DNA of 37,007 bases from Candidatus Aenigmatarchaeota archaeon (GCA_043814985.1 JBDRJK010000008.1:1-37007); one strand, 5' to 3'; positions 1 through 37,007 are shown, counted from the stretch's first letter. A program made the numbers and translations. The notes: a model not told the origin generated them from the sequence alone.

Positions 1-1985
1 GCACTCCCTCCGTTCTCATAGTAATCAATCCTCACGTTGTGGTAGCCTTCGTCAAGCGTAACAACGAACGTGTCAGTCTTGTAGCCCCTGTCCCTCCATG
101 CATTCAATACTGGTTCATCATCAATCCACACAATCACTCCGTCATCCGAGCCAACAGTGAAAGTGTAATCTCCATAAACAGGGAAGTATATCTTTCTTCC
201 GGAAGTGAAACCGATCTGGTCGGAATAGCCTGACATGAAGCCTGGACCGCTTACAAGCTCTCCAAGACCCCAGTCGTTATTGAACTCTAAGCTCGTCTCC
301 TCTGGGCTGTCAGCAATCTTCTCAGTCATCTCCATGTTGCACCAAGTCCTGTCCCACATGTGCGTCGGGTAGTTCGGTTGTGTCGGGCATGTCTCAGTCA
401 CTTGGCATTGTAATTCTGGAGATGTAATGCAGTCCCATTGGTTATTCTGGCAAACACACCAGTCAACTTGTGAATCATCAAGACAGGTGTATTTCCTTGT
501 ATTTCCATTGGTGCATTCCAATTCTATACATGTGCCGCCAGACTGACAAGTCTGATCAGAAGGACAACCACAATCCTGACAGTTATTGACCAAAGTACCG
601 CTACTACAATATTTTGGCTTGGTTGATGAGCATAAACCGTAAGCAGTTCCGTCTTCACATTCTAGTTGTCCGCATGGATAAAATTCACAATTATTGTTAG
701 GGTCTCTTCCAACCCAACTTCCATCTGGACATTGTTTTTCATCTGCTAGACATGCTGGAACCTTACATGTTTCATCGTCCTGGCACTCATAGCCTGATGG
801 ACAATAGCATTCAGAGCATCTGTCAACTAAAATACCGTCATCGCAGTATCTGGGCTTGTTAGATGAGCATTGGCCGTAAAGTGTATCATCCGAACATTTA
901 TCCTTTAATTCATAAGTGAAAGAAACCCTGGCAGTTAACCAGTCCTCATAATAATCAATTCTAACATTATGGTAACCCTCTATCATAGAAACATCAAAAC
1001 TGTCTGTATCATACGATCTAACTTCCCATCTGTCTAAATAACTCACCCCATCTATACTTACTTTCACTCCGTCGTCACTGCCTACAGTGAAAGTGTACAT
1101 GCCAGCAATCGGGAAGTAGATGCTCCTTCCTGACCTGAAGCCAACATAATCAAAATGTCCTGGTATCAGCTCATCAAATCCCCAATCATTGTCAAACTGG
1201 ATTGCTGACTTGGATGTCTCTGTTATCTTCTCTGTAAAATCCATATCACACCATACCCTGTTCCATTCGTCAGTTGGATAATCTGGGTCTGAAGGACACG
1301 GTTCTGTTATCTTGCATGTTCCATCGTCCTGGCACTCATAGCCTGATGGACAATAGCATTCAGAGCATCTGTCAACTAAAATACCGTCATCGCAGTATCT
1401 GGGTTTGTCAGAAGAGCATGAACCATAGGCAATCCCGTCTTCTGAACATGTTTCCGGTGTTACAGCACCTAGTTTGCAATCTCTCTCAACATCAACAAAA
1501 TAACTCTTTCCCGGTTCCAGAACTGTGGCTTCCACATAATCTCTTATGAAGGAATCATATTCCTTCAATGATTCAACAACAACGCAGTTTCCAGTTACAT
1601 AAGAAAACTCAACAGGTTCAGACAAAGCTGCTATTTGATTGGTTCCTGCTTTCAATCCAGGAAAATCATTTATGTCCAAAGCATCTCCTTCCAAGTTTAT
1701 GGTGCAGGGCGATGCCACCTTAACCCAATAACCTATTCCCGGTCCAACATCATTAGCCCTTTCGTATTGCTTACTTGTTGAACTGTAATACCAAAGGGGG
1801 CTTGTAAGGGAGCAGTATTTTGACAGCTCGTCCTTATCAATGACCTTGTTCACCGGCATTGAAAACATGTTCCAGCCTTCCTGGAGCTGGATTGTTTGAG
1901 ATTCGGCCAATACTGATCCTACAATCATGAAGAATAAGAAAAATATTACTGATAAGATGAAAATTTTATTATTGATTTTATTCAT
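1..1985 (-). CDS. Large secreted/surface protein with two PA14 domains and Cys-rich repeats (3' end runs off the window)
   Basis: Absent from the ORF track because it has no stop in the window. Manual translation from ATG at 1985 is open to position 1. It shows a signal peptide (MNKINNKIFILSVIFFLFFMIVGSVLA), an LQEGWNMFSMP motif, two copies of YTFTVGSDDGV...GYHNVRIDYYE (PA14 signature), and repeated C-x-(D/E)-(D/G)...YG-x-CSS-x-KP-x-YC...C-x2-C-x-CP modules. Confidence 0.85.
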   Translation of the reverse strand, partial: MNKINNKIFILSVIFFLFFMIVGSVLAESQTIQLQEGWNMFSMPVNKVIDKDELSKYCSLTSPLWYYSSTSKQYERANDVGPGIGYWVKVASPCTINLEGDALDINDFPGLKAGTNQIAALSEPVEFSYVTGNCVVVESLKEYDSFIRDYVEATVLEPGKSYFVDVERDCKLGAVTPETCSEDGIAYGSCSSDKPRYCDDGILVDRCSECYCPSGYECQDDGTCKITEPCPSDPDYPTDEWNRVWCDMDFTEKITETSKSAIQFDNDWGFDELIPGHFDYVGFRSGRSIYFPIAGMYTFTVGSDDGVKVSIDGVSYLDRWEVRSYDTDSFDVSMIEGYHNVRIDYYEDWLTARVSFTYELKDKCSDDTLYGQCSSNKPRYCDDGILVDRCSECYCPSGYECQDDETCKVPACLADEKQCPDGSWVGRDPNNNCEFYPCGQLECEDGTAYGLCSSTKPKYCSSGTLVNNCQDCGCPSDQTCQSGGTCIELECTNGNTRKYTCLDDSQVDWCVCQNNQWDCITSPELQCQVTETCPTQPNYPTHMWDRTWCNMEMTEKIADSPEETSLEFNNDWGLGELVSGPGFMSGYSDQIGFTSGRKIYFPVYGDYTFTVGSDDGVIVWIDDEPVLNAWRDRGYKTDTFVVTLDEGYHNVRIDYYENGGS
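773..854. repeat. 82-bp perfect intragenic direct repeat, copy 1 (copy 2 at 1322-1403)
   Basis: catcgtcctggcactcatagcc...cgcagtatctggg is identical at both sites. The offset is 549 nt (in frame) and it encodes PRYCDDGILVDRCSECYCPSGYECQDD. Confidence 0.95.
1322..1403. repeat. 82-bp perfect intragenic direct repeat, copy 2
   Basis: Identical to 773-854. Confidence 0.95.
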
Positions 1986-2002
1986 ACAATATCACGGTGC
2001 CG

Positions 2003-2398
2003 CTAAGGGAGTGGTGGTGTTTGTTCTTTAAGAGGAGGCACGTTTTTGCACATGCAAACATCCCTGCACTGCTCCTCGTCGCTATTATAATAGCATTGGC
2101 ACATCATGTACAAGTTATCTTTTGCTTTCCCATCTTCTTCGGAACAATCCCCAATTCCAATGCCAGGATCCAGGATTCCGTCCATGTCAGCATCGAAATT
2201 GTCCATCTCAATCAGATTAACATCGCTGTCGCATTTCAAGAGAAGCTTTTTGCAATAATAAGTTCTTGCGCTTTCCAAACTCACTGTTTCACTAAAAGGG
2301 GACCATCCTGAGGAGTTCAGCGAAATCAGGCCGAACAAGACAATAACAGCTATTATAACCACTATTAAAACATTTATTGGAAGTTCAATACCCTTCAT
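2003..2398 (-). CDS. Class III signal peptide (pilin-like) protein, Cys-rich
   Basis: N-terminus MKG|IELPINVLIVVIIAVIVLFGL has a short basic leader, Gly cleavage site and hydrophobic helix, followed by a Cys-rich C-terminus. It lies directly upstream of the PA14 gene on the same strand. Confidence 0.7.
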   Translation of the reverse strand: MKGIELPINVLIVVIIAVIVLFGLISLNSSGWSPFSETVSLESARTYYCKKLLLKCDSDVNLIEMDNFDADMDGILDPGIGIGDCSEEDGKAKDNLYMMCQCYYNSDEEQCRDVCMCKNVPPLKEQTPPLP

Positions 2399-2489
2399 AT
2401 ATAAACTATTTTTATTGTTTGCCTATTAAAACTACACTTTCCCTTATTTTTTAGATAAGAATTTAACTTTAACCTTTGAATTGGTTAAC

Positions 2490-3167
2490 ATGAAGGTAGC
2501 ACTATTAGGACCGCCGGGTTCTTTTTCAGAAGAGGCTGCATTGGAATACTATGGACCAGATATTGAAATAGTCTATGCATCAGGTTTTGATGAAATGGTT
2601 AAGTTGGTCGATGAAAAAAAGGTAGATGGTTATTTCATTCCAACGGAGACTAGTCGTGGAGGAATGATAACGGAAGCAAGGGATGCCATTCTAAAAAGTG
2701 ATGCTAAGATTGTTGGAAAGTATGATTTTGAGCCGCAGTTCTATATGTTTGCCAAAGAAGATAATCCGAATCTAAAGTCAATTGGTTCCCATCCTCAAGG
2801 ACTTATTGCTTCCAGAGATTTTCTAGATAAAAATTACCCCCAACTAACACGCATAAAAACTTCAAGTACATCGGAAGCAGCGCGTCTGGCTTCAGAGGAT
2901 CCTACTCTTGCAGCAATTTCTAGTAAAAGAGCTGGTGAGATTTACAATCTTCAAGAATTGCACAAAATACCAATAATTAAATTTGAACCGAAGAAAGGAA
3001 GTATATGTGTGTATGCAGGCAATCCCAAATCGCTTCAGGAGATAATTCCCCCGAACGGCCGAGACTTAGGTGGAGGTCTTGAAAAATGTGGGGAAACTCT
3101 TGAAAAGTTGTTAGAGAAATATAGAAAAAATTCTCCGGAAGGAGTGGATTTTAAAATAATTCGTTAA
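2490..3167 (+). CDS. Prephenate dehydratase-like protein, divergent, no ACT domain
   Basis: Motifs VALLGPPGSFSEEAA, SHPQG, SSTSEAA and AAISS are typical of PDT. The canonical ENS and TRF motifs are not intact. Confidence 0.7.
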   Translation: MKVALLGPPGSFSEEAALEYYGPDIEIVYASGFDEMVKLVDEKKVDGYFIPTETSRGGMITEARDAILKSDAKIVGKYDFEPQFYMFAKEDNPNLKSIGSHPQGLIASRDFLDKNYPQLTRIKTSSTSEAARLASEDPTLAAISSKRAGEIYNLQELHKIPIIKFEPKKGSICVYAGNPKSLQEIIPPNGRDLGGGLEKCGETLEKLLEKYRKNSPEGVDFKIIR

Positions 3168-3171
3168 AAAT

Positions 3172-4272
3172 CTATTTCTCTAGAATTATTACACTCTCTC
3201 TCATCATTCCAACTTTTATTGTCCTAGCTCTTGTGCACCAGAAATTCCGGGCTACAAGAATGTTTTTCAATTTAAAGCCTATATTTTCTGCCAGCTCTGC
3301 TAGGACCAAATCGCATTCTATAACCTTGTCGGGGAAGCATCCACCGCCAATTACCATTGCTATCTTTGACTTTTCCCCACAGACCCTGTATAATTCTTTC
3401 AAGACTTTGTCCATGTCATTGAAATAGGACTTTGCAGACTGGGGAAAGTCAGGATACAAATCAAAGCTATCATCTCCAGTGCCTATGAAAGGCCTTTCCT
3501 TTCTTTGAATTCCCAGCAGCGTCTCCTCGATTTTGAAAATGTTTGAGTATTCTGATTTGTGAAGATATGGCGGAGAAGTTATAACAGCATCCACGGATTC
3601 GTCTCCCAGCTTCAAATTCCTGGCATCACCCTCCGTAACTCTTGTCTCTGTTGGGTTTAGATTTGATTTTTCCAAGTCTTTGTACATCTTCTTGATCTTG
3701 TACTTGAAGAACTTCTTCAAAGGAGGTGTGTTCCTTTTCTTTATTTTGACAACAGCCCCGTCCTTGAAAGCGTAACCAGAGCTCATCGTACAGTCTACCA
3801 AAGCCAATAAAAGAAAGTCTCGCATCTTCTCATTCTTAATCTCATTTATCTTATTTTGATAGAACACGAAATCCTCGAGAAGGTATTTTGAAAACATCCT
3901 TTTCACGAACTTTTCCTTGAATGTCTTTTCAGGCTTTTCAAACTTCCATTTTGAAGCCATGGAAACATGCTCTTTCAATTCTTTCAAGTCATAATCCCTT
4001 GTCTTCACCTTTGAAACAAAAACAAAGAACGGGGAAACATCAAACCCAACTGACTTGATTCCTCTTTGCTTGCAAGCCAACAGAGTTGTTCCAGTTCCAC
4101 AGAAAGGCTCGAGCACTACTGAGTTTTTTTCTAATGCGAACTTGTCAAGAAATATGTCAACCAACTGCTTTGAAAAACCCTCCTTGAAAAGGTACCAGTT
4201 GTGTATGGGCTCTTTCTTGTTCGGAATGAATGTAACCAGTTCTTCCAAATAATGTGCCTTAGAAAACTTCAT
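3172..4272 (-). CDS. Orphan DNA methyltransferase (N4-cytosine/N6-adenine type, SPPY)
   Basis: Motif I EPFCGTGTT, motif IV ITSPPY, and PIHNWYLFKEGFS near the N-terminus. The ATG at 4272 overlaps the fen1 stop (ATGA). Confidence 0.85.
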   Translation of the reverse strand: MKFSKAHYLEELVTFIPNKKEPIHNWYLFKEGFSKQLVDIFLDKFALEKNSVVLEPFCGTGTTLLACKQRGIKSVGFDVSPFFVFVSKVKTRDYDLKELKEHVSMASKWKFEKPEKTFKEKFVKRMFSKYLLEDFVFYQNKINEIKNEKMRDFLLLALVDCTMSSGYAFKDGAVVKIKKRNTPPLKKFFKYKIKKMYKDLEKSNLNPTETRVTEGDARNLKLGDESVDAVITSPPYLHKSEYSNIFKIEETLLGIQRKERPFIGTGDDSFDLYPDFPQSAKSYFNDMDKVLKELYRVCGEKSKIAMVIGGGCFPDKVIECDLVLAELAENIGFKLKNILVARNFWCTRARTIKVGMMRESVIILEK

Positions 4273-5279
4273 TTCAACCAACTTCCAAGCGACTTTTGCC
4301 TGTCCTCTGTCAGGCTCTTGACAACCTTCTCAATCCTGTCATGGGAGAAGTCATGCTCGTCCACCATGAACTTGAAAATCTTGTCAGGATTGACTTGCTT
4401 TGTTTCTATTTCAACATCATTGACAGGAGGATTGAGATAGAAATCATAAACCTTCTGAGCAGGAGTGTTGTAATCCCATTCAATCTTCTTCAGAACATTT
4501 TCCAGAGTCTTCTCCTTCTTGACCAAGCTAAGGGCTCTTTTAGGACCAATGCCCTTTATTCCAGGATTGTAATCGCTGCCAACTAGAATGCCAATTATTA
4601 CCAATTGCTTTCTGTTTATTCCAAGTTCTTTTAGAACGCTCTTCAACTCAATCAACTCAGGCTTTATCTCGACGTATATGTTCTGCCTGGGAAGCCTCTT
4701 CTTTCCTGTTATTGAAAGGTTCCTTATCAGTTTCGGTGTGTTGAACAATAGGCTGTCGCTGTCCTGGCTTGCAACAGAATATACCTGGCCTTTCTGGCAT
4801 AGATGAGCACACTGGGCTTCTCCTTCAGAAGGCGCCTGGACCCATTGAATTCCCATGTACTCCAGAAGTTTCTTCGATTCTTCTATCATCTCCCCTGTCA
4901 GTTTTGAGGACATCTGCGCATACTTCCTTGCCTCCTGCAGGTTTCCCAATGACAAAGCCTCCTGCCATTTCTTGTAGGACTCCTCCCTTATTTCCTTTCT
5001 CTCCTCAATTGTCATTGTCTTCAGGTCAGGCTTGTCGCCGTCAAACACCCAGACCAGATTAATATTGTTCTCCAACAGTTTTGCTGATCGATAGAAAAGA
5101 CCGCTCAGATGGCTTGTTATCCTTCCCTTAGAATCCTTCAGTGGAACTCCATCCCTCTGCCTGATTATGCTCAGGAACTGGTGCAACCACAAGAACGCAT
5201 CCACAGCTAATGTCTTTCCTGACAAATCCTTTAGCTCAATCTCATTCTTTGGCAGAATCTTTGAAATCTGAACTCCCAT
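4269..5279 (-). CDS. fen: Flap endonuclease 1
   Basis: MGVQI start, AVDA...QFLSIIRQRDG, EGEAQCA, SQDSD, GSDYNPGIKGIGPK, and a C-terminal PIP box QKSLGSWL. Confidence 0.97.
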   Translation of the reverse strand: MGVQISKILPKNEIELKDLSGKTLAVDAFLWLHQFLSIIRQRDGVPLKDSKGRITSHLSGLFYRSAKLLENNINLVWVFDGDKPDLKTMTIEERKEIREESYKKWQEALSLGNLQEARKYAQMSSKLTGEMIEESKKLLEYMGIQWVQAPSEGEAQCAHLCQKGQVYSVASQDSDSLLFNTPKLIRNLSITGKKRLPRQNIYVEIKPELIELKSVLKELGINRKQLVIIGILVGSDYNPGIKGIGPKRALSLVKKEKTLENVLKKIEWDYNTPAQKVYDFYLNPPVNDVEIETKQVNPDKIFKFMVDEHDFSHDRIEKVVKSLTEDRQKSLGSWLK

Positions 5280-5340
5280 AAGATAGAATTAGATTATAGA
5301 AGGTTATAAATTTTATATCCGAACAAATGAATAATCTATT

Positions 5341-5847
5341 ATGGTTTCCGAGAAAACAAAAAACATGATGCCCATATACATTGGTTTCTCAATCCAAATG
5401 ATAGGGGTAATAGCAATGTTCATTACCAAGAATTTTCCTCTTGGTCTAATCTCTTGCGCAGTAGGCATTTTCATAATGGTCATAGGGGCGTCGCGCAAAG
5501 TTGGAAATACAAATGTTTTCAGAAAATACTCCTACAAGAGGCCTGCATACTATACAGGCGATTATGCATTAAAGCTGTTTATTATTAGAAGCACTTTCAT
5601 TCTAATACCAATACTTCTCTTACTGGGAACAATCTCGCTACTCTTTTCATTAGGCATACTTACGCCCAGGGGAATATTGTTAATAGCCGGAATAAGGGAT
5701 AGTTCAAGTAACGGAGATACTGTCAATGAGCTTCTTAAACCAAGTTTCTCTACTCATTTCAACTACTTCACAGCATTGTTGTATTTTTCTGGAAGCGTGT
5801 TGCTAGCCATAATACGCGTTTGGTTGAGAAACAGGTGGAAGGTTTAG
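5341..5847 (+). CDS. Hypothetical membrane protein (about 4 TM helices)
   Basis: 168-aa ORF with four hydrophobic stretches, filling the gap between fen and the radical SAM gene. Confidence 0.6.
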   Translation: MVSEKTKNMMPIYIGFSIQMIGVIAMFITKNFPLGLISCAVGIFIMVIGASRKVGNTNVFRKYSYKRPAYYTGDYALKLFIIRSTFILIPILLLLGTISLLFSLGILTPRGILLIAGIRDSSSNGDTVNELLKPSFSTHFNYFTALLYFSGSVLLAIIRVWLRNRWKV

Positions 5848-7364
5848 TTGTCTCTCTTGTAGAAATCCTTCTCCAACTTCCTTCCAGTTCTCTTCTCCCA
5901 CTCTTCTATGGGTAAAGAAAACTCCTTCTGTATTTTATCTCTATACCACTGCGGGATAACATTGAAGGCGCAGAACGGGACTATTTTTCCATCAGGCTGA
6001 GCGTAGTGGATGCAGCACCTCTTTACCCTTTCAATGTCATAGTTGTACAGGTCCTGAAAGTGCATCATGCCGATGAAGAGGGACTTGTATTGCAGTTCTC
6101 TTAGTGAGCTGTAGTCCCCTGTTTTTAGAATATTATATAGTATGTTGGCGAGGTTCAAATCTTTTGGCTGCTTTTTCTCGTCAATAAAGCTATTTAGTTT
6201 TGACAGTATCTTCAAGCTCGTGTATACCTTGCCTGTGATTCCCTTGGCTTGCAATGACAGCTCGTCCAAAAATTTCAAAAAACCATCAACATCTAAAAAT
6301 CTTGTTATTGGAACTATCTTGTCCCCGTCCAAAAACATATAAGTGGCCATGCCGCAGGCAGGGTGGGCTGTTAATTCGAATCTGGGCCTGTTTGTCAATG
6401 CTTCAAGGAAGTGTGTTATTGGAGTAACGCTAGGAACTGGGTACCAGTCCTCCTTTCTAATATCTCCGTTTGTCTGCTCCTCTATTTTCTTGATGACATC
6501 AGGAATTGTTATCCTGAATTTTTTCCTGTCCGCCTTTGTTATCCTCCCCACTAATGAAACAGGCTGGAAGTTGATACCGCGCACAATGTCAATGTTCTTT
6601 ATCCCGAACCTAACAATATTTCCAACATCATGATCATTAACAGTGTTTATAACAGTAGGAACAAGGACAGCACCCATTTTAGCCTTCCTGAGATTCTCAA
6701 GTATCTTGTGCATCTCCCAATGGTTCTTGGGGTTTGTCTTTGCTGTTGTACCGTCATAGCTCAGGTACAGTGTGTTAACGCCCGCTTCCCTGACTTTCAT
6801 GGTGAACTCTGCGCTCCGTGATATATTGATTCCGTTAGTGTTAAGCTGGACATGCTTGTATCCCTCTTCCTTGGCTATCTTGATTATGTCGATTATATCT
6901 CTTCTGATGGTCGGCTCCCCGCCTGTTAATTGAACAGCACTTGCGCTAACAGGCTTTTCCTCTCTCATCTTCCTGAGCATCATCCTTATCTGTTCTAAGG
7001 ATGGCTCGTAAACATAACCCATTGCCTTGGCATAGAAAAAGCAGTAGAAGCATTGCAAATCGCATCGATTAGTGACAACTATGTTTCCTAATGCCGTGTG
7101 GGACTTGTGCATCTCACACAAACCGCAGTTCTGGGGACAGGGATTCTTCAATTCAACATTGGGATTCTCTATACCTTTTCCGTCATGGGCAAATTTCATA
7201 GCTTTCTGATACATCTCATAGTCCCCCCAGTAGACATCCTCGAATTTGCCGTGCTCTGGGCATTCCTTACTTATCAAGACCTTGTTGTCCCTTTCAAAAA
7301 TCTCTGCTGGAAGAATTTTCAGGCACTCTGGACAGAGCGATTGAGTATCCCTTATTTTGTTCAT
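5844..7364 (-). CDS. tes: Radical SAM enzyme, tetraether lipid synthase (Tes/GDGT-MAS, MJ0619-like)
   Basis: N-terminal TQSLCPEC...CPEHG metal site, CPQNCGLC auxiliary cluster motif, radical SAM CDLQCFYC, HPACG, and C-terminal CCIHY...PFC. About 506 aa. Confidence 0.8.
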   Translation of the reverse strand: MNKIRDTQSLCPECLKILPAEIFERDNKVLISKECPEHGKFEDVYWGDYEMYQKAMKFAHDGKGIENPNVELKNPCPQNCGLCEMHKSHTALGNIVVTNRCDLQCFYCFFYAKAMGYVYEPSLEQIRMMLRKMREEKPVSASAVQLTGGEPTIRRDIIDIIKIAKEEGYKHVQLNTNGINISRSAEFTMKVREAGVNTLYLSYDGTTAKTNPKNHWEMHKILENLRKAKMGAVLVPTVINTVNDHDVGNIVRFGIKNIDIVRGINFQPVSLVGRITKADRKKFRITIPDVIKKIEEQTNGDIRKEDWYPVPSVTPITHFLEALTNRPRFELTAHPACGMATYMFLDGDKIVPITRFLDVDGFLKFLDELSLQAKGITGKVYTSLKILSKLNSFIDEKKQPKDLNLANILYNILKTGDYSSLRELQYKSLFIGMMHFQDLYNYDIERVKRCCIHYAQPDGKIVPFCAFNVIPQWYRDKIQKEFSLPIEEWEKRTGRKLEKDFYKRDN

Positions 7365-7462
7365 ATAACCAGACTTCAAAAAAGTTATAAAAGTTTATAT
7401 GTTTAGAAATTTATAAACTTGATAATTAAACCTTTTAATAAAACTAAAGATATGGTGATTAA

Positions 7463-7594
7463 ATGAAAATTGGTATTTGTAGTTGTTGTAAATCAATCGC
7501 AACACAGAGCTGCCCTGTTTGTGGGGCTGTTGTGTGCATAAAATGCAGAACAGCTGCTGGCTGTAAATTATGCGAAGGTAAAAAGAAAGTTTAG
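7463..7594 (+). CDS. Small zinc-finger protein (43 aa, four CxxC pairs)
   Basis: Below the ORF-track cut-off: MKIGICSCCKSIATQSCPVCGAVVCIKCRTAAGCKLCEGKKKV*. A GGTGA Shine-Dalgarno-like motif lies upstream. Confidence 0.75.
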   Translation: MKIGICSCCKSIATQSCPVCGAVVCIKCRTAAGCKLCEGKKKV

Positions 7595-7644
7595 TCTCAT
7601 CTCATTTCTGATCGACTTCTAAATTTCAAATCAAGTTTATCAAA

Positions 7645-7878
7645 TTAGATTGATTTCAAAGCTTCTACTAATTGATTCTTTATTTCTTCATCAGCTGGGA
7701 AACCCAAGGCGTTCTTGAATCTTTTCTGACCCATAGGTGTGATGAATCCCTTAGAAATTGAAATGAATTCGTTCTCACTCTCTGGTGTCTTTGCTATTTT
7801 TCTAGCTACTTCCAAAAACTTGTTGTTTCCGAACTTGACTTCTTTTGTTTCTTTTGTTATGAATTCTACCATGTCCAT
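7645..7878 (-). CDS. Small conserved archaeal protein, possibly PC4/PUR-like nucleic-acid binding fold
   Basis: Beta-strand-rich pattern (KFLEVARK...EFISISKGF...KRFK) followed by a C-terminal helix, with a GGAGG RBS upstream. The fold call is inference. Confidence 0.6.
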   Translation of the reverse strand: MDMVEFITKETKEVKFGNNKFLEVARKIAKTPESENEFISISKGFITPMGQKRFKNALGFPADEEIKNQLVEALKSI

Positions 7879-7961
7879 ACCTCCCTATTTTGTAAAAGTT
7901 GAATATCTTTCAAACTATTTAAACATTAAGTGTGAAGATTTAAATAACTACCTTAGAGTGA

Positions 7962-8213
7962 TTAAATAATAGATGAAGACTCTATCTCAACGTCTGCTAT
8001 CCCTTCTATCTTTGCGATATCATCCTTTAATTGATCCACACCCTTGTCAGGAATGACCACAAGGATTTTTAGAGCCTTTAACCCAAAGGCTATTGCCTCA
8101 ATTTTCGAGTCCTTGATCTCAATCCTCTTGGAGATTTCTGCCTTTACCTTCTCCATGTCTGTCTCGACAGACTCTGGCATTATCTTCATTGTAACTCCAA
8201 CATCACCCATCAT
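7962..8213 (-). CDS. ef1b: Archaeal translation elongation factor 1-beta
   Basis: MGDVGVTMKIMPES...EAIAFGLKAL motifs; 83 aa. Confidence 0.93.
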   Translation of the reverse strand: MMGDVGVTMKIMPESVETDMEKVKAEISKRIEIKDSKIEAIAFGLKALKILVVIPDKGVDQLKDDIAKIEGIADVEIESSSII

Positions 8214-8374
8214 GGACCCTCAAAATTACATATAGAACATGTGTAGGGGTTTGACAACTTCCTGCACTTGTTGCACCTGATTATGACCCCTTCTCCGCAT
8301 GCAGGGCATGAGAACTTGGTAAAACCTTCCTGTCCAATAACGCTTTCCCCGCAGCTTGAGCATATTAGTTTCAT
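8210..8374 (-). CDS. Zn-ribbon RNA-binding protein (DUF1610/HVO_2753 family)
   Basis: Manual translation gives MKLICSSCGESVIGQEGFTKFSCPACGEGVIIRCNKCRKLSNPYTCSICNFEGP*. It sits in the family's conserved position overlapping the ef1b start. Confidence 0.9.
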   Translation of the reverse strand: MKLICSSCGESVIGQEGFTKFSCPACGEGVIIRCNKCRKLSNPYTCSICNFEGP

Positions 8375-8436
8375 TTTAATCAGTTATAGATTAAATATAT
8401 TTAAAGGTATTACATTTTTGTTAGAAAAATCTAAAT

Positions 8437-8730
8437 TCAGTGCTTCAATGACTTTGCCAGGGTCTTTCTGAGGGCAACTCCCTTCAAGTAACCTTTGGAG
8501 AACTCTTCCTTTATCTTTGCGACATTGTCTGCCATATAGTGCTCTTCCATGACGTTCCTGAGCCAGGCCTCAAAATCGTTCTTGCCGTCCCTGAAATGGA
8601 ACTTTATGGACTTCATGGGAGCCTTTCTAAAGCCTTTTCTCAATTCTTCAACACTGTGTGCCACAAAATCTGCTGGTCCCTCTTCTGTAGAGAACCTGAA
8701 AGCATTTTCGTCTGAAACAACCCTTGTCAT
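8437..8730 (-). CDS. DUF5752-like small protein (associated with glycogen/GH57 loci)
   Basis: AFRF...AHSVEEL...SIKFHF...NDFEAWL pattern; divergent from the GT4-GH57-GT3 operon. Confidence 0.65.
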   Translation of the reverse strand: MTRVVSDENAFRFSTEEGPADFVAHSVEELRKGFRKAPMKSIKFHFRDGKNDFEAWLRNVMEEHYMADNVAKIKEEFSKGYLKGVALRKTLAKSLKH

Positions 8731-8799
8731 TGAATCACTCTTTATATATTTCTTTTATCAATCTTTAATATAAGCTTTACCCATATATTAATGTTTTAA

Positions 8800-8839
8800 A
8801 AATTAGGCGAATTCATCTGAAATTCGGCGAATTTTAGAT
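8800..8839. promoter_or_regulatory. Tandem/palindromic motif upstream of the glycogen operon
   Basis: aaatt(a/c)ggcgaatt occurs at 8800-8813 and 8820-8833. The second copy is a perfect inverted repeat (aaattcg-g-cgaattt), extendable to an 11-bp stem at 8815-8839. Confidence 0.45.
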
Positions 8840-8853
8840 AAAAGGATGGTTTG

Positions 8854-9996
8854 ATGAGAATACTTGTTTTGGGTTGGGAATTTCCTCCAGCTAAGACTGG
8901 AGGCCTCGGTACTCATTGCTATGAGCTTGTCAAAAACCTGGGCAGGAAGGGCGTCAATGTTCTTTTGTTTGTTCCGAAAAGGTCCAAGAATATCAATTAT
9001 AATCTGGAGAACGTCGAGGTCGTGGAGGTCGGAAGCGCAATACGCAACCCCTACAACAGCGTGAAGCCAGCAACAGTATTCGAGGAGGGTTATGGCTGGA
9101 ACTTCTTTGACGAGGTCAAGGAGTTCAACAGAAAGTGCGTTGAGCTTGCATTGAAAATGGATTTTGACATGATACACTGCCATGACTGGATAACAGTTGC
9201 TGCAGGAGTTACCCTGAAGCACATGACTGGCAAGCCCCTTGTTCTCACTGTTCACTCAACAGAATATGACAGGACAGCCAATATCTTTCCCATGAAGAAC
9301 ATAATTGACATAGAGATTATGGGTCTTCGTGAGGCTGACGCTGTCATCACAGTCAGCAAGCAAATGAAGAGGCAGCTGATAGACAGATACGGCGGGGACG
9401 AAAGCAAGATCACTGTTATTTACAATGGAATCGATTACACAAAGTTCTTAGGAATCACAAAAAAGGAGAACAGGAACATGGTCCTCTTCTTGGGAAGGCT
9501 GACCAACCAGAAGGGGCCTTACTTCTTTTTGCACACTGCTGCAAAGGTCCTAGAAAAGAAAAAGGATGTCACGTTTGTCATTGCCGGGCAGGGAGACTTG
9601 CTGCCAGAGCTGATCAGCATGGCAATTGGCATGGGCATTATGGACAATGTTGTGTTCACAGGCTATCTTTCAGAAGAGGAGCTTCACTATGCTTATTCAA
9701 TGGCTGACATCTATGTCATGCCGTCAGTTGCAGAGCCGTTCGGCATAACAGCCTTGGAAGCTATTGCTTCAGGAACACCAATAATTGTTTCCAAGAATGC
9801 CGGCGTTTCAGAAAGGGTCATGCACTGCTTCAAGGTTGACTACTGGGACACCCACGATATGGCCAACAAGATAATCTGCATGCTTGACTATCCTGTTGTG
9901 GGAGAGTGCATGAGAAGAAACTCTTTCAGCGAATTAAAGAACTTCGGCTGGGACAAGGTAGCTGAGAGGACAATAGCTGTTTACGGGAGATTGTAA
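8854..9996 (+). CDS. Glycosyltransferase family 4 (glycogen/alpha-glucan synthase-like)
   Basis: LGWEFPP...GGLG, HCHDW, HSTEYDR, EPFGITALEA. Confidence 0.9.
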   Translation: MRILVLGWEFPPAKTGGLGTHCYELVKNLGRKGVNVLLFVPKRSKNINYNLENVEVVEVGSAIRNPYNSVKPATVFEEGYGWNFFDEVKEFNRKCVELALKMDFDMIHCHDWITVAAGVTLKHMTGKPLVLTVHSTEYDRTANIFPMKNIIDIEIMGLREADAVITVSKQMKRQLIDRYGGDESKITVIYNGIDYTKFLGITKKENRNMVLFLGRLTNQKGPYFFLHTAAKVLEKKKDVTFVIAGQGDLLPELISMAIGMGIMDNVVFTGYLSEEELHYAYSMADIYVMPSVAEPFGITALEAIASGTPIIVSKNAGVSERVMHCFKVDYWDTHDMANKIICMLDYPVVGECMRRNSFSELKNFGWDKVAERTIAVYGRL

Positions 9997-11156
9997 TGCC
10001 TTCAGTATGTTTCTATTTCCAGATACACCAACCTGTAAGGCTTAACAAGTTCACTGTCTTTACTCAGAACGCACCTTATTTTGACAACCAAAAGAACAGT
10101 ATGTATTTCAAGAGGGTTTCTAGGAAATGCTATCTCCCTACAAACAAAACTCTCTTGAATGTAATAGACCAGCTAGGTAAGAAATTCAAGGTTTCGTTCA
10201 GTTTAACAGGAGTATTCGTGGAACAGTGCAAGAACTTTGCGCCCGAGGTATTGGAGTCTTTTGTTGAGCTTTCAAAAACAGGCTGCGTCGAGTTCTTGAA
10301 CGAGACTTATTATCATTCTCTCGCCGCTCTATTCTCCATGGAAGAATTCAAAAACCAGATAGAGCTGCACAGGAATTTGATAAAGGACACTTTCAACCAA
10401 AGTCCAGATGTCTTTAGAAATACTGAGGCAATGTACTCAAACCAAATAGCAAAATTAATAGAGGATATGGGATACAAGGGGATAATAACAGAGGGACATG
10501 AGAACATACTGGGCTGGAGGTCCCCCAATTATCTTTACAATCCAAAGGACTGCGGGAAGATGGTTGCTTTGTTAAGGAACTATAAACTGAGCGACGACAT
10601 CGGGTTCAGGTTCTCTGCGAGATGGTGGGAGCAGTATCCATTAACTGCGGACAAGTATGCCTCGTGGTTGTCTGCCTGCCAGGGTGACTGCATTAATCTT
10701 TTCATTGATTACGAAACATTCGGGGAGCACCAGTGGGAGGACACTGGTATATTTGAATTCTTGAAAGTTCTGCCGCACGAAATACTGAAACATAGGAACC
10801 TTGACTTCAAGACCCCATCAGAAGTTGTAAAATCATACAAGCCTGTGGGAACAATAGATGTTCCGTATATATTGTCATGGGCGGACGTACAAAGAGACAC
10901 GTCAGCCTGGCTGGAGAACGGCATGCAGAAAATGGCCTTCGAGCAGATGTCAAAGCTCAAGGACATGGTCAAGAAAGATCCCGAATTATTGCATGTGTGG
11001 AGGTTATTGCAAACGTCCGACCACTTCTATTACATGTGCACCAAGTGGTTTGCTGACGGTGATGTGCACAAGTACTTCAACCCGTACAACTCGCCTTATG
11101 ACGCTTTCATCAACTACATGAACATATTACAGGACATAAAGAGGAGATTGAAATGA
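9996..11156 (+). CDS. Glycoside hydrolase family 57 (alpha-amylase-like)
   Basis: HQP, ETYYHSL, FRNTE, DYETFGEHQW, SWAD, TSDHFYY. Confidence 0.93.
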   Translation: MPSVCFYFQIHQPVRLNKFTVFTQNAPYFDNQKNSMYFKRVSRKCYLPTNKTLLNVIDQLGKKFKVSFSLTGVFVEQCKNFAPEVLESFVELSKTGCVEFLNETYYHSLAALFSMEEFKNQIELHRNLIKDTFNQSPDVFRNTEAMYSNQIAKLIEDMGYKGIITEGHENILGWRSPNYLYNPKDCGKMVALLRNYKLSDDIGFRFSARWWEQYPLTADKYASWLSACQGDCINLFIDYETFGEHQWEDTGIFEFLKVLPHEILKHRNLDFKTPSEVVKSYKPVGTIDVPYILSWADVQRDTSAWLENGMQKMAFEQMSKLKDMVKKDPELLHVWRLLQTSDHFYYMCTKWFADGDVHKYFNPYNSPYDAFINYMNILQDIKRRLK

Positions 11157-12928
11157 AACCAGAAGCAGATGTAATGTTCGAGGTTGCCTTTGAGGTTTGC
11201 AACAAGGTCGGCGGCATCTATGCTGTTCTGAAAACAAAGGCAGCAAGGATGGTCGAAAAGTACAAGGAGGATTACTTTGCAATAGGACCGTACTTCAAGG
11301 AAAGAGCGGTTCTTGAAACAATGAAACACAAGCCTCCGGCTTTCCTGAAGCAGATTTTCTCCGAACTAGAAAAGCAGGGAATAAAATGCTTTTACGGGAA
11401 GTGGCTTATCCCGGGCAAACCGAATGTTATCCTTATTGATTATTTCGATATGATGAAACAGGCTGGAAAAATAAAGGAGAACTTGTGGAAGGACTATAAG
11501 ATCGATTCTTGGAATGCCAGCTATGACTTTGACGAGCCAGTTGTCTGGTCAACAGCAGTCGGCATGCTATTGGAAAAACTTATTCCGAAATTGAAAGACA
11601 AAAAAGTTGTCTGCCAGTTCCACGAGTGGCTTTCCGGAGCTGGTATGCTTTACCTGAAGGGAAAGGCTCCCACTGTTTTCACAACGCATGCAACTGTCCT
11701 CGGCAGGTCAATAGCTGGAAGCGATGAGGACTTATATGCGGAAATAAACAGCGGGAAGCCAATAGAGCCAAAAAGAGCCTACAAGTACGGAGTCCAGGCC
11801 AAGCACCTGCTTGAGAAGGCATGCGCCGAGAACTGCGACGTGTTCACAACTGTTTCAGAAATAACAGGGAAGGAGGCCGAATACATCCTAGGCAGGAAGC
11901 CTGACATCACGCTTCCCAATGGACTTGACTCCTCAAAGTTCCCGACAATGGAGGAGATTTCAATATACCACAGGAAGTACAGGAAGAAGATAAAGGATTT
12001 CTTAAATGCTTACTTCGGTCCTTATTACGAGACTGAACTTTTTGATTGCATGATAATGTTCACTTCCGGAAGATACGAGTTCAGGAACAAGGGCTATGAT
12101 TTGTTCATTGACGCCTTAGGGTTACTGAACGAGAGGATGAAGAAAGAGGGCGTGAGGAAAAATGTCTTTGCCTTCTTCTTTGTCGCAAGGGGCAACTCGG
12201 GACCGAACATAGACATACTTGAGAACATCAGGCTGTTCGAGGACATGCAGGAAGAGCTGAAGGACGAGCTGCCATGGATAGAGGAGATGATAATCACCTC
12301 GCTGGTCAAGGGCAGGATGCCAAAGACCGGGACAATATTCAGAAATGAGTTCCTTGACGAACTGAAAAGGAAGGTTATGGCATTCAAGAAAAGGGGCGAT
12401 CCTCCTTTGAGTGTTTTTAACATCAATTATGAGGGTGATCCAATAATAGATGGTTTCAGAAGGAACAGTTTATTGAACAAGAAAACTGACAAAGTAAAAG
12501 TCATATTCTATCCGTCATATCTTTCATCCACCGACAAGCTTATGGGATTGAATTATGAGCAGGCTGTGCAGGGAACCCATTTGGGAGTGTTCCCGTCTTA
12601 TTACGAGCCGTGGGGATACACTCCGCTGGATGCAGCAGAGAACGGTGTGCTGGCAATAACATCTGACTTGGCCGGCTTCGGCATATTCATCAAGCCCAAG
12701 CTGAAAAAGGATTCAGGACTTATGGTATTGGAAAGGGATGGAAAATCCCACGAGGAGAATGTCAAAAACCTTTCTAACATGTTGTGGAATGTCGCAACAA
12801 TGAACAGAAAGGAAAGGATTCCTAAAAAAGCTGAAGTAAAGGACCTTGCCTCCTTGTCCGACTGGAAGATACTGGTCGGAAAATATGTTGAAGCCCACAA
12901 TCTGGCATTGAAAAAATTCAAAAAATGA
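11153..12928 (+). CDS. Glycogen synthase, GT3 (eukaryote/Bacteroidetes-type)
   Basis: EVCNKVGGIY, FHEWLSG, FTTHATVLGR, SGRYEFRNKG, FPSYYEPWGYTP. Confidence 0.92.
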   Translation: MKPEADVMFEVAFEVCNKVGGIYAVLKTKAARMVEKYKEDYFAIGPYFKERAVLETMKHKPPAFLKQIFSELEKQGIKCFYGKWLIPGKPNVILIDYFDMMKQAGKIKENLWKDYKIDSWNASYDFDEPVVWSTAVGMLLEKLIPKLKDKKVVCQFHEWLSGAGMLYLKGKAPTVFTTHATVLGRSIAGSDEDLYAEINSGKPIEPKRAYKYGVQAKHLLEKACAENCDVFTTVSEITGKEAEYILGRKPDITLPNGLDSSKFPTMEEISIYHRKYRKKIKDFLNAYFGPYYETELFDCMIMFTSGRYEFRNKGYDLFIDALGLLNERMKKEGVRKNVFAFFFVARGNSGPNIDILENIRLFEDMQEELKDELPWIEEMIITSLVKGRMPKTGTIFRNEFLDELKRKVMAFKKRGDPPLSVFNINYEGDPIIDGFRRNSLLNKKTDKVKVIFYPSYLSSTDKLMGLNYEQAVQGTHLGVFPSYYEPWGYTPLDAAENGVLAITSDLAGFGIFIKPKLKKDSGLMVLERDGKSHEENVKNLSNMLWNVATMNRKERIPKKAEVKDLASLSDWKILVGKYVEAHNLALKKFKK

Positions 12929-12981
12929 TAAGGTACAAACCTAACAAAATAATAACCCATTTAAGTAAGGTTTGCAAATAG

Positions 12982-15129
12982 ATGTTTATGAAAGGTAATG
13001 TTTCAATTGCTGTCATTGTAATTCTATTTGTCGCACTTGTTGGTGCAGGTGTTTTCTATCTTCAAGATTCTGGTTTCACAAAGGAGGAGCTGAAGAAATT
13101 CTCCTCATATGAGCAATTGGAAAGCTTTGTGAAATCCAATGTGGGATCTTCATCATATTATGGAGGTTTCGCACCAGCAATGGCAACTGTTTCCAGAACA
13201 ATGGAACAGACAGCAGTTTCAGAAGCTTCTACTTTAGGTTCTGATGCAGCAAAATCTTCTGTACCAACTGCCGGAGGTGAAGCTGGCGGAGAATATTCAG
13301 AGACAAACATACAAGTGGCAGGAGTCGACGAAGCAGACATTGTGAAGAACGATGGCAAGTACATCTATACTGTTTCTGGAAACAAGGTTGTCATAATTAA
13401 TGCCTATCCAGCAGAACAGGCAGACATTGTTTCTGAGATTGAATTGAATGGAACTCCGCAGGAGATTTTCGTAAACAGGAACAAGTTGGTTGTTTTCGGC
13501 ATGGGAGATTATTCCTCTACAGGCATACCTGAAATCGGCATAGCTCCAAGAAGGTCTTACAGCCAGTTGACTTTCATCAAGGTCTATGATATAACAGACA
13601 GGGCTAACCCTGTCCTGACAAGGGATGTTGCTGTTGAGGGCAACTATTATGATTCAAGGATGATAGGCGACTATGTCTATGTTGTTGCTAGCCAACCAGT
13701 CTATTACGGAGGGACAGACCCAATACCAATGCCCCTAATAGAAGCGGATGGTGTTTCAAGAAGGATAGCAGCGTCAGAGATTTACTATTTTGACACAATT
13801 GACAACTCCTACATATTCACCAACATAATCTCAATCAATACACAGAATGATAATGAGGAATTCAACAGCAAGACCTACCTGATGGGTTACACACAGAACA
13901 TGTATGTTTCACCCAGCAACATATACGTTGTCTACACCAAGAGGCTGAGCGAAGCCGACTATTACGACAGGTTAATTGACCAGGCATTAATTCCCAATGT
14001 TCCTTTCGAGATACAATTGAAAATAAACGAGATAAGGAACTCTGACAAAGAGGATTATGAGAAGGTGCAGGAAATCAGTGAAGTTGTCCAAGAATATGTA
14101 GAGACTCTGGGACCTGAGCAGGGAGCAAACTTCATGAAGAACGTGCAGCAAAAGGTGGATGAAGTGTACCAGCAAATAGCCAAGGAATTGGAGAAAACCA
14201 TTATACACAAGATTGCTATCTTCAATGGCAACATTGATTATGTAACAAATGGAGAGGCTCCGGGTCAGACCCTTAACCAGTTCTCAATGGACGAGTACAA
14301 CGGCAACTTCAGGATTGCGACCACAACGAACAACTGGAGAACGCAATCGTCAAACCATTTGTACGTACTCGATGGTGACCTGAACATAATCGGCAAGGTT
14401 GAAGATTTGGCAAGCGGTGAAAGAATTTATTCAGTAAGATTCATGGGAGATAGGGGATATATGGTGACCTTCAGGCAGATTGATCCCTTGTTCGTTATAG
14501 ACTTATCCAATCCAACCAACCCGCAAGTCCTGGGTTACCTGAAAATACCTGGTGTGTCAGATTACCTGCATCCTTATGATGAAACGCATTTGATTGGAGT
14601 TGGAAGGGACGCTACAGAGAGCGGAAGAATATCAGGAATGAAATTATCTCTGTTCGATGTAAGCGATGTTGCCAACCCGACAGAAATTTCAAAATACATA
14701 ATCGGAGAGAGGGGAACATACTCAGAAGCTCTTAATGATCATAAAGCATTCCTGTTCAGCAGGGAAAAGAACCTGTTGGTAATACCTGTCAGGGAATATG
14801 AAAAGGATTATAGGGAATCCTTCCAGGGAGCCTATGTTTTCAATGTTGACTTGGTCAATGGCTTCATATTGAAGGGAACAATTACACATGCCAACGAGAC
14901 AGCAATAGAGGATGACAGATGGTACTATGAATGGAACGCCGAAGTGAGAAGGTCATTGTACATCGACAATGTGTTGTATACAGTCTCGAACAAAATGGTA
15001 AAGGCTAATGACTTGAGTGACTTGGGTGAAATCAGCCAAGTGGAGCTTCCCTTAGAAGACTACTACGGCTATGTCAGAGGTGGAGTGGGAATAGCGATTG
15101 ATATGGTAGAATCTCCAATTTCTCAATAA
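12982..15129 (+). CDS. Secreted beta-propeller domain protein
   Basis: N-terminal TM/signal region, YSETNIQVAGVDEADIVKNDG, NQFSMDEY, ERIYSVRF, VTFRQIDPLFVIDLS, LKIPGVSDYLHP. Confidence 0.88.
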   Translation: MFMKGNVSIAVIVILFVALVGAGVFYLQDSGFTKEELKKFSSYEQLESFVKSNVGSSSYYGGFAPAMATVSRTMEQTAVSEASTLGSDAAKSSVPTAGGEAGGEYSETNIQVAGVDEADIVKNDGKYIYTVSGNKVVIINAYPAEQADIVSEIELNGTPQEIFVNRNKLVVFGMGDYSSTGIPEIGIAPRRSYSQLTFIKVYDITDRANPVLTRDVAVEGNYYDSRMIGDYVYVVASQPVYYGGTDPIPMPLIEADGVSRRIAASEIYYFDTIDNSYIFTNIISINTQNDNEEFNSKTYLMGYTQNMYVSPSNIYVVYTKRLSEADYYDRLIDQALIPNVPFEIQLKINEIRNSDKEDYEKVQEISEVVQEYVETLGPEQGANFMKNVQQKVDEVYQQIAKELEKTIIHKIAIFNGNIDYVTNGEAPGQTLNQFSMDEYNGNFRIATTTNNWRTQSSNHLYVLDGDLNIIGKVEDLASGERIYSVRFMGDRGYMVTFRQIDPLFVIDLSNPTNPQVLGYLKIPGVSDYLHPYDETHLIGVGRDATESGRISGMKLSLFDVSDVANPTEISKYIIGERGTYSEALNDHKAFLFSREKNLLVIPVREYEKDYRESFQGAYVFNVDLVNGFILKGTITHANETAIEDDRWYYEWNAEVRRSLYIDNVLYTVSNKMVKANDLSDLGEISQVELPLEDYYGYVRGGVGIAIDMVESPISQ

Positions 15130-15557
15130 CTTTTCAAATGGCTTTGATTGTGCTTTCCAAATACTGTAAGAAATACAAGATCATTCCTTCCTGTGTTGAC
15201 AACCCTGTGCCATGAATTAACAGGAACTGTTACTAAGTCGTCCTTCTTTACTTTTAACTTCTTTTTGCCAATCAGAATGTGACCGCTGCCCTTAAAGAAG
15301 ATGTAGATTTCATCTACCTTGTGCTTGTGGCCACGCGTCATTTTAAATTCACCATTAACCTTGCCTGAAGGGACAATGTTCATGGTGATCATGGTTTTTT
15401 TCAAGCCTGATTTACTGGAAGGCATATCTATCAGAATTTCGTTTATCTTGTTCTCACAGCCTTTGATGTTCTTGTAGATGTTCTTTCCGTCTTTTACTAC
15501 GTCCTTAACTTTTATCCTTACGGTCTTTCCTTTGAAGTTTTTCAGATTGGTTTTCAT
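15123..15557 (-). CDS. Cupin-type glucose-6-phosphate isomerase-like protein
   Basis: GKVNGEFKMTRGHKH...EIYIFFKGSG...VP...HRVVNTG matches archaeal cupin PGI; the gene is coupled to tpiA. Confidence 0.75.
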   Translation of the reverse strand: MKTNLKNFKGKTVRIKVKDVVKDGKNIYKNIKGCENKINEILIDMPSSKSGLKKTMITMNIVPSGKVNGEFKMTRGHKHKVDEIYIFFKGSGHILIGKKKLKVKKDDLVTVPVNSWHRVVNTGRNDLVFLTVFGKHNQSHLKSY

Positions 15558-16219
15558 ACCATTCCCATTATCAGCTCTTCCATTGATTTTTCAATGTCAT
15601 CTGACTTGACAACGCCTGAGGCAACAAGAACACCCTTGGCTCCCAGGTATATTGCCTTCTTGACATCCATCCTGTTCTTTACACCAGCCCCACAAAGAAT
15701 CTCTATGCCAGGATGTAATTCCTTCACATCCTCTACAGACTTCTTTATCACGTCTGGCCTGGCAGTTGATACGGAAACATCACCACCTATCAGCTCTGGC
15801 GGCTCAATTGCAATGAAGTCTGGCTTGAACTTTGCCAACTGCATCACCTCGTAATTGTCCTTGGCGCAGACAATTGACACCAGCTCGTACTTCCTGCAAA
15901 GCTCAACGCACTTCTTGATGTCCTCATGCGGAATCCTCTTCTCAGAATGATTAATTAACGAACCGACTCCTCCCAGCTCCTTCACTTCCTTTGCTATCAA
16001 TGAGCCTGTGTATGCTCCTGGCTCGTACGGATCAATATGCTGTGATATTGTCATGCAAATCTTGGCTGTGCTGTCAATCAGGGGAGCAGGCGGGGCAATG
16101 AGAATTGTCACATCATGCTTTTCAGCCAGCTTCTTGGCTGTTATTGCAAAATCCAAAGGCCTGCAACCAAGAGCCTGCTCATACTGCTTGAGATTCACTA
16201 TCAGAATAGGAGTCTTCAT
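15554..16219 (-). CDS. tpiA: Triosephosphate isomerase, archaeal type
   Basis: IVNLK, QHID, GSLINHSE, IAIEPPELIG, CGAGV, GVLVASGVVK. Confidence 0.96.
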   Translation of the reverse strand: MKTPILIVNLKQYEQALGCRPLDFAITAKKLAEKHDVTILIAPPAPLIDSTAKICMTISQHIDPYEPGAYTGSLIAKEVKELGGVGSLINHSEKRIPHEDIKKCVELCRKYELVSIVCAKDNYEVMQLAKFKPDFIAIEPPELIGGDVSVSTARPDVIKKSVEDVKELHPGIEILCGAGVKNRMDVKKAIYLGAKGVLVASGVVKSDDIEKSMEELIMGMV

Positions 16220-16258
16220 AGATTAGAAATTGTCAAAGATTCAATATAAATGTTTTCT

Positions 16259-16537
16259 TCACTGGCTTTGGTATTTTGCTTCAACCCTGTGGACTTCATC
16301 CACACCTATGTTTTCCAGTTTTGACACTTTCTCAACTATGTTTACCAAAGAATTAGAATTAGGGTTTCCATCAACTAGAACAGAATACTGGACTTTTGCA
16401 ATAATCATGTCCCTAGGGCCGTAAGTTAGGGATGCTGTTTCAACTTCCTCAATTCCCTTAAGCGCTTCCATGGATTCATTTTTTGAATCTTTATCTGTTT
16501 TAACCAAGTTAATTAATAAAATAGCTTCTGGTGCCAT
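16259..16537 (-). CDS. Stand-alone Lrp/AsnC ligand-binding (RAM) domain protein
   Basis: AILLIN...EALKGIEEV...TYGPRDMII...VEKVSKL pattern with no HTH; downstream of leuB. Confidence 0.65.
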   Translation of the reverse strand: MAPEAILLINLVKTDKDSKNESMEALKGIEEVETASLTYGPRDMIIAKVQYSVLVDGNPNSNSLVNIVEKVSKLENIGVDEVHRVEAKYQSQ

Positions 16538-16551
16538 TTAATCACTAATCA

Positions 16552-17721
16552 TCAATAACTCCTAACATATTCGGCTATGACATCGCCCATTTCTTCTGTA
16601 GATACCAATTCTTGACCAAATACAGGATAGAAAAAATCCGCTACTTTTGACATAGTACCAGTACTTTTAATATCTTTAGTCCTGAAGCCTTTCCTTAAAG
16701 CATATTGAACGCCTTCTTCGATTATCTGTGCTTTATCAATCTCACCAAGATTCTCAACCATCATCTTACATGCCTTAATCATACCTATTGGGTTTGCTAT
16801 CCCTTTGCCAGCTATGTCAGGAGCTGCCCCAGCTATTTGCTCGAACATTGAGACTCCATTTGGGTTTATGTTAGCACCAGGTGCCAAGCCCAGACTGCCG
16901 ATTGTCTTGGCTCCCTCGTCGCTGATTATGTCTCCCATAAGGTTAGATGTAACAACAACATCCAATTCAGAAACATAAGGGCTTATTATCAGCTGGGTGA
17001 AGTTGTCGACGTACTTCTTTTCAGTTTTTATATCTGGATAACTCTTTGAAATTATGTCGAACCTTTCTCTCCATAACCTGCTGCCATGGAGGACGTTTGC
17101 CTTGTCAACAAGAGTCACTGATTTTTTGTCAAATCTTCTTTTTGCCAGATTGAACGAGTAATCAATTATCCTGTCAATCGCATCTACAGTATGAACATTA
17201 ATGTCAACAGCATCCCAACGCTGGTCTTTCATCATTTTTTCAGTCATTAGTCCTAATTGTGTACTGATGTCCATCTTTCCTCTTATCCCTCCTACCTTTG
17301 AGTATTCGCCTTCAGAATTTTCCCTCACAACAACATAATCAATACCGCCTTTAATAACATTCTTTTTCAAGGGCGATATTCCTGAAAGCTCTTTATAGAG
17401 TTCCATTGGCCTCAGATTGATGTACTGGTCTAGTTCTTGCCTCAATTTTAGAATGACGCCTGCCTCAACCAAGCCCTGAGGAAGGTCGGGCAAACCTACA
17501 GGCCCCTTGAGTATGGCATCAGACTTTTTCATTCTCTCCAAGCTTTCCTCTGGTAAAACATCGCCGTTTTTATTATATTCGTTCCCACCAGCCGGAGTTT
17601 CAATGAAGTTGAATTTCACACACGATATTTCCTGCAAGGCCTCTAGAACCTTTATGCCTTGATCCACGACCTCTAGACCTATGCCGTCTCCACGAAGAAC
17701 AGCAATGTCATAAGTTACCAT
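16552..17721 (-). CDS. leuB: 3-isopropylmalate (beta-decarboxylating) dehydrogenase
   Basis: GDGIGLEV, LRQELDQYINLRP, VRENSEGEY, VDKANV, SNLMGDIISD, APDIAGKGIANP. Confidence 0.88.
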   Translation of the reverse strand: MVTYDIAVLRGDGIGLEVVDQGIKVLEALQEISCVKFNFIETPAGGNEYNKNGDVLPEESLERMKKSDAILKGPVGLPDLPQGLVEAGVILKLRQELDQYINLRPMELYKELSGISPLKKNVIKGGIDYVVVRENSEGEYSKVGGIRGKMDISTQLGLMTEKMMKDQRWDAVDINVHTVDAIDRIIDYSFNLAKRRFDKKSVTLVDKANVLHGSRLWRERFDIISKSYPDIKTEKKYVDNFTQLIISPYVSELDVVVTSNLMGDIISDEGAKTIGSLGLAPGANINPNGVSMFEQIAGAAPDIAGKGIANPIGMIKACKMMVENLGEIDKAQIIEEGVQYALRKGFRTKDIKSTGTMSKVADFFYPVFGQELVSTEEMGDVIAEYVRSY

Positions 17722-17811
17722 GCCAATTATATGAAAGAAAAGCTTTTTATATCTGAAATCTAAGGAAAAGGCATTTAAGTTTTTCTCTCTTAATTGTTTA
17801 AGTTGAAGCTT

Positions 17812-19098
17812 ATGGCAATGACTATAACCGAAAAGATTCTTGCTTACAATTCAGGCCTTGAAGAAGTCAAACCAGGAGACTTAGTAAGCCCTGAGGTAAG
17901 CGTTTTTCTGACGCATGATGTTCTAGGTCCTGATGTTGCTGACATTTTCAACAGAGATTTCAAGGAAGAATTCGGAAAAGTATGGAACAATAAAAGGATA
18001 GTAGTAACCCCAGACCATTTCATTCCTTGTTGTGATGTTAATGTTGCCAACCGTATGGTCAGGCTTAGGAAGTTCGTGAAGGAACAGAATATTGTCAATT
18101 TTTACCCTGAGGGCATTCATGGGGTATGCCATGAGATGCTGGCACAGGAAGGCTTTGATTTGCCGGGATATGTCATTGTTGGCACTGATTCCCACACTGA
18201 CACCGGCGGTGCCCACGGTCTTTTCAGCACAGGAATTGGAACCACTGCAGGCGCATGCGTTGCTGCCAGCGGCGTGTATCCTCTTTTGGAAGTTCCGGAA
18301 AGCATGAAGCTGACTTATGACAACAAGCTGCCTGAAGGTTCGTATTCCAAGGACTTGATATTAAAGACTCTTGGTGAAATAGGGGCTAAGGGAGCCCTGA
18401 AAAAAGCAATGGAGTTTGAAGGAAAGGCAATTGAATACTTGTCATTGGACCAGAGAAGAACCATATGCAACATGGCAGTTGAGGGAAGCGCAATAAACGG
18501 AATAATTGCTCCTGATGAAAAGGTAGAATATTATGTTGCAAATGCTCCAAAACATAAGGGATTGCCTAAACCAAAATATTTCAAGTCTGATAAAGATGCT
18601 AATTATTCAAAGATATTGGAATTTGACGCAGGCCAAATTGAACCCCAAGTGTCAGTAAATTATCTGCCAGCCGACGCTGTACCTGTCACAAAGGTAGAGG
18701 GCCAGAAAGTAGATCAGGCATTCATAGGCTCTTGCACAAATGGCAAGTGGGAGGATATGGAAACTGCAGCAGATTACTTGGAAGGTCGCAAGGTTTCCAA
18801 AGGTACAAGACTCATAATCATACCGGCAACACAAAAAATCTGGTACAGAGCCTTGGAAGAGGGACTGCTTGACACTTTCTACAAAGCTGGTGCTTCTGTT
18901 TCAACTCCGACATGCGGGCCGTGTTTGGGAGGCCATATGGGAGTATTGGGAAAGGGCGAAAGGTGTATATCATCCTCAAACAGGAACTTCAGAGGAAGAA
19001 TGGGCGACTCTGAAAGTTTTGTGTATCTTGCAAGCCCGGCAACCGTGGCAGTGTCTGCTGTGGAAGGGAAAATAGCTGATCCGAGGAGATATCTATGA
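17812..19098 (+). CDS. leuC: 3-isopropylmalate dehydratase/homoaconitase large subunit
   Basis: MTITEKIL, DH, GVCH, GTDSHT, IGSCTNG, CGPCLG, SSSNRNFRGRMG, YLASPA. Confidence 0.9.
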   Translation: MAMTITEKILAYNSGLEEVKPGDLVSPEVSVFLTHDVLGPDVADIFNRDFKEEFGKVWNNKRIVVTPDHFIPCCDVNVANRMVRLRKFVKEQNIVNFYPEGIHGVCHEMLAQEGFDLPGYVIVGTDSHTDTGGAHGLFSTGIGTTAGACVAASGVYPLLEVPESMKLTYDNKLPEGSYSKDLILKTLGEIGAKGALKKAMEFEGKAIEYLSLDQRRTICNMAVEGSAINGIIAPDEKVEYYVANAPKHKGLPKPKYFKSDKDANYSKILEFDAGQIEPQVSVNYLPADAVPVTKVEGQKVDQAFIGSCTNGKWEDMETAADYLEGRKVSKGTRLIIIPATQKIWYRALEEGLLDTFYKAGASVSTPTCGPCLGGHMGVLGKGERCISSSNRNFRGRMGDSESFVYLASPATVAVSAVEGKIADPRRYL

Positions 19099-19595
19099 AA
19101 TTCGAAGGTAATGCCCATGTTTACGGCAAGAATACAGACACAGATGTTATTATTCCAGCTGCTTGCCTAAAGCTTGATGACAAAAAGGAAATGTCAAAAC
19201 ATGCAATGGAAGGTATTGACCCTCAGTTCACTAAAAGGGTCAGAGATGGTGACATAGTGATTGGTGGGGAGAATTTTGGCTGTGGCTCTTCCAGAGAACA
19301 AGCACCTATGGTCCTAAGCATGAAAGGAATAGGGGCTGTAGTTGCTCCTTCATACGCAAGCATCTTCAAGAATAATTCTGTCGAAGGAGGGTACCTCTAT
19401 CCTTTAATTTGCAAAGAAGAGATAAAAGCAAGTATGGGAGACAGAATAAGAATAGACACTAACAAACATATTCTTGAGAACTTGACAAACGGAAGTAGTT
19501 ATGAAATAGAGCCCTTGACAGAAAAAGAGGAAATTCTTCTAAAAAACAAGGGTCTTATAGAATACACCAAAAAATTGATAAGAGAAAGAAAGTGA
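19095..19595 (+). CDS. leuD: 3-isopropylmalate dehydratase/homoaconitase small subunit
   Basis: NTDTDVIIP, GENFGCGSSREQA; ATGA overlap with leuC. Confidence 0.9.
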   Translation: MKFEGNAHVYGKNTDTDVIIPAACLKLDDKKEMSKHAMEGIDPQFTKRVRDGDIVIGGENFGCGSSREQAPMVLSMKGIGAVVAPSYASIFKNNSVEGGYLYPLICKEEIKASMGDRIRIDTNKHILENLTNGSSYEIEPLTEKEEILLKNKGLIEYTKKLIRERK

Positions 19596-19603
19596 ATTAT
19601 TTT

Positions 19604-19897
19604 CTAAATTTCCAAGTTTTCTGATATCTGCTCTTCAGAGAAACCCTTTCCCAAAAGAGAACTAGTGATGTTTTCTCTAAATTTATCCTTTGTACTGGAA
19701 ACAAGAAATCTTTTAAAATAACATGGGATAGAAACCGGCAAAACAGCTAAACCGTAAATAGCTTCAAATGCTACCAAAGCATCCTTCCTTAAATAAACAG
19801 ATTTTGTTGGCCTCATTTTACACTCTGTTTCAAGCTCTTCCACCTTCTCCCTCAGTCTCAAAGGATGAAAATAATCTCTTACTCTCATAATAACCAA
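19604..19897 (-). CDS. Hypothetical protein with one hydrophobic segment
   Basis: 97-aa ORF exactly filling an intergenic gap. Confidence 0.5.
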   Translation of the reverse strand: MVIMRVRDYFHPLRLREKVEELETECKMRPTKSVYLRKDALVAFEAIYGLAVLPVSIPCYFKRFLVSSTKDKFRENITSSLLGKGFSEEQISENLEI

Positions 19898-19958
19898 ATA
19901 AGGTTAATTTGTAAAAGGATTTAAGCTTTTTTATTCAAGCTTCTTCAATATTCTATTT

Positions 19959-21134
19959 ATGGGAGCCAACCAGGAAACCAGATTAAGTACAGATGCTTTT
20001 GATTGGAACAGGTATCCTGTTCTTGACACTTTGAGGAATGCAGCAAACATGTTTGTGAAGAATGTCGACGGCGAGGTCCAGATATGGGCTGCTAGCAGGG
20101 ATTGGTTCATGCATGAATATGGAAGGGACACTTTTATTTCTCTACCAGGCTTGTTGCTTGTCAATGGAAGATTTGATGAGGCTAAGAGCGTCTTCAGAAG
20201 ATTTGCAAAATTCGAGAGGAAGGGTCTGATTCCCAACACAATACAGAACAACAATGCTGAGTACAATTCTGCTGATGCGTCAATGTGGTTCTTCCACGCA
20301 TTGAAATCCTACCTGAGATATACAAGCGACGTTGAGTTCATCAAGGACATGCTGCCTGTAATGAGGAGGATAGTGGGCTCGTACAAGCACGGAACATCAT
20401 ATGAAAGGTATGGAAAAAAACAAATGGTTAAGATGGATAGTGATGGATTGATTATTAGCCCTGCCCAAGCCACATGGATGGATGCTGACTGCTTTGGCAA
20501 ATGCAAACCCTTTACTCCGAGGAACGGCAAGGTAGTTGAAATCAATGCATTATGGTATGACAACCTCAGGTTTCTGTCTATTCTGGACAAGGATTACATT
20601 CCTCTTACTGACCAAGTCAAGAAGTCGTTCAATAAAAAATTCTGGAACAAAGCTGGTTGTCTTTATGATGTGATAGAGGGTGACCCTCAAGGAAAGGCAA
20701 TAAGGCCCAACATGATTTTTGCTGTTCTTAGTGACCTGTTGTCAAAGGTAAAGCAGAGGGCAGTGGTCAAGAAAGTGACTGATGAACTGCTCACCCCAGG
20801 CGGATTGAGAACGCTTTCACCCAAGGATAAAAAATACAGAGGAACTTACGACACTTACTTGCCTGTTGAGGAAAAGGACTTGGCTTATCATCAGGGAACT
20901 GCATGGCCTTGGTTAATAGGAGCATATTGCGATGCCCTCAATGTCGTCGGTAAGGGAAAGATTATAAAGAAAATAATTGGACCGCTTGCCAAGTTCTGTG
21001 TTGAGAGTAAATACAAGTCATTGCCTGAGGTTTTTTCAGGCGATTCACCTTATGAGCCTGGCGGAACTACATCTCAGGCATGGAGCGTTGCAGAAGTTCT
21101 GAGAATTATTGTTGAGAATGGGATTGTTGGATAA
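19959..21134 (+). CDS. Amylo-alpha-1,6-glucosidase (glycogen debranching enzyme, catalytic domain only)
   Basis: YGRDTFISLPGL, GLIPN, YNSADASMWF, TWMDA, TPRNGKVVEINALWY, IRPN, YHQGTAWPWL, SQAWSVAE. Confidence 0.9.
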   Translation: MGANQETRLSTDAFDWNRYPVLDTLRNAANMFVKNVDGEVQIWAASRDWFMHEYGRDTFISLPGLLLVNGRFDEAKSVFRRFAKFERKGLIPNTIQNNNAEYNSADASMWFFHALKSYLRYTSDVEFIKDMLPVMRRIVGSYKHGTSYERYGKKQMVKMDSDGLIISPAQATWMDADCFGKCKPFTPRNGKVVEINALWYDNLRFLSILDKDYIPLTDQVKKSFNKKFWNKAGCLYDVIEGDPQGKAIRPNMIFAVLSDLLSKVKQRAVVKKVTDELLTPGGLRTLSPKDKKYRGTYDTYLPVEEKDLAYHQGTAWPWLIGAYCDALNVVGKGKIIKKIIGPLAKFCVESKYKSLPEVFSGDSPYEPGGTTSQAWSVAEVLRIIVENGIVG

Positions 21135-21142
21135 TTAACATT

Positions 21143-21517
21143 CTATCTCAATACTCTTTCTCCTGATTCATCAACCAATCCCAATTCTTTCTCTAATTCA
21201 GTGATGGCAGTTGCTATTTCTTTTGGAGCCTTCCTGAGCTCTTCGAGAGTTGTACATTTAAAATGATAGACAGTCTCATATTCTGGCTCAGCACCCTCAC
21301 CTTTGCCGAAATCCTGATTTACCACATTCAGTTTATGTTTTTTTCCTATTCTTTCAGCTGCAGCATACTCCCTAACAGTAAGTATAGGAAGCTCTCCTGA
21401 GTAAAGTGATATGCGGGAATAATCGCTATTGGAAACGCTCGTGTCAACCGAATCAGAACCAAACCTAAATTTAGTTTTTTTAATAAATTCATGACCTTCT
21501 TTATTAGGTATTGGCAT
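21143..21517 (-). CDS. Hypothetical protein (paralog of 33526-33834)
   Basis: 124-aa ORF with its own upstream TTTAAA-type box; shares an AExI...GEG...VY...C motif with the 33526 ORF. Confidence 0.6.
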   Translation of the reverse strand: MPIPNKEGHEFIKKTKFRFGSDSVDTSVSNSDYSRISLYSGELPILTVREYAAAERIGKKHKLNVVNQDFGKGEGAEPEYETVYHFKCTTLEELRKAPKEIATAITELEKELGLVDESGERVLR

Positions 21518-21575
21518 TTTATCACTATGAAGAATATTGGTCAGAAATCTTTAAATATATTTTTCCAAATTAGAA

Positions 21576-22724
21576 TCAGTACTCTATCTTGTTCTTCTCT
21601 ATGTAATCATAAACTTTCTCAGCTGTCTTTACCATTCCAAAAATCCTGAACCACATCAGAGCATCCTTGTAAGCCTTCTCCCTGATGGCCTTCTTGGTCT
21701 CTTCGGAAACATTCTCTATTTCATTAAAAAACTGCTTTGTCGCGTACTTGCTGCTCTTGGCAAAGACTTCCGCATCATTCACGCCTTCCTTCTTGTAATT
21801 GGAAATTGTCCAGTCATATATCCTCTTATATAGGCCGGGCTCAGACACCTTCAGGATGTCCCAAACCAAAAGCATCCAGTGCGTCCCCACATTGCACTTG
21901 CTTATCTTACCCCTTGGAAAGTGCTTCTCTATCAGGTCTAACGGGGTTCCTGTTGTCCCGTGCTGCACAATCCTCGTCTTATACTTTTCAGAAATAGCGT
22001 CAGCAATCTCGACGGTCCTCTCCAAGTTGACTCCCATCTGAGGTATTATCTTGCCTTGAGCATCAACACTCACTCCATGCTTTGTCCCGTTAGCAATGGC
22101 CAGCCAGTTGAGCTCGATGTTATTCTCCTTTAACTTATCAAGAAAATGAACAGCCTCAATAACTTGGGTAAACTCCTTGATACCAATCTCCCCAACTTCT
22201 CCCTCCTTGCCGAAATATTTCAGTCCCTTTGCCTTGAGATAGTTGAAAAGCAGAACATACTTTTCAATAACGTTAGCAAGATGACCCTCAACATTGTCCT
22301 TGGAAGTGTCAAAGAGGAATGATGTGTCAATAGCATAGCTCGAGAAGCCTGCATCGACCCTTGCGTCTATCTCCTTCTTCACTTTCTCGATTTCCTCGTC
22401 ATTCCCCGTCTTGACAGTAATGTGATCAGCATGAAGAACATAACCGAACCAGCCAACTTTCTCAGCAGACTCAATCACACGCTTCGCGTACAAGGCAGGA
22501 GTCACTCCGCAATAGCCTCCGTTCAAATCCATCTCAGAAAGAGCCATCTCCAAGATAAAAACATTCTCTGTTTCCTTAGCTGCCTTTAATATCCCTTCAA
22601 CAACTTCCTTGGTAACCCTAGTGTTCGCAGCAAGAATTATCTCCTTCGGAGGAAACAACGCGTCGAACATCACATCCCCTGGCAAAGGGTTTCTCTTTTT
22701 ACTAAAATAATCAATATGATTCAT
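21576..22724 (-). CDS. fba: Class II fructose-bisphosphate aldolase
   Basis: LHADH, EGEVGEIG, ANGTKHG, VQHGTTG, KCNVGT; coupled to pfk. Confidence 0.88.
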   Translation of the reverse strand: MNHIDYFSKKRNPLPGDVMFDALFPPKEIILAANTRVTKEVVEGILKAAKETENVFILEMALSEMDLNGGYCGVTPALYAKRVIESAEKVGWFGYVLHADHITVKTGNDEEIEKVKKEIDARVDAGFSSYAIDTSFLFDTSKDNVEGHLANVIEKYVLLFNYLKAKGLKYFGKEGEVGEIGIKEFTQVIEAVHFLDKLKENNIELNWLAIANGTKHGVSVDAQGKIIPQMGVNLERTVEIADAISEKYKTRIVQHGTTGTPLDLIEKHFPRGKISKCNVGTHWMLLVWDILKVSEPGLYKRIYDWTISNYKKEGVNDAEVFAKSSKYATKQFFNEIENVSEETKKAIREKAYKDALMWFRIFGMVKTAEKVYDYIEKNKIEY

Positions 22725-22728
22725 TATC

Positions 22729-23760
22729 TCACATCATAGAAAAGAAGTCTGTTAGTTTCAAAAGATCCTTACTCAAAGTCCTGTTTTTCTCAACAACCTT
22801 CTCTAGCTTTACTGGAGCTATCTTTATTCCTTTAAGCACAACAGCATAGCCGAACTTTCCTTTTTTCACCAAGTCAACTGCAGCAATCCCCAAGCGGATT
22901 CCGAAGTTTATGTCGAATGCAACTGGCGACCCTCCTCTCTGGACATGACCAAGAACAACAGACCTTGTGGACTTGCCAGTTCTCTTTTCTATCTCCTTTG
23001 CCAGGGTCTCGGCTATTCCTCCGAGCCTCTCGTGGCCGAACTCGTCCTTCTCCTTGCTTACTGTTACTAAATCACCAATGCTCTTGGGCTTTGCTCCCTC
23101 TGCAACCGCAATCACAGTGTAGGTCTCTCCTTTCTTCTCTCTCTTCATTATTGTCCTGCAAACCGATTTTATGTCAAAGTCCTTTTCAGGAACAAGAATT
23201 ATGTGAGCTCCTCCAGCAAGGCCTGCCATCAATGTCAGCCAGCCTGCATGCCTTCCCATTATCTCTGCTATTAACACTCTGTCATGGGACTTGGCAGTTG
23301 TCTGCAACCTTGCTATTTCTTCTGCTGCTGTTGCAACTGCTGTCTGGAAACCTATGCAGTAATCAGTAGATGATAAATCATTGTCAATAGTTTTAGGAAC
23401 GCCAACCACATTGACACCAAGGTCATTAAGCTTCTTGGCTGCTCCCAAGGTGTCGTCCCCTCCTATGATGACCATGGCATCAATGTTGAGTTTCTTGAGG
23501 TTATCCATTGCTTTCTTTGTTTCTTCCTCTGACTTGAAGGGGTTCTTTCTGGATGTTCCCAGCAATGTGCCACCGTCCTGATAAATGTCCCTGACATTCT
23601 TCATGTCAAGAGGCATTGTCCTTCCATTGATCAAACCATCATAGCCATCAAGAAAACCTATTACTTCACACTTGTAATCAGCAGCTCTCTTTACAACTGC
23701 CTGTATAACAGCATTCAAACCAGGGCAGTCTCCGCCGCCTGTCATCACACCAATCTTCAT
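22729..23760 (-). CDS. pfkA: 6-phosphofructokinase, PFK-A family (D104/K124 signature, probably PPi-dependent)
   Basis: TGGGDCPGLNAVI, GGTLLGTSR, IGGDDT, VPKTIDND, EIMGRHAG, LGHVQRGG. Confidence 0.93.
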   Translation of the reverse strand: MKIGVMTGGGDCPGLNAVIQAVVKRAADYKCEVIGFLDGYDGLINGRTMPLDMKNVRDIYQDGGTLLGTSRKNPFKSEEETKKAMDNLKKLNIDAMVIIGGDDTLGAAKKLNDLGVNVVGVPKTIDNDLSSTDYCIGFQTAVATAAEEIARLQTTAKSHDRVLIAEIMGRHAGWLTLMAGLAGGAHIILVPEKDFDIKSVCRTIMKREKKGETYTVIAVAEGAKPKSIGDLVTVSKEKDEFGHERLGGIAETLAKEIEKRTGKSTRSVVLGHVQRGGSPVAFDINFGIRLGIAAVDLVKKGKFGYAVVLKGIKIAPVKLEKVVEKNRTLSKDLLKLTDFFSMM

Positions 23761-23829
23761 TAAAATCACTCTTAATGATTTAGTATTATGGGTATATAAT
23801 TTTTCATTATCTGGAAGATTGATAGAAAA

Positions 23830-24714
23830 CTAAAGCCCCAAAAATCTCATGGTGTTTTCTTCTGTCACTCTATATATTTCTTCTTCTGTTAAACCATCAA
23901 GCACTCCTTTCTCCTTTTCGTAGCTGCCGTTATTCAGGGAGCAGAAAGGCGCGTCAGAGCCCCATGTAACATTGTAAGGCGATATCTCCAGAAGCTTCTT
24001 CAGGACAGAGTTCGGGTTCTCATAGTCAGCCTCTATTTTGTCAATGGCCTTATCTTCCAAACTGCAGAGATATGAAAGAGGCGAGCAGTCAAAGAAGAAA
24101 TTCCTCAGCTTTGCTGCTTCATCAACAAACCTCTGGGAGAACATACCAAAATGCGCTGCTGCAATCCTTATTTCAGGATGTCTCTTTGCTATTTCAACAA
24201 GCTCCATAGGGTCCTCATATTCCTTATCCTTATAGTCTGGATGCCAGGTGTGTACTGTGAGGGAAAGGTCATTTTCCCTTATCATGTCTATCAGCCTTGG
24301 CTCTTCCAAGCTACTAATGGGCAACCTGTCTCTGGGACCGTGAAATTTCAAACCGTAAACGTTCTCTTCTTTCAGCCTTTTCTCCAGATAGCTCAGTGAT
24401 TCCTCTTTGTTCGGGATAACAGAAAGAAAGGGAATAAGACTTTTATCTTCATTTGAGGCAGACAAGATATAGTTATTTGCAAATTCATAATATGTCCGCA
24501 ATGCAAAAAGCTCTGTTTTTCCGTTCTTTAAACCCTTGAGCACTATCTCTGAGGAACTTGGAAAGGGGAAGACAACTGCCCTTTCCACCTTGTTCTTCTT
24601 CATTGTCCTCTTCAAATCTTCGTAAATTAAATCCGTGGGAACAATATCGCCAAATTCAACTTTGTCAATTAAATAATAGCTGTTTTTCCCCAAATGGACA
24701 TGAGCGTCTATCAT
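23830..24714 (-). CDS. Amidohydrolase family (TIM barrel) metal-dependent hydrolase
   Basis: IDAHVH, GLKFH, VHT, AAHFG, WGSDAP. Confidence 0.85.
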   Translation of the reverse strand: MIDAHVHLGKNSYYLIDKVEFGDIVPTDLIYEDLKRTMKKNKVERAVVFPFPSSSEIVLKGLKNGKTELFALRTYYEFANNYILSASNEDKSLIPFLSVIPNKEESLSYLEKRLKEENVYGLKFHGPRDRLPISSLEEPRLIDMIRENDLSLTVHTWHPDYKDKEYEDPMELVEIAKRHPEIRIAAAHFGMFSQRFVDEAAKLRNFFFDCSPLSYLCSLEDKAIDKIEADYENPNSVLKKLLEISPYNVTWGSDAPFCSLNNGSYEKEKGVLDGLTEEEIYRVTEENTMRFLGL

Positions 24715-24759
24715 GAATTCACTTGATAGGATTTGTGTGGAAAGCTTTTTATGGCTGTT

Positions 24760-25263
24760 CTAAGAAACAGCCGGTACTTCAACATCTTTTCTAAGGAAGT
24801 AGTTGGCAGCTATCTTGACGCCAATGTCTATCTTGCGGTTTCTCCCATCTATTGGCAAGAATATTTCCCATGACTTTTGATTATTCTCTGCAAGCTCTTG
24901 GGCTGGCACAAAAATAACGCCTCTCTGGAAGTCCGCTTTCTCAAAAAGCTTGTCAACATAAAAAGTCACAATCTCCAGTTCACTATCAGTGGTGCGACAC
25001 GGCAATGTTAATCTTTCAACCTTGCTCACGTCCCTCATCCTTACCTTTCTTCTGTTCCGAAGAGCTCTTCCCCTGGCACCAATAAAGCCAACCAAGTCGT
25101 TCGGGGATGTTTTTAGAGTATCATATAAAACCGGGTTCCTAACTTCGTCTGCACCCTGATAGGGAAGCTTGTAGGAACGGTTGAAGAAGCAGTATATTGC
25201 AGGTATCTCTATTTCATCTTCTTTAACATGCATTGCCAACTGGGCATTGTATATGCTGTTCAT
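24760..25263 (-). CDS. Hypothetical protein
   Basis: 167-aa ORF with no recognisable motif and a promoter-like element upstream. Confidence 0.6.
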   Translation of the reverse strand: MNSIYNAQLAMHVKEDEIEIPAIYCFFNRSYKLPYQGADEVRNPVLYDTLKTSPNDLVGFIGARGRALRNRRKVRMRDVSKVERLTLPCRTTDSELEIVTFYVDKLFEKADFQRGVIFVPAQELAENNQKSWEIFLPIDGRNRKIDIGVKIAANYFLRKDVEVPAVS

Positions 25264-25276
25264 GACAATCTTTAGT

Positions 25277-25307
25277 TAGTTGTTAAGAAAGCTTTAAGCG
25301 TGTTTCG
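25277..25307. repeat. 31-bp promoter-like repeat (28/31 identical to 26810-26840)
   Basis: tagttgttaagaaagctttaagcgtgtttcg vs tagttgagaagaaagctttaagcgtctttcg; each lies just upstream of a minus-strand orphan gene. Confidence 0.75.
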
Positions 25308-25341
25308 GCTGGAGGGGTTTAAATGCTTTTATGTTCTGTAA

Positions 25342-26016
25342 ATGTTTATGAAAGGCGAGCAGCTGACAGCAGACAGACTGGCAGACGCAATAGACATTTT
25401 GACAGCCGAAGGTCTAACACCAGATGTCAGTGTCAGGTATTTCACTTCTTCAAAGAATTTCAGGAAGTGCTCCATTCCGGATGAGAAGTTTGTATTTGCC
25501 AACCTCAAGGAACTTTCATTCAGGAATGTTGAGGACTTGGAGAGAAGGTACTCTGTCCAGCTTACAAGGGGCAACAACAGGGGCAATTACTGCATTGTAG
25601 ACGCTGAAAGCAAGAGCGAGAAGATCCCCGATTATCTTGATTATGACAACGGACTTCACAACAGAATATCCGCCTTCCTGCAGGGAAGAAGGGAGCCCTC
25701 CTTCGGAATGCTGGGCTATGCTGTTGCTGACATACAGAAGCCCGTGGGAACAAGAACAGCCCTTGAGCTGGAGGACCTGCTGGAGGAGAACGAGTTCGGG
25801 GCAATGGACGTGGTTTCCGCCTTCGAGAATTTGTCTGCAGAGGACATCAGGAACTCTAATCTGCCTCACGACCAGCTGATCAGGGTTGTCTCAGGGTTCA
25901 GGAATGACGGGAAGGAAGTGGCTGGAATATACTGGCATAATGTAGTCAAAAGGGAGATAATAGTAGACGCTCCCCCAATCCTTAGGAAAGAGATACTTGA
26001 AGTTCTTAGGAAGTGA
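25342..26016 (+). CDS. Hypothetical protein
   Basis: 224-aa ORF with host-like codon usage; no motif recognised. Confidence 0.7.
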   Translation: MFMKGEQLTADRLADAIDILTAEGLTPDVSVRYFTSSKNFRKCSIPDEKFVFANLKELSFRNVEDLERRYSVQLTRGNNRGNYCIVDAESKSEKIPDYLDYDNGLHNRISAFLQGRREPSFGMLGYAVADIQKPVGTRTALELEDLLEENEFGAMDVVSAFENLSAEDIRNSNLPHDQLIRVVSGFRNDGKEVAGIYWHNVVKREIIVDAPPILRKEILEVLRK

Positions 26017-26094
26017 TTTTTCTTTAAATGGTTTTCAGCAAGGCTTAAATGCCAAAAATACGAATAGAATAATAATAAAGAAGGAGATGATAAT

Positions 26095-26331
26095 ATGGCT
26101 ACAAAAAGAACATCCAGGCGAACAAAGAAAGACATCGTATGCTGCTCAATGAAAGACAACATGTACGGAAAAGAAAGCGGAGGTTGCCTTTATTTCTTGG
26201 GATTCATTGGCGCATTGATATACTACATAACCACTGCCCCGACCTTTTGGGACGCGGTTGTGGGATTCCTCAAGGCGATTGTATGGCCTGCTTTCCTTGT
26301 CTATGGGTCCATGATGGCATTGGGATTATAG
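26095..26331 (+). CDS. Small membrane protein (2 TM)
   Basis: GGCLYFLGFIGALIYYI...FW..VVGFLKAIVWPAFLVY; AAGGAG RBS upstream. Confidence 0.75.
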   Translation: MATKRTSRRTKKDIVCCSMKDNMYGKESGGCLYFLGFIGALIYYITTAPTFWDAVVGFLKAIVWPAFLVYGSMMALGL

Positions 26332-26410
26332 AAGCAAGCTGTTAGAAGTTAGTTTTTATTCTAGTTTTTTTATTTTGTTAGCATGAAGAATAAGCTAAGC
26401 CTTTAGAGTG

Positions 26411-26803
26411 CTATACAGAAACGGGTTTTGGTTTCCAATCTCTCAACTCGTCCAGCTCGTTGACAAAAAGCGGGAAGTTCCTGTTCGGAACATTCTCCAT
26501 GAGCTTTTCAATATTGCACTTGAACAGCTGCCTGTCAGTGTAAATCTCGTCAAGGTTAGGATTGATTGCCTGGGAGCTGTTCCCGCCACGAATTCTAGAA
26601 AACTCATCCTCTTTAACAAAATACGATGATTCGGAATGGAAAATTAATCTTATAACATCATAGGAGAATTTGCCGCCTAAAAATTTTCCGGCCTTAAACC
26701 AGAGCGGCTTTTCTTCGCACGAATCATTTAATATGATGCCTATTGTCTGGTATCTTGGAAGATTCCCCTCTATAGAAGCTTTGACAAAGTCTATTGGTTT
26801 CAT
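26411..26803 (-). CDS. Hypothetical protein
   Basis: 130-aa ORF downstream of the IMPase gene. Confidence 0.55.
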   Translation of the reverse strand: MKPIDFVKASIEGNLPRYQTIGIILNDSCEEKPLWFKAGKFLGGKFSYDVIRLIFHSESSYFVKEDEFSRIRGGNSSQAINPNLDEIYTDRQLFKCNIEKLMENVPNRNFPLFVNELDELRDWKPKPVSV

Positions 26804-26826
26804 ATTCTATAGTTGAGAAGAAAGCT

Positions 26827-27618
26827 TTAAGCGTCTTTCGACATGGTCTTCTTTACTATCTCGACCAGCTTGTCATGGATTAAACCGTTAGAAGCTATGC
26901 AGCCCTTTATTTCTCCATCATATCTCTGCTCGTTGCCGTACAAATCAGTGACTTTTCCACCAGCCTCCTCGACAATTATCTTTGAGGCAGCAATGTCATG
27001 GGAATATTTTGTCGGATTGATGGCTGCGAAAAGCTCGCCTGCGGCCACCAGGTAAGCTGAGTAGGCCACTGAACCCAAGTCAATGGGATATGCATCCTCG
27101 TCACAGAGGTTCTTGTACATTCTAGAGATATCAAAGGAGGCGCCCTTCCAGTAGCATACATAGATTAGGGCGTGCTTGAGATTTGGATTAGTTGAAACCT
27201 TGATTGGCTTATCGTTGAGGAAGGCGCCCTCGCCCTTTACAGCTGAGAACATCCTGTCCATGAAAGGGTCGTAGATTACACCTGCAATCGGTATTCCGTC
27301 CTCTAGATAGGCTAAAGAGAATACGCACATTGGTATGCCGTGCCTGAACATTGTGGTGCCGTCTATGGGGTCGCAGACCCAGAGCTTGCTGCTTTTCCTG
27401 GCCATGTTGCTTTGCTCCTCTGCCAGGACGTCATGCTCTGGAAACCTTTTCTTGACAGCCTCAATCACCATGCGGTTTATCATAATATCGGTCTTGGTCA
27501 CTTCTGTGTCGTCGGGCTTCAGCCAGCTCTCCGCGCCCAGCTTGAAGCTCTCGCTCATCATCCTGCCGGCCCTTTTCGCAAGCTCCACGGCGAAGCTCTT
27601 CTCCTCATTGTAAGCCAT
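26827..27618 (-). CDS. Inositol monophosphatase family protein (SuhB/FBPase-like)
   Basis: VTKTD, LAEE, WVCDPIDGT, LGS, HDIAA...VEEAGGKVTD. Confidence 0.92.
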   Translation of the reverse strand: MAYNEEKSFAVELAKRAGRMMSESFKLGAESWLKPDDTEVTKTDIMINRMVIEAVKKRFPEHDVLAEEQSNMARKSSKLWVCDPIDGTTMFRHGIPMCVFSLAYLEDGIPIAGVIYDPFMDRMFSAVKGEGAFLNDKPIKVSTNPNLKHALIYVCYWKGASFDISRMYKNLCDEDAYPIDLGSVAYSAYLVAAGELFAAINPTKYSHDIAASKIIVEEAGGKVTDLYGNEQRYDGEIKGCIASNGLIHDKLVEIVKKTMSKDA

Positions 27619-27766
27619 ACCAGAGATTTGGACTGAGAGAATAAAAGGGTGGTGGATTGGGAAGTGGGTTATTCTAAGCCTCGAGAGGGATGTACCAAAA
27701 TGGGTGAATCCCTAAAAGCCTTAAATTCTAGATTTTTACCACTTCTAGTGGTCAAATATTATGATT

Positions 27767-28030
27767 TTACTTGTCTTTTCTTAATGCCCCTTCTTTGATA
27801 AGTTTCATAAGTGCGTATATTTCTCCTGCTATTGGGGAATCAACTCTATCTTTTGGATTAACCGCCCAAGCTGGTTGAAAAGAATTGGAATAACTGCTAT
27901 AAACTATTTTTTCTTCGTGATGAACAAATTTTCCCTGACCTGGGCAGAAAGTATATTTGCCAGGATTTAAAATAGCTGCCTCGACACTATTATTAAACTC
28001 TTTCATCTTTTTTATAAACTCTTCACTCAT
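27767..28030 (-). CDS. Hypothetical protein, AT-rich
   Basis: 87-aa ORF flanked by repeated palindromic motifs. Confidence 0.55.
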   Translation of the reverse strand: MSEEFIKKMKEFNNSVEAAILNPGKYTFCPGQGKFVHHEEKIVYSSYSNSFQPAWAVNPKDRVDSPIAGEIYALMKLIKEGALRKDK

Positions 28031-28170
28031 TTACAACACCCCATTAAATCATAGAATATTAAACCTTAAATTAACCACTTTCAGTAGTCAACGAACTTTA
28101 TTTAGTAACAAGAGGCCTCGAGAGTGTTTTACAGAAATGGATAAAACCCCATTTGACTGGAAGGCTTTGC

Positions 28171-28315
28171 TTATACCATAGTGTTCTTGATTATCTCAAC
28201 AACTTGAAGTTCTCGCTTATCATCCACAACGTCAAGCTCCACGGCGAAGCTCTTCTCCTCATTGTAAGCCATATCAAACATTTGGACTGAGAGAATAAAA
28301 GGATGGTGGTGTTGG
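28171..28315 (-). pseudogene. Internally deleted duplicate of the inositol monophosphatase gene plus its upstream region
   Basis: 28233-28302 is 67/70 identical to 27579-27648, and 28203-28225 matches 27541-27563. The remnant ORF 28171-28272 reads MAYNEEKSFAVEL...VVEIIKNTMV*, joining the IMPase N-terminus to a C-terminus like LVEIVKKTM. Confidence 0.85.
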
Positions 28316-28382
28316 AGAAACGGGGAGTGTTTTTATTTAGTAACTATAACATATTTAATAATAGCTCATAAATAATTAATTA

Positions 28383-28634
28383 ATGTCAGACTATTGTCCT
28401 ATCTGCCAAAAAAGATTTAAGGACATATTAAAACATTTTTCATACTATCATGAAATCGGGGATATGGAACAATTAAAAAAAGAGGTCAAGTTAGCTGAAA
28501 GTGAAGAAAAAAGAAGAGAAGCATATGGAAAATTTATTAAAGAAATTAATCAAAAACTTGAGAAAAAAGAAATTGACATTAAAGAATGGAGAAGATTAAG
28601 AGAAGTATGGGAAAGGAAAAATCCTAAAACTTAG
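28383..28634 (+). CDS. C2H2 zinc-finger protein with charged helical tail
   Basis: YCPICQKRFKDILKHFSYYH. Confidence 0.75.
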   Translation: MSDYCPICQKRFKDILKHFSYYHEIGDMEQLKKEVKLAESEEKRREAYGKFIKEINQKLEKKEIDIKEWRRLREVWERKNPKT

Positions 28635-28655
28635 TTTTTATAAAACGAGTTGAAA

Positions 28656-29477
28656 ATGATGGATAAAATAAATAAAAGGCAATTTGGTAATATAAAATTA
28701 GAAGACATAGAATTAGATCCCCTAAATGTTAGAAAGGAAGGAGTTAGAATTGGACTTGAGGGCTTAAAAACGAGCATAGAAAAAATTGGATTAATTCACC
28801 CAATTATTGTAACAAGAAAAAAAGGTACTAAAAAATTTAAAGTGTTAGTGGGTCAGCGTCGTTTCACAGCATTTAAAGAATTAGATTACGATACTATACC
28901 AGCTATAATTATTAATGATATAGACAATACTTCTAAAAGACTAATTTCTTTTACAGAGAATATTAGTAGAAGCCGTTTACCCTACAATGATACTATTAAA
29001 GTTTGTGATGAATTGTTTAGAAATTATCGAGGACCAAGATCAACAAGATTAAAAAGAATATCTGAAGATGTGGGTCTTCCGTTACAAACGGTTGTTAATT
29101 ATTTATCTTATAGAATAGTACCAGAAGAAGTTAGAGATTTGGTTGATGGTGGTAAAATCGATCGATCACAGGCTTATAAACTTACTTCAGTTTTTTGGCC
29201 AAACTCTAAAAAAATTGTTAGAATAGCCAAACATATGGTTGGAATGACAAAACCAGAATGGGAAAATATACTCGATATAGGTTTGGAAGACAAAAATGCT
29301 CCTTTTGAAGAAATCATGGAAGAGTCAAAAAAACCGTCAAGAAAAATTACAGTTAAGATTAAAATTGAAAGAATTGATTTCGATAAATTAAAACAAATAA
29401 CAAGAGGTAGCAAAAATAAGATTGGTGTATCTGATTTCATTAGTGATATTTTAAAAGATTATCTTAAAGGCCGATGA
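28656..29477 (+). CDS. ParB/Spo0J-family protein (CTPase domain, HTH, C-terminal RHH-like segment)
   Basis: LKTSIEKIGLIHPIIV, VLVGQRRFTA (GxRR box), TENISR, HTH ISEDVGLPLQTVVNYL, and a C-terminal ITVKIKI...KLKQI...VSDFISDILKDYL. Confidence 0.88.
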   Translation: MMDKINKRQFGNIKLEDIELDPLNVRKEGVRIGLEGLKTSIEKIGLIHPIIVTRKKGTKKFKVLVGQRRFTAFKELDYDTIPAIIINDIDNTSKRLISFTENISRSRLPYNDTIKVCDELFRNYRGPRSTRLKRISEDVGLPLQTVVNYLSYRIVPEEVRDLVDGGKIDRSQAYKLTSVFWPNSKKIVRIAKHMVGMTKPEWENILDIGLEDKNAPFEEIMEESKKPSRKITVKIKIERIDFDKLKQITRGSKNKIGVSDFISDILKDYLKGR

Positions 29478-29480
29478 TGT

Positions 29481-30050
29481 ATGAAGAAAAAATTCGATGA
29501 AGATAAGGTACTGGCAATTCTATATTCCAACTTTTCTAGTAAAGGTAAACAAATTAATGATTGGATTTTTATAGCAAAAAAACTTAATGAGCTAAAAGAT
29601 TTCTATAAATCTGAAAAAAAAGTCGCTAAAAATTTAAGATTATCTTATGAAATGGTAAGATCTACAATAAAACTATTAGATTTACCAAAAATAGTCCAAC
29701 AGATGATTAAAAAAGGAGAAATATCTCAAGATCTTGGATGGAGATTGCTTGGTATTAAAAATAAAAAGGATCAAATAAAAGTTGCAAAGGCTATTGTAGA
29801 ACTTAGTGCGCATGATGCAAGGGATATGATAAGGTATGCCAAAAATAACCCCAGTCATTCGATTGAGAAACATATTAAAAGATTAAAAAAATCTAAAAAG
29901 AAAACACGAGAAATAAATGTAGTTGTATTAACTCTTGACGAAGCTACTTATAAATCCGTTAAGGAAATTTCTAAAGAAAATAAAACAGAACCAAATAAGA
30001 TGATTTCAAAAATAGTAGAAAATTGGATAAAAAGAAGGTACAAAAAATGA
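29481..30050 (+). CDS. ParB-like HTH protein lacking the N-terminal CTPase domain, with C-terminal RHH-like segment
   Basis: KKVAKNLRLSYEMVRSTIKLLDLPKIVQQMIKKGEIS matches the Spo0J HTH region; C-terminal VVVLTLDEATYKSVKEIS...MISKIVENWI. Confidence 0.75.
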   Translation: MKKKFDEDKVLAILYSNFSSKGKQINDWIFIAKKLNELKDFYKSEKKVAKNLRLSYEMVRSTIKLLDLPKIVQQMIKKGEISQDLGWRLLGIKNKKDQIKVAKAIVELSAHDARDMIRYAKNNPSHSIEKHIKRLKKSKKKTREINVVVLTLDEATYKSVKEISKENKTEPNKMISKIVENWIKRRYKK

Positions 30051-30751
30051 CACTTATAGTATCACTTGAGGGCAAAGATTTTATAGCAGTTGGTTCAGAT
30101 AGTGAAGGTAGTCGTGAGGATTCACATGGAACTCGTGTTGATAATATAGAAGCAGAAAAATTAATACAATTAACAAAATTCTCTTGTGCGTTAATAGCGG
30201 GCGATGCTGAAATAGGTACAGAACTAATTGAAGAGTTCAAATCTACTTTAAAAAATACTGACAAATGGAACTTAACTGATGTTGTTAAGAAATTTAGTAA
30301 ATTCTGTAAAAAAGAAATATCACATATTTCAGATGTTGTTTCACCAAGTGATATAGCATTCCCTTATATTATTTTTATATTAACAGGTTTAGATAAAAAA
30401 GGGAAGAAATTCATTCCAAAGATAAATGTATTGAGAAGTACTAGACTATTCTGTCCAGGAAGAGAAAAGGACAAATCCGCTAAAGGTAAACCAATGATAG
30501 CTTACTATATACTTGATAAATATTATGATAAAAATTTTTGTCAAGAAGATATGCTCTTTCTTATTGGAAAAGTCATATCCGAAACTATGAGAATAGATGG
30601 GGATGTTGGTGGTAAAATAAAAATGGCAATAATTGACAATAAAGGTTTTAGAAATATAAAAGATAGTGCTGTGGAGATTTATACAAAAGATAAAGAAATG
30701 TATAAGCTGGAAAAAGAAAATAAAGAATTAGAAAATATAATAAAGGAATAA
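30047..30751 (+). CDS. Proteasome beta-subunit-like Ntn hydrolase without propeptide
   Basis: The ATG at 30047 overlaps the upstream TGA. The mature N-terminus T1LIVSLEGKDFIAVGSD17S is followed by K37LIQL, IAGD, FILTG, AYYILDKYY and RIDGDVGGKIKMAII, tracing the beta-subunit pattern. Confidence 0.8.
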   Translation: MTLIVSLEGKDFIAVGSDSEGSREDSHGTRVDNIEAEKLIQLTKFSCALIAGDAEIGTELIEEFKSTLKNTDKWNLTDVVKKFSKFCKKEISHISDVVSPSDIAFPYIIFILTGLDKKGKKFIPKINVLRSTRLFCPGREKDKSAKGKPMIAYYILDKYYDKNFCQEDMLFLIGKVISETMRIDGDVGGKIKMAIIDNKGFRNIKDSAVEIYTKDKEMYKLEKENKELENIIKE

Positions 30752-30752
30752 G

Positions 30753-31721
30753 CTATTTTTTCCAAAACGTAACAAAATCGTGGTTTATTTTTAAATTTTT
30801 AGTTTCAACCAATTCGGCATATATTGATTTACCTCTTCTAATCTGACTCACTGAATTAGATGTTATTTTTATTGCTTGACCACAATCTTCTAAACCTATA
30901 TCTTCTGCTATATTAGCAATTTTTCTACTTAATGGAATAAATTTTCCTCTATAAATCATATCTCCTGTTAAAATGCAAATATATTTATTTTTCTTAAGGA
31001 CCCTCTTAGATTCTAATAAAATAGATTTTACTGATTCAAAAAAATCCTTTAAGCTTTGTCTAGATAAATCATTCTTATCTTTTGAATATTTAACCATTCT
31101 CCAGTATGGTGGGTGAAGAAAGACCATTCCGACCTTTTCGTTTTTCAATGGTATATTTACACTATTATTTTTAATTATGTCTTTGCGCTGAGGGTTAATA
31201 TCATAAGCAATACATTTTCTTTTTAAAACTTTACATACATCTATAGTCGTTCCTGACCCTGCCATGGCATCTAGTATTATATCTTTTTTATTTGTCAAAC
31301 GGAGTATACACTGTTCAATTATTTGTGTTGGAGCATTACCATAAAATTTTGGATCGCCTGCATAATTATCTCTTTTTCCTATATTCCAAACAGTATTTAA
31401 TAAAAGTCCTTTGTTGAGTTGTTTATTCAGATTTTCTATTTTCTTTTTCATCATTTTACTTCTTTTAACTGAAAATTCAGCTATGTCTATAATATTATTT
31501 TCGTATATTTTTTTTCTTTTTAGGGCCTTAATGATTTTTTCATTGAGTAAAGAATCATTCTTTTTTACTATATGTTTAAAGGCATCTAAGGGTATATCAT
31601 TTTTCAAAACAGCATCAATTATTTCATTAGGCATAGTTTTTATTTTATTATTTTCATACATTAAAAGTCTAAATTCTGTAATGTTCCTAATCTTTTCCAA
31701 TTGTTGTGTCTCCAAATTCAT
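30753..31721 (-). CDS. DNA methyltransferase (amino-MTase, HPPY motif) with N-terminal helical extension
   Basis: TVW...FYGNAPTQI, motif I LDAMAGSGTT, YDINP, motif IV FLHPPYW, ESKRVLK. Confidence 0.85.
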   Translation of the reverse strand: MNLETQQLEKIRNITEFRLLMYENNKIKTMPNEIIDAVLKNDIPLDAFKHIVKKNDSLLNEKIIKALKRKKIYENNIIDIAEFSVKRSKMMKKKIENLNKQLNKGLLLNTVWNIGKRDNYAGDPKFYGNAPTQIIEQCILRLTNKKDIILDAMAGSGTTIDVCKVLKRKCIAYDINPQRKDIIKNNSVNIPLKNEKVGMVFLHPPYWRMVKYSKDKNDLSRQSLKDFFESVKSILLESKRVLKKNKYICILTGDMIYRGKFIPLSRKIANIAEDIGLEDCGQAIKITSNSVSQIRRGKSIYAELVETKNLKINHDFVTFWKK

Positions 31722-31903
31722 TTTTTTTCACTCTCCAAAGATTCTACAATAAGAATCTTCCAGTTTTTCTTGAATTTTTCATAGAAATTTCTCAATGCAA
31801 TTGTTATAATACGTTTGTCTGTCCATCCAAAACGATTTGATATTTCTAGAAATTTTTTAGTATCTTCTTCATCAAAAACAATCGTTATTTTATTGTCTTT
31901 CAT
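31718..31903 (-). CDS. Ribbon-helix-helix (CopG-like) regulator
   Basis: KITIVFDEEDTKKFLEISNRFGWTDKRIITIALRNFYEK; ATGA overlap with the MTase. Confidence 0.7.
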   Translation of the reverse strand: MKDNKITIVFDEEDTKKFLEISNRFGWTDKRIITIALRNFYEKFKKNWKILIVESLESEKK

Positions 31904-31913
31904 TAATCATTAT

Positions 31914-31966
31914 TAGTATTATTACTATTTAAACTATTAATAGTATTTATCATAATCAATACTATT
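31914..31966. promoter_or_regulatory. Cluster of inverted repeats upstream of the RHH-MTase operon (candidate operator)
   Basis: tagta-N4-tacta (31914-31927), perfect palindrome actattaatagt (31933-31944), and aatagtatt-N10-aatactatt (31939-31966). Confidence 0.4.
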
Positions 31967-32035
31967 TTATAAAAACTCCATGAAGAATTATATCTAAAAT
32001 TAATTTCTCCATCACGCACTACCCCCACAACACAA

Positions 32036-32043
32036 TTATATAA
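32036..32043 (+). promoter_or_regulatory. TATA box of gapN (probably a leaderless transcript)
   Basis: TTATATAA ends about 20 nt before the ATG at 32064, with no SD motif. Confidence 0.55.
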
Positions 32044-32063
32044 GCCGTGACAATATTCTATAT

Positions 32064-33524
32064 ATGTCAAAACTTTTCGATTCAATAAGAAAGGGCAATG
32101 TCTACAAAATCCTAATCAACGGCAAGTGGGTAAAGTCCTCCACCAAGAAGACCTTCGAGATAAAGAACCCAGCAGACGGCTCAGTAATAGCGGAGGTGCA
32201 GAAAGCCTCGAAAATAGACGCTGAGAAAGCAATAAAGGCTGCCTTTGCCTCAAAGCAAAAGGCCAACATGCCTGCATTCGAGAGGTGCAAGGTTCTCAAC
32301 AGGTTAGCGAGTCTATTGAAGGAACATAAGGAGGAGTTCATAGACATTATCTGCAAGGAATCTGGAAAAACAAAAAGCCTTGCGGAGGGCGAGGTCAAGG
32401 CATCAATAGCTAGGCTGTATTTAGCAGCTGACGAAGCCAAGTCACTGAGGGGAGAAATAATAAACGCTGACGAAGTATCAAACAAGAGCGCCATGGCCTT
32501 GGTTGTGAGAAAACCGTTGGGAGTGATACTCTCAATAACTCCCTTTAATTATCCCTTGTTCACAGCAATAACCAAGATAGCCCCAGCAATAGCAGCTGGC
32601 AACTCTTTGGTTATCAAGCCTGCAAGCGATGACCCGATTTGCTTGCTAATGTTCGGAAAATTGCTGCAGGAAGCAGGCATGCCAGCCGGGACAGTTAATG
32701 TGTTAACTGGCTCAGGGCACGATATTGGGGACTTCATGGTTGCCCATCCTGACATTGACATGGTCTCGTTCACGGGAAGCAGCAACGCTGGCAAGCACCT
32801 GGCAGGAATTGCAGGCATGAAGAAGCTCCATCTGGAATTAGGAGGAAAGGCTCCGGCCATTGTCCTGGAAGATTGTGATTTTGACCTGGCTGTCAAAGAG
32901 GTTGTTTGCGGTTCAATAAAGTTCTCTGGCCAGAGATGCGATGCAATAAGCAGGGTCCTGGTTGTCGAACCAATAGCTGACAAGTTCGTTAATTCTGTTC
33001 TGGAGGAAGTCAAGAAGTGGAAGTTCGGGGACCCGAGAATGCCTGACACTGTTGTTGGACCATTGATAAGCGAATCAGCAGCAAAGTTTGTCGAGGAGCT
33101 TGTCAATGATGCTGTTCAAAAAGGAGCAAAGCTGCTGTACGGCGGCAAGAGGCACGACCACGGCTACTACGAGCCGACTGTCCTTGACAATGTCACCAGG
33201 GACATGAGGATTGCATGGGAGGAGACCTTCGGGCCTGTTGTCACGATTATCAGAGTTAAAGATTATGAAGAGGCAATAAAGATCGCGAACGATTCTGATT
33301 ACGGCCTGGACGCCTGCATATTCACGAACGACATTGACAAGGCAATTGACGCAGGCCAGAGAATAGAGGCTGGCTCTGTCCACGTAAACGCCCACCCGAC
33401 CCACGGAGTAGGACTGTTCCCGTTCGGAGGCGATGAGAGCTCTGGAATTGGAAGGCAAGGAATAAAGCACAGCGCAGAGGACATGACCAAATTACATACT
33501 ATTGTCCTTCATCCGAAGAAGTGA
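32064..33524 (+). CDS. gapN: Non-phosphorylating glyceraldehyde-3-phosphate dehydrogenase (ALDH superfamily)
   Basis: ITPFNYP, KPAS, SFTGS, LELGGK, SGQRCDAIS, EETFGP, PFGG; glycolytic gene context. Confidence 0.85.
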   Translation: MSKLFDSIRKGNVYKILINGKWVKSSTKKTFEIKNPADGSVIAEVQKASKIDAEKAIKAAFASKQKANMPAFERCKVLNRLASLLKEHKEEFIDIICKESGKTKSLAEGEVKASIARLYLAADEAKSLRGEIINADEVSNKSAMALVVRKPLGVILSITPFNYPLFTAITKIAPAIAAGNSLVIKPASDDPICLLMFGKLLQEAGMPAGTVNVLTGSGHDIGDFMVAHPDIDMVSFTGSSNAGKHLAGIAGMKKLHLELGGKAPAIVLEDCDFDLAVKEVVCGSIKFSGQRCDAISRVLVVEPIADKFVNSVLEEVKKWKFGDPRMPDTVVGPLISESAAKFVEELVNDAVQKGAKLLYGGKRHDHGYYEPTVLDNVTRDMRIAWEETFGPVVTIIRVKDYEEAIKIANDSDYGLDACIFTNDIDKAIDAGQRIEAGSVHVNAHPTHGVGLFPFGGDESSGIGRQGIKHSAEDMTKLHTIVLHPKK

Positions 33525-33525
33525 A

Positions 33526-33834
33526 CTAAATTAAGAACTGCTTTCTGAGTTCATCAAGTTTCTTGGCCGTACTCACAATCTCTTCCTCACAGCACCTAAC
33601 TCCATAGACAGGAACGTTTTCCATGCTGTTGCCCTCGCCCTGGGGTATTTTTATGTGATAGACGCCCACTTTGTTCGGAGCCGCTATTTTTTCAGCTTCC
33701 AAAAGCTTCTCCTCACCCAAGTCCCTTCCAATCACAACCTCGACATTGTATTCCCCATCCCCGCAGGGAGTGGAGTCAATAAGCAAGTTTTCAATTCCCA
33801 ATTCTCGGATGGCTTTTTTAGTCTTTTCTTTCAT
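33526..33834 (-). CDS. Hypothetical protein (paralog of 21143-21517)
   Basis: 102-aa ORF; shares AExI...K.V...GEG...E...VY...C with the 21143 ORF. Confidence 0.6.
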   Translation of the reverse strand: MKEKTKKAIRELGIENLLIDSTPCGDGEYNVEVVIGRDLGEEKLLEAEKIAAPNKVGVYHIKIPQGEGNSMENVPVYGVRCCEEEIVSTAKKLDELRKQFLI

Positions 33835-33910
33835 CTGAATACCTTAAGAATATTATAAGAGAAAAAAGATTTAAACGCTTGAAATTAATGATGACTCATC
33901 CGAAGAAAGA

Positions 33911-34336
33911 CTATTTATCAAAATCTTCAACTACTGTTCCAACAGATTCAAAAAGAGGATCCCTGCCGACAAAGTTTTTTGTCTCAAGGGTTTCGCATTG
34001 CGGTTCCATTTTCCCTTTGGACAAGCCAATGACAATTCTGCTGATGCATCCTTCTGGATTCTCCTTTGTCCTATGCCTAGTCAGGTAGGTTCCGATGGCA
34101 GTATAGACAACATTAACATCAACATCATCACACTTTCTCTTCAATATTTCAGCTGTGCTAACAGCATTTGGTATGGCACCCCCGAGAGCTGTAAGGTATA
34201 AGACAGGCTCATCAGAAAGATAATTTATTTTAGACAATGTTCTCTTCATACTACCCATGTATTGGGGATCCGGCATTTGGCTTCTGATAGGCATGACCAT
34301 TGAATTTCCATCAGGCCTCAGGCTTTTCTCTATCAT
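33911..34336 (-). CDS. Divergent Alba-family protein
   Basis: LYLTALGGAIPNAVSTAEILKRK...IGT...ISRIVIGLSK parallels Alba's VIKARGRAISKAVDVAEI...IGT...VSTIEIVL. Confidence 0.7.
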   Translation of the reverse strand: MIEKSLRPDGNSMVMPIRSQMPDPQYMGSMKRTLSKINYLSDEPVLYLTALGGAIPNAVSTAEILKRKCDDVDVNVVYTAIGTYLTRHRTKENPEGCISRIVIGLSKGKMEPQCETLETKNFVGRDPLFESVGTVVEDFDK

Positions 34337-34414
34337 AATAATTATACAAAAGAAAAAGGATTTAAACCCTTACGCAAGCTTTACCATTTTAAGCTCTGAA
34401 AACAATTATAACTT

Positions 34415-35731
34415 ATGAGTATTTTTAGGGCGTACGACATCAGGGGCGTCTACAAGGAGGACATAACAGAGGATGTCATGCTTAAACTGGGAAAAGCACT
34501 AGGAACATTTCTGAAAGGCAACAAGAATGTGGCTGTTGGATATGACACACGACTATCTTCTAAAAGGCTGTACGACTCGTTCTCAAGGGGATTAACCTCA
34601 ACAGGCTGCAGCATCATAAACCTGGGCATGATACCCAATCCAATGCTATACTTCTACGCGTGGAAGAACAAGACCTTCGGCGTAATGATAACAGGATCCC
34701 ACAATCCCAAGGAATGGAACGGGATAAAAATAGTCAGGCCTTCTGGCGTGAGCTTCATCAAGGAGCTGGAAGAGGTCGAGAAGGTATACAATTTCGGGAA
34801 ATTCGTGAAAGGAAAGGGGGGAATAACCAAAGGGGAAGTCAAGGATACCTACAAGAAGTTCCTGAAAAGGAAGCTGGGCTTCAACAGGAAGAAAGTCGTA
34901 ATAGAATGCTTCGGCACAGTTGGAGTAATCGCGCTCCCAATGATGAGGGAGCTGGGGCTTGAGGTAATAAGCCTGCATGACAGGCCTGACGGCAATTTCT
35001 TCGGCTTCGAGAGGCCAGAGCCAAAGGGGCAGAACCTCAACATATTGAAGAAGCGGGTCAAGCAGGAGGAGGCTGACTTTGGAGCTGCTTTTGACGGCGA
35101 CGCTGACAGGGCCGTGTTCATAGATGACAAGGGAAGGGAACTGAACGGCAGCATAATGAGCGCCATATTCATCAAGCATATAATGGGGAAGAACAGAAGA
35201 GGCAAGATAGTCATAACCCCTGACTGCGCGAGCGAGCTTGAGAAATTAATAGAGGACGCAGGAGGCAGGACAGTCTGGGGAAGGGTCGGTCACGGCTACA
35301 TAGAGAGGAGATTAAAATATGAGAGGGCCCTTTTCGCGGGAGAGCAGAGCTCCCACTTCTACTTCAACAAGTTCTACCCGTTCTCAGACGGCATACTCGC
35401 AATACTATATCTGGCCAAGGTGCTGAAAGAGAGTGAAGAGAAGCTGTCCAAGATGGTTGACAAGTTAAAGATCAATCCAATAGACAAGATATACATCAAT
35501 GTCAGGACAGAGGAGGACAAGAAGAGAATCATGAGGAAGATAAAGAAGAAGTACCACGACGCCAAGAAGATGATGGACGGCGTCAAGATACAGCTGAACA
35601 AAACTGAATGGGTTCTCATAAGGTCGAGCCAGACCCTGCCGGAAATAAACCTGTGCGTGGAAGCGAAAACCAAGACAAGATTAAAGGATTTAATAGAGAA
35701 GTATTCTAAGATAATCAGAAAGGAAATCTAA
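34415..35731 (+). CDS. Phosphoglucomutase/phosphomannomutase
   Basis: IFRAYDIRG, ITGSHNP, FDGDADR, GEQSSH, RSSQT. Confidence 0.93.
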   Translation: MSIFRAYDIRGVYKEDITEDVMLKLGKALGTFLKGNKNVAVGYDTRLSSKRLYDSFSRGLTSTGCSIINLGMIPNPMLYFYAWKNKTFGVMITGSHNPKEWNGIKIVRPSGVSFIKELEEVEKVYNFGKFVKGKGGITKGEVKDTYKKFLKRKLGFNRKKVVIECFGTVGVIALPMMRELGLEVISLHDRPDGNFFGFERPEPKGQNLNILKKRVKQEEADFGAAFDGDADRAVFIDDKGRELNGSIMSAIFIKHIMGKNRRGKIVITPDCASELEKLIEDAGGRTVWGRVGHGYIERRLKYERALFAGEQSSHFYFNKFYPFSDGILAILYLAKVLKESEEKLSKMVDKLKINPIDKIYINVRTEEDKKRIMRKIKKKYHDAKKMMDGVKIQLNKTEWVLIRSSQTLPEINLCVEAKTKTRLKDLIEKYSKIIRKEI

Positions 35732-36753
35732 CCAATTTGACTTGCAAGCTCGGCCAGTTTCTTGGGATGTATTTGAGGAACAGTTTCTCCCATGAATTCA
35801 AGGTAACCTTCCCATGCCTTAAGTGACTGGGATGTAGGGGCTCTGGGGAACACCCTGAACTGGTTGCAATAACTGTCCTTTGCAGAAGCGGAAAGGTTTA
35901 TGACATTGAACTGGTCGCTTATCTCGGAAATTATTTTAACTGACTTCTGGATGAACTTGGCAACAGCCTCTGTTTCCTTGTCATTCATCTGGAAGCATGG
36001 GTTCTCCAAATTAATTGTAACCAGCTCAACCTTGCCGAACGCAGGCGACCATTCAACATAAAGAGCTGTTTTAGAAGCAGCATCATAGTCAATGACCAAA
36101 CCCTCATTGTTCATGGCCTTGACCCAGGACTTCCACCAATCACTGCTTTTAGTCGTGTTCATTGACAGCAGGGTCTTTGCCAGGGGCGTGTCCTCGCAGT
36201 GGAACTGGCCGTGGAAATGCTCCAGAGAAGCTGCGGCCTTGGGACCAAAGTTGATGTGGCTCGACACATACTTCTTCTTGCTAAGCTTCCCTATTTTCTT
36301 GACAAGGTTAATCCCGTCGATCCAGTTGTTCAAACTGAGTTGATCGGGATCAATCACATGTTGCTTGTAATTGTAAACCACGACGCCATGGAACCTGCTG
36401 GTTGTGAACCAGTTCGAGAAGGCCATTGACTCGTTTAGAAAGTACTGCTTATCCAGTCCCAGCTCAGGGGAGAACTTGGCACACTTTTCCGGATCGCAGA
36501 ACATGCACTCGCCCGCCAGAACCTTGGGTTTTAGGCCTGCAGTGATTTCAACTTTTCTCAGTTCCCTGTCAGGATCTATCCTTGACTTGGAAAGAAAAGC
36601 AGGATTCTCCCTTATGTTAATTTCAAAAGATATTGGTTCGTCATCAGGATTGAGAACAGGTGAGTTTGCTACTTTCTCAAGCTTCTTCAAGTCAATCTCT
36701 TTAATGTCTTTCAATTCGTCCGCAAGCTCTTTAATCATAAGAATATTTGTCAT
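35728..36753 (-). CDS. GalT/HIT-superfamily nucleotidyltransferase
   Basis: CMFC zinc motif and NFGPKAAASLEHFHGQ (HxHxQ). Confidence 0.8.
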   Translation of the reverse strand: MTNILMIKELADELKDIKEIDLKKLEKVANSPVLNPDDEPISFEINIRENPAFLSKSRIDPDRELRKVEITAGLKPKVLAGECMFCDPEKCAKFSPELGLDKQYFLNESMAFSNWFTTSRFHGVVVYNYKQHVIDPDQLSLNNWIDGINLVKKIGKLSKKKYVSSHINFGPKAAASLEHFHGQFHCEDTPLAKTLLSMNTTKSSDWWKSWVKAMNNEGLVIDYDAASKTALYVEWSPAFGKVELVTINLENPCFQMNDKETEAVAKFIQKSVKIISEISDQFNVINLSASAKDSYCNQFRVFPRAPTSQSLKAWEGYLEFMGETVPQIHPKKLAELASQIG

Positions 36754-36853
36754 CTTTCATTAATATAATTCTTTAGACATTGTCTTTAATCAAAGAATAA
36801 TTTAGAGAGCTGACGCCGAGAAGAGATAAAAAAATTCTCAAATACTGATTTTT

Positions 36854-37007
36854 CTAAACTGTTTTTACCAGTTGTCTCTTTGAAACACTTATGTCCACTT
36901 TCATAACGGTCTTTCTTTTGGAGGCTTTTGCTATCTGTACAGCACCTCTTAGGACGTCCATGGCAAACTTCTCTGTTATTCTTCTCATTTCCTTTTTTGA
37001 AATGTCA
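36854..37007 (-). CDS. Archaeal histone (5' end outside the window)
   Basis: Manual translation gives ...DISKKEMRRITEKFAMDVLRGAVQIAKASKRKTVMKVDISVSKRQLVKTV*, containing the alpha2-L2-alpha3 RKTVxxxD histone motif. Confidence 0.85.
   Translation of the reverse strand, partial: DISKKEMRRITEKFAMDVLRGAVQIAKASKRKTVMKVDISVSKRQLVKTV

Follow-up and report, generated by a model that had tools for sequence, protein, structure and literature searches.

A rare, mobile archaeal gene cassette combining two ParB homologues, a proteasome-like protease and an exchangeable DNA-modifying enzyme

The window analyzed in this study is a stretch of 37,007 nucleotides from a Candidatus Aenigmatarchaeota archaeon (JBDRJK010000008.1:1-37007). 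It contains a short block of genes in which two ParB homologues, a proteasome-like protease and a DNA methyltransferase stand side by side. Do these genes form one system, is that system already known, and what might it do?

Layout and genomic setting of the island

Six genes were found in the island, arranged as two convergent operons (finger-ParB1-ParB2-protease against RHH-methyltransferase; Table 1). As read from the sequence, ParB1 and ParB2 are separated by 3 nt, an ATGA overlap joins the ParB2 and protease ORFs, and 1 nt separates the stop of the protease from that of the methyltransferase; the coordinates give a 4-nt overlap for the RHH and methyltransferase ORFs. The protease ORF was called from position 30023; the ATG at 30047 is its true start. 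The composition profile places this island of 26-30% GC within a genome of ~40% GC, the GC fraction being 0.26-0.30 over positions 28001-32000 compared with 0.40-0.50 in the flanks, and no longer stretch below 31% GC exists in the 808-kb genome. The compact AT-rich block of two convergent operons described in an earlier note on this DNA is borne out in each of these details, as is its statement that ParA, restriction nuclease, integrase and Rep genes are missing: no integrase, transposase, ParA, Rep or nuclease family was detected among the scanned ORFs of the window (at least 90 aa outside the island). The window also contains no tRNA genes.

Table 1. Features of the island and its borders
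Feature	Position	Strand	Basis and remarks
C2H2 finger, 83 aa, charged helical tail	28383..28634	+	ORF; C2H2 Pfam matches sub-threshold only
ParB1	28650..29477	+	ParB_N 4.2e-15; could begin at the ATG at 28656
ParB2	29481..30050	+	HTH_ParB 1.4e-10
Proteasome-beta-like Ntn hydrolase (protease), 234 aa	30047..30751	+	Proteasome PF00227, 8e-7, exceeds the Pfam cut-off
N6/N4 DNA methyltransferase, 322 aa	30753..31721	-	N6_N4_Mtase 4.8e-23
Putative ribbon-helix-helix (RHH) protein, 61 aa	31718..31903	-	ORF; weak TraY (RHH) match, 0.005
AT-rich island	28317..32063		Flanking families; between an inositol-monophosphatase-family (IMPase) gene and an aldehyde dehydrogenase (ALDH) gene
84-nt direct repeat D1, second copy	28233..28316		92%; touches the left edge of the island
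Intergenic region	31904..32063		Upstream of the RHH-methyltransferase operon and of the ALDH gene

The first copy of the direct repeat D1 lies at 27579-27662, and the repeat contains the 5' end of the IMPase-family gene together with its upstream region. Only two copies of D1 exist in the whole genome and no third copy was found at the right edge of the island (score 20 versus a shuffle mean of 19). An imperfect AT-rich palindrome (inverted repeat I12, 31921-31956) in the intergenic region is a putative operator.

Contigs from three public runs of two studies, one run of which may be the assembly's own source, were aligned to positions 26500-33500. These contigs cover the island fully with zero differences, the right junction being spanned by contigs at 31136-32433 and 30713-32331 and the left junction by one at 28060-28381, and no island-less joint was observed among them over this interval. 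In two genomes of the same genus (G011 and G012), the island is missing beside the ALDH gene.

The ParB pair and the protease

ParB1 is a full-length ParB/Noc-like protein in which an N-terminal NTP-binding domain with GQRR and ENISR precedes an HTH domain and the C-terminus is RHH-like. GxxR and ENxxR are the nucleotide-binding motifs of the ParB N-terminal domain, and five residues in them (G68, R70, R71, E103 and N104) were invariant in 24 sequences; with its motifs intact, ParB1 looks active. It scores 64.5 bits against TIGR00180 (cut-off 58.45), and residues 12-209 match, by profile, the ParB and Noc entries 7bnk, 7ol9, 6sdk and 6t1f in the PDB with E-values of 1e-24 to 1e-22, KorB also being among the matches. 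The AF2 model (pLDDT 86) has a helical domain at residues 112-226. ParB2 is a paralogue of ParB1 without the NTP-binding domain, consisting of a ParB HTH and a C-terminal Arc/RHH-like domain, as is also seen in alignment A4; residues 116-187 match an Arc-like repressor family (phrog_582, 7.6e-5). Both ParBs end in RHH-like domains, and a GQRR-bearing ParB next to a CTPase-less partner is what the earlier note had read here.

The cassette shares with the ParB/Spo0J, Noc and KorB clamps the N-terminal domain with GxRR and ENxxR and the HTH. It differs in that the C-terminal domain of ParB1 is RHH-like instead of the usual dimerisation domain, in the pairing of ParB1 with a paralogue lacking the NTP-binding domain, and in its lack of ParA and of a recognised parS. 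No ParA-type family was found in the island, in the scanned window ORFs or in the flanks of related loci, and the regions preceding the finger gene in 18 loci share no parS-like palindrome, although parS could lie elsewhere.

Met-Thr are the first two residues of the protease, which lacks a propeptide and has a helix at its C-terminus. All homologues begin with MTL and keep T, D and K invariant (M1, T2, D18 and K38 in 14 sequences), and these three residues align with Thr1, Asp17 and Lys33 of the M. jannaschii beta subunit (PDBID: 3h4p), which is the best PDB sequence match of the protease (E 2.6e-12). The 60 best PDB sequence matches are 20S proteasome subunits, and the top Foldseek matches of the AF2 model (pLDDT 86.6, pTM 0.83) are all 20S beta subunits, with E-values of about 1e-12 and target TM scores of 0.7-0.83. 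Judged by sequence and predicted fold, the nearest kin of the protease are archaeal and eukaryotic 20S beta subunits, and with its predicted intact catalytic residues the enzyme looks active. The proteasome-like assignment of the earlier note therefore stands on both PF00227 and the 20S beta fold, while HslV, which it had listed among proteasome-beta-like families, is absent from both the 60 best sequence matches in the PDB and the Foldseek matches listed.

In 20S proteasome beta subunits the propeptide is removed by autolysis, whereas the cassette protease has none to remove. HslV, Anbu and BPH also lack a propeptide. The ordinary proteasome beta subunit of the same genome is encoded elsewhere, on C11. 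Fuchs, Alva and Lupas 2021 describe 22 families of prokaryotic proteasome homologues, such as ACC and WPH; the C-terminal helix of the cassette protease recalls their 'archaeal homolog with coiled coil' (ACC), a comparison made by description. The protease appears to be a separate, small family: among 1.84 billion representatives, 65 clusters reach E 1e-30 or better. Unlike HslV, Anbu, BPH, connectase, ACC and WPH, it has a fixed place within a ParB operon, and the words ParB, operon and PAPS are absent from the main text of that paper.

Conservation, modifier exchange and mobility of the cassette

A total of 43 protease-carrying loci were compared, comprising 41 fetched loci, one from a relative genome and the window; this census is conditional on the protease as bait and many of the loci, coming from a few related metagenome series, are non-independent. 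The gene immediately preceding the protease encodes ParB2 (ParB-HTH) in 35 of the 38 testable loci. ParB1 (the ParB CTPase) was found in 25 of 29 testable loci, and in 18 of 27 a C2H2 finger homologue occupies the position that it has in the window. When three near-identical duplicates are left out, ParB2 is counted in 33 of 35 loci and ParB1 in 25 of 28. In 21 of 30 loci the ParB2 and protease genes share 4 nt, and they are at most 13 nt apart in all 30. The finger, ParB1, ParB2 and protease genes, in this order, form a conserved operon, and the co-occurrence that the earlier note had proposed as a check was found for all four. Four loci, or three once a duplicate is removed (L031, L032/L033 and L035), hold a divergent protease and no ParB genes, so the protease can exist apart from the ParBs.

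The fifth gene is conserved yet exchangeable. A PP-loop gene of the PAPS-reductase family (PAPS_reduct) flanks the core in 17 of the 19 testable loci, either upstream on the same strand (nine loci) or downstream and convergent (eight loci). In PADLOC this enzyme matches models of DNA phosphorothioation enzymes: short forms match SspD at 1e-29 to 2e-35 over almost the full length of the model, and with long forms the match is to BrxP, at about 1e-35. DndC is matched more weakly than SspD; the PP-loop and the Fe-S-type cysteine motifs are retained. No SspD/DndC/BrxP-type enzyme was found in the window in our HMM census, and its place is taken by the methyltransferase. In this enzyme motif I (DAMAGSGTT) stands before HPPY and the N6_N4_Mtase match falls into two stretches, a permuted order, and only generic MTase_II models are matched in PADLOC. 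The HPPY sequence is an unusual variant of the (D/N/S)PPY-type motif IV. A methyltransferase 56% identical to it was found in the same convergent position in locus L013, with a stop-to-stop distance from the protease of 3 nt as compared to 1 nt in the window. An Mrr_cat gene adjoins the methyltransferase in L013; no cognate restriction endonuclease is present beside that of the window within the island. The SspD/BrxP-like enzyme is the usual fifth gene and the methyltransferase a minority substitute occurring in the window and L013. The earlier note was right that a DNA-modifying enzyme adjoins the core, but the type it named is the exception. The RHH gene that it included has no homologue in any other locus examined; this gene has no Pfam match, and the RHH identity of its product is suggested by a sequence pattern.

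Of 371 genomes from the window's phylum only two have the cassette; it is in none of three genomes of the window's genus, and in two of 401 sampled genomes from the class of the MAGs titled Bathyarchaeota. DDE transposases adjoin it in 14 of the 43 loci, integrases in two (L001 and L009) and restriction-type genes in L003, L014, L058 and L013, the latter amounting in all to only four or five loci. Some copies lie beside HerA/TraG-like ATPases or a portal gene, and many stand among housekeeping genes. When loci are compared at the DNA level, similarity does not extend past the cassette borders, and because of this and of the copies sitting between housekeeping genes, the cassette is not part of one larger element family. 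It is a rare, sporadic, self-contained and horizontally mobile archaeal cassette that moves as a unit.

These observations bear on two other explanations. That the island is a chance juxtaposition, or a piece of a known provirus, plasmid or catalogued system, is very improbable. The absence of an integrase, the one-sided 84-nt repeat and an RHH gene unique to the window would agree with it, but gene order is kept across the 43 loci at 25-60% protein identity. The protease profile has zero matches in IMG/VR, no named system in PADLOC-DB 2.0 covers the cassette (in L003, none of its models is matched by the finger, ParB2 or the protease), and no paper in the literature searched connects a ParB pair, a proteasome-like protease and a DNA modifier. 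The census contradicts the origin as a fragment that the earlier note had allowed for, and the searches agree with its view of the system as undescribed.

We also consider it unlikely that the cassette is a module serving the regulation or maintenance of integrated mobile elements, in which a KorB-like ParB clamp and its HTH/RHH partner would silence genes or hold DNA, the modifier would be a passenger, and the protease might cut a repressor upon a signal. The analogies here are KorB/KorA for the clamp and its partner and ImmA acting on ImmR for the protease. The KorB matches of ParB1, the RHH-like ends of both ParBs, the overlap of the protease gene with that of ParB2, and the copies found beside integrases, HerA/TraG-like ATPases or a portal gene all fit such a module. 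However, ParA, replication and integrase genes do not travel with the cassette, inter-locus similarity stops at its borders, many copies lie between housekeeping genes, and the presence of the modifier in 17 of 19 loci is too regular for a passenger.

Known modification systems and possible roles

The cassette resembles the SspABCD-SspE and DndABCDE phosphorothioation systems in its usual fifth gene, which is SspD-like over nearly the full length. SspE has a ParB-like N-terminal domain. The ParB1 of the cassette is of the canonical ParB/Noc type and not of the DGQHR/DUF262 type. The cassette adds a proteasome-like protease and a second ParB, and the window copy has a methyltransferase instead. 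In the Dnd system, a ParB-superfamily protein (DndB) likewise stands alongside the modifier (PMC10853773). A scan of 35 + 141 + 12 flanking proteins against Pfam revealed no cysteine desulfurase, SspB/SspC, DndD/DndE, PglZ/BrxC or restriction partner, and the nuclease of Ssp/Dnd was likewise not seen in the flanks. Since the other Ssp/Dnd parts were not found in the scanned flanks, phosphorothioation by the cassette alone is doubtful.

The long-form PP-loop genes provide a likeness to BREX, type 1 of which has the PglX methyltransferase. Type 4 has the PAPS reductase BrxP (PMC12839542). Both BREX and the cassette thus occur in two versions, one with a methyltransferase and one with a PAPS reductase. 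The cassette is far smaller, has other partners and is without PglZ, BrxC, BrxA/B and BrxL.

A ParB homologue gene beside a DNA-modifying enzyme is also found in the 5mYOX-ParB and DpdA-DpdB systems. The phage 5mYOX T-dioxygenase needs an adjacently encoded ParB homologue as its activator (PMC13229309), and DpdB and DndB are given as required partners of DNA modifiers (PMC12839542, PMC10853773). The 5mYOX-type ParBs have no obvious DNA-binding domain (PMC13229309), whereas ParB1 keeps its HTH, and these systems lack the protease, second ParB and finger that the cassette has.

Such partnerships, shown or proposed, lend some weight to the possibility, in our view a rather doubtful one, that the cassette is ParB-assisted DNA-modification cargo with no restriction or killing arm. 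The ParB pair would activate the modifier or target it on double-stranded DNA, the protease would only mature or turn over cassette proteins, and the mark would keep other restriction systems from acting on the mobile element or on host DNA, or would tune gene expression. The modifier is the sole exchangeable part and is nearly always present, the cassette has no nuclease, and ParB1 matches models of ParB_N-methyltransferase fusions in both PADLOC and PHROG. This explanation leaves open why a predicted catalytically intact protease is the tightest-coupled and most conserved partner, and stand-alone cassettes among housekeeping genes need a selfish or beneficial effect for their persistence.

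The explanation that we favour, though tentatively and at somewhat less than even chance, is that the island is a copy of a mobile, modification-based module for self/non-self discrimination (defence) or addiction. The core consists of the finger, ParB1, ParB2 and a translationally coupled, propeptide-less Thr hydrolase of the proteasome-beta type, joined by one DNA modifier, SspD/BrxP-like in most copies and here the methyltransferase with a small putative RHH regulator. Starting from the observed gene content, order, coupling, motifs, mobility and modifier exchange, we infer the following biochemical steps and role. Resident DNA would be marked by the modifying enzyme. The ParB pair and the finger may then load on or scan DNA and either report its state or activate the modifier, and the protease could be the switch or effector, cutting the cassette's own DNA-binding proteins or a target of the host or invader. 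Several observations count against this module: no nuclease or other recognised effector apart from the protease is present, restriction-type neighbours are few and housekeeping neighbours many, phosphorothioation by the cassette alone is doubtful, the protease occurs without ParBs in three non-duplicate loci, and the 18 loci share no parS-like palindrome.

A bolder form of the defence or addiction module, which we regard as unlikely but worth stating, is a new archaeal immune or addiction system in which a CTP-dependent ParB clamp, its HTH/RHH paralogue and the zinc finger would read a DNA mark, of the phosphorothioate type in some copies and a methyl group in others, and gate a proteasome-like Thr protease effector. 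If true, such a role would be new both for proteasome-family enzymes and for canonical ParB clamps.

The AT-rich island and its genomic setting

A total of six genes were found in the AT-rich island (28317-32063), all at the positions claimed in the earlier note, and family scans returned the domain assignments made there for ParB1, ParB2 (a ParB1 paralogue without the NTP-binding domain), the protease and the methyltransferase (MTase). The protease ORF as listed opens at TTG 30023; all ten database homologues open with Met-Thr-Leu at ATG 30047, which overlaps the ParB2 stop as ATGA. Between ParB1 and ParB2 lie 3 nt, and 1 nt separates the stop codons of protease and MTase. The GC content is 0.26-0.30 over 28001-32000 against 0.40-0.50 on either side, and no other part of the 808-kb, 21-contig genome stays below 31% GC over so long a stretch. 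Integrase, transposase, ParA, Rep and nuclease families were all absent from the window ORFs scanned, in agreement with the earlier statement that ParA, restriction nuclease, integrase and Rep genes are lacking, and the window contains no tRNA genes.

Features of the window and of other loci carrying a protease homologue (L numbers)
Feature	Sequence	Coordinates	Strand	Evidence or remarks
Second DNA MTase gene	Window	3172-4281	-	N6_N4_Mtase and D12-class matches; host-like GC; adjoins FEN1/XPG gene; same BLAST cluster as island MTase
Four ORFs (167, 224, 78, 130 aa)	Window	23770-26803		Between phosphofructokinase and IMPase-family genes; no Pfam family
84-nt repeat, first copy	Window	27579-27662		
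87-aa ORF	Window	27767-28030	-	No family; in 570-bp segment bracketed by 84-nt repeat
Variant segment	Window	27797-28070		Variant of 87-aa ORF segment in public-run contigs
84-nt repeat, second copy	Window	28233-28316		Abuts island
C2H2 finger gene	Window	28383-28634	+	ORF list; weak family matches only (domain scans)
ParB1 gene	Window	28650-29477	+	ORF list; ParB_N 4.2e-15
ParB2 gene	Window	29481-30050	+	ORF list; HTH_ParB 1.4e-10; Arc-like RHH match at C-terminus
Protease gene	Window	30047-30751	+	PF00227 (Proteasome) 8e-7, exceeds cut-off
MTase gene	Window	30753-31721	-	N6_N4_Mtase 4.8e-23; motif I precedes HPPY
RHH gene (61 aa)	Window	31718-31903	-	ORF list; weak family matches only (domain scans)
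Imperfect palindrome	Window	31921-31956		AT-rich; in 160-nt gap between RHH-MTase operon and ALDH gene
Cassette	L001	3402-6526		
Mrr_cat restriction-endonuclease-domain gene	L013	1196-2167	+	Divergent from MTase; only other MTase-type cassette
ParB2 fragment and protease	L026	6072-7003		PP-loop remnant of 66 aa only; near-duplicate L039
Divergent ParB-less protease	L031	457-1304		
Divergent ParB-less protease	L032	2062-2760		
Divergent ParB-less protease	L035	316-1204		
C-terminal half of protease, intact PP-loop gene	L036	7992-9086		Among three IS240-type transposases; beside portal-like gene

The window is the entire contig C8 of a 0.8-Mb genome rated 91% complete. The left flank consists of sugar-metabolism genes (glycogen debranching enzyme, class II aldolase, phosphofructokinase), followed by an inositol-monophosphatase-family (IMPase) gene, and the right flank continues the same cluster with aldehyde dehydrogenase (ALDH) and phosphoglucomutase. 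The ALDH gene directly adjoins homologues of window genes 19959-21134 in one same-genus genome (G012) and of window genes 22729-23769 in another (G011), so that window 23770-32063 is a variable region. This region exceeds the AT-rich island, since the segment with four ORFs is also absent beside ALDH in the same-genus genomes. The palindrome upstream of the RHH-MTase operon may serve the RHH protein as its operator.

The integrity of 26500-33500 was checked with contigs of three public runs from two studies, one of the runs being possibly the assembly's own source. These contigs cover the island with zero differences and bridge the left junction (28060-28381) and the right junction (31136-32433 and 30713-32331); no island-less joint was reported among them. 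The two copies of the 84-nt direct repeat, 92% identical and the only ones in the genome, take in the IMPase-family gene's 5' end together with the sequence upstream of it, with weaker similarity reaching further into the coding part. The repeat looks att-like, yet it has no copy at the right edge of the island, where the search for a third one scored 20 and shuffled sequence averaged 19, reaching at most 29. The variant segment listed in the table was seen in contigs of all three runs, with about 20 differences in 274 nt and flanked on either side by sequence unrelated to the window; the segment thus has a relative in another context or organism.

Conservation of the core operon

At close range, only ten protease homologues were found among 5.8 billion clusters, and a single-protein search of genome contigs returned no relatives. 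Loci were collected with a profile of the protease family, which found three on genome contigs, all from MAGs titled Candidatus Bathyarchaeota, 38 on metagenome contigs and none in IMG/VR. One further genome out of 371 in the phylum of the window carries the protease (same family, other genus), as do none of three same-genus genomes and two of the 401 genomes in the sampled class of the Bathyarchaeota-titled MAGs, both among the loci already found. Against 1.84 billion cluster representatives, the number of clusters matched by the profile was 65 at an E-value of 1e-30 or better, rising to 216 at 1e-10 and 636 at 1e-3, and nearly all matches began at profile position 1. The Protein Atlas gave generic 'proteasome subunit domain' clusters only.

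HMMs of five gene families were built from the loci and used in a six-frame search, where a gene was counted only if the contig was long enough. With the protease as bait, so that the counts are conditional on it, and with many loci drawn from few related metagenome series, ParB2 was found immediately 5' of the protease in 35 of 38 testable loci (missing from L032, L033 and L036), ParB1 in 25 of 29 (missing from L026, L032, L036 and L039), the finger in 18 of 27 (missing from L023-L027, L032 and L036-L038) and a PAPS_reduct-family gene, on either side, in 17 of 19 (missing from L026 and the window). When one of each near-identical DNA pair (L003/L041, L026/L039 and L032/L033) is dropped, ParB2 stands at 33/35 and ParB1 at 25/28, and the other two counts are unchanged. 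In 21 of 30 loci the end of ParB2 and the start of the protease share 4 nt, and in none of the 30 are the two more than 13 nt apart; the protease start codon, which is ATG in 27 of the 30, is always followed by Thr-Leu. The earlier note had proposed an undescribed system and named co-occurrence elsewhere as its test, and the order finger-ParB1-ParB2-protease does recur at these frequencies.

L026/L039 and L036 have the look of decayed copies, and L031, L032/L033 and L035 carry a protease that is more divergent and has no ParB in its vicinity. L031 and L035 further share a small conserved ORF (56-70 aa) downstream of the protease gene, whose end it overlaps.

The residues G68, R70 and R71 (GQRR) and E103 and N104 (ENISR) of ParB1 are invariant in 24 sequences. 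Residues 12-209 of its profile align with ParB and Noc (nucleoid occlusion protein) structures (7bnk, 7ol9, 6sdk and 6t1f) at E 1e-24 to 1e-22, and the profile matches KorB at 4e-10. This last likeness would fit a silencing module of the KorB kind whose protease acts as an ImmA-like switch, a reading that we consider unlikely. The AF2 model of ParB1 (pLDDT 86) has an alpha/beta N-domain, a helical domain and then an extended segment with two helices, and this C-terminal end is predicted to adopt an RHH-like topology when dimeric. ParB2 is without the N-domain, retains the HTH and ends in an RHH-like segment resembling that of ParB1.

In the protease, Thr, Asp18 and Lys38 (234-aa numbering) do not vary and correspond to Thr1, Asp17 and Lys33 in the beta subunit of M. 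jannaschii, with which it aligns at E 2.6e-12. The best Foldseek matches of its AF2 model (pLDDT 86.6) are 20S beta subunits, and it has an additional C-terminal helix. The ordinary proteasome beta subunit of the same genome is encoded on another contig (C11). Two predictions of a ParB1-ParB2-protease complex, made without controls, both scored 0.00 and count neither way.

The exchangeable modifier and known systems

The PAPS_reduct-family (PP-loop) gene is upstream and co-oriented in nine loci, downstream and convergent in eight; in the convergent arrangement its stop mostly falls within tens of nucleotides of that of the protease. Of the PADLOC models, SspD is matched by the short forms (243-277 aa) at 1e-29 to 2e-35 along almost its entire length and BrxP by the long forms (408-504 aa) at about 1e-35, with weaker matches to DndC. 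The nearest NCBIfam models are the uncharacterised 'hypothetical protein' models PRK13795, PRK08557 and PRK08576, the short forms being far from CysH. The PP-loop region is kept across the alignment, and the short forms also keep the SGCxFCPF and PCGxECM cysteine motifs. The long forms carry SGGKDS and a Cys-rich N-terminal extension and are found in loci without a separate finger gene (L023, L024, L025, L027, L037 and L038), which hints that the role of the finger may be fused into the modifier there; the L037 protein ends in a MazE/AbrB-like domain.

The HMM census found no PAPS_reduct-family gene in the window, where the MTase occupies the convergent slot instead. The MTase partnership described in the earlier note holds for the window and for L013, whose MTase is 56% identical and ends 3 nt from the protease stop in the same slot; the other testable loci with a modifier carry the PAPS_reduct-family gene. 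The RHH gene has no counterpart in other loci. A third, truncated relative of the ParB genes of the window is L040. The MTase N-terminus was rejected as a ParB-HTH relative (hhalign probability 3%).

PADLOC 2.0 gave nothing but generic methyltransferase matches for the window, assigned the PP-loop genes of the relatives to SspD or BrxP, and had no match for the finger, ParB2 or protease. No named PADLOC 2.0 system covers the cassette, in line with its description in the earlier note as a candidate undescribed system, and a chance juxtaposition or a known element is a very improbable account of it. ParB, PAPS reductase and proteasome were not found together in the literature searched, nor was a description of this gene set. 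Among the 22 new families of proteasome homologues in Fuchs, Alva and Lupas (2021; PMC8665760) is the 17-sequence ACC ('archaeal homolog with coiled coil'); the words ParB, operon and PAPS do not occur in the main text of that paper. The cassette protease may belong to a family already named (ACC or WPH) or be separate. A 2026 preprint on NAP-based defence mentions clusters in which a nucleoid protein is paired with PAPS reductase, plus Arc and ParBc proteins, a related theme but without a protease. In a 2026 PNAS paper (PMC13229309), a phage thymine dioxygenase requires a ParB homologue as activator.

Mobility, proposed role and significance

DNA similarity among the loci starts and stops at the cassette borders (for instance, L001 matches L002 over 3432-6540), and the flanks vary from locus to locus. 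Judged from these alignments, the cassette moves as a unit. DDE transposases (IS240 with SWIM, or DDE_Tnp_1) lie beside it in 14 of 43 loci and tyrosine recombinases in L001 and L009. Other neighbours are type I R-M (L003), an MmeI-type enzyme (L014), a 976-aa Eco57I/MmeI-like enzyme (L058), Mrr_cat genes (L013 and, fused to an Rpb5 domain, L026), HerA/TraG-like ATPases (L006) and, next to the decayed L036 copy, a portal gene. The remaining loci have housekeeping neighbours, namely CdvA, ribosomal protein S2, Obg-like GTPase, Cdc48 and polyprenyl synthase. No obvious shared parS-like palindrome was found 5' of the finger gene in 18 loci.

The cassette is conserved, tightly coupled and mobile, its catalytic and nucleotide-binding motifs are intact and its DNA modifier is exchangeable. 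A stand-alone unit of 3-4 kb among housekeeping genes, often by transposases and sometimes by restriction genes, points to defence- or addiction-like behaviour. That a methyltransferase can take the slot of an SspD/BrxP-like enzyme has its parallel in BREX types 4 and 1 and, by this analogy, suggests a modification-reading logic. As such a swap is the pattern of systems that read DNA marks, we favour a modification-based self/non-self module, a reading that seems quite possible though short of probable. The ParB pair and the finger would handle DNA, and the protease would serve as switch or effector. Against this module stand the lack of a nuclease and of the remaining Ssp or Dnd parts, restriction-type neighbours in only four to five loci, and the existence of protease-only relatives. 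An alternative that we regard as somewhat unlikely is a modification cargo that is assisted by ParB and has no killing arm.

The roles known for ParB clamps are the segregation of chromosomes and plasmids, nucleoid occlusion and silencing of the KorB type. In the present operon, a ParB of canonical appearance is tied to a protease and to a paralogue without the NTP-binding domain, and ParA is missing. To our knowledge, Bathyarchaeia and small-genome archaea have so far yielded few defence or addiction modules, and this cassette, at 3-4 kb, is compact enough to be cloned whole. Prokaryotic proteasome homologues are mostly orphans with no assigned function, and the strict gene context gives this protease family a testable hypothesis, with ParB1, ParB2 and the finger as candidate substrates.
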